Source of the DNA: Takakia lepidozioides
Taxonomy: Eukaryota; Plantae; Bryophyta
Assembly (NCBI GenBank): GCA_030704615.1
Contig: CM060731.1
Coordinates: forward strand, 86,242,001-86,306,000
Length of the DNA: 64,000 nucleotides
Reading direction: 5' to 3'
The notes under the pieces were generated by a model. That model did not search any database, had not been told where the DNA came from, and saw nothing but the letters and a program-made list of their open reading frames with translations. Both the position numbers and the translations under genes were made by a program. Of the stretch, positions 1 to 64,000 are shown piece by piece; positions within the stretch are counted from its first letter, which is position 1, and each line of letters opens with the position of its first letter.

Positions 1-73
1 TCAATCGCACATAGCCTTCCTGCCGAGAGAGGCCTCACCTGGTCCTCTCTCTCCATCCGTCTCTTGTCTCACA

Positions 74-5422
<5,349 letters not shown>

Positions 5423-6785
5423 ACCACTTTCAATCGTCTGCTCAACGCCTTGGAGTACACTGGAGGAACGTGCCACATGTCGACCCCATGTAAACGTCTT
5501 AAACGTTGACAAAGAAGTGTGGAGAGCATTAGCCCGACTTCCCAACAAATCCGATTGTCTTTTGAGAGCTAGGCGGATGGAGCCACAGACACAAACAGTT
5601 CATGGCACGCCAAGATATCTCGGTCCACTTGATGTTTTCGACATTCTTGAGTACAAACAAATTTAAACTCATGGCACGCAAGACTGCCAGGAGATGGTGG
5701 AAATATGAGAAACTTCTAAGTTACAACGAAAACAAATAAAATTTCGTGACTAAACCTCATCAAATTATAGGAAAATGTGCTTCACTTCCTAGGCGATACA
5801 ATGCAGCTGACCCCTGTCATCTCTCATCTCATTTTTCACCTCACCTCAATTACACATTTGCAGTTTACATTGTGAGCCCTCTCCACTGTCCAGTAATGAC
5901 AAAAAGCACCATCAAACAATCATGCCCTCAGATAGGCACTTTTTTTAAAACATCATTGTGTCTCTATACTTGACTGCATCCTCTGTCAAGATGGGGCTAA
6001 CTTGACACTACAAAAATAGTGACAACTAAATTTGAGTACTGGTGCTGAGGGCACTGGCGCTGAGGGCACTGGCAAACAACTTTTCCTAGATTCTATTTTT
6101 ATAACAGGGAAACATCCAGAAGCAGTGACAGCTCACAAATCAGGCTCCTTAACAGTGAGAGGAGAAAATAACCAGTGTTGGGCAGTTCTTAGATTTATGG
6201 TTTGTAAGGGGCAGCTCTTTGAAAGTGGGGGTCTGCTGGAGCTCCACCAATGCTGGGGTTTGGAAACTCCCATTTTATTTACCTTTCCAGTTCCAATAAG
6301 TTTCAAATTCTTCAGCTTGGACGGTTGTAGGTTCTTGTTGGTTTGAGCATCTCTGCATTACAAAAGATAGGTAAACATACAAGCCAAGCAAAACATGCAG
6401 TGAGGTCAAAAAACGATTATTGTTTAAAGGGCTCAAGCAGAGCGTGCCTGAGAGCAGCCAATGGCGAGCTCGCGATGGGGTGGGATTCGGGGTTTTCTTT
6501 TGGTAGTAAGTGTGCAGGTGGTTGTAATAATTTGGGGTCTGCTAAAGATGGTCCGCTAACGCTGGTCATTGGGTCCGAAGTCCAGTAACTGCACAGATGG
6601 GCCCCACTTCACTTCACCTTGGATAAATATTAACAGCGGGAGTAGGAAAAAAAAAATTCGTCTAAGTGAACACTTTTTTTTTATTTTTTATTTTTTAAGA
6701 GAACAGGGGAGTGGCCCTGGATACTTGAATGATTATTGAAGGGAAACACTTCAAGAGTTAGGGAGGGATAAATTAAGCACATTAA

Positions 6786-7589
6786 CCCCAAAAGGACGAG
6801 CTAACTTTTGGGAGTTTTCCCAAAAAGTGGGCCATACCCTCCATTGCTGAGCTGTAACTTCCTACCCCCTTACATCCAGCTGGATGAACCGTTCCATTTC
6901 ATCCCTACCTACTACATAAAGGTCCTCAGAAAATTGTAGCACTTTTGACCGTTCCATTTAGTAGATTATAACAAAAGAAAATTGAACAAGTTGAAACCAT
7001 GAACAAAAAAAGAGAGGAAAAATTGCCTTGACCATGCAAGTTTGGTGATTTTACATTTTTTCTTGAAGAAATGGCCTCCAGAATCCGGATAAGGGGCAAC
7101 CAACAGGTCATCTCCCATAATCTCAGACCAAAATGCCAAAAATATGGGGGGGCTGCTTTGTATGTGAAATCTGGGGGGTAAAAAATCTTGTTTTGGCTTC
7201 TTTCCCAAGTACACCCATGAGGTGACATTTGTTTTCCAATTCCGCTGGTAAGTAAGTGCACAGTAACATTTCATGGTGGCTTGTCCAAATTTTTTGGCAT
7301 TATGATAAATTTTCAGCCCTAGATGTTATCTTGAAGATTGCCCATTTGGCTGCCACGTAGGCAGGTCACTAGTGCTCTAATACTGGATTTCATGAAACCC
7401 TGGCATTTTGCAAAATTCTAGGGAGCAGAGCTTTTATGATTTTTTGGCGCTGTAAATTCTCACGTGTGCTCCTCTCTGACATGTACAATTCATCTTCAAT
7501 GTTCACTTCCATCCAATATCATCCATGGGAATTGGAGCGTGGCAAGTAATCTGACGCGACCCGAATCGGGTCACGTCGTCCTTTAGGGG
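6786..7589. mobile_element. Non-autonomous piggyBac-like element (TTAA TSD, CCC...GGG termini)
   Basis: TTAA at 6782-6785 and 7590-7593; TIRs CCCCAAAAGGACGA vs CCCCTAAAGGACGA (rc); subterminal palindrome GACGCGACCCGA-A-TCGGGTCACGTC at 7553-7577; no transposase ORF. Confidence 0.72.
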
Positions 7590-8418
7590 TTAACATTTAC
7601 AAGATGTAATATTTTTTTAAATTTAAAATTATAAAATTAACACTTATGAAATAAAGTGTATGGAATCATAAAATGATAGAGTGGAAATATGAATCGATTG
7701 TGGTCTGACGAGCTTCTCTAAGCTGCATTTCATCAAGTTCTCTCTATCTGTGCATCTCATGGTTGAAATGATTTTCACAACGTCATAAGTCAAAAAATAA
7801 AATAATCAACCTCCATGATCTCAAACAAGGGCCAACCTCCTTCTCAAGTCTACGGACGCTGAACATACTCCTATTGTATAGTATTAGCTTATGATCACGT
7901 TAGTATTATCTTTTGATTACCTTATGATCCTCTGATTGGTTATGTTTTGGGATGTAATCTTATCTCAAGCTGTATAGTTGGAGCATATCTCATGTTATTA
8001 GGTGAAGCCTTTAACATATTTCTTACGGGCAAATTAATGACGAGGGGAGTAACATTTGTTAACAAATAACACTTCTACTGTACACAAGTAGGGGAGTAGA
8101 GTTTTCTTGACAGTTATGGTAGTTGAACATTTTATAGAGGTAACATTTATCAGTGTGGATTGTATGCCCAAGTTCTCAATCGGGGTGCCCTCTCAAGGTT
8201 CCTAAGGGCAGCGGGTCCGAGCCCTCCATGGATCATGTGATTCCAAAGGCTTGGAACGCGGCTTTTCCAGGAAATTAAGAACCACCCAACACTGAAAATA
8301 ACCTCTTTCAAAGTATCCTCAACATTAGTCTCCAAGCACAAGGCTCAAGGGACGCTCAATGCAGGTGTCCCAAGGGGAAGGGGGAGAAGAAGGAGAAGAT
8401 CATATCCCACCCAACAAG

Positions 8419-8476
8419 GCAGCAGGATTTGAACCCAGGTGCCACTCAGTGCTCTATTCAACTGAGCTATTGACTG
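8419..8476 (-). other. tRNA-derived head (Pol III A/B boxes) of a probable SINE; body may extend to ~8140
   Basis: Minus strand reads GTCAATAGCTCAGTTGAATAGAGCA...CTGGGTTCAAATCCTG; the segment between D and T arms is too short for an anticodon arm, so not a functional tRNA. Confidence 0.55.
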
Positions 8477-8599
8477 GTGGTTTTTTAGACGGCAATACCT
8501 TATAAAATGTACTTCCAATTTCTAGACTGTCATAAAACTTTGGGGATGATTATTTTAGTGACGGCTGAAAGTCGGAAGTTAGTTTTAGTGTAGAGCAGG

Positions 8600-8980
8600 A
8601 AAAAACTCAACTACCAACACACCCCTCTCTTCCTAGACTACTTAACGAGACCGGAGTCAGCTCTAATACTATTACTATGCATCCAACACTCCCCATCTTT
8701 TGCCTTTTATTCACCCAACTCAACTATCTCTTAATCCACATTCATAATATGGGTTAACCCCAACAAAGCCTAGAAAGGGGCACTGTTGCGCCCCTCCTTA
8801 AACCCTCTCCCCCGGATACCTCCTCCATTGTACTCCAACAACATACCACTGAACGATATCCCCCCACCCACTCACACTATATAGACGGCTCCCAAACGGG
8901 CTCCAAAGCAGGTTATGGGATATTTCATGCTGCTACCAACCAAGGCACATCACATAAACTACCTGCCCCCCCATCATACT
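8600..8980 (+). pseudogene. Non-LTR retrotransposon ORF2 fragment, RNase H N-terminus
   Basis: 8878-8928 translates YIDGSQTGSKAGYGIFH (RNase H YxDGS...GxG motif); C/A-rich strand bias like the LINE at 19.4-21.8 kb. Confidence 0.6.
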
Positions 8981-9189
8981 TCTGTTGAGTATGTTGAGGA
9001 TTTAGGCAATGTTGAAGAGAGTAATATCTAGAGGCTTCTAGTTAGGACTAGACCTAGTTAGTTGAGTAGAAGCATCTCAAGAAGCTTCCCCAACAAGGGT
9101 TGCTCGTGGTCAAAGCATGGCGGCATGGCGGCTAGGGCTTTGACTTCGGGTTTGAGCAATGGTTTGACCACTAAATTCAAATGTCGAGT

Positions 9190-9580
9190 TGAAATTTCTG
9201 CCCTCCATAATCTGATTTTATGGCACCCAAGGGACTCTCTCCCCCAAAAAGCAGACCAAAATTCCAAAAACTGAGATAGGCTGCTTTGTATGTGAAATCT
9301 GGGGGGTAAATTGTCATGGTTTGGCTTCTTACCCAAGTACACCCATGAGGTGATATTTGTTTTCTAATTCCTTTGGTAAGTAAGTGCACGCTAACATTAC
9401 ATAGTGCCTTGTCCAAAAAAATTGGCGTTTTGATCAATTTTGAGCCCTAGATGTTGTTTTCAAGATTGCTCATTTGGCTTGCCACGTGGGCAGGTCAACA
9501 CTGAATTTCTAGATCCCTGGCACTTTGAGAAATTATAGGGAGGAAAGCTTTTATTATTTTAAGGCACCTTAAATTCCCGG
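9190..9580 (+). repeat. Diverged internal copy of the 6786-7589 element, lacking its termini
   Basis: Shares GGCTGCTTTGTATGTGAAATCTGGGGGGTAAA, CCCAAGTACACCCATGAGGTGA, TGGTAAGTAAGTGCAC, AGCCCTAGATGTT and GCCACGT.GGCAGGTCA in the same order as ~7065-7460. Confidence 0.8.
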
Positions 9581-12500
9581 TGAGCAGCCGAAGCTCCGAG
9601 TTGGCCCGGCCGCCAGTTTGGGAGTTAGGCGCGCGCATCAAAGCAAGTAACTATGACTTAAAAAGGGGAGTTACCAAAGTGAGGTGCGCGACATTCAATG
9701 TGTCAACGAGAGCTTCCTTGATGCTCTTGCTGCCAGGGCGAGGAAGGTGGCACACACCAAGTCTCTAGAGGAGCTGAAAGAGAAAGCCAAGAGGAGGGAT
9801 GCCGCTGAAGAGCCTAAAGACACCCCTGGTTTCAAAGCCATGACGAACTTCTTCACATCTTGCAGCACGGATTGTACGAGCACTCGGGGGGGAGTTCAGG
9901 TGGAGAGAGCCTGCGATATGATTCTCCTGGAGATTCCAAATGGGGAGCTGGTGGAGGGCCGGATTGGAGAGGCAGCACAAAACCAAGAGGCAGAAAAGAG
10001 GAGAATCCATGATGGTGGTACCCCAGGTGGCTCCGCTTGTAGTAAGGCAACATGTGATGGATGATATTTCCACAACACCTGCACAAGATGAGGTGCAGCA
10101 ATAGCACAAAGAGTTGTCATTATAGGGAGTACGAGCAGTGGAGCGGGAGGAAGAAGTCACCTCGGCACCCCAACCAACACAGCAAGCTGACCAAGTTACC
10201 CCACAGGTAACTCAATTTGGTCTTGCTACTACACCCAAGCCCCTTTCTTCAGAAAGCTCGATGGATTGGACATTCTCACTACGGAGCAAATAGTGGTAGA
10301 GATTGAGAAGGGATCATGCCGCTCATGAAATAGCAATCCCCGATGCATTTGTTCTCTTGCAGGGGCTTCCTTCCATGAATGCAAGTATGCAGGAAGACAT
10401 TCTTTTGGGATGGAGGGAGACGAACAGCTTCTCTCTCGGGTTATCGCTCCACTGTCTGAAGGGTCCTCGCATGCGACCCAGACTGAGAAGATTGTGCTTG
10501 AGGCTGATCTAGCAAAGCCGGGTGCTCTGGATGTGGATTCCGATTTCTCATGTGAGTAAGTGCCGGATGTTATGTTGTGTTATTTCATTCACACATCCTC
10601 GTACTATGCTCTTCCTTACATTCTGATCTGCCTTTTCACTAATGTCAGGGAATGTCTGGTCTTCCGCAGGAGCTCCCGGAAATGGAGATTGGCATCCAAA
10701 TTGTATGGAGACTTCCCTCAGTGCCAAAGTCCCCCCCTCCTCTTACGAATTGCCTCTGTACGTAGAGAGTCTGGCACGACATTTTGCTGAACATCCACCA
10801 CCGAGCCCTCCATCGAGAGCCCCCGCGCGTAGACGTTGTCTTGTAAGGGCTAGAGTGTATGTAGACGATGTTGCCTCTGTTTCTAGTGCCAATGACAGTA
10901 GCTCCTAAACTTTTTGAACATGAAGATTGCTTGTAAACAAGGGACACCGTTTCTAGATTTTATTTTGGTTTTATTACATATGTTCATATTTTCACATCAC
11001 ATTTCCACTGCTATTTACATTTCCGTTGAATGCAAAGTTCCGAGTCAGTCCTACTGGGATTACTGCTCAAGTCCATGGTATGGCCATGAACCTTCTTTGA
11101 AGCCTACGAGATCTCACTCCAACAATATTTTCACTTCATCTTCACCATGTAACTCCAGTTTCCATCACCGAAATGAAATCCTTTGTCGACCTTCCCAGTG
11201 TCACCTTACTATTTTCAACCTGTTCATCAATGGGTGCTTGATCCGCAATGCATCCATTGGGGAATGCTAGCATATTGGGTGCAATGCTCATGAGCCTGTT
11301 AAGAAAAATCCATTGAGGAAGGCGAGTAATACTACATACGTGGAAGTGAGGCCCATGGTGCTTATTGTCTCCAGAAAACATTGGCTGCTCTTACAAATAC
11401 AACCCATTCTGTTATATGCAACTCATCCAGCTCAGCTGGAATCACAACCAACGTGCCAATCCAGTTGGGTATAGTTTGTTGCCAATGCTAGCTCTACAAA
11501 ATATGGGGATCATTCCAGCACAGATCAACGTGGACAGGGAAGTGGAAGATAAGGAAAGAAAATAGAAGGGAGCATAACAAGGTACATCAGCTGCAGCCTT
11601 TGAATTATAAATTAACTGCAGAATCAGACCACACATGAGCCTATATACAAAAGAGATTATGAAATGAATTCACGGTTATTGTCATGGTGCTGTGTAGGTT
11701 GAAGGTTGGATGGATGATGGATGGATGGTCCATGGATGATGTCGGTGCGTTGTATGATGCACATGCGCTGGATGGTGAAGGTTGAGTGTTAGGGTTGAGG
11801 TAGCACTAGTACATATTAACGTTTTTATGACTATGGATATCACTGCATTTGCAGTGATAAGTGCTGTTATGACTACCTCACTCTGCAGTGACAAACACGA
11901 AGTCAGTTCTACCATGACTACGGAGTGATAAGTGCGAAGTCATGGTCGTCACTGAGGACGTGGCATGGGATAGTGATGCAGGGTTTGGTGATGTAGTCAT
12001 AACAATTATGACTACACGACTGAAAGTTATGACTGAGGTTACGACTACATCACTACAACATTGCGCCTACATGGAGAGGCCTCTACGTGACACGTGGGAT
12101 CCTTGGGCATTGACATATGTAATCATCACCTGATGGTGCAGTGGAGTAGTCATATCTTTATGACTACACGACTATGGGCATGACTATATCACTACAACAC
12201 TACAGATGGCACACTACAGATGGCACGTGGTCTCGTTGGAGCAGGTGTGACTGACATGTGTTGATCATGTAGATTTTACAATTTATTACATGTTATTTAA
12301 TTTTAAATGACTAATTTAGATATTAAATTAAATTAAATTAATATGAAATTTAACTTTGTGGAGCTTTCATAAGCACAACAATTGGCAAAGAGGAAAGGCC
12401 ATCTATACCAAGACACAACCCCTATGCAGGGAAAGAGAGCATGCATTAATCTTTCAATGACCAACGAATCGACCCCCAACCCTGTTGGCAGTTGCAAAGA

Positions 12501-12768
12501 GTGGCAAAGAAAGATTCTACCACCAACCCTGTTGCATAGACTGGCAGAAGCAACAACATGATACAATATGAAAGACACAACTACAATCAAACATGTCATC
12601 CATAGAAACACCACAACAGAACCTCAGAGGACATTGCACCTTCGAACGATATTGGATGTTAATACATTAGACACTGACATGGTGTTTGAACCAGTCTGCC
12701 TATATATCTTCCCAAAATATACTTCATTCTTCAAGCACGATGTTGCTAAGCACTACCGCAACAAGAAA

Positions 12769-15605
12769 TTGACCATCTACGCAGGTTTCTTGTAGCTATC
12801 CTTCCACAGGGAATCATAGGTAATCTGGAACTTGAAATCCAACCTTCTTGGATGAATCTGGACCCACACTCTATCCCTGCTCCTTCAGCTATCCATGCTT
12901 CTACACAAATCATGCATACATCCTTGCTTTGCTGCTAGCAGCTAACAATGACAGCCTAGATTTGTTCTAGGAAACACCCAACTCAACTTATCACACTAGT
13001 TCATATGCTCAATGGCATCTGCTACTCTCTGTAGTCCAGCAGACATTCACCTTTTTGCCTCGATTGTCCCACCATTGACTGGAGTCAGAAAGTATTCATT
13101 CCACAGTTTCTCCTCGTCTCTGTTACCTGTTTCTGGACACTTTCCTGTTGTCACATTGGCAGTACCATGTCAAAGTCACTCCAAACTATCAAAGGTTCAC
13201 TCAACCAGCTAACTTGCAGAATTGAACATGAAAATTTAGAACCAATTTCTGATTAGAGGGAAAAACAAGGTGAATTGTGTTGAAGAAGGTGCCTTGATTA
13301 CCAGTGCCTGATTTTATATGGAATCATAGGTAATCTGGAGCTCGAAATCCAGCCCTCTTGGATGAATCTGGACCTACACTCTAGGGTATTTGCAGGATTG
13401 GGTGTCTCAGTTTTTGTGTAACATGGCAGTTTCTGCAGTGACCTCCCTCCATGGTTTTACCCATATTTGTCCAACAACTCAATATTTTATCTAAATTTAT
13501 ATGGTATAGGGTTTCTAACTACAATAGGTATGTGTACCAATTGTTAGATTGCAAAAACAATCATGTACCAGAGAGTCATGGACTTTTAAAGTTGATTACT
13601 GTGGAGTGCAGATGTTACATATAAAATCTTATGAACTGAAAAAACATCATGTACACTCATATACTGGTACAAAGGAAAACACACTAAGGGTGCAATTTTT
13701 AAATCCAACCCAAATCCACTTTTATATGGACTAGTTATCTTAGGAATTGAGAGCCATGGACTATTTTGCACATAAAAACAGGTTGATTTGCTCTAGTCCA
13801 TAACATCTTATGTTTTGGGTTTTTGAGGTGTTGTCTTTTACTAAAAATGCATACAAACCTATAATCTAGAGGTGTCAGGTGGTATAGGGACAAGTGGTTG
13901 TAAACTCTAGATTTTGACGTCTAAATGTTTTTTCAAATTAAAGATTAAAATATCTAGTAAAGAATGTTTTCAATATTTGAGGAGAGACTCTTTACTAAAA
14001 ATGTTATATATACTACTATCTATCTATAAAAAATAAACAGAAAGCAATAGACTCAACAAAAAAAATAAAAATCCATGGACTTTTAGTGGACTCAACATGT
14101 GCCGCTTTTGATCCACCCAATCCTGTGACTGCCCTCTATCCCTGCCCCTTCAGCTATCCATACCTTTGCACAAATCATGCATACATCATTGTCTTGCTGG
14201 TAGCAGCTGACAATGACAGCCTAGAATTGTTCAAGCAAACACCCCAACCCTACTTACCACACTAGTTCATATGCTTAATAGAATATGCTACTCTCTGTAA
14301 TCCATCAGGCATTCATTTTTTTGCCTCGATTGTCTCACCATTGATTGGGGTCAGAAAGAATTCATTCCACAGCTTATCCACGCCTTTGTTACATGTTTGT
14401 GGATACTTTCCTATTATCACATTGACAGTATCATGTCAAAGTCACTCCAAACTATCAAAGGTTCACTCAACCAGCTAACTTGCAGAATTCAACATGAGGG
14501 CCGATTCCGATGAGAGGGAAAAACAGGGTGAATTGTGTTGAAGAAGGTGCCTTGATTACCAGTGCCTGATTTTATCAATTGTGTCGCTGCTGCTGCGGCT
14601 TCCAGTTGACCATCTACCCATGCAGGTTTCTTGTAGCTATCCTTCCACATGGAATCATAGGTAATCTGGAGCTTGAAATCCAGCCCTCTTGGATGAATCT
14701 GGACCCACACTCTATCCTTGCCCCTTCAGCTATCCATGCCTCTGCACAAATCATGCATACATCATTGCCTTGCGGTTAGCAGCTGACAATGACAGCCTAG
14801 AATTGTTCCAGCAAACACCCCAACCCTACTTGTCACACTAGTTCTTATGCTGATTTGCGTCTGCTTCCAACAGATATTCACCTTTTTTCCTCGATTGTTC
14901 CACCATTGACTAGGGTCTTAAACTTATTACTTCCAGAGCTTCTCCTCAACTACCTTGCAGAGTTCAACATCAAAATTCAGGGACGACTCTGATAGCAGGA
15001 AAAACAGGGTGAAATGTGTTAAAGAAGATACCTTCATCAGCAGTGCCTTGTTCTATCAATTGTGCTGCTGCCGCTGCTGTTTCCAGTTGACCATCTATCC
15101 ACTTGTAGCTATTGATCCACAGGGAATCAGAAGTAATCTTGTGTTTGAAATCTGACCCTCTTGGATAAATCTGGACCTCTATCCCTGGTCCTTCAGCTAT
15201 ATATCCATGCCTGTGTACAAATCATAAATACATCCTCAGCCTTGCTTCTAGCAGCTGACGCTGACGGCGTGAAGTTCTTCCAGCAAACACCCAAGCCTTA
15301 CTTATAATAGTAGTTCCAATTCTATATTGCATCTGCTTCTCTCTGTAGTCCAATAGGCAGTCACCTTTTTGTCTCTTGCAGCTGATAATGACAGCTAGAT
15401 TTATTCTAGGAAGCACCCAACTCAGCTTATTACACTAGTTCCTATACTGAATTGCGTTTGCTACTCTCCTGTAACAAGCATTCACCTTTTTGCCTCGGTG
15501 TCCCAGCATTGACTTGGGTCAGAAAAGTATTCATCCACAGCTTCTCATCGTCTCTGTTACGTGTTTTTGGATACTTTCATGTTGTCACAGTGGCAGTATC
15601 ATGTC
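12769..15605. repeat. About four diverged tandem units of ~480-600 bp inside CACTA 1
   Basis: Anchor TTGACCATCTA at 12769, 14606, 15087; recurring GGATGAATCTGGACC, CTTCAGCTATCCAT, CAAATCATGCATACATC, GTCAAAGTCACTCCAAAC. The second unit is interrupted by a MITE. Confidence 0.9.
13384..14134. mobile_element. 751-bp MITE with GGG termini and 4-bp TSD TCTA (possibly Sola-like)
   Basis: TIRs GGGTATTTGCAGGATTGGGTG / GGGCAGTCACAGGATTGGGTG (rc); TCTA at 13380-13383 and 14135-14138; the empty site CACTCTATCCCTG is visible in sibling tandem units. Confidence 0.85.
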
Positions 15606-16216
15606 TCCAACCCTAAAGTTGAGCTACAGTGTGAAATAAGAAAGATGAGAGACAATTCCAATGAAGGCAAACTTGTGATTGGCTCAAGAGAAGTTTACTT
15701 TTTGATATCCAGTGGGGTCCTTTGCAGAAATCATCCTTGAAATCACAAGCATACACCACATCCTTCCTTAGTCCTCTCTCCTCACCAAAACAGAGTCCCT
15801 CCTTATCTTGACTATTTACAGCAGCAATCAGCTTGTCAGTCAGTAGTTACCCCTTCTTATCTAAGTGTGCATCCCACAAACAAATTAAGACGTTACCTTG
15901 CACTCAGGCACCCATTGATAAGTTTCCAGGGCCCTATACTCTCTGAGTCTGATAACCCAACATCAAGCAAGAGAATCCCTACTGCAACTATATGTAAAGC
16001 AGGAACAACCATCAGATTGTAAAGTATTCACCAAATGCATCCCACTACTTGGTGCATGCTGGTGCTGTACCAGACCCTAACTCTTGACAGATAGAGCCAT
16101 CATTCCCAATCCATGATACTATCCAGCAACTCCCTCTTATCTCTACCCTATAGCAAGTTCTCTGCAGATCTGATTGCCATGAAAACCCCAATGCAAAGTT
16201 GATCCCAGACTCACAA

Positions 16217-16431
16217 TGCTGGAGCCAGAATATGAAAAGCAAACTCAAGACAACACACTCTGTGACTGAGGGATTGGAGAATTGAATCCCCTCAGTCAGC
16301 AGGGGAGATGTAGAGAAAATGGAGGTGATGGAAGTGTAGATTGGTATGCTGACTGAGGGGATTCAATTCTCCAATCCCTCAGTCATAGAGTGTGTTGTCT
16401 TGAGCTTGCTTTTCATATTCTGGTTCTAGCA
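16217..16431. repeat. 85-bp inverted repeat with 45-bp loop
   Basis: Arms 16217-16301 and 16347-16431 differ at about 4 positions, all transitions; each arm contains its own TGACTGAGGG...CCCTCAGTCA hairpin. Confidence 0.92.
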
Positions 16432-18612
16432 GAATCCATACTGCAACTATATGTACAACCATCAGATTGTAAAGTATTCACCAAATGCATCCCACTACTT
16501 GGTGCATGCTGGTGCTGTACCAGACCCTAACTCTTGACAGATAGAGCCCTCATTCCCAATCCATGATACTATCCAGCAACTCCCTCTTATCTCTACCCTA
16601 CAACAAGTTCTCTGCAGATCTGATTGCCATGAAAACCCCAATGCAAATTTGATCCCAGACTCGCTTGATGTTGGGTTATCAGACTGAGAGAATGTAGGGC
16701 CCTGGAAACTTATCAATGGGTGGGAAGCAGCCCGTCATAAATTCAACAACTCGACAAGCCCTAATTTCCACGATCAGCAGCACGGATCACCACAGCGCCA
16801 GTCCTTTCCGCCCCTTCTTTCATCACCACTACTATTTACATGCCTAAACTATAATCAAAACCAGGTAGAAACATGTTACCCGCACCTGATCGTCATAAAC
16901 AGGTTGATATCGCTCAGCCGTCGTGCCCGCCAGTACTCCATCGTTGCCATAGCCCTTGGCAACACCACACACTTAGGTTATCATGCTTCCCTTTCCTTCC
17001 TTATCTCCTACTGGTTGCAGCCCGATTTACCAGGCTGCCATTGCCTTCTGCCCTCATCTCCTTCATCACTACTTCTAATCAGAGGCCTACAGCAAGATAA
17101 ACAAAAAAAACACAGAGAACTCGTTTTGTCTTGTCATAAACAAATTGCCTTGCTCGGCATATTCGCATGCCTACGAACCCTATCTTACAGGTGATCCGAT
17201 TCATCACCCACTCTGCTCCTCCTTTGAGGTCATCTTTATAATCAAGTAAGAATCATAAAGCCATGCGGCACCGCTTCCCTTCACCTATACTTGCACAACA
17301 CACCACGTGGTCTCCCCCGTAACTTGATCTTTCTGAAACAGATCATCATAAAGAAAGAGGCAGCACCACCTGCAGCTGCACACCCTACCAAGCATCGCCC
17401 CTTAACTGACTACTGCACCGCATGCCACGATATTCTCCCCGTGAGGTAATCTCCCATAAATCGATCATTACCAAGAAGATGGCGGTACCATTAACACAAA
17501 GCTGAATCTGCTCTTTGTGTCCTTGCCTACTCTCCCTGCTCATTCCATTGCCCGCAGCAGAATCCACTAAGTGTTTTCCTGCCTACGCTCTCTGCTACAC
17601 ACACTCTTGCTCGTTCTTCTGCTCATAGCACCCCGTAGGGCATTCCCCGCCATCACGCACAGATGAAGTTCATTTATCTCCTCGATGAAAAACGAGGAAG
17701 GAGTCCTCCTCATGGATGATAAATCATGGATGGATGAAAATTGCAGGTACTTAGGCTATATCCTGGTCGAGCGTTCCAACGTTCCCATGATGTTCCTAGA
17801 ACATGGATGGACTTCATTCATCCGGTGGATGAGAAATCCATTGTTTCATAGCTTACCCACTTCCATCCAGGCGAAAATCTTTTTCTCAACTCTTGAAATA
17901 ACTTGGAAAGTATGGAAGTACTCCGCCATCGTTGGGATGATAGATCAGGGAGAAAATCTGTCCATTCAATGGATGAAATAAACTCACAGGGGTAGCTCAA
18001 CTTCCTTCCCACTGGTATCAGAGCCCCTGTCTTGTAGAAATGCAGAATCTGAACAAGTAAACAACAAAAATTTCAATGTCACCCCTGCATTCACACTACA
18101 CTGTGTTCACGGCTGAAAGTGGGCAACCCTAAGCAACGTTTGATTTTTTTAACTTTTGCACTTGTGTCATTTCATTGACACAAGTGCTTCGTTAAAGATA
18201 GATGGATGAGGTCATCCAATGGATGAACCCATTTACGTATATGCCTCAAGATGCCACGTGTAGTGATGTAGTCATATAAACAGAGCCGTGAAACCTCCTG
18301 TAGTCATCTAGTCATAAGCTTCTATGACATGTCATCAATGTGTAATACTGGTGTAGTCATTTAGTCATAAGCTTATATGGCACATGTCTGACGTGTAGTA
18401 GTGTCTATGACTATATAACCCAAGCTTATATTCATGGTCAACAATGTTTGACCGCGGCTCCTAGTCATGTAGTAAAACATATGACTGCATTAGATTAAAA
18501 TATATTAAAATGCGCCCAACAATGGGTTTCATCACCTTGTAGTCACATATATAGTCATGGTTACCAAGGTTTATATCACCCGTAGTCATAAAAACGTTAA
18601 TCTGTAGTAGTG

Positions 18613-18690
18613 TAGGGTGATAAGGATATAAGGGTTATGGTTTGGGGTTTGTGGTTCACGGTTGGGGTTTGAGTTTAGGGTTTCCGGGTT
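18613..18690 (+). repeat. Degenerate telomere-like tract (TTTAGGG/TTTGGGG), split by CACTA 1
   Basis: TAAGGGTTATGGTTTGGGGTTTG...GTTTAGGGTTTCCGGGTT continues the GTTAGGGTTGAGG left flank at 11788-11800. Confidence 0.55.
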
Positions 18691-19399
18691 ACTGTGGTAA
18701 AACACGTGTTTCCGCGGTAATAGGTGCTCTTCCGCAAAAATAGACCCTGCATCTTCCTCCATTTTCATGCCAGGTGGACTAGGCTCACGTCAGCCTGGCT
18801 GGCTTTCCATATTCGATGGTGGTATGATTGAAGGGCACGACATTGTGGTGAACATCGACAGGGGCGGTACAACGGCTGCAATCCAGTTTACCTGGAGGAG
18901 CCCGATGACTCATGAGCTAGTTTTTAGAGCAGTCGAAGTCCCGCTGACAACGTGACTTGTATTCAGAAGGCACAGGGCTATAGATTTGTTTGCACCTTCA
19001 GCACAATAGACGTGCTTCAAATGCAATTCATGTGGATCAATAAAAACCCCATTGTGCCCTCCTTTTTGTTCTATTTTGTATCCATCGTTCTCACAATGCA
19101 TCATTCGTCATTCGTTTTGGATTGGGAGTGGGGGTGGATTTTGGAAGTGGCTGGTAGGCTGTAATGGGGGCCCATTGTACAGAGCAGTACCACCCTACCT
19201 TCCGCAAAACATTGCCTTTCAATATATAATTCTAAAAAACATTGCCTAACCTCCTTCATCGGGAGGTCCTTGTCCCCCTATGACCATGACACCCTCAACC
19301 CTATTCCCGTGGATAATAATTTCCTCATGTTTTTTTCGACACTTACGACTTTGCTCATGGCTCATGCCGCTCATGGCTCATGGCTCATGAAATAGCAGC

Positions 19400-20294
19400 C
19401 CCCGTTGGAAGGCATCTATGTTTCGTTGTGGAAGCGGGGATAGTATCCGGGATTGTGGGGGTGGGGTGTGGGTGGAGGGGATGAGGGACATGGGGAAGGA
19501 TATCGATACTGGGTAGTGGGCGGAGTTACAAATACTATTGATGTGTATATGACTGTGTAGTTGTGGTGGTATCAGGGTGTGGGCTTTGAGGTAGTAACCG
19601 TCTAGTAGAGGAATAGTTGATCCCTCCTTGTCTGGAATAGTGGTAGTCAGCGGGTATGTATTGGAATTGGTGTTGCTAGATGTATTTTGCCCATGAGTGA
19701 TCTGTTGGGGAGGGAGGTTTATGTACGCCATTGTAGGTGTGACCTAGTAAGGCTATGTCTCTGTTAAAGTCGTCAGCTAGTATGAAGTTGTGATGGAGCG
19801 TTGTTGGTTGAGTGACAGTGTTAGAAATTGTTTGGAGGATGTCCGGGATCAGCGAGAGGTCATCGACATGTGACGGCATGTAGAGATGAATTAGAGTGAT
19901 GGGGGTTAGGGCGGGTAGGTTTAGTTGTATGATTTGGAGGTGTGAGCGTAGGGGGAGGGGTAGAGTTATTTTAGTGGTGGTACTAGAGGAGTGGTGTGTA
20001 CGGAGGATACCTAGTGCAATGCCGCCTCTAGAGGGGTGGTATGGGGCAGACCATCGGGAAAGGCATTGCGCGGCTGTTAGGGGGTTTCCATACAGCATAT
20101 GGTATGCCGGAAGAAATTTGTTTAAATAAGAGCTATTGAGGGTATTGGTGTTAAGCTTGGTTTCTTGTAGGAGGATGATGTGTGGAGAGTTGGATTCGGA
20201 GAGTAGGTGTATAAGACTTTGAATGCTTGTGGCTAGGGATCCCACATTCCAGGTGGTGATACCAAGGGAGTGAGCGTGGTGGGTGCGGTCCAGG

Positions 20295-20334
<40 letters not shown>

Positions 20335-21780
20335 GGGTGTCTATTGGGTGGTGGTGTGTTGGGAGAATTGGGGGGTTGGGGTGGTGGCGTTTTGGGGGGT
20401 TGCGGCCTTGGTGGATGTTGGTAACCGGGAATTGGAGAGTGGGCTTGGAGAGTGGCATTGAGGATATTGTCTGAGAAGAATGGGAATTTTTGGCTCATGT
20501 CACGGAGGTCGTGAGTAGGGTCGGAGAGGTGGTCGCCTAAGATTTTATGGGCATGTCCGGGAGTTGATTGGAGGAGTTGAAGTGATTCGTGTAGCTCGGA
20601 TAGGTAGTGAGGGGTGCTATATAGTTGTGGGGATGTGCTGGGAGTTGTTGAAGTTTGTGTAGAAGTGTTTGGACTTGTGAGTCCGTGTGGGTCCTGAAGT
20701 AGTCATCACATATTGTGGGTAGTGGGGAGATGGTAATAATTAAGGAGAATAAAATGTGTAGCGGTGGGTATTGGGTAAGTTGTCAAACCGCTTGTGTGAG
20801 GGCGGGGTAGTCACATGTGGGGAGGCCAAATGTGGAGCTATTGGGTATTTAGTTGTGGGTTGGACGGAGGATGAGGTGATAGCGGGCAAAAAGTGGTTGT
20901 ATAAGTGTTGATAGGCTGGTTTGAGTGAGACAGTGTTGGGTTGAAAGTATAGCGCATATTTATCTTGGGGGTCGGTAGGGAGGTCATTAATATTGTTGAT
21001 GGTATTTGGGGCGGGGTTTGGATGGATGTCACCACATCTCATAAGTATGAGTAGTGCGCATGTTAGAGTGAATTTGGTGTGGTGTGATGGGGGGTGATGG
21101 AGGGAGTGCTTGGATGCCAGGATTGTAGTTGATACCGACCATGAGGGCAGTGTGTTAGGAGGTAGCTTTGGGAGTGTGTGTTTATGTAGTTAGGAGTGTC
21201 AGGAGAATGTATAGGGGGTTTATCGGGGCTTGGTAAATCTGTATGGATGGTAACGCTTATAATCGTGGAACTGGTGGCGGCAAGGTGCGATGGTGCACGG
21301 AAGGGTATTGTGTCTGTGGTTAAGGAGTTAAAGTGTGTTTGGTATGTAGGAGTGGGATCCTGGTGGGTGAGGCAGGTGCGCAGGCAGTGGGTGATAAGGG
21401 GGAGGGGTGGCTGGGTTGGATAAAGAATTGCGGGGGTATGAGTGTGTGGGGGCTGGGGTGAAAAGTGTGAGGAGTGGAGCCGGATGGATGAGAATCCGTT
21501 GGGGATATTGTCATGGATGAATGAGAGTGTGGGTGCACGGATGAGGTATCGGTTATGGGTGGCGGGGGGGCAATAGGGGGAGATTGAATTGATTTGGGTG
21601 GGGTTCGTGACAGGGGGCGGGTGCAGACACGTGGAGGGGGCGGTGGGACGTAGCAGTCGGGGTACGATCGTGTGGGAGTGTCGAGAGTGGCTGTAGATGC
21701 ATATATTGGTACACTTTTCTTTTCAGATCGTTTTTGATCATAAGACAAGCGGTTTCGGCATTGTATTGCCAAAACATGTT
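19400..21780 (-). pseudogene. Degenerate LINE with APE endonuclease domain; RT not present
   Basis: ORF 19676-20458 has ITTWNVGSL, ILLQETK, RGGIA, LIHLYMP, ILADDFN (EEP/APE motifs); frameshifted continuation to ~19420; strongly C/A-rich coding strand. Confidence 0.85.
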
Positions 21781-23069
21781 AGTTTGTTAGTTGTCTGGAA
21801 ATCATTGGTAAAGCATGTAGGAAATTAGATAGTGTCTGCGATGACCATGGAGTGGAACTCTGGCGTCAAGATGACCGTAGGAAGCTGCATCGATAGCAGA
21901 TTAGGCTGCCAATTCGGTACCAGAAACGGCAAGTTAATCCTGTTCAAACAATACAAGACGACTGTTCCAGTCCCAGATTGCGATCTCTATTTTCTCCCGC
22001 CTTTCAAGTCTAGTAGGAACACATGGCGAGGAGCTTGGCAATTGGTGGAAGCGACATGTACAGCGATAAAATATCGCAACAAAGCAATTGGCCGCATCGG
22101 AATGACAGCAGGTCAGGACGACTTTCAAACGGCAAAGCGTGGACTTGTTAGCGGTGCGGGACAACTGGAGGGGACTCCGGACAACCTATGACTCAGTGGC
22201 AGGGTCAAAGACCCAAGAGCCATCACCAGGGATTTGATTTCCAAAAATACCACAAAATCTGTGTGTAGCGAAAATACGACGAATGGCGAGAAGTGCAACT
22301 TTTTACCACCGATGGAGCTGAGAATTTACAGGCTGATACAAGGTATATAATTGTAGTTTTTCACCAAGTTTGGTAATTTATGGAGCTGATTAGCAGCAGG
22401 GCCAGATTATTGAGTCGACGGCACTCACGGGGCCTATTATTTGCATTTCTACTTCTTGGATGGATGAAAAATCCTGGAATTCGCCTTGAGGAGCTGTATG
22501 GATGAAATGAAAACTCGCGCCAACTGGTCATCTAATTGGATGGATGAAAAGACAGCTTTCATTTGCCTCTAAGACTTTTCATCCATGTTGAATATTATAT
22601 TATATATCTTCCAAGGAAACAATAGTTTAATGAATATTTTCCATTAGTTTATTAGGCTCAAAAACAGTATAAAAGAAGGGCAAGGCTTCTCTTGTTCTTC
22701 ATCTAGTTCTTCTCTTGCTTAGTTTCCTCTTGTTGTAGTGTTGTTAGTTTGAGGCTTGAGGAGGCTAGATCCTAGGGAGTGGAGCTTGAAGCTCCCTAGT
22801 TAGGTAAAATTCTTGTGAGTTAAGGCAAGTGGCCTAGCTTGTGGGCCTTTGAGCCATTTCATTTATGAAGGAAGAGGGCCATTTCATGTAGAGGAAAGTG
22901 ACTTGAGGACGAGTAGGAGGGGCTGGTGTGGACTTATGGACGAGAGCCCAAGTGGAGGCCGCATAGAGTACCATTACTTGAGTCGATAGAGCATCCCAAG
23001 CACTCTCGCATTGAAAGGTTGATCCTATCTTACCATTCACCATTTATGTATGTGATTCATTTATTTATA

Positions 23070-23949
23070 GTGCTGCACCCAAGCCACGCATCACTACACA
23101 GCAAAATACCCAACCTTCGTACGTTACCCCATACACAATTACCCATCCCCCCAAACCACATCTTGCGCCACACACCCATATTAAGCCCTTTGTGCAACCG
23201 CTAACTCTACCAACCCACTCCCAACCCTCCCTCATATGCGCACCCACACGCAACATCATCACCATTGTGCACCACAGTAGCCCAAACCACACCACAATGA
23301 CTTTATTCCACTCTAACTAACTGGACATCCCTTGACGATATCGTCCACCGCACACTACCTACATATGGGAAAGCACTCCGTGCCTATGCCACCAAAACCC
23401 AACATATGGATAGTCTCTCTACATGCTACAAAATTACTTGCCCGCCGCTGGCAAGACAGGGCCATCACGAACATACACAGTGTCAGTAACACGCCCTCTA
23501 CCGCACACCTAGTGTAACTGCATTTTCCCACGCCAGTCGCCCCCACAACCTACACCCCCCCCCCCCCCCACCCAACATCCATCCACCCATTACCCCCACA
23601 TGACATTAACATATCTACGCATATCCTTCATATGGCTCCGAGCACTCTACTCTAACTCAAGCAGTAAAGGGCAAGGCCGCCCACAACATTCAACATAACG
23701 CACCCCCCAACACCACACCCTCTCTGTACAATATTTTTACACCAGACCAGTATCACCCACCATACCCACAGCTGTCTATAAGGCACAGTCCCCAAGACCG
23801 CCACCCTAACAGGCCATGGAACATTACAAGAACCCCCCCAAAAGCACTATTATGCCACCTCCCCCCTTTAACACACCCCCCCTCAACTTAACTACCTTGT
23901 TTAATGCATCCTCCCAAATAGCCCTCTCTCACTTCCTCTCCCTATCACA

Positions 23950-23986
<37 letters not shown>

Positions 23987-24860
23987 CACCACATCCCTAG
24001 TGCAATCTGTCAGCCCATGGTGCCCAGATGCCCAAACTTTTGATGACTATCCAACATCACCTTACACCAAAACTAAAACCCATTATGCCCCACCACTCCC
24101 CGATCTCACTCAGCCGCCATCCTAGTATAAACAGATAATGGCCATCTTCAAAGCGCTGCATTTCCCCAGCCGCCAGCCCCCCTGGCTCTCGCCACCATTG
24201 CAGAAACGCACACACCAATCGCCATAGCAAACCCCCTTCCCATAGTCCCACCCCCCCCATAATTGCTCTCGTCACTGCCACAGCTCCACGCCCACCACCC
24301 ACTGCTCATACCCACCCCGCATTAGCTCTCATCATCTCTCTCCTCCCTCTTCGTTTATCCCAGTCAACATCCTCATACGTATGTCTAGCTCCAAGGTGTG
24401 CGGAATTCAAAAACGAGCAGGCAATATTCAAAAACAGCCTAGATCTACCAGCATCACTACCCGAAGTAGGAAATCTCGTGAACTCCCACCCTCCACCCTC
24501 AAATCAACCTCGAAGCAACAGCAAATGGCGGACGACGAGGAGATGGAACGGACTCCCACGGGAGCGACGGACGCCAACGACATGCACTCCTTCGACGCGC
24601 TCTTCTTTGCTGCCAAAGAGGCCTACTAGACCCGGTCTACACAAAGCCCACCAAAGATCGTCACTCCAACCATCATGAAGGATCTTTAAAAAACTCATGT
24701 CAGATCTGCTCTGAGAGGCGGCGTTCACAAGAGCCTTAAACACTCCAGGGATCGGCAGCTCACGGCATCTACAGCACGAGCACCATCACCACCTCCATGC
24801 CGCCATCGTGCGCATTCCCGTAGCGCAAAAGAAAGAAACTAGGTTGCACATGGCCTTACC
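23070..24860 (+). mobile_element. Probable degenerate LINE-related remnant (C/A-rich segment plus ORF1-like start MADDEEMERT...)
   Basis: Same compositional bias and poly-C runs as the neighbouring LINE; no diagnostic domain recognised. Confidence 0.3.
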
Positions 24861-24912
24861 CTGTCAGGCTTCGTCATTCATCCATTGACTGGATGAAAAA
24901 CATCCACCATTG

Positions 24913-25135
24913 CCTTGAACCCGACGGACGCGGTCCGTTTCCCATCCAGGGTAGATGAAAAAAATCGGGCACTCACAATCATCCATATCTGCCTTGAACC
25001 CGACGGACAGAGTCCGTTTCTCATCCAGGGTAGATGAAAAAAATCGGGCACTCATAATTATCCACAGCTTTCTTGAACCCAACGGACAGACTCCGTTTCT
25101 CATCCAGGGTGGATGAAAAAGATCGGGCATTCATA
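24913..25135. repeat. 79-bp tandem repeat, ~2.8 copies
   Basis: TTGAACCC at 24915, 24994 and 25073, each followed by CCGTTTC.CATCCAGGGT.GATGAAAAA.ATCGGGCA. Confidence 0.9.
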
Positions 25136-25364
25136 CTGGGCTTATAAAGTATCCGTCTATAACATAGGCCGGAGGAAATCACGACGAAGTTCATCTGGTT
25201 TTCCCTGCAACCCAGGTTGTAAGCACATAACAAAAATATATGGAAGTCGGGATAACAATTCCATAGACCCAGTATACAGAGGGAGAGAGGCAACTGCTCA
25301 GTCCCACCCCCCCCTCCAACCACCCCTTTTTTTTTTTTTTTTCCCCCCTCGTCTCTCCCTCTCT

Positions 25365-27966
25365 CTCCCTCCCTCCATGGATCTGGCTGGTTCATTTAAA
25401 ACTTGATAGTTTAAGACCAGTGGTATGTTACCTAACCCCTAATTAACCTTCTTGAGATTTTTCATCCATATTGGATGATTTCTGGTTACTTTGTGGATGG
25501 ATTTCGCTGATGGGTAATTAACTATGTGAATAAGTTCATCCATAAAGGATGAACTTTCTACTTTGCGGATGAAATCATCAGTCGGTTGATCTACCTTTGG
25601 CAGAATTCATCCATACTGGATGTATTTTTTGGATGAAATCCGTTACTAGGTGTTTAACCACTTACTTCTGTTTAGCCGCACCGGATGAATTTCTTTACTT
25701 GACGGATGATGTCATTTACTTATGGCAGAATTCATCCAGACCGGATGAATTTCTATTTTTTGGATGAAATCCTTTGCTGGAAAATTAACCATCCGCCTTA
25801 GTTCATCCATACCGGATGAACTTTTTACTTCTTGGATGAAGGCAACAGATGGTGGATTTTTCATTTATCAAAATTCATCCATACCGGATGATTTACTTGT
25901 AGGATGAAGTTCGAGTTTGGTTAATTTCGGTTATTTACATTACCCGGATTTGTGGTATAAGGTCGTGATGTTTTTATCCTAATGAAGCCATCTTATTGAA
26001 GCCATCGCATGGATGAAATCGCGGGAAATTGCACTTCATCTCTTCCTTGCCCTAACCCTCTGCACGACGATCGTGCTTAAGGGATGGCGGGAGGTGAGAG
26101 ATGGTGGCGGGGGGCGCATGGAGCTCGATTCAGGCGCCCTTGAATGCTATGGAGCTGCTAAGGCCTTTAGGTGTTCTGGCAAGATTCAGTACCTTCTTCC
26201 CCTCTTGGGGTGCGCAATGACGGCAGTACCTGCAATTTCCCTGTGGCGGTTGTCTCTAATGCTTGGCGGGTGATCTACCTATGTTGTGGTTGCTTGTTGT
26301 GACCTTTATTGATCGTTAAGATACAAGCGGCACATCTTAAGGCCTCAGGGAAGTGTCTGAACTCTTTAAGTTTGGGCGATTCACTTTCTTTGTGCATGCT
26401 TTGTACTTCTTGTTCTGCATTATTGTTTGCACGTCTTGAGAGCTATGGCGTAGGCCTCTCTTCCACAAGCCATCAAGGTATTGGCTTGCATATGCTATGT
26501 TTCCTTTCTGCCCCTGCTTTGTAATGCATGTTGTACAGCGATAACAAGCGTGAGACCTGTGATTCACCTGGGGTTCCACATCGTCTCTAACTTAACTGTT
26601 TTTTATTGCATGTGATGGGACTAACATGGATTTTAAAGCTTGAAGTTGATTGGAATCGAGTTGAAGAAGTGACGCCATCTGTATCTTTGGGGGAGAACAA
26701 TCCTTTCTTCCTCTTTCCTTTGATCTTGATGGCTCCTATGTTTAACTTAGTATGGTGGACAATCAATCATTAGGGTGACTATCTCTTGTTCCCTGTGGCA
26801 TACGGATGTGACAATGGAGCAATGATATGACAAGCTGATGGCTTTAAAGAGATCTGGTAACATGCTACAATGTAGGGCAGACATGTTTTCATGACCAGAC
26901 AGTGTTCTTGAATGTACAAGCATTGGACACTTAGCCTCTTTTAGAAGCTGGCTACTTTAGGACACTTGATGCCATGCCAAACTGATATGGATGGATCTTT
27001 TGTGGCCAAATCTGGTCCTTGGTTATATGCCCTTGAATGTTTACCTATTTTCCAAAATGGTAAGACATTGGTAGATGTGAAGAGAATGATCCAGGCCTTG
27101 TATTCAAGTTGCTTTAGGATAAATGATACCAAAATAACCTGCAGGCCTGATGGGATGAGCAATTCAGATTCTTTGTGTTTCCTATGGATGATTGCCTGGC
27201 ATGTAAATCTGATTACAGCCTGTTATGGTAATGATTTCCCTACCCTAGACATAGAACTTGGTCTTGGGGAATGGAATAAGATTGGGGAATATTACTCTAC
27301 CCTGTCATTGAACTTACACACCAGCCCTAGATCTAAACAGATCATGGGGCAAAAAACTTGGTGTCAATAAGTGACTTGATGTGCAAAATAGGGCAGCTGA
27401 TTATACCCTATTGTATAAGCTGCCAAATATCAGTCTGTAATCCTACTTTGGTGATGTTCTTTATGCAAAGAAATGCTCTTATTTTGTTCTTAAGCCTTCT
27501 ATGTGATCATAAATGGCTTCTTTAAGACAAACAGACATTCCCAGCCATGAACAGTGATCAATGGTTCTTTATTTGGACATGGATACTTACTGCTCAGTCA
27601 TTTTGGTATGGAATGATACAAAGAACCCAAAACTATACTAGTTTTTGGGCCAACAATAAATTAGGATGGTTGGTTATGCCTTGGTATGTAAGCTGACCAA
27701 AAAATACATACTGAATGACATGGCATGTCATGAATGGCACTTTTTAGCATGTTGAACAAAGGTTTCCTGCTATGAACAGTGGTAATTGAGTCTCTAATTT
27801 TCCCCACCCCCCACCCAGAGATTTCATTGACTTTGAAGTCTGGGATTTGTCATAAAGCTGACTTGTGAATGAAGAATGGTTGATAATGCCTTGTTATGAG
27901 GCTGATTTTGTCGTTAATTTTACAATGACCTTGTCATGTCTTTGTCCATGTCTCGACAAGACATAA
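25365..27966 (+). repeat. Left arm of ~2.6-kb inverted repeat pair; outer part rich in TTCATCC/GGATGAA
   Basis: Reverse-complement similarity to 28341-29195 and 43096-44720, e.g. CCTCCATGGATCTGGCTGG, GCACGACGATCGTGCTTAAGGG, GACTTGTGAATGAAGAATGGTTGATAATGCCTTG. Confidence 0.88.
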
Positions 27967-29195
27967 TTTTTTTCCCTCATCTCTCCCTCTGTCCCATCAG
28001 GATGTGAAGAGAGAGGGAGAGAGAGGGAGGCAGCTGCAGTCCCCCCCACCTTCATTTTTCATTTTTTTTTCCCACATCTCTCTCCCTCTCTTTTCCCTCA
28101 TCTCTCCCTCTATCCCATCAGGATGTGGAGAGAGAGGAGAGATGAGGGAAAAAAAAAAAAAAAAAAGGTGGGGGGGGGGGGGGTGACTGAGCAGCACCTG
28201 CTTAGTCACTCCCCCCACACATTTTATTTTTATTTTTATTTTTTTTTTTCCTCATCTCTCTCCTTCTCTCCCTCTCTCCCTCTCTCCATCTGTCCCTCTC
28301 TCTCCCTCTGTCCCATCAGGATGTGGAGAGAGAGAAGATCTTATGTCTTGTCAGGACACAGACAAGACTTGACTAGGTTAATGCCAGATTAATGACAAAT
28401 CAGCCTCATAACAAGGCATTATCAACCATTCTTCATTCACAAGTCAGCTTTATGACAAACCCCAGACTTCAAAGTCAATAAAATCTCTGGGTGGGGGGGT
28501 GGGAAAATTTAGAGACTCATTTACCATTGTTCATAGAAGGAAACACTTGTTCAGCATGCTAAAAAATGCCATTCATGATGTTGCAGTCTGTATTTTTTTG
28601 GCCAGCTTACACACTAGGCATAACCAACCATCATATTTTATTGTTGGCCCAAAACCTGGTTTAGTTTTGGGTTCTTTGTATCATTTCATACTAAGGTGAC
28701 TGAGCAGCAAGTATCCATGTCCAAATAAGGAACCATTGATCATTGTTCATAGCTAGAAATGTCTGTTCAGCTTAAAGAAGCTATTTATGATCACATAGAA
28801 GGCTTAAGAACAAAGTAGAAGCATTTATTTGCATAAAAAACATCACCAAAGGAAGGTTACAGACCATTTTTTGGCAGCTTATACACCTGGGTATAACCAG
28901 CTGCCCTATTTTACACATCAGGTCAAGTTCTGACATCATGTTTTTTTTGCCCCATGATCTGTTTTAGATCTGGGGCTGGTGTGTAAATGCAATGACAGGG
29001 CAGAAAAGTGTTCCCACATCCTATTTCATGCCCCAAGACCAAGTTCTATGTGTGGGGCAGGGATATCATTACCATAACAGGCTGTAATCAGATTTACATG
29101 CCATGCAATCATTCATAAAAAAACACAGAGGGTCTGAATTGCTCATTCCATCAGGCCAGCAGGCTGCCTTGGTATCATTTATCCTGAAGCAACCT

Positions 29196-29621
29196 TGTCA
29201 TGCGCATACACCTCGCTACACAACTACATCGTTGTCCAACCACACAACATATACATACACACAAATCAGTTTGCCACAATGATTAATAAAAACTAGCCAC
29301 CATCACTCATGCATTACGAGTCAAGCCAAGCATACCCCAAAAACTATGGGAAATCTGCACTACGCGCGCCATAGCCGACGCGGGAGGCTCAACTCGAGAG
29401 AGATGAGCCTCCCGTGAAGATAAGCCACGCCCAAGGGCCAACAAATATCTTGACCCCTGGGTTGACACTTGGATCAAGCCCAAGTGTCATATATAAAAAC
29501 TAGTTATTTATTGGCTAGTTTCACACTACTAGTAAACTTTACTTGACAGCTGTCATGCGCATACACCTCGCTACACAACTACATCGCTGTCCAAACCATA
29601 CACACAAATCAGTCTGCCACA
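29196..29621 (-). repeat. 3' terminal Y-X-Y repeat block with junction palindrome TGACAGCTGTCA (29544-29555)
   Basis: TGTCATGCGCATACACCTCGCTACACAACTACATCG occurs at 29196 and 29551; the intervening 269 bp matches 42828-43095 apart from roughly ten differences. Confidence 0.95.
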
Positions 29622-29625
29622 ATTG

Positions 29626-29632
29626 CCCCCCT
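29626..29632 (-). promoter_or_regulatory. Polypurine tract AGGGGGG just upstream of the inner Y repeat
   Basis: Minus strand reads TAGGGGGGCAAT-TGTGGC, the usual PPT-then-TG arrangement. Confidence 0.65.
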
Positions 29633-29882
29633 AGCTGGTGGTTAGGTCCCTCTAACTCCAGATAGCTACAAGAGGTAATAGCCACAGCCTCACTAAGTCC
29701 TCTATCACTATCCCTATTGTACTCAAACTCTATAGACCAAGAGGCCGGGTATAAGAGTAGCCCCATCGTTATTCGCCGTCTTGCAATCTGTGAACTTGAG
29801 CCAGAGATCTCGTGTATTGGTCCCATAGTAGCTTGGCCTTGTGGTTCTTGTTAGTCTCACGTGGTTGTATCCATTGCTACTA

Positions 29883-30530
29883 TTAAATGCAGCGTGGACA
29901 CAACCAATCCCCATCAGGAACCATATCAAGAGGTGGCGTCAAGCATCCCATGTGCCAACCTCTTGAGCATCAATCGCACACCAGCATGGTGGCTGCCCCT
30001 CTGGCAGACCCACACAACATGCACCGCAACGTATCACGATGTTGTGCAATGACAAGGTTCTCGAAAGCCATGGGCATGACTTTCTTGAACAACTCTGCAC
30101 GCTGATCACATGCACGTGCCCACACGTCCGGATCGTCAAGGTTGAGAACTGTAGCAGCTTCTCTATGAATGGATGCAGGCAAATCTGGCTCTCGGCCAAA
30201 GAGAAGAAAGTATGGTGGGAAGGAGGCAAGTGATGCTTGTTTGCTGAGCCTATAGCCCATGGCTAACCAAGGTAACTGAAGGTCCCAATCTCCTAGGTGT
30301 CCCTTCTGCAAGCCATACTTGCGCAAACCCTTCTTCACTGTCTGAACAACCCTCTCTACCAAGCCATTGGCCTCAGGATGATCCCGAGAAGTGGTGCGGT
30401 GGTCTACCAAGGCCTTGTCACACAACGCCTGAAACTCCCCCAAGAACTCTCTCCCTTGGTTCGTGAGTATCTCAGTTGGAGCACCGAATCAGCTAAGTAC
30501 ACAATCCAAGAATGCATACGCAGCTCCCTC
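29883..30530 (-). pseudogene. C-terminal part of DDE integrase (rve) fused to PHD finger
   Basis: FGAPTEILTNQGREF...HPEANGLVERVVQTVK...PYFLLFGREP, then CMLC...LVCD*CSRGWHMGCLTPPL...WLCPRC (C4HC3); internal TGA stops fit CGA deamination. Confidence 0.92.
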
Positions 30531-30929
30531 TCCTCCAGTGACTATGGGTCCAATATCAGGCTCCCAGTTGTCCTCTGTGACTGCAACCTTGAGTCCAGCA
30601 GGCCTAGAGGTAGAAGACGCGTCCCGTGGTTGCTATGCTGCAACCTCTTGAGTAGTGATTACTACCTGCTCTGCCAATGATAATGCATCATCCTGCCCCA
30701 TCATCTCATTCTTGAGGACCTCCTCAACCCGAGAAAAATCCCCAACCTCATCCATCACTACCGCCTTGGCTGCCAACTCCCTCTGAACCTCGAGCATCTC
30801 CCACGTGTGCCATAGATACGGCCTGCACGTCGTGGTCCTCACCTGTTTGCCCCCACTCGCTGCCCGTACCGTCTCGGTAGGCAGAGAGACCATCAAGGGA
30901 AGTGTACTCCGTACTCTGTGCTGCTCAGC

Positions 30930-31915
30930 CATAGCCAAGCTGATAATCCAGGTCAAGCAATTGAGATCCATTGCTTGCCCCAACACCTGACGACGTGATG
31001 CCTCAGAAAGAGATGGCAGCGCCGTGGTACCAGTGGTAAAACCCATCGCCCACTCGCGCTCGTCAACATTGGGCTCCACTAACTGCTGCAACTGGCTATC
31101 CCACAAGAGGCCAGGTCCACCATCCCAGAAAGCATGAGATCCTGGAAAGCTGAGCAGTGTAGGCAATGCTGCTTGTGGGTGACCTACCTTATTGACCACT
31201 GCCAAAGGTGACCGGTCATCGTGTCTCACACGATGAGACTGCCTCCCTATGTCCAAAATGCTATCCACCGTGAGGTTTGGTGGCCGCTGCACCCCATCAA
31301 ATGCACGCTTGAGCAGTGCAGGTGGCATCAAGTTGGTCCACCATAGTTGTGGGCGATGAGCCCATGACCCCACTGTAGCTGCATCCAGCAACACTGCTAA
31401 CCCAAGCCAAGACCGCTCCCGATGCACATTGGCCATCACCTTGGCCCGAGAATCACCCATCAATGGCACATTCTCCAAGATATATGCCGGAGAGTCTGTC
31501 TGCTGAAACTGTAAATAGCGCAGGATCCTCAACATCTCCCAAAACGGGCGTGACCTTGAGTCTTGTAACCCATTGCCATGCCCGGCTGATGAATGCCCTT
31601 GGCAGGGCCAACTTGCCACTACCAAGTGAATAGGGCCAACCCGCTCCAAATCATGCGCCCCCAGCAAAGAGATGTCTGCTGGCAAGGCTTGTTGGTATCC
31701 ACGAACTGCAGACACTGGCAACAAATCAGGGTACTGCTGCACCAACTGAGCAACATGGCACAGTGAGATGCGTCGTGCAGTCTCATCCCTCTCTACATAC
31801 ATGTAACATCAAACTCGTACACATGCCTGCAGCACTGCAGCACTGCAGCACTGCAGCCAATCCATTGTTGATCCCGTCAAACAAGTCCAGAAGGCATATG
31901 CCTTCATCCGGGCAC
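30930..31915 (-). pseudogene. DNMT3-like C5-cytosine DNA methyltransferase domain within the polyprotein
   Basis: Motif I LLDLFDGI (alternative frame, 31870-31893), II YVERD, IV SWPCQGHS, VI YILENV, VIII AHRPQLWWTNL, IX EREWAMGF, X RRQVLGQAMD, in canonical order. Confidence 0.9.
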
Positions 31916-32267
31916 TGCCACACAGAGTGTGGGTGTCCAATGGCAACAACTGAGGTGGTCCTAGTGCAATCACCGCACTTTCCTCCTCTCCTGATAGTAC
32001 AAAGGCCTCTACCCAGGCTTGTTGCACCCGTCTATCAGTCTGCTGCAAATCCTTGCTCGTATCCCACAATGGAGTGTGAGCAACCATGGCAGGCAACTCC
32101 GCCGTACCATGCATGTCATCCTGATCTGCTGGAGGTGGCACATCCTCTGCATGGGCATTGCCCTCCAGTAACTCTCCAGGCCAACTAACTGCAGCTGTGA
32201 AGGTTGCTAGTGTTGGCATCTTGCCCCGCTGGGCAGTAGCAACACCCCCAATGAACGTCATAGGGAG

Positions 32268-33053
32268 CTATACACGACGACCATCCCCTGACTGCCATCC
32301 AGGCCTGTAGGATGCTGACTCCTCCCAAAAATCCAGGGTGAAGCCCATGGGATACAACACTGCCCCACGAACGAGGACATCGTAAGAGACCGCGTCTGTC
32401 ACAATGGCCTTGGCTCGCATCACTGAGCCATCTATAAGATGATCCAGCTGTAGTCTAATGGCCAACTCATGCCGTGTCATGCCCCGAGTCTGCTCTGATC
32501 CTCCCAGAGATGTCTGTATCTGGAAAGGACAAGGCTCCATATCCGCCTCCATGAGGCCCAAACCTGCAATAGCAGCTCTGCCCAACATCAGTGGCTGAGC
32601 TCCCGAGTCCAACAAGACCCGCAGTGGCCGGTATCTCTTGCCTGCCGGTCCACTCAAAGAGAAAATGTCATCCTGGTTGTCTAACAAGACAACTTCAGGT
32701 GTCACCATGGCGCGCTCAAAGGCTGGCCTAGCTGGCAGCTCTGTCAACCTGACAGCTGCAGCTTGCCATGGCGCAGCCGTGGCAGTCTTGACCCTCAAAT
32801 CCGAGAATCCCTCTGCCACTACACCTTCCACTAACTCCGCAAAAGATGAAGTGACCTCCCCACTCTCACAGAGTGTTGTTGCTAGTCTGAACACTGCAGC
32901 CGGTCTTACCCCTAGCGTCGCAATCATGGTTGCCGAGAACAGTGGGGCTTGACACACAGAGGTGGCCGCCCCCAACAACACATTGGCTGCACTAGCCTTG
33001 GCAGCAGGTGTCAGAGCTGCACGTGTAGTTCTCCCCAATGGCACAATAACGGC
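32268..33053 (-). pseudogene. Retroviral-type aspartic protease region
   Basis: RVLLDSGAQPLMLG active-site motif and YDVL..G; the frame joins 38452-38694 once CACTA 2 is removed (...DTEVEA|VIVPLGRTT...). Confidence 0.88.
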
Positions 33054-36000
33054 CACTAGAAGAATAACCACTGGCCCCCGTAACCACTCTTGTCTTTTAT
33101 CACTCTATAAATCACTCCAAGTAATGGTAACCACTGGTCAGTGGTTAATTCCGATAAAATGCCACGGTGGCATCATATGGAGTGGTTGGAAGTGGTTTCA
33201 ACCACTGAGTAATCCACGTGTAATATTTAATTTTATATTTATTATTTGACATTTGGTCAAATATTTATATTAATAATGATAACATCCGACATGGACGGGT
33301 GCAGTGATAAATTATGAGTGGTTAAAGACACCTCAGTGATGGGAAGTGGTTGAAACCACTTTCTACTCCACGTGTAATATTTTTTTTTAGATTTTTATCA
33401 TTTCAAAATATATTATTCCACGTGGACGAGGATAGTATGCGTAGATCATGAGTGGTTAAAGACCCCCCAGTGATTGGTACCACTTGCACAGTGGTGGAAT
33501 GTGAGTGGTTAAGACCCTTTTGTAACTGGAACCACTCTACAAGTGGGCACTTGTGAGTGGTTACATACACGTGTTGGTACCACTTCTGTGGTGGTTTGTG
33601 AGTGGTTGAAGACACCTGAGTGACGGGGGTGATTGAAACCACTTGCTACTCCACGTGTAATAATTCAATTTTTATTTAAGATTTATCATTTCAAAATATA
33701 TTTTAATTATGAACTATATTATTCCACGTGGACGGGGACAGTATACGTAGATCTGGAGTGGTTAAAGGCCCCCATTAATGGGTACCACTTTGAGAGTGGT
33801 GTAGAGTGAGTGGTTACAGACCATTTAGTAACTGGAACCACTCGACCAGTGGTTACGCGTGAGTGATTACATACACACCAGTGATTGGTATTACTTCTGT
33901 GGTGATACATGAAAAACTTTAGTGGTTTGTGTGTTGATGGAAAACCCAAAATCCATCTATCTATCGCTACATTCATCCATCCAGTCATGAGTGAGGGGAC
34001 TTAGCGTTTTTTTTGTCTTCCCTGCCACTGTGGCATCTGTTTGTTTTCTTTGTGTTGTAGTGTGAATGCAGGGGAATGACATTGAAATTTGTGTTGTTAC
34101 TCACTGAGATTCTGCATTTCTACAAAGGAAGGGCCCTGGTACGAAAATAGGTTGAGTTGTCCCTGCAATTTATTCCATACATGTTTCTAGGTTAAATCAT
34201 GGGAACAATGGGGAACTCTTGGCCAGGATGAAAATGCTCTCAAGTACCTGCGATTTATTTCATCCACCAGATGGACGGATTTCATCCCTGATTTTCCAGA
34301 TTACTCTATGAGCGCGATGAAAGTCCGTGGCCTGGATGAAAGTCGATCAAACTCATCATCTACCTATTTTTATCCTGACGATGAACGGACTTCATCCCTG
34401 CAGGAAGTATGATGGCGGGGAAGCCCTACGGGTGCTGTGGGAAGTAGAATGGTGTGGTGTGTGCAACAGGGAGCTTGGCGCACGTGCATTGAGGTATATC
34501 GATTGAGGAGCATGGTGTGGCATGAGGTGTGGCTGACAGAGGAGGAGCAATGCTTGGAAGGGTGTGCAACTGCGATTACAGGGAAGCGGTGCCGTCTTTT
34601 GATGATCTATTTTTGAAAGATCAACTCACGAGGGAAGGACTTGCTTTGAAGAAAGGGAGTGTTGCAGGACGATTCATTAAGGGCAAGGGAGGCTTGATGC
34701 CATGTGCTACTGACACAAGGGATGGAGGCTTAGAGGCGGTGCCACCTTTGATTTAATCTCTGAAGGTGTGGGAGTTGCGGGGAAAGCAGCTCGGCGTCAT
34801 GGTGCAGCTACCAACGGAGGGGCAGCAGTACCGCCGTTGCTTTCATGACCACAATCGCAGGAGGATGGGCTTCAAGGCAGGCAGCTTGGCATCCTGTGCA
34901 ACCGCCAGATGAGGGGAACAGATCCGTTGTGTGTTTATGTTTCCTTCTTGCCAATTTCTGACGGTTGAGCTTACGGTAGAGGAACAAAGTTGGTAAATAA
35001 GTTGGTAAATGACTCGGATCACCTGTAGATAGGGTTAATGAAGGATGCATGTACAGAGTAGAGAAATATCTGAGATGCGGACTAGCTTTTGTGTTAGCAT
35101 GTGTTTTGCTTTAGGGTAGGTTGGCAGGAATGCTGGCAGATGAACACCCTGTGATTTTCCAATGATGACATCTGTAGGGAAGAAGAACCCTGGCATATAT
35201 GATGATCTGTTCACTAAAGAGACCCAATAACAATTTAGATAACCTCAGCCCTGTCCATGTCTTCTCTTCCGCTGCGACATGGATAAGGGTATAAAGTCTC
35301 TGGTCATAAATAGATTTAGAATGAATTAAGTAGGGTCTGAGTCATTTTAGAAAGAGCAAGTAGGTTGATGTCATAGGGCAGGGCCATGGATCACTGCTCA
35401 AGAAACAGTTAACTATAGTTTACCAGAAGGGTTTCATGCCCCTACTGCAGTGTGGCTTTTCCTTAATGTAGGATGTGAAGAAGTTTGTCCATCCTGCAAA
35501 TGTGGGCTTTTGGCTCCTGTTAGTACGGTATTCTTCCTGATGTTTACAAGGCAGCCCGCTGATTCATTTCCTGATTCAACCTATTTCAGCCTATTTTGCC
35601 CTCTTATCAGACTCGGGCCTGATATGCATATTGAAATCTGTAAGTTAGCTCGTTGGTGCAAGAGAGAGAGAGTCAGCTTGGTCTTAGCAGGCCATGCCAT
35701 GTTCAAAGCTGGAATTGTACCTAATGTCATTCTGAACATTGCCTGGCAGCTCTGGAAAAGGGGAAAGAGGTCGACATATTTGCAAAATGAAAGCCTTGCT
35801 TGGTGCCTGCAAAATCCATGGCAATGTGGAGATGGCTGAACGTGCGGCATGAAGGTACCTTCTTCAACACATTTCACCCTGTTTTTCCCTATTACCAGAG
35901 TAGTCCCTAAATTTTCATGTAGAATTCTGCAAGTTAGCTTGTTTGTGATGTGAGGTTGCATGAATTTTATACCGATCCTTCACGGTGGTGGGACAACCGC

Positions 36001-38451
36001 AATCACCAAGTGTGGCTTTTCTTAATGTACGATGTGAAGAAGTTCGACCATCTTGCAAAGGTGGGCTCTTCGTACGTGTGAGTACCATGATTTGGTATTC
36101 CTCCTAATGTTTACAAGGTTCTTGGGAGAGTCAGCTTGCAGGTCTTAGCAGGCCGTGTTTCAATCTCTGCTTGCTCAGCTGCACCGTGGTGGTTCTCACA
36201 GACCAATCCAACATTACCTGACTACAGACAAACATCACGCACAAGAGGTCATTTTGGGTTGATGGTCGGTCAAATCCTCCATGGGTCAAGGACAATGTGG
36301 TGAGGGCACGTTTCAGCCTGTTTTGCCCTCTCATCAGACTTGGCCCTGAGATGCATGTTGAATTCTGCATGGGTGATAAGTAGGGTTGGGTGTTTGCTGG
36401 AACAATTGTAGGCTGTCATTGTCAGCCGCTAGCAGCAAGGGAAGGATGTATGCATGATTTGTGCAGAGCTTGGATAGCTGAGGGAGCAGGGGTAGAGTCG
36501 GGCCGGTCCAGATTCATCCAAGAGGGCGGGACTTCAAGCTCACGATTACCTATAATTCCCTGTGGATCAATAGCTGCAAGAAACCTGCATGGGTAGATGG
36601 TCAACTGGAAGCCGCAGCAGCAACGACACAATTGATAAAATGAAGCACTGCTAATGAAGGCACCTTCTTCAACACACTTTTATCCTGTTTTTCCCTCTTA
36701 TCAGAATTGACCCTAAATTTTCATGTTGAATTTTGCAAGTTAACTGGTTGAGTGAACCTTTGATAGTTTGGAGTGACTTTGACATGGTACTGCCAATGTG
36801 ACAACATGGAAATATCCAGTTCTAAACAGATAACAGCTGAGACGAGGAGAAGCTGTGGAATGAATACTTTTTCTGACCCCAGTCAATGGTGCGACAATCG
36901 AGGCAAAAAGGTGAAATGCCTGTTGGATTACAGAGAGTAGCAGATGCAATTGACCATAGTGATAAGTTGAGTTGGGTGTTCCCTAGAACAAATCTAGGCT
37001 GTCATTGTCAGCTGTTAGCAGCAAGGCAAGGATGTATGCATGATTTGTGCGGCGGCATGGATAGCTGAAGGAGTAGGGATAGAGTCTGGGTCCAGATTCA
37101 TCCAAGAAGGCCAGACTTCAAGCTCCAAATTACCTATGATTCCATGTGGATCAACAGCTACAAGTCAACTAAAGGTAGCAGCTGCAGTGGCACAGTTGAT
37201 AAAATCAGGCACCTCAACCATGACCGCAGCTTCTGAAAGAGGATCAAGAGAGGCCAGATGTCATTATGAACATTCCCCTGGTGTACATCTACATCAAATG
37301 TGAGCTTGGCAGCCCTGGCCAGAGAAGAACATGAAGAGGGCTTACAATTTCGTTCACTCGGGCGTAGACGTTGCGCAATGAGAAGAAGGTAGGAAAGCAG
37401 TTCAGTGTTCCTAGCATGCATGCGGAGACGTTGTGTAGAAGTTAGGCTCAGACTTTTATCATGGCTGGATTTTGTTGACAGTGTTCCAGCACTTACTCTC
37501 AGGGATTTTATCTTATTTTGTAGAGCTTGAATCCCCAATGATATTTCTTTCGCTACAATAGTGGTATGTGTTCATCTAGTCATGTTCCTAGTCACTTGCA
37601 CGCCAATGTAATAGTGGTATAATTTAAAACTGTAAGAGTAGCCAAATACACACAATTGCCTCCATTACCACTCCTGTAGTGGAAGACGTAATCACCTATA
37701 TATTACTGTATTAGTGGTATGAATTCCTCCAGTGATATTCTTAATCACTTACACACCACTCTGTTAGTAATCATTCCAATCCATAGGTCCCACTCAGAGA
37801 GACACCATGGATGATTCAAACAGCTTACATACCACCTATGTGGGTAATCATTCCAATGACCTGCTAAGAGACGTCATCCACTCACATAACCACGGTTTGA
37901 GTGATATTGTATATTCTCAGTTTTCATAGAATGACTCTGTGAGTCATTTCGCGATCACTCAACAAGTGGTTTCGGAAGTCATTGAATTTTTCACTCCATC
38001 CATTTTGTAGCACCGACACATGACACGTGTCCATGCTGAGAGTGTCGCCACATGTCAACATAATATCCAATATCATCCACGGACCACCGACTTCCACGTG
38101 TCCACTAGAAAACGGAAGTGGTTACTTTATTACTATGACACGTCAATTTACCACTGTGACACATCAGAAGTGGTTGGTTTACCTCAGTGACACATCATTG
38201 ACACGTCACATTGGTGAGTTTACACGTCACAGTGGTTAATTTACCACTGTGACATGTCAGCGAACAGGTGGACCCGGACGTGAGTGGTTCGAACCACTGT
38301 CCTTAACCACTAATGCCACGTAATGTCTTTTACCACTCACTTGTCCTAATCCACTGGTTCTTCATCACTCTAGGGCCAGAGTGGTTTAGTGTCTTTTACC
38401 ACTCAAAATGAGTGGTTAACAGAGTGGTTATTCTGCGTTTTTCTTCTAGTA
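33054..38451. mobile_element. Non-autonomous CACTA element 2 inserted in the retroelement polyprotein
   Basis: Left CACTAGAAGAATAACCACT; right ...GGTTATTCTGCGTTTTTCTTCTAGTA (terminal G>A); TSD GGC (33051-33053, 38452-38454); dense AACCACT/AGTGGTT subterminal repeats. Confidence 0.93.
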
Positions 38452-38454
38452 GGC

Positions 38455-40244
38455 CTCTACTTCGGTATCCGTCAGGCGAGAACTAGGTGCCATGGATGTC
38501 GTCGACACTATCTCTGCCAAGATGAATGATTGAGGCAACCTAGCCTGACGGCTTGCCTCCCCACGCTGTGGATCCAACTCCACCTCTGCACCTCGGGGCT
38601 CAGGAACTCGTGCTGCTCTTTGAGTGATGGCTGCAGCAGACTCCACCTGCACTAGTGGTAGTGCTGCCCTACACATAAATCCCATGTCTCCCATGTCTCC
38701 TCCGTCAGGATGACGTTGCTAAGGAGGAACAGGAGGTGGACCCTCATGTCTTGGAGCTGGTACCACCTGAGCTGTGGCCATGGCAGCAAGCCTTTGCTCT
38801 AGCTGCTGAAGCTGGTTGGCCATGTCTTGGTCAACGCCCTGACCTCCACGTCCTTGGCCATATTGTGCTTGCCCTCGTCCTCTCTGAGGTGCTCCACCTC
38901 GCCCTCGGCCATCATTGTTCCCTTGGAACTGGCCTCGCCGCAACTCAAGGTGCAAGTCATAACACTGGGCATCTACATGCCCATACTTGCCACAATGCCC
39001 ACACTGCAACTGTGCAGGCTGTGCTTGTGCCGACCCTTTGCTACTCTCTGGGCAATCTTTCTTGACATGGGATCCTCCACATGTCCAACATACCACCCTT
39101 GGTTGCTGTTGGCCTGCAAAAGAAGCTATTGGCCTCTGCACCTGAGGTCCCCAGTAAGCTCCATGGAATTTGGGTTGGGCAGCCTTGCCCCCCTGACCAC
39201 ACTGTTGGGCAGTCCCTTGTGCCTGTTGGCTGGCAGCTGCGCCTCGTGCAAGCATGTCCTTGCCAAATCCAATGGTAACAACTCGCTCCTCCACCATGTT
39301 GAGCTAAATCCGCTCAGCTAGCAGAAACACATCTGCTAATGTGGGTTGGGCCGCTTGTAACAGGGTTGCATCCCGCATCTTTCTCCTGATCTCCTTGTCC
39401 AAAATTCCATACCAGAACTGGACTGCCCGAGCTTCAATAACCCCTTGGATCATACTTATCAAGCGCCTCATACGAGTGTAGGCTCTCGCAAGCTCTCACT
39501 GGATTTGCGTTGGAAGTCTTGCAAACTTCGCAGCTTCTCTGTCCATACGCCTTAGTAGTTCCTCCGCAACTCCTGGAAGAACTCCACCGCCGGGTTGAAT
39601 CTAGGCACATGTGTTGTAGTCGTGGCAGGAGGAGTAGTAGCACCTTTAGAACTGGTACCACCTGCAGAAGTACCGACACTACTTGTTCCACTACTAGTGC
39701 TGGCAGTGGGAGATATTGGTGCTGATGCAGCTACTGGTCGTGTCGTGCATCAAGTAATGGAGATGTAGTCAGGTGACCAATACATCCTCCACTCCTCAAT
39801 CTCTGCTTCATGTCCTCGCCTGAACTTGTGGTAATCGTCCATACGCGGGCCTTCCAAATGTTGGAACAGTCCCTTCCACGCCATGAATGGGGTGAATAGC
39901 TATGGATTGCGCATCTGCCGTAAATCACACCAGCTGTCGAACTCCTGGATAAAGTCATCTAGCTCGATTGTGCCCACAGCTCCAGAGTACCTACGAGGCC
40001 CCTTGGTAGCTCCATACTTCTCCTCCATATCGTCCCACAACAATGGCGAAGGAAACTGCACACTTGTTGATGAAGCCTCCGAGTCTGTGTCAGACTCTGC
40101 ACTGGTTGAGGGTGGAGGTGAAGGTGGTCTGAACCGAACACCGCGTCTTGTGAACCCACTCTCACTGCTACTGCCTGTAGCCAAACTCCCCTCAAAACCC
40201 TTGGGTAACTCCGTGATGACACTCACAACCCACACCTCCCCCAC
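38455..40244 (-). pseudogene. Gag with two zinc knuckles
   Basis: YSGAVGTIELDDFIQEFDSWC, LRSLQDFQRKSSESLRE, knuckles CWTCGGSHVKKDC and CGHCGKYGHVDAQC, GRG-rich tail; several stops and frameshifts. Confidence 0.85.
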
Positions 40245-42813
40245 GTGACACTATAAGGCTCTAGTACTAATTCTAATAGTGACACGGGTGGGCACCTGTT
40301 GTGGTTTAAGGGTTATATCCCAGTGGCTAAGAACACCGCAAGAACTCTTATGGTTGGCTGGTCATCAACCTAGCCTCACCATAGAAGAAATACTGGTGGT
40401 CTTGCTGGTCATCACTCCAGCCTCACCACCGACAGCATACTCTAGGATTGACCGATGATCAAATCCGGCCTAATCCCGATGAAAGCAAACGCCCACACAA
40501 AACCAACATGGCGCACAGTCAAGCATGCAGGTGTGGGGGGGATCCAAACACAAGAAACCAAAACATCAACACCCCCACACCAAATTCCCTCCGTAGTGCT
40601 GCTCTTGCACAATATCCCACAGCCCAAAAACCTGGATTGACTCTTGCCTCCACCTATGTAAAGTCTTTGGCCTACCGAGAGGGCGGAAAGCTATGGGAAA
40701 GAGAGACTAAAGCAATTCCTAACCCCAGCATGCCCTCATCCCGACACTCTTTATTTCCTCTCTAGCCATACACTAATGTCAAAAAGTGACAGGTGTGTTA
40801 CAAACAGACAGCTAAGTGATCATCCCTGACTTGAAACAACTTCTTCAATAGACCTCAAATAGATGTGGGGAGGATCTAATTTACATTAGAAAAATTCTAT
40901 AGATTTTTGGTCAAGTCCATTTTCTGGTCTAGGTAGACGCATTTCCACATTCTGTAGGTCCCTGCGCAAGTTTTGGGTCAAACGGCCTTGGTATGCCCAA
41001 ACATGCTCTATGTAATTTAAATTAGATCAAAGAACGAATTTCTTTAATTTTTCACACCCAAAACATTCTCGACATTAAAAGCTGCTCCCAGGTTATCTAC
41101 GGGTTCCCCTGAGGAACCCGAGTTCCTGCAGGTTCCCCTTGTTCATTGTGAATTTTTCAAATACTGCATAGCGGCTCCCCAGTCAATCTTGCTATCTCCA
41201 TTTGCGATTATACCCGTTCCACTATGAGGGCCTGGAAGATTCATGAGCATAGGCCTTAGAGTAAACAAAACACCACAAACTTTCGACACTGCCTTCAGAC
41301 GCTCAACCAAGAGCATATACGAGAGTGGCTGCCATCTTACATGGGCAATAGCATGAAGCATGGCCCACGGACCTGCAGCTCTTGAGTCTTCAAAATGAAG
41401 TAGGCGGCTCCTTAATAGCGTCACTGCAATGCAAATAGGCAGACAACACAAGGTCCCCGCAAGACAAGCTGGTTCTTGCACGAAGCGATTAGGAGGTGAT
41501 GTATGAGCAGCCCTTTATCACATTTCTCCTCCACCGCAGCAAGGTCTTACCTGCATACAGGTACTTCTTGGTTGACTAGGTTAATGGCCTGATCCGTGCA
41601 TGCTCGATCTCAGCTGACACAAGGAAGCCAGGTTCACCACACCTTCCAGCACCTTCATTCGTTAATCCGTGCTCTGAAATTGCTACATTCAGCAATCTAA
41701 ACACAATCGTTCAGTTCAGCTTTTGTCCGAGTTGGCTTTTCATTTCACCACCACGATCTGATCACTCCGTCCGTCCTGTCAACATTCCTTAATTTACATA
41801 TCGATTTTGCTTGTTCTACTGTCAAGCTCCAGGAAATAATTTGCCAAGCTCGTGGCTTTCCCACCAATTGTTCCTCCAAGACCAAGAAGATCATACGTCA
41901 CCGTTGCAGCCACTTGACAGACCACCTTCTTGCTACATTCATGCCCGCATAAACGAAAATGATCACCTGGCAATGTAACTATGTAGCTTATTACTTAGTT
42001 ACTGTCGAACTTATGACGGCCAGCCAGCCAAAGCAACGAGCTCCCCCCTACTCTGATGTGCCGAGGATCTTCACCTAATCCTCCTTTACACTCCCAGGGC
42101 AAGACAAGATGGGCTAGTCCATGGCCTGGCTCCCTCCGCTTCTATTAATGCATGCCTTCCTGCGGCCACCTAACCACCAATGATTAATTTGATGGTCTGT
42201 CAAGCTCTGGCTTTACCGGCGGCTTTCTTGAAGGGATAAACAAGCTCCTTGTTTACGGGCAAACAGTGGCTCACTTTGCGAAATTTTTGTCCAGTCTAAA
42301 CTAGTCTACTTTCATTTATATCTTTTTTCATAGGAACTTTAAATTAGGTGTTTCAATTTATTTTTGTTGTCAACTCAATTTGAGATCACCCAAAAATTGG
42401 TTTCCAAACAAAGCTGTTGTGATTTGAAGATGAAAAATGAGAGTAAGATTAGAGTAGACTGGACAAAAGTGAGCCACTGTAGCATGCTTCTGCCCTTACA
42501 CCTCCCTTCACAAGCTGGCCTCGGCAGCCTAGCAAATGTTGGTTATTCTCCGACTACCCCAACAACTATTCATTTGTTATTGGCTCCTTCAAGCAGGTTC
42601 CGGGCACTTCAATCCAGTTGCACCATGGCTCCCTTGCGATAACCCCTTCCATGCGTACCTTTGCTGGAGCCATTGTCATCTCTCAAACTATAGACTTGGA
42701 TCTTTTCATACTAGGACCAGCTCTCTCAGTCTATGATCATGTTTTAGCACTACAAACAAAAACAAAACAACAGTGCTAAAACTCTCACTCACATCCTGCA
42801 CTAAAGACATGAG

Positions 42814-42954
42814 TCATCTCTCTCGAGTGATTAATAAAAACTAGCCACCATCACTCATGCATTACGAGTCAAGCCAAGCACACCCCAAAAACTATGGGGA
42901 ATCTGCACTACGCGCGCCATAGCCGACGCGGGAGGCTCAACTCGAGAGAGATGA
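42814..42954 (-). promoter_or_regulatory. Putative self-priming primer-binding site abutting the 5' repeat
   Basis: TCATCTCTCTCGAG (42814-42827) lies directly next to repeat X and is the exact reverse complement of CTCGAGAGAGATGA (42941-42954) inside X; no TGG-type tRNA PBS. Confidence 0.7.
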
Positions 42955-45900
42955 GCTCACCGTGAAGATAAGCCACGCCTAGGGGCCAACAAATATCTTG
43001 ATCCGTGGGTTGACACTTGGATCAAGCCCAAGTGTCATATATAAAAACAGTTATTTATTGGCTAGTTTCACACTACTAGTAAACTTTACTTGACAACCTG
43101 AATACAGGGCCTGAATCAGTTTCTTCATAACCAACAATGGCTTACCACCATGGACTTTGTCCATTAAAAAAGCTAAGCAACCAAGGGCATCTAACCATGG
43201 ACCATATTGGGCCAAAGAAGAGCCAGCCATATCAATTTCGCATGGCACCAGATGTCCAAAAGCAGCCAACTCCTAAAAGAGGCCAAGTTTACAAAGCTTT
43301 ACAATAAAGAACACTATTTGGTCAAAAAACAAAGTTGCCCTACGTTGTAGCTTGGTACCAGATATCTTAAAGCCGCCAGTTTGTCACATAATTATTCCAT
43401 TGTCACAATAAGATGCCACAGGGAACAAGAAAGAAACACCCTAATGACTGAGTGTCCACCATACCAGGTTAAGAACAAGAGCCAGTAAGATCAAGGGAAA
43501 GAGGAAGAAATGATTATTCTCCCCCAAAGATACAGATGTCATGGCGTCGCATCTTCAGCTCGATTCCAATCAACTTCAAGCTTTAAAATTCATATTAAGT
43601 GAGGACCCTCATCTGGTCCCATCACATGCAGTAAAAAACAGTCAAGTTAGAAAAGATGTGGAACCCCAGGTGAATCATAGGTCTCACGCTTGTAGAAGCC
43701 TGCGCCATAGCTCCCAAGACCAGCAAACAACAATACACAAAATAATGGATTGCCCAAGCATTTTAACAAGTTTAGTCACTTCCCTGAGGTCTTAGGATGC
43801 GCCGCAGTATCTTAATGATCAATGAAGGGCACAACAAGCATTCACAGCCTAGGTATCTACCCGCCATCATGATAGACAACCGCCACATGGAAATTGAAGG
43901 CACTACCGCCATTGTGCACCCCAAGAGGGGAAGAAGGTACTGGAATCTTGCCAGAATACCTGCAGGCCTTAATTACGCAGCTCCATAGCAATAAATGGCA
44001 CCTAAATCGGGCTCAATGCACACTCCACCACCATCTCTCAGCTCCAGCAACCCCTTAAGCACGATCGTCGTGCAGAAAGTTAGGGCAGGGAGGAAATGAA
44101 GTGCAATTTCCCGCGATTTCATCTGCACAAGATGAAATCCACCAACGAACGGTTGAAAAATCCCGATTTTTCATCCCTGTGTCATCCACCAGGGATGACA
44201 TCCAGATAGGGATGAAAATCATTTGGCATTCATTAGGATAGAAACCTCATGACCTTATAAACAAAAAATCGGGTAGGGTAAATAACCGAAATTAACCAGA
44301 TTCGGACTTCATCCGTAAGGTAAAAAATCATCCGATATGGATGAATTCTGTTAAAGGTAAATCCACCATCTGATGACTTCATCCGAAAAGTTAAAAGTTC
44401 ATCCGGTACGGATGAACTGATATAGATGGTTAAACACCCAAAAACGGACTTCATCCAAAAAATGAAAGTTCATCCATTATGGATGAACTCTGCCAAAGGT
44501 GAATCAACCAACTAATGACTTCATCCAAAAGTAAAACATTCATCCGGTATGGATGAACTGATACAGATAATCAATCACCCAGCAACGAACTTCATCCGAA
44601 AAAGTAAAGAAATCATCCGGTATGGATGAAATATCAAGAAGGTTAATTAGGGATTAAGTAACATACCTCTGGGTTTAAACCATCAGGTTTTAAAAGAACC
44701 AGCCAGATCCATGGAGGGAGCACTAGAAGAAAAACGCGGAATAACCACTGGCCCTTTAACCACTATTGTTTTTTCCTACTCTATAAACCACTAGTAACCA
44801 CTTGTTAGTGGTTAATCCCGATGAAATGCCACGGTGGCATACAGACAGTGGTTGGAAGTGGTTTCAACCACTCAGTAGTCCACGTGTAATAATTTGTTTT
44901 TATTTATTATTTATTATTTGGTAAATATTTTAGTTAATAAATAAAATATTCCACGTGGACGGGTGCAGTGCTATATTGTGAGTGGTTATAGACACCTCAG
45001 TGATGGGAAGTGGTTGAAACCACTTGCTACTCTACGTGTAATAATTCAAATTTTATTTATGATTTATGATTTGAAAATCTATTTTAATTAATTAATACAA
45101 TATTCCACGTGGACGGGGTCAGTGCATGTTGATCTTGAGTGGTTAAAGACACCTCATTGATTTGTACCACTTTGACAGTGGTAAAGAGTGGGTGGTGAAA
45201 GACACTGCAGTAATTGGAACCACTATTCTAGTGGTCACTCATGAGTGGTTGCCTACACAACAGTGATTGGTACCACTTTTGTGGTGATACATGAAAAACT
45301 TTAAGTGGTTTGTGCACCTGTGACAGACTTTGAAAAACGGAAAGTGTCCAGACCATTGTAGGATGATGCTATTGAACAAATGGTTCCAACAATAAACTTT
45401 ATTCTAGCCTGGTCTTCAGTCTCTCATATTAGTTCTAGAATGTTATGTGGTTAAAGGCACCTCAGTGATTAGTATCACTTGGACGGTGGTAGATTGTGAG
45501 TGGTTAAAGACACCTCAGTGACTGGTACCACTCTTGTGGTGATATATGAAAATGTTTAAGTGGTTTGTGCACCTGTGGCAGACTTTTAAAAACATACAAG
45601 TGTCCAAATCATTGTAGGATGATGTTATTGAATAGATGGTTCCAAACAATCAACTTTATTTTGAATCTAAATCACAATATTAATTCTCTGAAGCACTTTC
45701 CTCAACTCGAACAATGTTTGGTCATACGAAACTAGCTTGAAATATGGTAGCCAACATAGCCAGCTCTTCTCCACTTAGAGCCGTGGCACCATCCAATGAC
45801 CTAGGTATGGGCTGATCTGATAAGGTAGAGGGTGCCCGTAGACCTCCAATGTCCAAACTTCAACGATGAATTTTAGAATGAAAATAAATTAAGCCAGTTC

Positions 45901-46889
45901 CAAAAATACAAAATTTTCAAATAATTGAACTCACTACAAGGCTTGACAATAGTTGTTTACATTTCATTCAAACTTTTATATGTCACATCTAGTAAATAAG
46001 CCTGATTTGTGAGCTGTAGCTCATAGGTGTTTTCCTTTATTTTTTATTTAAAAAAATAGACAATCTAATATACTTTGGAAAAATCTATAGACTTTTTGCA
46101 AGAGCCCAAAACTGAGGTGTAGGTGGGTAGCATTGTAAGCCTTGAAGCTTATCCCCCCAAAAACTACGTCAAACAGGTTTCATATGACCCGGATATGGCC
46201 AAACATGCATTACATAATTTAAATTTGGTCATATTAATTAGTTCATTTTGGCCTGCCTTTATCGATTTCTACTACCACTTCATATAAAAGGTAACATTGT
46301 ACTCATTACAATAAAGTGAAATTCACATACCGTACCACATATAAAAAGGACGTAGCAGGATTTGAGCCCCAAACCACTGGGGTAACCAAAAGTGTATTAT
46401 CCAATAATAATTCAAAATGGATTTAGCGTTGCGGGGTTGTGTGTTGAACGATGAGTCTTGGACTTGGTCGTTTTTCTTTGTTTGTGTCATGGGATGATTT
46501 GCAGGTGTATAGCTAGGGTTCGAGATGGAAGCCTTGGAGACCACCTGCGCTCAAGCGATGCGGGGAGGGTTGAGCTCGACAGCTTTGGAGACATGCGCGC
46601 AATCGATGCAAGGAGGGTTGAAGCTCGACAACTTCCTGGCTTTTTCATACGGCCCTCAATATCGTCCTCTCCACCCTCTCTCTCCACCCCATCTTTCTTT
46701 CATATTGTCTGCTTCTCCTTAGTCCACGCCCAAACGCTCTCCAACTCTCCATCAATCTCGTTCCCATCCTCTTCATTTCTCATGTTTTTCCTGCAATAGG
46801 TCGCTCAAGGCTTGGGTCTTCTGTTGCCGGTTCTTTAGGGGCACCATTGCCAGGAAGTTGTATTCTAGGGCTCAGCCATTTACATATTC

Positions 46890-47165
46890 ATGAAGGGAAA
46901 GAAGTCCATGGTGACATCGTCAAGGCTGGAATAGTACCAGATGTCATTATGAACAATACCCTTGTTGATATGTATGCCAAATGTGGGAGCACTGTGGATG
47001 CAAATGAAGTGTTTGATGGGCAAACGAGATGTGATGTTCTGGAGTGCTATGATTGCAGGACATGCACAACATGGATATGGGGGATGGAGGCTTTGGAGAC
47101 CTGTGAGCAAATGCACATCAGCAGGGGGTGAAGCCAGACCGAGTCACATTCATTTCTGTTGTGCC
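46890..47165 (+). pseudogene. Captured PLS-class PPR gene fragment
   Basis: EGKEVHGDIVKAGIVPDVIMNNTLVDMYAKCGS.VDANEVFD, then RDVMFWSAMIAGHAQHGYG and MEALETCEQM...GVKPDRVTFISV across frameshifts. Confidence 0.88.
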
Positions 47166-48690
47166 CTATTTTCATGCCAATTTCTCCAATTTGGGTTTGC
47201 TATGGCTTGGTGGATTTGTAGCAAGTAGGGTGATGAAGATATGCTAGCCTTCAGAGCCATAAAGATTTTCAAGAGGTTGTGGTCTGGCCCCCAGTATAGC
47301 TGCACTTGTTGTTCAAGTTTCCAGACATTCAGCTACTTTGATGGGCCTATCTTCTTGCCAATTCCTCCATTTGTGGTGTGCTATGGCTTGGCACATTTCT
47401 AACAACTGGTGTGATCAATATGTGGTGGCCTTCATAGCTTTGGAATTTCTTAAGGGGTTGTGGTCTGGTCCCCAGCAAGTCTGCACTTGTTGTTTAAGTT
47501 TTCGGACGTTGAGGTACTCAAACGGGCATCTCTTCTTGCCAACTGCTCCAATTGTGGTGTGCTATGGCTTGAAACATTTCTAACAACTAGTGTGATCAAG
47601 ATATTGTGGCCTCTAGAGCCTTAATCTTATCAAGGGGTTGTGGTCTGGCCCCCAACAGATTTGCACTTGTTGTTCAAGTTTCCGGACGTTCAGGTACTCA
47701 AATGGGCCTATCTCATTGTCAATTCCTCCATTTGTGGTGTGCTATGGCTTGAAACATTTCTAATAACTACTGTGATCAAGGTAGAGTAGCCTTTTGAGCT
47801 CTGAATTTTCTTAAGGGGTTGTGGTCTGGCCCTCAACAGATCTGCACTTGTTGTTCAAGTTTTCGGACGTTCAGGTACTCAAATGGGCCTATCTCCTTGT
47901 CAATTCCTCCATTTGTGGTGTGCTATGGCTTGAAACATTTCTAACAACTACTGTGATCAAGGTAGAGTAGCCTCCTGAGCTCTGAATTTTCTTAAGGGGT
48001 TGTGGTCTGGCCCCCAATAGATCTGCACTTGTTGTTCAAGTTTCCGGACGTTCAGGTACTCAGATGGGCCTATCTCATTGCCAATTGCTCCAGTTGTGGT
48101 GTGCTATGGCTTGAAACATTTCTAACAATTAATGTAATCAAGTTATGGTAGCCTCCTGAGCTCTAAATTTTCTTAAGGGGTTGTGGTCTGGCCCCCAACA
48201 GATCTGCATTTGTAGTTCAAGGTTCCGGACATTCAGATACTCAGATGGGCCTATCTCCTTGCCAATTGCTCCAATTGTGGTGTGCTATGGCTTGATACAT
48301 GTCTAAAAACTAGTGTGATCAAGTTATGGTGGCCTCTAGAGCTCTGAATCTTATCAAGGGGTTGTGGTCTGGCCCCCAACAAATCTGCACTTGTTGTTCA
48401 AGTTTCTGGACGTTCAAGTATTCAGATGGGCCTATCTCCTTGCCAATTGCTCCAGTTGTGGTGTGTTATGGCTTGAAACATTTCTAACAACTAATGTGAT
48501 CAAGGTATGGTGACCTCCTAAGCTCTAAATTTTCTTAAGGGGTTGTGGTCTGGCCCCCAACAGATCTGCACTTGTTGTTCAAGTTTCCAGACGTTCAGGT
48601 ACTCAGATGGGCCTATCTCCTTGCCAATTGCTCCAATTGTGGTGTGCTATGGCTTGACACATTTCTAACAACTAATGTGATCAAGTTATA
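47165..48690. repeat. 181-bp satellite-like tandem array, ~8.5 copies
   Basis: Anchor TGGTCTGG at 47280, 47461, 47641, 47822, 48003, 48184, 48365, 48546; the unit translated has stops in all six frames. Confidence 0.96.
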
Positions 48691-50029
48691 TCATTGCCAT
48701 GTTATACCTGAATGATTGTGGCGGGTTTAGGTGAATGATATATATATTGCCAATTGTATCTTGCCTCACCCTAACGAGGAAGAGGTCCCACCGCAAACAA
48801 TGTTGGGGGATGTCGTCGGTCTGAATTGTCTTTGGCCAGAGAAGAACATGAAGAGGGCTTAAAATTTTGTTCACCCGGGCGTAGACATTGCCGGCAGTGA
48901 GAAGAAGACAAGAAAATAGTTCAGTGTTCTTAGCATGCATGCGGAGACGCCGTGTAGAAGTTAGGCTCAGACTTTTATCATGGCTGGATTTTGTTGACAG
49001 TGTTCCAGCACTTACTCTCAGGGATTCTATTCTATTTTGTGGAGCTTGAATCCCAAATGGTACTTCCTTTACTACACTAGTGGTATGTGTTCCTCTAGTT
49101 ATGTTCCTAATCACTTGCACATCACTGTAATAGTGGTATAATTTAAAACTATGGGTGTAGCCAGATGCACACAATTGCCTCCATTACCACTCCTGTAGTG
49201 GTATAAGTAATCACCTATATATTACTGTATTAGTGGTATGATTCCTCCGGTGGTATTCCTAATTACTTACACACCACTCTGTTAGTAATCATTCTAATCC
49301 ATAGTTCCCACTCAGAGAGACACCATGGATGACTCAAACAGCTTACATACCACTCTGTGGGTAATCATTTTAATGACCTACTGAGAGACGTCATCCACTC
49401 ACATAACCACGCTGTGAGTGATATTGTATATTCTCAGTTTTCATAGTATGACTCTGTGAGTCATTTCGTGATCACTCAACAAGTGGTTTCGGAAGTCATT
49501 GAATTTTTCACTCCATCCATTTTGTAGCACCGACACTGGACACGTGTCCATGCTGAGAGTGTCGCCACGTGTCGACATAATCTCCAATATCATCCACGAC
49601 CCACCGGCTTACACGTGTCCACTGGAAAATGGAAGTGGTTACTTTATCACTATGACACGTCAGTTTACCACTGTGACACGTCATAAGTGGTTGGTTTACC
49701 TCAGTGACACGTCAGCGAACAGGTGGACCAGACGTAAGTGGTTCGAACCACTATTTTTAACCACTGGTGCCACGTAATGTCTTTTACCACTCACTTGTCC
49801 TAATCCACTGGTTCTTCATCATTCTGGGGCCAGAGTGGTTTAGTGTCTTTTACCACTCAAAATGAGTGGTTAACAGAGTGGTTATTCCGCGTTTTCCTTC
49901 TAGTGGAGGGAGAAAGATGGAGAGCTGCTGCTCAGTCACCCCCCCACCTTATTTTTTCTTTTTTTCCCCTCATCTCTCCTTCTCTCTGTCTCTGTCCCTC
50001 TGTCCCTCTCTCCATCTGTCCCTCTCTTT

Positions 50030-50290
50030 TGGTGTGAGCATACAAGTTATGGACAACTCTCCACATCTTTTCCTTGATCCCACATGACCAGAGGCGGAGC
50101 CATAGACCACCTCTCCACCCTGTGCTTTCAATAAGCTCGTTGACAATGCCATCAGGACCACCAGCTTTATATCCGTTTAAATGCTCAATTGCTTCCACAA
50201 TCTCATGAGAACTAATGGGAGCGTTGTAAGCCTTTGAATTATACTCCAATTCATCAGGGCTGTTTTGAATCATAGGAACAGTTTTTCCAA
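50030..50290 (-). pseudogene. Internally deleted LINE reverse-transcriptase fragment
   Basis: PISSHEIVEAIEHLNGYKAGGPDGIVNELI (RT domain 0) joined to WRGGLWLRLWSCGIKEKMWRVVHNLY (after domain 3). Confidence 0.75.
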
Positions 50291-50994
50291 CTGTGTCCTT
50301 GCATTCTTCAGAGGACGGGCCGGGAGGGAGGAAGGAGTACCTACCTTAATCCAAGCTGCTGCTGCTGTCGCCGCTGGCGCCGCCCTCAGCCGCTGCTGTC
50401 GCGGATGCCCACGTTGGCGGAGCGAACCCCCGCTCATCTCTCTCTCTCCCCCCGCGACCCCCGCCTCTCTGCCCCTTCCTTTTCTCCCCGCCTCTGTGCG
50501 GCACTTCTACCACAAAAAAGAGAGAGAGAGAGAGAGGTGAGCTGGGAGGATAGGGTAGGATAGGGCGATTTTGAAAAGCAAGAGAGGAAGGAGAGGCGCG
50601 GCTTACCTGCGCGGTGTTGGAGGTCGCAATGCTTGGGGCGGCGCCTCAATTCTCCTCTCGACCTTGCAAGCAGCTCGGGCGCTTCAAGTCAGGTTCGTTT
50701 CTCCTCCACCCTAAACCCTAGTCTCTCCACTCCTGCTTGAGCAAAGTAGAACTCGAAAAAGAGGGGGGAAAGAGGAGGTGCTTCAGGCACTTAGAAAAAA
50801 CAGAAGGCGGGGCGCTTGCATGCGATGTCGGGCCGTAGCAAGAGGCACCCCGCCCTTTTTTCAAAGTTGGGGCGTTGACTAGCGACCCCCCTGCGTCGCA
50901 TAAAAAAGAAAACCCGTTGCTAATTGCGACGGCGGGGCGTGGCAATGCAACGCTTTGCCCTCCACCTTGTAAGCTAGGCAAATAGGGGGTTAAT

Positions 50995-51142
50995 TTTTAG
51001 GTTTAGGGTTTAGGGATTTTTGGGGTTCTTAGAGTTTTTGTTTTTTTTTCCCTTAAGGTACTGGGGTAGGGTATTTTTTTCTTCTTTATGGTGCTGGGTT
51101 TTGGGTTTTGGATTATAGGTTTTGGTTTTGGGTTTTGGGTTT
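50995..51142 (+). repeat. Degenerate telomere-like repeats
   Basis: TTTAGGTTTAGGGTTTAGGG and several TTTTGGG units. Confidence 0.6.
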
Positions 51143-51487
51143 CAAACGATAGACGTTAATTAGGATTCACATATCCAAAAAGTGGTTCAATTTGGTAAGC
51201 GCAAAGCGCTGGGTCTCACTAAATTTTTCCATGGTGTGGACAGCCTGAAGCGAATACTCATTTTGGATTCATTGTCCTGGGTTCTCTCACCAGAGGGATG
51301 CTCTACCTCTGTTTATCAATTTTGAAAGTCTCTTCCTTGCTAAGGCAAAGGCCCAGGCCCTCCGGCAATGTGGGACTGGCATTTTTGGGATTTATTTTTT
51401 TCTTTATAGGAATGAAAGAAATGCTGGTGTGTATTAATTAGGATGTGATGGTGAGGAGTCATCGACCCGTCAACTTCGCGGACGGGT

Positions 51488-53437
51488 ATGCGGTACCACA
51501 GCCGGAATGGCAACCATTGCATACCCTCGGCCATGAACACGAGGCAAGGCATATTGCACCTGATTCAGTACGGGCCGGCAGATGCAATCGTAGAAGGGAC
51601 CGGGGGCATTTCAGGTGATGCGGAGGATGGCGACACTCCGGGATCGAGTCGGGCGCGCCATGGGTTGCCCCCTCGCGGACCACCCCATGGTGAGAGCCCT
51701 GCTAGTCCAGAGGCACAACGCCCCAGCACGTCTACCTTTGACCCCCCCCCCCCTCTCGACAGGATGGAGTGTTGGTGCAAGGACTGTTGGGCACGGATAC
51801 CGCCAGGCCGCACCAGACCACCGAGGCGGCGACCGCATGTTGTCGAAGAACATTATAGGTTGGCCGGGATTGCGGATGCGGCGACGGTGAGTCTTTTTCC
51901 ACCCCCTCTCATTAACGTTCATTCATCGTATATTTGGTATATTTCTAATATAGTATGATTTGTATTAATACGTCAACCCAAATTACGACGTAAGTATTGA
52001 TGCATCGTATACTACACATATTGCAGCCACGACTTGATGCCCAAGCTCGCAATCACATTGCACAAGAGGCATGTCGCGCCGGTGTGCTTGCACAATTTGT
52101 TCCAGAGCCTGTGCCTGATGTGACCAGTTGGTTCCCCTAGCATGAGATAGATCAGATGCGTAGGGTCAAGGAGTATCGTAGGTGTCGCAGGCTTTATGGC
52201 TAGCGACGAGAGCCCCCCCCCCCCCTCCGGTGTCCTCAGGCGGTCCCCCTGATCCGGGTCCTCATCTGATGATTCTCTGTGCCCTACATGCAGTACTAGC
52301 AGCTTGTAGGCTGATTGTGCCCCCCCCCCCCCCCGTCTGTTTCTCTGTCTTATCCACCTCCAGACGTTGTAGTACCCCCGGATGTACCTCCGGCATTACA
52401 TCCTCAACCACCTCCACTTTCATCTCTTCCGCCACCAGTACCACCTCCACCTCCATGTGCATGTGGCCCCCGAACCCCTAGGAGGCATCGGCTTCGCCCT
52501 AGGTGTCCTCCCCTTCAGCTTGGGCGGCCTGAGGATCCTCGCCCCCGACAACAAACGCATAGGACTACGTTACTGAGGACCGTTCAGCCTCGTTGTTGGG
52601 GGAATCAGCTCGACCCTCCTGTCCCCATCCGAGAGAATGTGGAGTTCAAGTATCGAGTATTGGGGGAGACGGTATGTTGTGAGAGCCGCTACCGACCCTG
52701 CTATGGGTCGGGGTTGAAATGGCCCCCTCAAATGACATGGAGAAGGAGGCAAGAACTCCCTTGTACGAAGGGGCGAAAGTGAGTCGACTTTCAACAATCT
52801 TACTTTTGCTCAATCTTCAAATTCGATTTGGTTGGGATGTCTGCCATAATGTGAACTATTGCGGACTATATCCTTGCTCCACACTTGAAATCTAGATGCC
52901 ACGGTTGCAGAAAGAGGCGCGCGAAGTCTTGGACTCTGTGGGGTGGGCTATAAGATTTTTCATGCATGTCCATGTGATGAAACCCTATACTACAGAGATG
53001 ATTCGCGTCTCACCAAGTGCCCAAAGTGCAAGAAAGAACGATATCAGGATGATGTCCAAGGAAAAAAAGTACCACGCAAGGTATAAGCGCCATTCCCCCT
53101 CGCATGGATTTTTTTTTTTTCATCCTCTCAATGCATGTAAAGTATATTCTACAAAGTTTAGGGTTTATAGAGTAGTACTCATGCAAGATCTGATTGTGGC
53201 TCTGGAAGGAGTGAGTAATACTAGCGACGTTCGGTTTTGACCATTCATGCCATAATGAGAGAGAAGACATAAGGGTGTTGTATTATGTGTACTAATAGGA
53301 TGATTATATGTGGGGGACGTGGGATATTTTATCCTAGAAAATGCATTACTTTCCGATCATCCCGCGATTGAAGGCACGCTACCGAAGCCTCTCATTGGCA
53401 AAACTGATGAGATGACACGCCTCGCATCGGAGCCCCC
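51488..53437 (+). pseudogene. 5' part of CACTA transposase (TnpD/Tnp2) gene
   Basis: CWCKDC...VVEEHYRLAG (transposase-associated zinc motif), EARTPLYEGAKVSRLSTILLLLNL, HACPCDETLYY...CPKCKKERY...VPRK, HYFPIIPRLK; ends at the LTR insertion. Confidence 0.85.
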
Positions 53438-53874
53438 TGTAACAAGGTAGAATCTAGAAGGTTCTAGATGGAGGAGGAAGGTTCCCTAGAAGTTTCCAGA
53501 ATAATTATGAATGATCCTAAGAAGTTTGACTTAAGGAAGTTTGACTTGAGGCTCTCAAGTCAAACCTCTAAGATATTCATATTATGGAGAGTATGTCAAA
53601 TCTTTGATAAAGTCATACTGTAGAGAATATGTCAAACCTAGGAAGGTTGATTTTAGCAAGTATCTTTGATAAAGTCATATTGTGGAGAATATGTCAAACC
53701 TAGGAAGGTTGACTTTAGTAAGCTTTGACTTGAGGCTTTCAAGTCAAACCTTTAAAATAATCATATTGTGAAGGGTATATAAACCTGCAATGAAAGCCTA
53801 AAAGACATCGAGTTGTTTTGGGAAAAAGTTGAGAAGTACTTTTATTCTAGTTTGTGTAGATCCTGGGTGTTACA
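53438..53874 (+). mobile_element. 5' LTR (437 bp) of Ty3/Gypsy chromovirus
   Basis: TGTAACA...TGTTACA; preceded by CCCCC (53433-53437); followed by PBS; closely matches the rc of 61762-62197. Confidence 0.95.
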
Positions 53875-53875
53875 A

Positions 53876-53887
53876 TGGTATCAGAGC
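53876..53887 (+). promoter_or_regulatory. Primer-binding site for initiator tRNA-Met
   Basis: TGGTATCAGAGC one base after the LTR end. Confidence 0.93.
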
Positions 53888-53977
53888 CTAGTCTTTCTTA
53901 AAGTTGGGAGTGAAGACCTTCTTTTGGAGGATTCGATTAAGATGTTTTTTTCTTAGAGATTTTTGCTTAAATGACCT

Positions 53978-54770
53978 TGGACACTTGTGCCAACGGCACA
54001 TGCTACCCTAGGTCCCGAACCGCAAGGCCCAGCCCTGGTGCTTGATACCGTTGGAAAGCCCTCGACGAAGAGGGGTGCACGGGCTTGGTCTCACAATTTT
54101 TGGACTTGCGGTGTGGGAGATGTCGAATTCCAAGGGCTTTTGGTCGCTGGAAATTCACAAAAAATAGCAAAAATGGCAAAGTGGGTATCCTAGGACAATG
54201 GTTGGAGCCTCAACATGAGAGATATCAAGGGAAAGGTCTCCGGTTCAAATCTGGTCGTAGGCTCTGTGGAAAAAACCTTATTTAGATGACATTGGACACT
54301 TGGGCCAACGACAAAGGCTACCCTAGAGGTTGCATTTGGGCCTGGACATAGGAGACGCACTTTGATACATAGGGGATTGCACTTGGACATAGATGACACT
54401 GGACACTTGGGCCAATGGCACATGCTACCCTAGAGGTCGCACTTGGGTCTCAACATTGCATTTGGGCCTGGACATATGAGACGCACTTTGATACATAGGG
54501 GATTGCACTTGGACTTAGATGACATTGGACACTTGGGCCAACGGCACAGACTACCCTAGTACTTGTTAAAAACAATTCGTTGTTAACAACCTAATTGTTC
54601 ATAACAAATCAACCACTTGTTCCGAACAACGAGTTGTTAACAACCTACTTGTTCAGAACAATCTACTTGTTCAGAACAACCCACTTGTTAACAACTAGTT
54701 GTTCGCAACATCCTACTTGTTATAAACCTACTTGTTCCCAACAACCCACTTGTTCCCAATCTATTGTTCA
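53978..54770 (+). repeat. Repeats in the retrotransposon 5' UTR
   Basis: Four copies of GGACACTTG.GCCAA.G.CA...GCTACCCTAG and a short ACTTGTT...AACAA array at 54560-54770. Confidence 0.75.
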
Positions 54771-54915
54771 TTTCTAGAAGGCATTCATATTCATTACATG
54801 GTCATGCCACACATATCATGTCATATTATCAGATCCATGAATTCAAATGCCTATGTATATGTCATGCCATACATGAATATTTTATTGTCCTACATATCCA
54901 ATTACGACTCTGCAT

Positions 54916-55740
54916 GAAGTGGGCCCATGGGGCTGCTCAGGCGACCGCTGCTACTGTCGGTCGCCCAACACTCTCATTCTTAGCATGGGCGACCGGTTCG
55001 GGTGGTCGCCCCGTGTTGTGTTTAAACCGCGGCCAGCTGCAACTGTCGCCCAACATTTTTCTTCATAGAGGCGACCGACTAAGCCGTCGGCCACGGTTAC
55101 CCTGTCCTATGTGGACCCGCCGGGCGACCGCCTCACCGGTCGCCCATTGTGTGAGCCCGACCGCCGACCGCCAAGGTGGACCGCCCAGGAAATTGATATG
55201 GCGGCGGTCCGCTTCGGCAGCGTCGTGAGTGTCTCGAGGAATACTACTCGCAGCGCACACCCTTGCAGAGGTATCACCTATAAATCGATGCCTTGTTGCA
55301 TACACCAACAGAGGTATAGTCTGCAATCCAATGTGTACATCCCTGTAGAGGTATCACCTCTCCATGCCCTCTTACAAGGACACATTAGAGGCATAGTCCG
55401 TGAGTCACAACGTACATCTTTTCATAGGTATCACTGGGAAGTGGAAGCCTCCATTTTTGGAAACACATCGGCGACCGCCTCAACGGTCGCCGCTTATTTG
55501 TCAAAATGCGGAACCCGCCAGATCCTGTGCTCGCGGGCTTATCTTCTTTAGGCGGGCGACCGCAAATATGGTCGCCCATTGCCATCCGTAAACGGGCGAC
55601 TGTTATTAAGGTGAAGCATGAACGTGTCCGCCACTTCCTGCGCCTCCCGACCACCCATTGCCTTCGTTAGATGGGCAACCGCTGTTACGGTCGCCCGTTG
55701 TCATGCTTAAAAGAGCGACTGCCAATGGCTATCGCCCGTT
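54916..55740. repeat. GGCGACC/GGTCGCC subterminal-type repeats of the inverted CACTA 3' region
   Basis: More than 15 direct and inverted copies of the motif; no terminal CACTA at the junction. Confidence 0.6.
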
Positions 55741-56981
55741 ATGAAGGTGAAGCTGGAACACCATCTGAGGGTGATGTGTAGATGTCATTCACTTTGGAGG
55801 CCTTTGTAAAGGTATCACCCGAAGAGATATAGTCTGTCACAAGCAAACAAAATCCTTGTAAGGGTATCACCCTTAAATACATGCACTGTTCTATACCCCA
55901 ATAGAGGTGTAGTCTGTTAGTCACAAGTTTATATCGTTTCAGAGGCATCACCCCGGAATGAAATGCCTATTTCATGGAACATGGTGGTCCGAGTGATGGC
56001 CAATGTGATTGCGTCTTGATATTTTGATTTGCATAGCGATTAGGAGGTTTCAAAGTCGGCCCATTTGAGTATGTTAGCAAAGGTATTGGGTTGGGTGTGG
56101 GGGGGCTTGGGCTGCACTTGTGAGGATGGGAAGGTCATGATATATGTATATGACACTAGCATCTGAAATTTACCATTAAATAGCACCTCAATCAGCGGTT
56201 GTACATGCAGCTTCTACTCCAACAACCTCAAGTATGCACGCATTCCGCCTTCATATATTCATGTCTTTCTACAGTCCATCGTCAATGTCTAACGCACCAA
56301 ATAAGAGGCTCCATCTATACAAGCCGTTCCTTGGCAACTTCGCCCGCCATATCTCTTTTTGTTGTTGCTTCCTAGTTCCACACACTATGCCAAATGAACA
56401 AACTTTGGCACCTCATATGACATGAAGACGACAAGTCATACATGAGCGGTCACAAGAGACGAACCTCAACATCTACATTAACTGTTGTTAAACAACACTA
56501 GTGAATCAACATACGAGGACAACTTGGTGAGCGATTGCCTCTCATAGATCTCCAAATGCACCACCCGAGTGAAGAGTTGCATATGTCAGTTTCAGCTTCA
56601 TTTTCTCCGGGGTCTCATATAGCAGCATGTACAACGTGCTATAGCACGTAGCAGCCGTGGGAAGTTGGATTGTGGGCAAGTTGGGTTAGCCTTCGATCTT
56701 GATGCCTTCGTACGAGAAGAAAGAGGAGCCGCTGATGAATTTGAAAAGTTGTTGTCTCTTAACATACGTCATGTCTCGAACACAATCTTTAAAGCGTTCT
56801 TGTGCATAAACACGCAAGGTCACGTTGTGTCATGTGAACGAAAAACGATAAAAACAATGAAGTGCTTGCATATGCGATAGAGTGGTTGTAGGCTGCCTAC
56901 CTCAACCAGTGGAGGCACATCCACAAAGGTGCAAATGTTTACAAATACCTCCGCATCCACAAGCCGCTCGCCGGTAAACAC

Positions 56982-57506
56982 TCATGTTATCATTGCAGGC
57001 GTTATGTTTTGCAACTCTTGTAAGATGAGCTTCCAGTCCCTTGCCAAGATGCCATTGTTGTCGATGACTCCTCTCATCGAGAACTGAAAGCCTTCTCGCA
57101 TCGCTTCTCCTGCTGGTTGCACGCTTGAGAATAGCGCCCAGAAGACCATGTTCCTTGCCAGTTTCATGACCTCATCTGCAAATGTAGGCCCAACTGCAAG
57201 GATTAACATTCTTGCTGCAGTTTTTGCACACAACGGATCCTCGCAGATGGCCATCTTCGTTGCCCTTTGAGCTTGATCCCCCTCGGCAACCATGCACGCT
57301 TGCATTGCCGACCATTGGGTAGGAAATAGTTTGGAATAGTCCTCTATCCACATGTCAACCATAGAATCCGTTACATTGCTAGGCAACTTGCCACATGCAT
57401 GAGCTAGAGTGGACAATGTCATCAAACCGGCAACTTTGACTCCATATAGCGCCATCAAGAACATCAAATGTCTGAAAAACTGGAAGGTGCCTCTCTTCAC
57501 CTCCAC
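56982..57506 (-). CDS. Uncharacterised 174-aa ORF downstream of the CACTA transposase (possible second ORF remnant)
   Basis: Stop-free, protein-like composition, same strand as the transposase 3' part; GTG start only; no recognised motif. Confidence 0.35.
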   Translation of the reverse strand: MEVKRGTFQFFRHLMFLMALYGVKVAGLMTLSTLAHACGKLPSNVTDSMVDMWIEDYSKLFPTQWSAMQACMVAEGDQAQRATKMAICEDPLCAKTAARMLILAVGPTFADEVMKLARNMVFWALFSSVQPAGEAMREGFQFSMRGVIDNNGILARDWKLILQELQNITPAMIT

Positions 57507-57749
57507 AAACGCTCATGCAGACGGCTTCAACTTCAGCATGCTGCTATCGGGCATACATACAAACACCTCTCCGCATAGCTGCATGCATCATTCGGTGTTT
57601 AGTGGGCAACGAATGCACTATTGAGTCACAACCTGAGCCTTCAAAAGGACGTGCATACAAGCAGATGACAAGTTCAGGAGATGCGTACCCTCGGATCGCT
57701 GAAAAATTGCGTCCAGGCCTCTGAGAAGGCTTGTCGTAGTGGACCTCCT

Positions 57750-60700
57750 AAATCCACCATTCCATCCTCCACAAGAGTAAAGTCATCTCATCCCAACATG
57801 TACTCAATTCGAAGTGAAGTAAAGGGCGATGAGGATGACTTTCGGCCAGGAATTGTCGTTGCAAATCTCGCATTTCGCTTCCCTTCGAAACTTGTAACAA
57901 ACATGTGAGACTCGTAGTGAGAGCGGAATAGGCGAGCATCTTACAGTTATGATTGTATCACAAGCTACATTATCAAGGATTGAATGACAACTTGGTCGCA
58001 ATAATGAACGTAAGGAGCCTTAAACATTTGGAGTTTGGTTTTACCTTCAACGTAAGAGGTGGTAGTTGAGAAATGGTCTGTCGATACTTCCTCAGTACTA
58101 CGGTGCGGAAATGACATATCTGTAGATTGGACCAAGCTTTTTTTTGGCGTCAGTACTTTGTCACAAATGCAACCTCCACAGCGCCATGACCTTTGTGGAG
58201 TTGTGCGTCCCGCCACGCCGATAACCGCTCTACCATCCCATGCAAGGTGTCTTCGGGGAAGACATCCTCAACCGATGTTCCGGTGATCAAATCCATGACC
58301 GCCGGTAATGCCAACTCCGACAAGAGCACTAATGCGGAAATGACGACCGTGATCCCAAACTGCCGTGTATGAGGTCGCAAATTGAGAGGGGCCCCTTGCA
58401 ACGTCTTGCACCAAATCTGAAACCACCTCACCACAAACAATGACACCCTCAACTGCAGTCCGAAGCTAATGGCGGAATAGACTTAGAGGCTGCAATTCCA
58501 TTCTGGTGAAGAAACATTCCCACGTCGAGCGCCCCTTCCCCGTCACCGAGCGTCTAGTCTCCCTTCCATGGTTCCGCCTCCACGCAGTCGTCTCATCCTG
58601 TTGTTGCTGAACAAGGTTATTGTATCTTGTCTCCCACTCATGTATGGATGGGGTGTTCTTCAGTATGAAACTTGCTCAATCACCATGATCGGCAATTTTA
58701 CCCTCTTCGACTTTTTGGGCAAAACGATGTCATTGGTTCCGAGTTCGTGCATCCTCATCTTCCTTCCACATCCGAGGGGCTTCCTCATCCACCCTTGCCA
58801 TGTACTCCATGCAATAGAACATAGCTTCTTGCAACATATACCCCTTCCGCCATGCTACCCTCCGGGTGCGCCATTTGTCTTACAAATGATTTCAAAGTCT
58901 TCATATAATGCTCAAGGAAGTACATCCACCGAGATTGAACGGGACCGGCAATGGAAGTCTCTTCCACTAAGTGCACTACCAAGTGTACTTGGATGTCAAA
59001 GAAGGAGGGAGGAAGGTGCATCTCCAACATACACATTACCTCCACCGCCTCCTTCTTCATAAGTGGAAAATCCGCTTTCTCCAACTCTTTGGAGCAAATC
59101 CACTTGAAGAAGCCGTCATCCCATCTGGCTTGTTCGATAGCTACTCCGGCTCCGCCATTGCTAGAATTCCATTTTCTTCAATCTATACATTATCTCGCGA
59201 ACCTCGGGAGTCACTGTCCCACGTACTGCAATGGGCAAGATGTCTTGCAAAACATTGTGATAGTCTTGAGACTTGAAACCATGGACCCCGTCTTCGTTGA
59301 ACTTCATATGGAGGGATGACCCATAACCAGTTGGTGTTTGGACAACACTTATGGTGGCTATCACTTTCTTGTATTCCTCCTTTGTCCATTGCTAAGGTGC
59401 GCGCCTATACTGCCATCGTACAACACCCTTTGGGTCCACCATTTTCTGAGGCCCATAGATCGGGCATGCGACCCTACTCCTCAAGCTCCTTTCTAACATT
59501 GAGAGAATCTCCTTTTGCAGCCACTCCCTTTTTTGCCGGCGTGCCATGAAGAACCCGGCTAAAGTCTTGTGTAGCAAGACTTTATTTAGGTCTTGGTCCC
59601 CGGAGCAGGAACCATCGGGCGATTGTTCATCACTGCGTCCCTCGCGTGGGCTCCTTTGGCGACCGTGAAGTCACCGGATGAATTGTCAGATAGATAGATT
59701 ATCTGGACGCTGCAGTTGCTCCGCGGCGAGACGGACTTGACTCACTCTGTGATGAGCAAACATTCTTCTCAATATGCATAGGATCTAGAAGATGGCGAAT
59801 CTTCAGGTCCTACATATATCCCCACCCACAAATACTTACACAAATATCGCGGGCGTGAAACTTGTAACTCGTACAAAATGTGCAATATCGCATGCATGCA
59901 TAATGATATTGATGGTGTTTAGGGTGAAATATGTACTGCCCAATATGACAACTCGTAGAAGATTGAAAGTCGCTTCATGCCGGGCACCTCCACTTCACCG
60001 ACCGTGTCCGCATGGGCCTCCTTCCATCGATCTTCCCAAAACTGCCCGGATGGTGGCACAGGGGGGGGACATACCTCCTCTTTGTCATCAAACAAATGTT
60101 TGTCTCTTCTTCTCCATGGATGGCTTAGGAAGAAACTTGCGGTAGTTGGGATACACCGTCTTGCGAAGATGGCGGGAGCTATGTGTATCAAGTTCATCGC
60201 CACAATGTAGGCATGCGTGGTACCCTTTGGTGCTCAGCCCCAAGCAAAGAGTTAGTCATGTACACATCTCGCCACATTAGCAAAGACAAAAAGTTACCAT
60301 GTGCATGACCCATAGTGCCATCTACCCCACTAGGGTGCACAAGACTGTCACCGCTACTTCAATCAATCCCAATCCTCATTGATATTATCCCTTGACAAGT
60401 AACTGTACGTGGGTTCTTCACGGGGAACATAATATACCTGGATAATCATGCATTGTCCAAAGCCAGATGTCTTTCACCATAGGGTCAAGTGAAGCATCCA
60501 ATGCCGGGACCCCCATCCATAGCTCCTTAAGTTCATCAACTAGGGGTCGCAAGTACGTGTCCATATGTTTCACTTGTTTTTCCCTATGAGACATTCGGGT
60601 AGATGCAGACTAGAGTGGCGAGTGACTCAGTTTGGACTGCAATTTGTAGTTTTCGACTGACCGCTTATCATATTATTCTTCACCCTATACACATAAGTAT

Positions 60701-61761
60701 ATATTCATAGCAAATGGACTTAGAATGGGTTAGTCACTTACCATATGTACATGTGGATACAATTATTTTGGAATTTGGATGAATCTCATGAAGCTATGGA
60801 CTTTTGCATGGAATTCAAATGGACTGTCACAGTCCATCTATTGTCCCAAATGCCATCTGAAAAACCTATTTGTGCAAAACCAATTCATATATGGACTTTA
60901 CAACTAGATGCACAATGTTTGAATAGACACAAATATAAATTTGTGAACTATTCCATCCATCCATCCATCAAGACACTATGGACGATTTGTCCATAGCATT
61001 TTGAGAATTTCATATGTGGGTGGAGATCTTTGCTAGGAATATATATATTATTATTGTCTCTAGGAGCTTATTGTTATATGGACAAATTTCATAAACTACA
61101 AGATAAAAATAAATAGCTATTATTTCTAAATAAAGAAAAATTATTTTTAAAAAATATAATAAAACATATCTCAAATATTTGGGATGAGACCATTTACTAA
61201 ATATGATTAGTATACCATTACATATGAAGATAAAAATACATTTGAACAAATATCCTTAGTTAAAATTTAATTAATTTTTTCTCATGGACTTACAGTGGAG
61301 GGCACATCTGCCGCTTTTGAGCCAGTGTAGTCTACACCTACCCATTCACATCATTGTTTCAATGCTCCACCATGCTAATTATACTTCATGGGCAATAACA
61401 CATTTTACTCCATGATTACATTGATCACTCATCAATCTTCCATCGGAATTGCGTTAGAGGTCAGAAGATTAATGTAAAATCTAAGGGAATAATAAGCATG
61501 GATTAATGGGAACACTCACCTGGTACAATGGCAGCCAACATGATATGGCATTTTCTTATTGAAAGATACGGAGGGATGTTGTAATTCACCATGGTCAACG
61601 GCCAAGTAGAATGACTACATGACTGGATAGAGTACGGGTTGACCCCATCCGTGGAAAAGCCGAGGTGGACATGTCGTGGGTCATCCAAGAGAAAATGCCA
61701 TCTCTCTTCAGTATGCCTCCATGTTTGTGAACCTTGTGGCCCGCACACATTTCCCCGGGGG
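57750..61761 (-). pseudogene. 3' part of the same CACTA transposase (Transposase_21, DUF4218 regions), spliced and decayed
   Basis: DPRHVHLGFSTDGVNPY...STWP...NYNIPP, DTYLRPLVDELKELW, WTMHDYPG, SIFYELSYW, RHLLDPMHIEKNV, GFKSQDYH, PPSFFDIQVHLVVHL...GPVQSRWMY...PEGSMAEG. Confidence 0.93.
60597..61343. mobile_element. 747-bp MITE with GGG termini and 4-bp TSD ATTC, in a transposase intron
   Basis: TIRs GGGTAGATGCAGACTAGAGTGGC / GGGTAGGTGTAGACTACACTGGC (rc); ATTC at 60593-60596 and 61344-61347; shares CATGGACTT..AGTGGA...TGCCGCTTTTGA with 13384-14134. Confidence 0.85.
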
Positions 61762-62197
61762 TGTAACACCCAGGATCTACACAAACTAGAATAGAAGTAC
61801 TTCTCAACTTTTTCCCAAAACAACTCGATGGCTTCTAAGCTTTCATTGCAGGTTTATATACCCTTCACAATATGATTATTTTAAAGGTTTGACTTGAGAG
61901 CCTCAAGTCAAAGCTTCCTAAAATCAACCTTCCAAGGTTTGATATATTCTCCACAATACGACTTTATCAAAGATACTTGCTAAAGTCAACCTTCCTAGGT
62001 TTGACATATTCTCTACAATATGACTTTATCAAAGATTTGACCTACTCTCCATGATATGATATCTTAGAGGTTTGACTTGAGAGCCTCAAGTCAAACTTCC
62101 TTAAGTCAAGCTTCTTAGGATCATTCCTAATTATTCTGGAAACTTCTAGGGAACCTTCTTCCTCCATCTAGAACCTTCTAGATTCTACCTTGTTACA
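61762..62197 (-). mobile_element. 3' LTR (436 bp) of the chromovirus, inverted relative to its 5' LTR
   Basis: Matches 53438-53874 in reverse; PPT AGGAGGGGAGGAT at 62198-62210 (-); followed on the - strand by CCCCC (61757-61761). Confidence 0.95.
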
Positions 62198-62210
62198 ATC
62201 CTCCCCTCCT

Positions 62211-64000
62211 TCAAGAAGCAACGTCCTCGTTGTTCGAATTTTCAAAAGCTTGAATTGTTAATTGAGCATTTGCGAGATTTTGCATCGGTTCCCATGTAGC
62301 TTCATATAATGGAAATCCTTTCCATAAAACCAAATACTCCAACACCTCATGTCGCCCTCGTTTATATGTGCGTTTTTTCAGAACACGGTCGACCTCACAC
62401 TCTTCATTTCCGTCTATCAACTCTGGTAAAGGTTGTGGTTCTTGATTATCTTTGAATATTGATGGTTGAGGTTCGTAACGACGTAGAAGAGAACGTGAAA
62501 CACCGGGTGGATCTTCATATGTGGTGGTAACTCCAGCTTGTATGCTACTGCTCCAATGCGTTTAATGATCGAAAAAGGACCAATGAACCGTACCCCTAGT
62601 TTTCGCGATCCAATGATGTGTAAATTGGTTGTAGACAACCACACTTGATCCCCAACTGCAAACTCCTCATCCCGTCGACGTGCATTTGCATACTGATTTT
62701 GGCGATTTTGGACAACCATCAGCTTCTCTTTAGCTTGACGTACTCCCCGTCGAATTTGTTGCACAAATGCGTTAGTCGCGGCTACCTTGGATAACTCATC
62801 TTTTGGTAACTTGAACTTTGTAAGAGTTGTTGGCACATTTGGGTGTTCACCATACATAAAAAAGAAATGAGTTTCTTTCGTTGACGCGTTGACCGAGTTA
62901 TTATATAAAAATTCTACCAATGGTAATAACCAGTCTCACTCTTCTTGTTCTTCTAACGTAAAGGCCCGTAACATGTCTTCAATTGTACGATTCGCTCGCT
63001 CTGTCTGTCCATATGACTCCGGATGATAGGCTGTTGACATAGCTAATTTGGTTTTAAAAAGACCAAATAAGCTTTTCCAAAATAAGCTAGTAAATTGGGT
63101 ACCCCTGTCAGTAATGAGAACTTTAGATAGCCCATGATGAGAATAGACCGCTTCCAGATATAATCGAACTAGTTCAGGTGTAGTGACGGATTTTCTAGTG
63201 GGACGGATGTATATTATCTTACTCAATTTGTCTACAAAGACCACTATAGTGTTGTATCCCGATGAGGTTTGAGGTAACTCACAAACTAAATCCATGCTCA
63301 TATGTTCCCAACGTCTGTTTGGTACTGGTAGTGGTTGTAAAAGACCTGCTGACTTGCGGTTTGTTGATTTGTTTTGTTGACATTTCATGCAACTTCGAAC
63401 GTACGCCTCCACCTCGTCTCGCATCCGCGGCCAATAAAATGTTCGTTTTAGTTGTTCGAATGTTTTTTCAACTTCAACATGTCCCGCTATCGCCGTATCA
63501 TGAGCTTCAAACAAGACTTCTGTCTTCAATGCAGGTTCACCAGAGATCCAAAGTTTACATTCTTTGAATACCGACCCTCGAACTTCTGTCACTTTGCTCT
63601 TCTTCTTAGCGTCCACGATCTCCCCCTCGTCTTTAGAAGCCGTCGCTATCTTGTTCCACCAATCGGGTTGAATGTTGACTTCTGTCAATGTGTTCATACG
63701 CGACATCCTTGTCATTGCATCCGCCAATTGCCATTTTCCCTCCACATAGACGATCTTCATGATAAATTGTTGTCGCCACTCCGCCCAACGAATCTGTCTT
63801 TTCGATAGATCTTTCTGTGTCTCCAAGTACACCAACGGTTTATGGTCTGTCTCCACTATGCACTCTTTGTCTCCAAGATAGTGCTTCCAATGTTTTGTAC
63901 CCAAAACAATGGTCAATTCTTCTCGTTCGGTTGTGTGGTAATTTTGTTTTACAGATAACCATTTGCGAGAAAAATATGTCAGTGGGTGCCATCCGTCTTC
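62211..64000 (-). pseudogene. Ty3/Gypsy pol C-terminus: RNase H, integrase, chromodomain (runs off window end)
   Basis: WKHYL...ETDHKPL, HDTAIAGH...FYWPRM...CMKCQ, SMDLV, TDRGTQF, YHPESYGQTERANR, GPF, YKLELP...HPVFHV, chromodomain EYLVLWKGFPLYEATWEP; stops and frameshift. Confidence 0.96.

Follow-up and report, generated by a model that had tools for sequence, protein, structure and literature searches.

The locus examined here raises the question of how an LTR retrotransposon comes to carry, inside its own repeated sequence, a palindrome whose two halves are the ends of the integrated element. The window (64,000 nucleotides of Takakia lepidozioides contig CM060731.1) contains such an element, and the original prediction was that the palindrome is a candidate internal att site and the source of both ends. 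This prediction is supported by the ends of related copies, by target site duplications (TSDs) and by conservation across families. We consider it quite probable that the palindrome represents the joined element ends kept inside the LTR, which a DDE integrase would likely cut after CA on both strands.

The palindrome and the element ends

Positions 29544-29555 read TGACAGCTGTCA, a perfect 12-bp palindrome that cannot be extended. The left end of the element is TGTCA at 29196 and the right end is TGACA, with its last base at 43095; ACCT flanks both. Both ends match the halves of the palindrome at the Y/X junction, as had been predicted, and the spacer GC (29549-29550) is missing from each of them, which agrees with the second part of that observation. 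The features that define the element and its insertion are the following:

29196..43095, minus strand: dead Ty3/Gypsy-methyltransferase element, Y - internal - X - GC - Y - X, with nested insertions
29544..29555, no strand: internal att junction (T)GACA-GC-TGTC(A), with a conserved core at 29545-29554 and the spacer GC
29192..29195, plus strand: TSD ACCT, left copy, read from the sequence
43096..43099, plus strand: TSD ACCT, right copy, read from the sequence
27106..27109, minus strand: empty paralogous site in the inverted host repeat, with uninterrupted flanks and a single 4-mer ACTT

The element lies inside one arm of a large inverted host repeat (25369-28946 / 43094-44720). The arms are 78-85% identical and the repeat provides the empty site, where both flanks run through one ACTT; the insertion therefore duplicated 4 bp.

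Palindromy in itself is ordinary, as there are 26 perfect 12-mer palindromes in the window. The pattern GACA-NN-TGTC has three matches in the window against 0.94 expected; the other two (38022 and 49539) lie inside an unrelated repeat. What is not due to chance is the location of the palindrome, at the exact meeting point of repeats Y and X, and not its palindromy.

Repeat layout and coding content

Read along the minus strand, the order is Y, primer-binding site (PBS), gag-like region, nested insertions, protease, C5 methyltransferase, half an integrase, PHD finger, polypurine tract (PPT), X, GC, Y and X. The repeats and the coding remnants are as follows:

42828..43095, minus strand: repeat Y, 5' copy, starting TGTCA and ending AATCA at the PBS, from repeat comparison
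38719..40250, minus strand: broken gag-like frames with Cys/His knuckle-like motifs, read from the sequence
32268..33104, minus strand: aspartic protease region, weak Pfam matches, 37% identity to P0048
30633..31808, minus strand: C5 cytosine methyltransferase domain, PF00145, E 2.6e-08
30024..30530, minus strand: DDE integrase core, C-terminal half, the N-terminal part being deleted
29889..30026, minus strand: PHD finger remnant after the integrase, with one in-frame stop
29551..29622, minus strand: repeat X, internal copy, directly after the PPT; inferred first part of U3
29280..29548, minus strand: repeat Y, internal copy; inferred rest of U3, R and U5
29196..29279, minus strand: repeat X, terminal copy, forming the element 3' end and ending TGACA, from repeat comparison

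The Y copies (29280-29548 and 42828-43095) differ at nine of 268 positions, and the X copies (29551-29622 and 29196-29279) at three of 72 with an additional 12-nt indel. The window copy is dead, since RT, RNase H and the integrase N-terminus have been deleted and several frames are broken. No significant Pfam match was obtained for the gag-like frames at 38719..40250. Nested repeats (33062-33931, 35849-37212 and 37316-38450) separate gag from protease and have counterparts elsewhere in the window at 44739-45660, 12769-15605 and 48833-49904.

A search with the integrase fragment returned 60 proteins at E <= 1e-20 among 1084 candidates. The named ones are from Klebsormidium, liverworts and Sphagnum; many combine rve with PHD and two carry PF00145. 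The Klebsormidium nitens polyprotein P0048 has the same domain order as the window copy, with identities of 37% in the protease, 43% in the methyltransferase and 57% in the integrase. The Pol order PR-RT-RH-IN with rve is present in loci L020 and L028 and in P0040/P0048, as in Ty3/Gypsy elements, and the PBS after the 5' repeat and the PPT before the 3' LTR are likewise of Ty3/Gypsy type. As in KnitGypsy-Dnmt3, a C5 methyltransferase lies within the Gypsy Pol, before RT. There is a PHD finger after the integrase instead of the chromodomain of Tcn1 and Tf1/Sushi elements. The canonical LTR structure is absent, as the TSD bounds the start of Y and the end of X, not two full terminal LTRs; the repeats are instead split in the manner of DIRS (A..B-A-B).

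A stop codon between the methyltransferase and the RT part reads TAG followed by CAR-YYA in the window (30627-30635, minus strand) and at L020:5083, L021:502 and L074:4661. TAG-CAR-YYA is a leaky-stop context of plant viruses. It occurs in 4 of the 30 sequences examined, none of them from the L032 family, and in L020 a single stop of this kind parts two long in-frame ORFs. These sequences suggest that read-through may control the amounts of RT and integrase.

Priming sites and the junction of the cDNA ends

Four further features bear on reverse transcription:

42814..42827, minus strand: self-priming PBS, directly after the 5' Y
29393..29406 (also 42941-42954), minus strand: 14-nt stretch of Y complementary to the PBS; inferred RNA 5' end and self-primer
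29623..29632, minus strand: PPT, AGGGGGG-CAA, read from the sequence
29274..29284, minus strand: junction j, where Y (its U5/PBS-side end) meets X (its PPT-side start), the A at 29280 being common to both

The 14 nucleotides that follow the 5' Y complement Y positions 142-155. In other families, complementarity between PBS and Y extends to 8-10 of 10 nt in all ten L032-family 5' ends and to 19 of 20 nt in L020. Judged by sequence complementarity, the PBS is of the self-priming type. The PPT adjoins X, not Y. Standard LTR reverse transcription yields an LTR that spans from the PPT border to the PBS border. With the PBS at Y and the PPT at X, the LTR expected from reverse transcription is therefore X-GC-Y at both cDNA ends. 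The integrated element is this X-GC-Y LTR opened at the palindrome: the copies start and end there, not at the PBS and PPT borders.

A second junction, AATCA-T-TGTGG at 29274-29284, had been proposed as the joined cDNA ends with a spacer of 1 nt. Its position and the meeting of PBS-side and PPT-side ends were borne out, but the spacer was not; A-TTGTGG is found at the PPT side as well, which assigns the T to X and makes junction j a direct join. It is precise in 10 of 12 copies. The other two carry scars, one extra base in L034 and an 18-nt partly templated insert in L003, which look as end joining would leave them. It is less likely that integrase itself makes j from a CA at the end of U5, since Y terminates in CA in three families but no CA can be made out at j in the L075 and L068 types.

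X copies within one element differ by 0.071, against 0.091 between elements (20000 permutations, p 0.0006), and there is no column in which the majority differs between first and second X copies. It follows that the terminal X is re-templated every cycle. Re-templating of X and the pattern at j fit a cDNA with two full LTRs whose ends have been joined.

Ends of related loci

The ends of other copies were read from the best 80 of 528 relatives found in metagenome contigs. These comprise 24 full loci, 22 X-only loci, 24 loci without a usable right end and 10 special cases. The 24 full right ends (X-site-Y-j-X) represent 14 distinct insertions as judged by their flanks, 12 of them from one family, and the 22 right ends that follow a single X represent 19. 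The 14 full insertions, from three other repeat types, have the same layout as the element in the window. Left out of the end counts were L020, which is described below; L074 and L061, whose contigs contain no second X; L046/L052, in which Y is truncated; L054/L055, which have lost the site; L059, which carries a deletion; and the 24 loci without a usable right end. Among these best 80 of 528, each of the 33 distinct right ends is found at the GACA position, in some cases with changes from decay, and none stops at U5. None of 11 distinct left ends starts at X. The findings that would have spoken against the prediction, free variation of the palindrome or copy ends at other positions, were not encountered.

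Eight insertions have both ends: L014, L032 and L060 are full, and L001, L019, L028, L036 and L064 are of the Y-internal-X form. An exact 4-bp duplication of varied sequence is present in seven of the eight, and three of four letters agree in L001. TG..CA ends with a 4-bp TSD are found in the window and, exactly, in seven of eight loci; L064 starts with TC and the start of L014 is damaged.

One insertion, seen at L065:3361-3878 and L067:1412-1929, reads X-GC-Y-PBS and then carries the first 170 nt of Y inverted. It ends at the exact reverse complement of the first base of Y (GACA) and has no X there, so the right end tracks the half-site even without X. Judged from its sequence, this is a fold-back product primed by the copied self-primer. 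The short Y-internal-X copies, which are frequent, could result from cutting at both sites, from a one-LTR circle or from later recombination between two X copies; in the last case the X-only copies may have formed after insertion and not by direct insertion. The short and fold-back products indicate that the half-sites can come from different copies of the palindrome. The common rule is that the 5' LTR site supplies the left end and that a GACA half farther along supplies the right one.

The mirror product, Y-j-X-GC-Y-internal-X, is absent from the 11 distinct 5' ends (10 loci and the window), none of which has X-GC before the PBS-adjacent Y. The chance of this is ~0.002 if mirrors were as common as full copies (14/33), assuming equal persistence.

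Several single cases were also recorded. At L059:3300-3602 a deletion fuses the end of the integrase/PHD frame to approximately Y position 178, beside the predicted self-primer cut, with the terminal j-X present; this one case is either a mis-transfer of strong-stop DNA or a chance deletion. At L070:1805-1929 a GACA X end abuts, in inverted orientation, the interior of a Y-like sequence (77%), by autointegration or by insertion into another copy. At L020:8560-9317, X-GT-Y continues into the PBS and leader without a terminal overlap, which may represent a one-LTR circle, a tandem copy or an assembly collapse. A search for solo Y-j-X in the flanks of the loci gave one decayed candidate (L001:111-511) without a clear TSD, and no relative was found in the viral contigs searched.

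Conservation of the site

No indel is present at the site in any of 12 distinct full copies from the L032 family. Seven of its columns are invariant and every change is a transition; the 10-bp core is perfect in three of the 12. The spacer is GC in five, AC in six and AT in one, and its length is constant. G>A in the spacer (7/12) compares with 19/71 at other CWG sites (Fisher p 0.043). The GC spacer of the original prediction is therefore kept in length but not in its first letter, which is A in seven of 12 related copies. Within the family the site is no better conserved than the rest of the repeat, and the spacer letter looks tolerant. Elsewhere, the site has been lost by a small deletion in L054/L055, and GCT stands right after the end in L047 and L077.

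The window, L032, L075, L074 and L061 have a perfect GACA-GC-TGTC; decayed forms are present in L020 (spacer GT) and L068 (AC-TATC). In these seven representatives of six repeat types (that of the window and five further) the site lies 71-172 nt after the G-run of the PPT, and their integrases are 57-73% identical to that of the window. It is the only or best shared block in most pairings; window/L032 and L020/L074 also share part of X. The chance of such a site is ~0.003 per 200 nt. Conservation of the palindrome, which had been suggested as a check, was thus seen across repeat types but did not exceed that of the rest of the repeat within the L032 family; the signal lies across families, not within them.

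Host copies were read from contigs of four sequencing runs aligned to 29500-29600 (627 contigs in run X1), where summed depths are not copy numbers. Fifteen contigs of run X1 with unlike flanks (agreement 0.43) end exactly before 29551, as do two of run X5. One contig of run X5 departs after the GACA half, and one X5 contig has GCT directly past that half. Among the matches listed, the sole substitution in 29500-29600 is A>G at 29555 (147266/165339 depth, 61 contigs, run X1), and 29541-29554 shows no substitution among the matches listed (run X1, bridging pieces at least 8). The common host form of the half on the 29555 side is CGACA in the sense of the element. The perfect 12-bp palindrome of the window would accordingly be a subfamily trait, likely produced by CpG decay. 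As proposed, the site has the behaviour of an internal att site in the different copies and families, but its core is 10 bp (GACA-GC-TGTC) and not 12, most host contigs having G at 29555. The family is abundant in the host and common among the related loci.

Proposed mechanism

The reading given at the outset is the best explanation of the ends, the loss of the spacer, the 4-bp duplications, the positions of PBS and PPT and the cross-family conservation; the cutting itself is deduced from integrated copies. The element RNA would start within Y and self-prime at the PBS, which would give a linear cDNA with X-GC-Y at both ends. The U5 end would then be joined to the PPT-side start of X, forming j and a circle or a nicked circle-like intermediate; the joining agent could be host end-joining, an RT jump or integrase. 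Integrase would nick both strands at the 5' LTR site, leaving CA-3'OH ends with 2-nt 5' overhangs, and insertion with a 4-bp stagger would produce Y-internal-X-GC-Y-j-X and regenerate the template. New copies would begin with TGTC and end with GACA, the 2-bp spacer being lost. Nicks after CA on both strands give 3'-recessed CA ends with 2-nt 5' overhangs, the geometry of a processed retroviral end, and repair removes the overhang. Use of the site would differ between the two LTRs. The 5' LTR would always supply the left end; the right end would be taken at the first site (short Y-internal-X, presumably a dead end), at the site across j (full copies) or from a fold-back copy.

There is precedent for the predicted cleavage. 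Foamy virus integrase cleaves a palindromic LTR-LTR junction after CA on both strands (PMC1180852), and HIV-1 2-LTR circles can be linearised and integrated, their palindromic junction being cut after CA on both strands (PMC4372172). Transposases of the IS3, IS30, IS21 and IS256 families insert from abutted ends with a spacer (PMC3299598, PMC7780238). The open frames of L020 encode RT, RNase H, an rve integrase with D-D-E and a PHD finger. No tyrosine recombinase match was found in L020 (12 of 19 frames scanned) or L028 (26 of 33 frames scanned); given this and the DDE integrase of L020, a DIRS-type route is disfavoured. Marking of one of the two sites by the methyltransferase was also considered and found no support in these data.

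On a broader view, the evidence leans toward a widespread lineage of streptophyte Gypsy elements whose att site has shifted away from the cDNA tips and is now fixed as a palindrome in U3. Joined (circular) cDNA would be an obligatory precursor, and integration would occur only after end-joining and internal two-strand DDE cleavage at the 5' LTR site, in convergence with IS3-type junction insertion and split-repeat DIRS elements.

Alternative explanations

The ends might instead be made by reverse transcription: a second plus-strand start before the GC would set the left end, which integrase then trims by two bases, and run-on plus-strand synthesis would stall after GACA at the right. This accounts for a left end that always derives from the 5' LTR and for right ends of three kinds (at the first site, across j or by fold-back), and the left end would need nothing beyond canonical 3' processing. 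However, the G-rich PPT is conserved before X and not before GC in seven of seven representatives, the terminal X begins at the PPT border, and there is no purine-rich primer before GC. Additionally, for the polymerase to stop at the exact base in 33 of 33 right ends, a separate mechanism is required, most simply a site-bound integrase. We regard this explanation as rather unlikely.

In its literal form, the original prediction has a covalently closed two-LTR circle that is opened a single time, at one or the other of two identical palindromes. Such an opening accounts for the complete layout, for junction j, for the loss of GC and for the re-templating of X, and two-LTR circles have the foamy virus and HIV-1 precedents (PMC1180852, PMC4372172). 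Two equal sites, however, predict the mirror product as often as the full form, which is contradicted by its absence (0/11, P ~0.002), and a single opening does not yield the L065 fold-back end. Mirrors could have collapsed to Y-internal-X by recombination between Y copies, and such collapse would necessarily have been complete. The literal circle is improbable.

It is very doubtful that the layout is the fossil of one old aberrant integration in an element that is now DIRS/Ngaro-like, mobilised by a tyrosine recombinase in cis or trans, with the second X inherited separately. Split-direct-repeat tyrosine recombinase elements do have the A-internal-B-A-B layout (PMC5890265, legends of Fig. 1 and Fig. 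4), but varied 4-bp duplications, TG..CA ends and a DDE integrase speak against it, as do the lack of a recombinase match in 12 L020 and 26 L028 frames, a spacer that is lost rather than recombined, and X copies that are homogenised. A chance arrangement or artefact (two adjacent ordinary LTR elements, or a misassembly, with an accidental palindrome) is scarcely credible and is refuted at the level of layout: 12-bp palindromes are common and Y alone has LTR-like TG..CA ends, but the empty site and TSD enclose the whole unit, the layout recurs in the 14 insertions of other repeat types, and the repeats are 5-12% diverged, too far for assembler collapse.

Comparison with known systems

The repeat layout is already in print for KnitGypsy-Dnmt3 of K. 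nitens, in one legend line which states that the repeats are arranged as in DIRS and the domains are those of Gypsy (Fig. 4c legend, PMC5890265, de Mendoza et al. 2018). The resemblance, judged by pairwise identity, lies in the Gypsy Pol with a C5 methyltransferase and in the DIRS-like repeats of the legend. The element described here is from another host organism, and the published account, as far as it bears on KnitGypsy-Dnmt3, gives no att site, palindrome, TSD, PBS/PPT position or mechanism. KnitGypsy-Dnmt3 was without activity in yeast, a result that the authors call inconclusive (PMC5890265), and Gypsy-Dnmt3 is also named in bioRxiv 10.64898/2026.05.21.726589. The literature searched, outside subscription journals and Repbase, contained no description of an LTR retrotransposon with an internal att site. 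The feature is real and has good comparative support; it would represent a mechanistic variant of Ty3/Gypsy integration with a predicted cleavage.

Canonical Ty3/Gypsy elements, including Tcn1 and Tf1/Sushi, for which self-priming has been reported, share PR-RT-RH-IN, the PBS by the 5' repeat, the PPT, self-priming, TG..CA ends and a 4-bp TSD (PMC6317226). In contrast, the ends described here are not the cDNA ends set by PBS and PPT, there is no TSD-bounded pair of terminal direct repeats, the att site lies 71-172 nt inside U3, and PHD and methyltransferase domains are present, not a chromodomain. LTR finders that need paired terminal LTRs and a TSD (as in PMC6317226) would miss such elements or misplace their boundaries.

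Cleavage of the retroviral 2-LTR junction likewise involves a palindromic abutted att cut after CA on both strands by a DDE integrase, here a deduced step (PMC1180852, PMC4372172). In those retroviral reports the palindrome is made anew by ligation of cDNA ends and serves a side route, whereas here it is inherited within the LTR, is distinct from j and is used by every copy examined. Joined or circular cDNA as a precursor for retroviral integrase has been argued for decades and is at most a side route in retroviruses (PMC1180852, PMC4372172); here a natural family appears to depend on such cDNA. As the site is 10 bp long, its cut position is predicted and there are three natural kinds of product, the question can be put to a direct test with a single enzyme and oligonucleotide. 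For the delivery of circular DNA, an integrase able to open a defined internal site and insert the whole circle would also be of interest.

The IS3/IS2/IS911, IS30, IS21 and IS256 families also use DDE insertion from abutted ends with loss of a short spacer (PMC3299598, PMC7780238). Unlike the element described here, they are bacterial DNA transposons in which the transposase builds the junction, the spacer derives from the flank and there is no reverse transcription. In split-direct-repeat tyrosine recombinase elements a circular intermediate is inferred, and the ends meet at the B-A junction. Among these, PAT, Ngaro and SymbioDIRS have the A-internal-B-A-B layout (PMC5890265) and differ in using a tyrosine recombinase, where the present family has a DDE integrase, a TSD and spacer loss.

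Other features of the window

A tandem array of about nine 181-bp units lies at 47078-48824. Two 437-bp TG..CA repeats in opposite orientation (53438-53874 and 61762-62197) are 96% identical, and an integrase-plus-chromodomain-like frame (62214-64000) adjoins the right one. As this frame is just 26-27% identical to the integrase of the element family, the repeats are likely the LTR and a solo LTR of an ordinary chromovirus. Broken frames at 19378-21800 (minus strand), read from their translation, resemble a LINE endonuclease region.

Follow-up and report, generated by a model that had tools for sequence, protein, structure and literature searches.

The cytosine methyltransferase in the window (the whole 64-kb stretch of DNA that was analysed) lies in a Ty3/Gypsy-type retrotransposon. 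We lean towards a reading in which this copy, itself dead, derives from an element with a Gag-protease-DNMT first open reading frame (ORF1), a leaky stop behind the methyltransferase (DNMT), and a packaged enzyme that probably methylates newly made cDNA. Comparison of the window with itself places the element at 29196-43095 on the minus strand, a length of 13.9 kb. Read from 43095 to 29196, it consists of repeat A, a long leader, Gag, a nested CACTA transposon, protease, DNMT, an integrase remnant, a PHD finger, and a terminal arrangement B-GC-A-B (Table 1). It starts with TGTCA, ends with TGACA, and has ACCT on either flank. The two copies of A differ by 6 substitutions and 3 gap columns in 267 aligned positions.

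Table 1. Features of the element and its flanks, in element order (positions are those of the window)
Feature	Positions	Strand	Remarks
Target-site duplication ACCT, 5' flank	43096..43099		same 4 nt at 29192-29195; uninterrupted target paralog 26714-27289 has one copy
5' repeat A, starts TGTCA	42828..43095	-	96.3% identity to 29280-29548
Self-primer stretch within A (predicted)	42939..42954	-	complementary to primer-binding position, 16 nt, 1 mismatch; 0/300 shuffles; RNA fold z -4.3
Primer-binding position, directly after 5' A	42814..42827	-	pairs with A; without the TGG start of tRNA sites
Gag part of ORF1	38455..40028	-	tblastn 45-60% to Marchantia and other ORF1 proteins; stops and a frameshift break the frame
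Two CCHC-type knuckles in Gag	39067-39090, 38977-39003	-	
CACTA-type DNA transposon, nested in ORF1 between Gag and protease	33054..38451		5.4 kb; termini and 3-bp duplication GGC
Aspartic protease, LLDSGAQ at 32595-32615	32330..32720	-	weak Pfam Asp_protease_2 (E 0.04); 50% to Marchantia ORF1
DNMT3-type C5 cytosine methyltransferase (by sequence and predicted fold)	30942..31915	-	motifs I-X, unrearranged order, no DUF3444; broken between motifs I and II
In-frame TAG then CAA CCA (CAR-YYA readthrough context), ORF1 end	30627..30635	-	
Junction of copy-specific deletion, ~2.1 kb	30528..30530		RT, RNase H and integrase N-terminus gone
DDE integrase core remnant	30024..30530	-	rve_3 weak; 81% to Sphagnum fallax P0022 over 76 aa
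PHD finger, integrase C-terminus	29889..30035	-	PF00628 40.5 bits; one internal stop
Polypurine tract TAGGGGGGC, directly before B1	29625..29633	-	same tract before B1 in L004 and L008
Repeat B1, ends TGACA	29551..29623	-	
2-nt spacer in internal TGACA-NN-TGTCA junction	29549..29550	-	same junction in L004/L005 and L008
3' repeat A	29280..29548	-	
Repeat B2, ends TGACA; element 3' end	29196..29280	-	
Target-site duplication ACCT, 3' flank	29192..29195		

The order of domains in the family is Gag-protease-DNMT followed by RT-RNase H-integrase-PHD. Among 29 fetched loci, gag, protease, DNMT, RT, RNase H and integrase occur in this order in L008 and L014, with the PHD finger added in L004, L013 and L016. 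An earlier note on this DNA had placed the enzyme between protease and integrase in the polyprotein frame. That is correct for the window copy, except that motif I is in another frame, but not for the family, since this copy is without RT, RNase H and the integrase N-terminus. It is the loss of about 2.1 kb that brings DNMT next to integrase in the window copy: contigs of five runs (X1, X2, X3, X5, X7) depart from the window sequence at 30528/30530, and contig 25 of run X9 has about 2.1 kb between the two sides of the junction. Nor does the enzyme sit inside a single Pol frame ahead of the integrase; it sits in ORF1 with Gag and protease, and a conserved stop precedes RT. The window copy's own RT is gone, and the family RT (P0005) is nearest to Ty3 (4e-48). 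The note's description of the copy as a pseudogene was borne out by premature stops at 32270, 31811, 30491 and 29972, by frameshifts, and by the CACTA insertion in ORF1. The stop at 30635, by contrast, is characteristic of the family and does not reflect decay.

All six methyltransferase motifs reported earlier are present on the minus strand: LDLFDGI (31870-31890), WPCQ (31596-31610), ENV (31467-31481), AHRPQLWWTNL (31329-31361), EREWAMGF (31038-31061) and RRQVLGQAM (30969-30995), that is, motifs I, IV (PC), VI (ENV), VIII (RxR), IX and X in order. In the window copy, a triple 8-nt repeat (31830-31853) and the stop at 31811 separate motif I, which is out of frame, from the other motifs, and the second arginine position of motif VIII is substituted. 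The open stretch 30636-31808 matches PF00145 with 34.1 bits (cut-off 22), which settles the profile check that had been proposed, and 21 of the 24 longer relatives pass the same threshold. Among solved structures, DNMT3B comes closest to this stretch (E 3.6e-4). A family profile of 39 rows finds DNMT3A at 2e-16, DRM2 at 1e-7 and HhaI at 1.5e-4. For a structure model of a natural relative (P0025, mean pLDDT 69), the top Foldseek matches are all DNMT3 (DNMT3A/B; 2e-13, target TM 0.74). An Atlas search with the window protein and P0025 as queries gave no result. By sequence and modelled fold, then, the domain is a C5 methyltransferase of the DNMT3 type, closest to DNMT3A/B in both respects, as the note had suspected from the motifs; its motif order is unrearranged, so it is not a DRM enzyme.

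The enzyme appears to have been kept by selection. Within ORF1, DNMT is the part best conserved with Marchantia (70%, against 47-58% for Gag and 50% for protease). Between the window and nine fetched loci, dN of the DNMT is 0.37-0.66 and dS is at least 2.0 or saturated, with similar values for protease; dS is near saturation, so that dN/dS is only bounded from above (about 0.2). This comparison across copies, also proposed in the note, points to purifying selection, since dN is far below dS. Over the 39 rows, many of them decayed, the catalytic proline is kept in 39/39, cysteine in 36/39, glutamate in 35/39 and asparagine in 39/39, and the two motif VIII arginines in 28/38 and 31/38.

What is selected need not be DNA methylation. 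The domain might have been kept for binding DNA or RNA, or might methylate the RNA of the element, and the inactivity of the Klebsormidium domain in yeast and the lack of extra CpG loss in the element would fit such a role. We regard this as quite unlikely, however, given that the catalytic cysteine, glutamate and arginine positions are kept and that the nearest structures are those of the DNA enzymes DNMT3A/B, with DNMT2 only at 7e-4. CpG depletion does not discriminate as a footprint of self-methylation, with observed/expected ratios of 0.45 in DNMT, 0.46 in the nested CACTA and 0.52 in the window. The A repeats (29280-29548 and 42828-43095) keep more CpG than the coding region (0.74-0.80 versus 0.44-0.46); the promoter repeat may be less methylated, or its CpGs may be selected.

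The window copy is one member of a large family. The searches returned 24 longer relatives and 139 of similar length. Those with an organism name, at 60-72% identity, come from Marchantia polymorpha (up to 71%), M. paleacea, Calypogeia fissa (71%), Riccia sorocarpa and four Sphagnum species. A cluster of 18 Marchantia members includes several open Gag-protease-DNMT proteins of 1,280 aa, which are encoded on autosomes and chromosome V. An unrestricted search gave 1406 clusters. Among 145 new representatives, 84 have another retroelement domain by blast and 61 have DNMT only; of 20 representatives looked up, the four with an organism name, all more distant relatives, are from Scenedesmus, Closterium (two) and Klebsormidium nitens (GAQ93235.1, P0303). 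Annotations list many copies of the family as hypothetical host genes, some of them on Marchantia chromosome V.

These data bear on the simplest alternative, that the window copy once captured a fragment of a host DNMT3 gene or is an accident of assembly or nesting. The copy is indeed heavily rearranged, with its CACTA insertion and 2.1-kb deletion. However, the relatives and clusters just described, in Marchantia, Calypogeia, Riccia and Sphagnum among others, and the same domain order in independent loci, contradict a single capture. In runs X1, X2 and X5, whose organism is the nearest to that of the window, thousands of contigs cover the DNMT region, about as deeply as protease and integrase (this depth gives no copy number). 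Host DNMT3 genes of streptophytes are described as exon-rich with a C-terminal DUF3444 (PMC6453930), whereas the DNMT region in the window is intronless and Pfam scans found no DUF3444 in the window or in any of 35 element proteins. A single host capture, which the earlier note had named as the outcome that would undo its claim, is therefore extremely improbable and was rejected on the family data.

The methyltransferases of the elements fall into two sets by position. We built a FastTree of 103 DNMT domains, which covers element enzymes only, has no outgroup, and leaves out cluster members, hits with fewer than 255 aligned residues, and DNMT-only fragments without an organism name. A branch with support of 98 separates 33 rows with DNMT before RT from 67 rows with DNMT after RNase H. 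In this unrooted tree the window falls in a group of 19 rows (support 100) that also contains Marchantia, Calypogeia and Sphagnum; Closterium lies on this side of the branch as well. All named members of the window's DNMT clade are liverworts or Sphagnum, from which a bryophyte host may be guessed. The Klebsormidium row, P0303, has a long branch and is weakly placed, outside the 98-support pre-RT group. The other set (P0220 from Scenedesmus sp. PABB004, P0024 and 65 other rows) consists of single-ORF polyproteins with the order RT-RNase H-DNMT-integrase-PHD and includes at least one chlorophyte. It is the same DNMT clade with the domain at another position, and the accessible parts of the literature on DNMT retroelements do not mention it. 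P0366, P0368 and P0370 (cluster of P0330) have open frames of 2,311-4,799 aa with DNMT and none of the retroelement domains of the blast set, possibly another carrier element.

The stop that closes ORF1 is conserved. In the window, the DNMT frame ends with TAG CAA CCA (30635-30627), and the same frame continues towards RT. When four runs were aligned to 30500-30760, none of 36 variant rows fell in 30627-30652, where depth peaks; no variant reached 5% or more there in any of the four, and the motif is kept under a second species label. The stop context is thus invariant in the young high-copy family. Of the 29 fetched loci, the junction could be read in 22 and aligned in 18 (4 are interrupted), which with the window makes 19 segments from about 12 distinct elements. 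A stop is at the homologous site in 17/19 segments (11/12 elements), and the stop with complete CAR-YYA in 9/19 (6/12 elements) versus 1.7% in shuffles; in eight segments the stop is present with its context damaged. Decay of the fetched loci is heavy, and TAG or TAA can arise by C-to-T change, so that some of these stops may be products of deamination. Protein ends provide the stronger argument. In a search of proteins up to 2,000 aa, 10 had Gag together with motifs IV and X and were open over 1,170-1,320 residues; all 10 end 69-98 aa past motif X, nine of them at 94-98. The CAR-YYA context was read in the window, the fetched loci and the runs, whereas Marchantia and Calypogeia are represented by protein ends.

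We conclude that the ORF1 stop is very probably read through to give RT-RNase H-integrase-PHD, as its match to the tobacco mosaic virus (TMV) signal suggests. Because DNMT and RT share a frame, they can form one polyprotein only by readthrough, and because stop and CAR-YYA close ORF1, DNMT is predicted to be made at the level of Gag and Pol as a minor readthrough product. The stop context of soybean SIRE1 is also of the CAR-YYA type. An in-frame stop with CAR-YYA separating two ORFs is described for TMV (UAG-CAR-YYA) and MuLV gag-pol, and in TMV CAR-YYA alone directs readthrough (PMC2194720). In contrast to these three, the stop of the window family comes after protease and DNMT, which puts an accessory enzyme among the abundant products.

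Readthrough is not the only way past an in-frame stop. Tca2 is the precedent, and Pol might be made here from a spliced message or an internal start. No stimulating hairpin was found behind the stop (fold z +1.0), and gene models from Marchantia, Sphagnum and Riccia (P0005, P0008, P0012, P0022, P0092) join DNMT to RT, both of which would suit such a route. However, the five models skip differing stretches around the ORF1 stop, as automatic models do when they dodge a stop, and the six bases after the stop fit CAR-YYA in a frame that runs on into RT. We consider splicing or an internal start very unlikely, and readthrough remains our preferred reading. More distant relatives do without the arrangement: in P0223, P0258 and P0324 DNMT runs into RT with no stop, and in 67 rows it follows RNase H. 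Thus, dosage at the level of Gag is not needed for keeping the DNMT.

The position of the enzyme suggests how it might be used. Fusion to Gag and protease targets proteins to the particle, and cDNA is made there. With ORF1 fusing Gag, protease and DNMT and the leaky stop giving little Pol, DNMT made at the level of Gag would be loaded into each particle, and the protease would free many DNMT molecules at the site of cDNA synthesis. We postulate that freed DNMT methylates the cDNA or a circle de novo before insertion, so that a new insertion would arrive pre-marked like old heterochromatin, damping both detection by the host and the element's own burst. We rate this somewhat better than an even chance. 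When tested in yeast, DNMT3s from dinoflagellate retrotransposons methylated CG sites de novo (PMC5890265), and DNMT3b, a host enzyme of moss, acts de novo on CG and CHH (PMC6453930). The Klebsormidium enzyme had no activity in yeast, an assay its authors call inconclusive, and methylation of an element's own cDNA was already proposed by de Mendoza et al. in 2018 (PMC5890265).

Alternatively, the abundant ORF1 enzyme could be a nuclear one that acts mostly in trans, on copies already integrated or on nearby chromatin, either restraining the element or reshaping insertion sites. Synthesis at the level of Gag would far exceed the need of two cDNA strands, and slowing of transposition is among the options listed by de Mendoza et al. 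(PMC5890265). We think that a main action in trans is unlikely, since the fusion should direct the enzyme to the particle, the relatives with DNMT after RNase H carry it in Pol beside integrase, and Pfam scans found no chromatin-reading domain attached to the DNMT itself. The PHD finger is at the integrase C-terminus, and its nearest solved relatives are those of CHD4, PHF12, KDM5A/B and PHF21A. These fingers read unmethylated H3K4, a state that is also read by the ADD domain of animal DNMT3. By this resemblance, the finger might perhaps steer insertion to chromatin with unmethylated H3K4. We return to methylation of the cDNA or circle as the preferred action of the enzyme.

The repeats of the element are split. 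Two full direct LTRs were not found at the ends; the layout is A..B-NN-A-B. Among 21 loci of at least 5 kb examined for end layout, L004/L005 (one element) and L008 have the complete A-coding-B-NN-A-B with TGACA-NN-TGTCA, and L013 and L016 have the B pair. All three whole elements have TG..CA ends with a 4-bp duplication (ACCT, TTTG and CATA), a polypurine tract before B1, and a self-pairing primer site, where the sequence that directly follows the 5' A is complementary to 14-16 bases from the middle of A. The pairing sequence is different in each element, and shuffles reached it in 0, 1 and 0 of 300. No tRNA gene was found in the 64-kb window. We take the pairing as the signature of predicted self-priming as in Tf1/Sushi and Tcn1. 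Their primer site, too, is complementary to the element's own 5' repeat instead of a tRNA (PMC6317226). Tcn1 is described there with ordinary paired LTRs and a chromodomain, in contrast to the split repeats, PHD finger and DNMT of the window family; the main text of that survey does not mention PHD, Marchantia or Klebsormidium.

The positions of the primer site and polypurine tract imply that the reverse-transcribed repeat is B-NN-A, with the integrase sites inside it. We suspect that the ends of self-primed cDNA with B-NN-A repeats join into a two-repeat circle and that integrase opens this circle at the second, internal CA-NN-TG, leaving A-coding-B-NN-A-B. We consider this route likely, although no two-repeat circle was observed; to our knowledge, integration from a circle by a DDE integrase is a route that was rejected for retroviruses. 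The element behaves like Gypsy and is not a canonical two-LTR member. Because its repeats are split, LTR finders would miss the family.

Other elements share parts of this organization. SymbioDIRS-Dnmt3 and PAT/Ngaro-type DIRS elements have split direct repeats and integrate by a tyrosine recombinase (PMC5890265). The likeness lies in the DNMT3 (in SymbioDIRS-Dnmt3), the A-coding-B-A-B layout and a probable circular intermediate, whereas the window family has protease, a DDE integrase, TG..CA ends and 4-bp duplications. Membership in DIRS/Ngaro/PAT was rejected, as DDE integrase and protease are present and Pfam scans gave no tyrosine recombinase hit. Troyka was rejected on termini, duplication length and host range, being described with CG..CG termini, a 3-bp duplication and occurrence in animals only (PMC12440569). 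The EpiLTRs of Cymbomonas and Euglena are LTR elements that also combine a cytosine methyltransferase with a chromatin reader. Their DNMT is reported to be sister to DNMT4 and at the 3' end of pol, accompanied by DAM and a chromodomain, and the authors call it distinct from the streptophyte Gypsy-DNMT3 (bioRxiv 10.64898/2026.05.21.726589).

The closest known element is KnitGypsy-Dnmt3 of Klebsormidium nitens, described with Gypsy domains, an unrearranged DNMT3-type domain under purifying selection, and a DIRS-like A-coding-B-A-B layout (PMC5890265). The window family shares with it the DNMT3 domain in a Gypsy polyprotein and the DIRS-like repeats. It differs in being from land plants and not from an alga, and in that DNMT closes ORF1 at the stop with CAR-YYA instead of being in the Pol ORF with RT. 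The available text on KnitGypsy-Dnmt3 (PMC5890265) does not mention self-priming, the position of the polypurine tract, 4-bp duplications or a PHD finger. K. nitens GAQ93235.1 (P0303) has the same knuckle-protease-DNMT order at 34% identity, and we infer that it is KnitGypsy-Dnmt3. The window family represents the Klebsormidium type of element in land plants. The earlier note was right about the land-plant host, which agrees with the intron-containing clade-II serine carboxypeptidase-like gene and the PPR fragment in the window, but the element is not the separate surprise it was taken for, nor a standard two-LTR element. The survey of de Mendoza et al. is described as including Physcomitrella and Selaginella and leaving out Marchantia and Sphagnum (PMC5890265), and later papers, in the parts available, say 'streptophytes' and cite de Mendoza et al. 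2018 alone. Our literature search, with most subscription journals and Repbase reports outside its range, found nothing on land-plant members, the readthrough site or self-priming of this family.

We propose tentatively that there is a DNMT3-Gypsy clade throughout the green lineage (chlorophytes, Klebsormidium, Closterium, liverworts and mosses). In land plants its members would have shifted DNMT to the Gag side of a leaky stop; they would prime themselves, integrate from a two-repeat circle at the internal att junction and package the de novo methylase in bulk so as to deliver pre-methylated copies, and their open ORF1 copies would stand as anonymous Marchantia genes. Cytosine methylation is the main defence of plants against transposons, and an element with a de novo enzyme of its own would turn that defence into a tool. 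What such enzymes do has been an unanswered question since 2018, the known hosts being difficult organisms to study. Methylomes and mutants exist for Marchantia polymorpha, a genetic model that also has many open 1,280-aa Gag-protease-DNMT copies, and this makes the question testable: the leaky stop predicts dosage and location of the enzyme, and the repeat anatomy predicts integration of a circle by the DDE integrase. Gene models from the family can also inflate counts of host DNA methyltransferases.

The rest of the window contains several other features. A multi-exon gene of serine carboxypeptidase-like clade II, intact by its appearance, lies at 74-5405 (+); an exon search found three relatives only, at 52-57%. 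The region 19378-24678 has a LINE-like endonuclease fragment (PF03372, below cut-off) and a mirror-image GC skew of +0.6 at 20-22 kb and -0.6 at 23-24 kb. The uninterrupted paralog of the element's target repeat (26714-27289) is adjoined by a 1.9-kb fold-back structure (27178-29122) with arms that are 87-96% complementary. Subterminal repeats at 44739-45314 and 48833-49904 mark ends related to the nested CACTA (33054-38451). A tandem array of about nine copies of a 181-bp unit (47078-48824) directly follows a decayed PPR fragment (46622-47131), and a second Ty3/Gypsy fragment of another lineage, with RNase H, integrase and a Tf2-1-like SH3 domain, is at 62417-64000 (-).

Follow-up and report, generated by a model that had tools for sequence, protein, structure and literature searches.

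In the genome of Takakia lepidozioides, a gypsy family probably uses the capped 5' end of its own RNA, and not a tRNA, as the primer of reverse transcription. The copy described here lies on the minus strand of a 64,000-nucleotide stretch of contig CM060731.1 (positions 86,242,001 to 86,306,000; in the following the window), and it belongs to a family with more than 1,200 5' ends in the genome. Judged by its domains and repeats, the element is a gypsy retrotransposon with a C5-methylase, a PHD-type integrase and split repeats (A..B-A-B), similar to KnitGypsy-Dnmt3.

The copy in the window is dead. Its 5' repeat A1 (42828-43095, comprising the U3 part, R and U5; starting with TGTCA and finishing with TCA) and its 3' repeat A2 (29280-29548) are 268 and 269 nt long, have TG...CA ends and are 96% alike. 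A second repeat flanks A2 on either side, as B1 (29551-29623, finishing with GACA) and as B2 (29196-29279), which forms the right end of the element. Since A2 is bordered by B on both sides, repeat A, the repeat X of an earlier sequence-only reading, is not by itself a whole LTR. B1 is preceded by a polypurine tract (29624-29632) and separated from A2 by a GC spacer (29549-29550) within an internal palindromic B|A junction, and this order (A..PPT-B-GC-A-B) is common to the window copy and its sister copies. The target-site duplication AGGT is found at 43096-43099 on the left and at 29192-29195 on the right. The interior consists of a broken gag region (38452-40250), a protease region (32268-33104), a broken C5 cytosine methyltransferase domain (30633-31808; PF00145, E 2.6e-8) and a remnant of a DDE integrase (29970-30488), all on the minus strand; sister copy L043 gives weak matches to Retrotrans_gag and Asp_protease_2 in the first two regions, and sister copies show rve, H2C2 and a C-terminal PHD finger in the integrase. 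Approximately 2.1 kb of RT/RNase H that are present in sister copies are missing at 30525-30530, and later insertions at 33058-38451 (without assigned strand), missing from sister copies, break up the element.

An interval of 113 nt separates 42941-42954 from its exact reverse complement, the 14 nt adjoining A1 (42827-42814, CTCGAGAGAGATGA). When A was shuffled 2000 times, a complementary run of 14 nt never arose, and next to the 3' repeat A2 the sequence has a complementary run of only 4. The complementarity reported in the sequence-only reading is thus exact, and its statement that a tRNA-type TGG primer binding site (PBS) is absent is also correct, as no TGG follows the repeat. The PBS, CTCGAGAGAGAT (42816-42827), stands immediately after A1, and the 12-nt primer word ATCTCTCTCGAG (42941-42952) is predicted to form the first 12 nt of the RNA; in this copy the exact match reaches 42954. 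The PBS is followed by a variable junction (42810-42815), whose nt 13 is G here and G or C elsewhere. The extension of the helix across a bulge, also proposed earlier, is real in this copy, where 42810-42813 form four pairs with 42956-42959. It is peculiar to this copy, however, since A2 and further copies have other letters at these positions, and we therefore dropped it as a family trait. The fold of 42790-42960 has a z-score of -4.27 (0 of 200 shuffles), and folding predicts an R-U5 helix (within 42868-42941; 42934-42941 with 42868-42875) stacked on the primer helix. The finer structure of the Tf1 RNA includes a U5 stem-loop. A hairpin with an AGTGC loop follows the PBS (42788-42813), and a complementary GCACT is present at 42772-42776.

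Further evidence comes from the other copies in the genome. One pair between PBS and primer word is variable, and genome-wide searches with exact patterns found it as C-G in 464 copies, as T-A in 727, as T·G in 21 (8 of which are one tandem array) and mismatched (C·A) in 5, while the reversed-pattern controls returned 0. Much of this two-by-two signal stems from two subfamilies, so that the copies do not represent independent events. The T-A state appears at several places in the tree of subfamily Y, which, like our other subfamily trees, is a fast tree of recombining elements. Near-identical sister copies differ at both paired sites (L093/L237 and L199/L289), and in L024 the PBS and the primer word are both 2 nt shorter. 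Similarity of LTR or RT served to pick 23 5' ends, and 20 of them possess at least 12 contiguous pairs counted from the LTR edge; three of the ten copies picked by RT had no 5' repeat in the stretch examined. Taken from these comparisons, the pairing of PBS and primer word is under selection. Complementarity is kept and covaries among copies, which was one of the checks that had been proposed for self-priming, and the idea of a transcript that folds back on itself gains support from this as well as from the absence of a tRNA match (see below).

Relatives whose RTs are 62-73% identical retain this layout with two different words, which are still complementary and lie about 30 nt behind a TATA-like word. 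On metagenome contigs, the PBS of L104/L107 (RT 73%), CTCAAAGAACT.., pairs with AGTTCTTTGAG over 16 Watson-Crick pairs (0 of 500 shuffles), and L163/L166 (RT of L166 66%) carry A(A/G)TCACCAAAAGT with 13 pairs including G·U. TATAAAG and TATAATC are located 31 and 29 nt upstream of the words in these two families, respectively. Old metagenome copies (L102, L103, L109, L116, L119, L120, L136 and L131) pair poorly, with 6-11 Watson-Crick pairs, and L173 showed no clear partner. No relatives were found among viral contigs, and a search of the genome with a Klebsormidium protein returned the same young family only and no further families. In L301, a neighbouring chromovirus-type element, no LTR pair was found.

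Two features bear on the position of the transcription start. A conserved TTATCTT at the TATA position (42965-42971 in the window) differs from the TATA consensus; it precedes the word by 28-32 nt in most copies and by 19 nt here, about 12 nt of this spacing being lost in the window copy as well as in L003. The distance from TTATCT to the word is 32 nt in 57 of 62 Y copies, 28-29 nt in 33 of 37 Z copies and 31 nt in 9 of 14 W copies. We also examined PBS nt 13 in a set of 110 copies; like the Y, Z and W copies just counted, these were chosen by pattern at nt 1-12, and the set is enriched for deliberately added rare states. This nucleotide is G in 82 copies, C in 28 and never A or T, its partner being C in 108 of the 110. 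Both G and C occur on 8 of the 10 backgrounds with at least three copies, nt 13-14 read GC in 8 copies and never CC, and trees built without these columns give 10 changes for 12 C among 61 copies and 9 changes for 14 C among 34. In the L104 family, 3 of 9 5' ends likewise have a C after the core, and in the L166 family all 4 do.

An unpaired C at nt 13 on many backgrounds is expected if the reverse transcriptase copies the cap, of which such enzymes are capable (PMC4038843, citing Volloch 1995), and the main start is therefore likely the A at 42952, with minor starts possible up to about 42954-42957. The sequence-only reading gave a start near 42954; judged by the C at nt 13 and the spacing to the TATA-like word, 42952 would be the better placement. 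The C could also be an untemplated base rather than a copy of the cap, and in that case, too, the primer's 5' end would be marked by it. The complementarity often reaches PBS nt 17 (Watson-Crick and G·U pairs in 82, 99, 65, 98 and 93 of the 110 copies at nt 13 to 17), so that longer primers are possible and the length of 12 nt is not fixed.

We propose the following course of events. Transcription would start mainly from the A at 42952, in full-spacing copies about 30 nt behind TTATCTT. The first 12 nt of the RNA would pair with the PBS, a pairing shown by the covariation, and close a loop of 113-190 nt, in which folding predicts further helices. By analogy to Tf1, RNase H would cut after nt 12 and leave a 3' OH opposite the first base of the PBS. 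Reverse transcriptase would then copy U5 from the exact edge of the PBS; the boundary itself is visible, since the terminus of A2 is the exact counterpart of the PBS start beside the 5' copy, and A2 would end there because U5 is copied from precisely this edge. At the end of plus-strand strong-stop synthesis, the primer would be copied through to its 5' end, often with a C added opposite the cap, and the PBS would be rewritten to match the primer, with recurrent G-to-C changes at nt 13. Finally, a linear DNA of the form B-A...B-A may have its ends joined and then be cut open at the palindrome B|GC|A in its interior, resulting in A...B-A-B with a 4-bp duplication.

It is conceivable that the primer derives from the 3' copy of the word, that is, from an RNA cut or ending just after the word in A2, whose 3' end pairs with the PBS. 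The word does occur in both repeats and the complementarity often continues into U3 positions -1 to -5, and such a primer would also leave the joints of U3, primer and antisense U5 that we found at 23 loci. However, these joints are explained equally well by fold-back of plus strong-stop DNA, the TATA-like words about 30 nt upstream in two distant families fit a start and not an end, and this route does not predict that nt 13 should be an unpaired C. In addition, the word of the 3' copy is situated in or beside a U3-R hairpin that would hide it. We consider this origin of the primer unlikely.

Even less probable is priming by a host RNA (a tRNA half, a tRNA fragment or a small RNA), with the internal match serving as a structural helix only. 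Half-tRNA priming occurs in copia lineages (PMC6317226), and our comparison covered just 26 distinct tRNA genes, an incomplete set with 13 anticodons. Within this set, the best match to the PBS is 6 nt long and none is at a 3' end, so that the comparison with host tRNAs, another check proposed earlier, leaves self-priming standing. Rfam has no match at 42300-43300, and Rfam and ARAGORN detected nothing at the primer site or within the window. Moreover, the PBS words of the three families are unrelated to one another, and they, like the two-sided change inside one genome, follow the element and not a host RNA.

Four of the 23 inverted joints are small insertions of 264-475 bp, each flanked by a 4-bp duplication and continuing into the start of B. 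In these the primer word meets antisense U5, and we count them in favour of self-priming; the other 19 are less tidy and may have arisen by later rearrangement. Fold-back and inversion products do occur (L308, L315, L317, L321 and L328), but that the match is a mere by-product of DNA-level fold-back or conversion between nearby inverted words is highly improbable, given 23 such loci against more than 1,200 normal 5' ends, the absence of another primer site and the end of A2 exactly at the PBS edge, which requires priming there. The idea that a whole copy of the primer is often retained at the right end of the cDNA is poorly supported: of 99 distinct A2|B2 junctions, only four have 2 letters of the PBS left, which is the most at any of them.

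Self-priming from the 5' end, the preferred reading, is known from Tf1, for which the mechanism has been reviewed (PMC7175516). Like the Takakia family, Tf1 and Tf2 of Schizosaccharomyces pombe, Tj1 and other Tf1/sushi elements including the plant Tcn1 are described as having no tRNA site (PMC7175516, PMC4600332, PMC6317226). In these accounts too, the PBS follows U5 directly and has its complement in a short word of the 5' repeat; this word comprises 11 nt in Tf1, compared with 12 in the Takakia family and 11 and 13 in its relatives; RT/RNase H and a DDE integrase are likewise shared. Nevertheless, the Tf1/sushi label of the sequence-only reading does not fit. The family has the gypsy order gag-PR-RT-RH-IN with a DDE integrase, and an RNase H domain is present in sister copy L037, but it carries a C5-methylase domain in pol and a PHD finger at the integrase C-terminus instead of a chromodomain (PF00628, E 3e-11 and 5e-9 in L033/L037, where neither Chromo nor SH3_Tf2-1 was matched). 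In a quick IQ-TREE analysis of 38 RTs, which contained no named Tf1 or sushi sequence, its RT falls into a clade of 25 rows (SH-aLRT 99) apart from the cluster of 12 chromovirus-type, chromodomain-bearing RTs (99). Furthermore, it has split repeats, internal integration ends and a 4-bp duplication, whereas Tf1/sushi elements are described with two whole LTRs, outer ends that serve as integration ends and a polypurine tract beside the 3' LTR, a layout absent here.

Tyrosine-recombinase retrotransposons of the PAT/Ngaro kind also have split direct repeats. Membership in this group was rejected because of the rve and H2C2 matches, the 4-bp duplications and the lack of a recombinase match among 31 scanned ORFs, a part of those in a full copy. 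The split-repeat layout of DIRS is described in PMC5890265, and the same paper (de Mendoza et al. 2018) reports a close likeness, KnitGypsy-Dnmt3 from Klebsormidium nitens, which combines gypsy domains with a C5-methylase in pol and with repeats resembling those of DIRS (legend of its Fig. 4c; A-coding-B-A-B scheme, Fig. 1e). In our tree, the Takakia RT groups with two Klebsormidium proteins, possibly other than KnitGypsy-Dnmt3 itself. The class label Dnmt3 comes from that paper, and the Takakia methylase is placed only as C5 (PF00145). The Takakia family differs in residing in a land plant and in its more than 1,200 5' ends; the passages of PMC5890265 on KnitGypsy-Dnmt3 mention neither primer site nor replication. 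Gypsy-7a_cRei from Chlamydomonas reinhardtii, active in laboratory strains (PMC9940879), is described as a further green-lineage gypsy element with a PHD finger and subdivided LTRs. Phygy, a non-chromovirus gypsy of Physcomitrella with a tRNA-Trp PBS (81%) and no extra polyprotein domain (PMC6317226, supplement 3), was ruled out by the self-complementary site, the methylase and the PHD finger. Outside Tf1/sushi, self-priming has been predicted in plants for the TAR lineage of Ty1/copia (Houba, Osr-1; PMC6317226); this unrelated precedent from the copia superfamily makes a renewed finding of self-priming less surprising.

The mechanism itself is already known: experiments have shown it for Tf1, and it has been predicted for the chromoviruses akin to Tf1 and for a single lineage of copia. 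What would be new is its probable occurrence in a different, widespread gypsy lineage. We found no mention of self-priming in the methylase-carrying gypsy lineage in the open-access literature, whereas subscription papers, theses, Repbase or the per-element table of PMC6317226 could hold one. The natural evidence is unusually strong, with more than 1,200 copies and a covarying pair, three words and dead-end products. Rather speculatively, self-priming might be lineage-wide in a green-plant gypsy clade with methylase, PHD finger and split repeats that is separate from Tf1/sushi; the cap would be written as a C after the PBS in every cycle, making the copies a fossil map of starts. The ragged cDNA ends that a self-primer leaves behind would explain the move of the integration ends to the internal palindrome and insertion from an end-joined circle. 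Should the C behind the PBS be copied from the cap, a 5' primer could be distinguished from a 3' primer, and genome sequence alone would tell where transcription starts in self-primed elements that are silent or extinct. For the Takakia family, self-priming would supply the priming step of an already odd cycle with split repeats, internal integration ends and a methylase of its own.

The repeat A1 (42828-43095, minus strand; 268 nt), the 5' copy of a repeat A that recurs at 29280-29548, is directly followed on the minus strand by the putative primer-binding site (PBS) CTCGAGAGAGATGA (42827-42814). Read in reverse complement, this stretch is identical to 42941-42954 inside A, and 113 nt separate the two. 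None of 2000 shufflings of A gave an equally long complementary run, the sequence after the 3' copy A2 offers a run of 4 only compared to 14 after A1, and the fold of the primer region has a z of -4.27. The 14-nt match and the absence of a tRNA-type TGG directly after A1, both described in the sequence-only reading, were confirmed; the bulged extension of the helix does exist in the window copy, but is private to it.

Tf1-like self-priming is very probably the best explanation. The pairing and the priming edge can be read from the copies; RNA start, cap and RNase H cut of the primer would follow the steps given for Tf1 in passages of a review (PMC7175516). The end of A2 coincides exactly with the PBS edge. 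The junction between A2 and B2, the 3' copy of the second repeat, was compared in the first 100 of 247 matches (99 places): TATC-ATTG is the sequence in 74, an extra T is present in 15, a G (the last PPT letter) in four, the first two PBS letters in four and an extra A in one, and one is odd. The junctions thus appear variable in the manner of joined cDNA ends, and no long PBS remnant was found among these 99 places. Since primer remnants are scarce at the junctions, it is rather doubtful that self-priming was the driving force behind split-repeat, circle-based insertion.

A direct joint of U3 plus primer word to antisense U5 was detected at 23 loci. In four of them, from three subfamilies (L311, L312, L316, L323), the joint lies in an insertion of 264-475 bp that is flanked by 4-bp duplications and whose antisense U5 part, 11-172 nt long, runs directly into the start of B. 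A fold-back of plus strong-stop DNA via pairing of primer and PBS, followed by end-joining and integration at the internal palindrome, would account for them, and they also argue that end-joining to B precedes insertion; the origin of the remaining 19, which are larger rearrangements, is uncertain. Fold-back structures of A, PBS and then antisense U3 (with antisense B in two) occur at L308, L315, L317, L321 and L328. The four mini-insertions are uninformative as to whether the primer is 5' or 3'. That the 3' copy of the word acts as primer is very unlikely in our view. In all three families (window 29383-29412; L104, L131, L166), the U3 sequence immediately preceding the word forms a hairpin either with the word or with the flank downstream of it; this hairpin would be whole only in the 3' RNA copy and could make that copy inaccessible to the PBS.

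An uninterrupted pairing of 12 or more positions, starting at the edge of A, is present in 20 of 23 5' ends, 16 of which had been picked by LTR similarity with a query including the PBS and seven (of 10) by RT similarity; the exceptions are L011 (9 pairs), L013 (mismatch) and L024 (10 pairs, both sides shortened). Exact genome-wide patterns of the single variable pair are C-G in 464 copies, T-A in 727, T·G in 21 (8 of them in one array) and C·A in 5, and since the T-A copies come mostly from one subfamily, these 1,217 copies are not 1,217 independent events. Within the other young subfamily, T-A likewise appears at several points, beside near-identical C-G sisters. Distant relatives in metagenome contigs show the same layout with different words: in the L104 family CTCAAAGAACT pairs with AGTTCTTTGAG, and in the L166 family A(A/G)TCACCAAAAGT pairs with its own internal word. 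These old copies reach at best 16 WC or 13 WC+GU pairs, the others have 6-11, and L173 has no clear internal partner for its PBS. Compensatory change is seen both at the variable pair and as three words in three families. A host RNA cannot track three words and two-sided change, and the PBS matches host tRNAs over at most 6 nt in a partial tRNA set; a host primer is highly improbable. A by-product without a priming role is scarcely credible. These comparisons indicate that the primer site is real and selected, and it is probably functional as a self-primer.

Further comparisons were based on 110 non-redundant copies (113 found, minus two array duplicates and one fold-back). At PBS nt 13, 82 of them carry G and 28 carry C, with A or T in none, and the partner of this base is C in 108. 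Both G and C occur on 8 of the 10 backgrounds with at least three copies, and nt 13-14 read GC in eight copies and CC in none. Fast trees without these columns, and with no shuffled control, gave 10 state changes in a set of 61 with 12 C, and 9 in a set of 34 with 14 C. In the two distant families, 3/9 and 4/4 5' ends have a C after the core. According to passages of earlier work, an RT can place C opposite the RNA cap (PMC4038843, citing Volloch 1995), and untemplated addition of bases is described for the Tf1 RT, whose cDNA often retains a copy of the PBS (PMC11042837). It is likely that C at nt 13 marks the 5' end of the primer, as a predicted cap signature in the genome. The pairing often runs on to nt 17, which counts against a sharp 12-nt primer. 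The start, previously expected near 42954, would lie mainly at 42952, with minor starts 1-2 nt upstream. TATAAAG (31 nt) and TATAATC (29 nt) lie upstream of the internal word in the two distant families, and TTATCT stands 28-32 nt upstream in most copies of the genome, although the spacer letters differ; in the window copy this spacing is only 19 nt.

The hairpin after the PBS (window 42788-42813) occurs in the 110 copies with six or more distinct stems, all pairing. Its AGTGC loop is kept in 101, a downstream GCACT (42772-42776) in 102 and both in 95, a possible pseudoknot or packaging signal. Eight tandem units of ~2.3 kb, each with primer word and PBS, lie at G000:C2:8225512-8244779 (L250-L257).

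Sister copies have the order A1, PBS, leader, gag, protease, C5-methylase, RT, RNase H, integrase with PHD finger, PPT, B1, GC, A2, B2. Pfam supports methylase, RT, RNase H, rve, H2C2 and PHD, the gag and protease matches being weak. The window copy (29196-43095, minus strand; 4-bp duplication AGGT) is dead: it contains stops and frameshifts, ~2.1 kb of RT/RNase H are missing, and insertions account for 5.4 kb. The 4-bp duplications match in five of seven young full copies; of the other two, one is interrupted and one has its right end out of view. In the young subfamilies A1 and A2 are 98-100% alike and many pol frames of ~1,044 codons are uninterrupted, which suggests both recent activity and a stop between methylase and RT. 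L007, L027 and L028 are solo A-B remnants, the product expected from A1/A2 recombination. In a distant family (L131, L166, L137, L141, L165) A ends in TTG instead of CA, consistent with a U5 end that is no longer an integration end.

Elsewhere in the window, a separate, broken chromovirus-type gypsy with SH3_Tf2-1 (62417-62935; L301 1418-4112) has an RT 76% identical to a liverwort protein with chromodomain. An ORF at 19676-20494, in a strong GC-skew region, weakly matches endonuclease/exonuclease/phosphatase (E 1e-4) and is probably a LINE remnant. A tandem array of about nine 181-nt units occupies 47078-48824. Repeats common to insertions within the element and DNA outside it (37375-38450 / 48894-49904; 33181-33921 / 44847-45558) are probably other mobile elements.

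The sequence-only reading had assigned the element to the Tf1/sushi type. It appears to work like Tf1, but differs in three marks of membership: its RT lies outside the chromovirus clade, it has a PHD finger instead of a chromodomain, and split repeats instead of whole LTRs. In a quick tree of 38 RTs, with no named Tf1 among them, the family clusters with its relatives, which come from liverworts, Klebsormidium, Closterium and Volvox, and separately from 12 chromovirus-type RTs. This range of relatives points to a seed-free land plant as the probable host. Gypsy domains with DIRS-like repeats are described for KnitGypsy-Dnmt3 (de Mendoza et al., PMC5890265), with no mention of its primer in sections 9-10 and passages of that paper. 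The part seen of Neumann et al. (PMC6317226) lists self-priming for Tcn1 and TAR only, and its supplement gives a tRNA-Trp primer for Phygy. Streptophyte Gypsy-DNMT3 is named in bioRxiv 10.64898/2026.05.21.726589, in the available text of which the word "primer" is absent. We found no report of self-priming in the methylase/PHD/split-repeat gypsy lineage in the open-access literature. The family would thus represent a known mechanism in a lineage where we found no description of it, and its genomic copies probably bear a cap signature.
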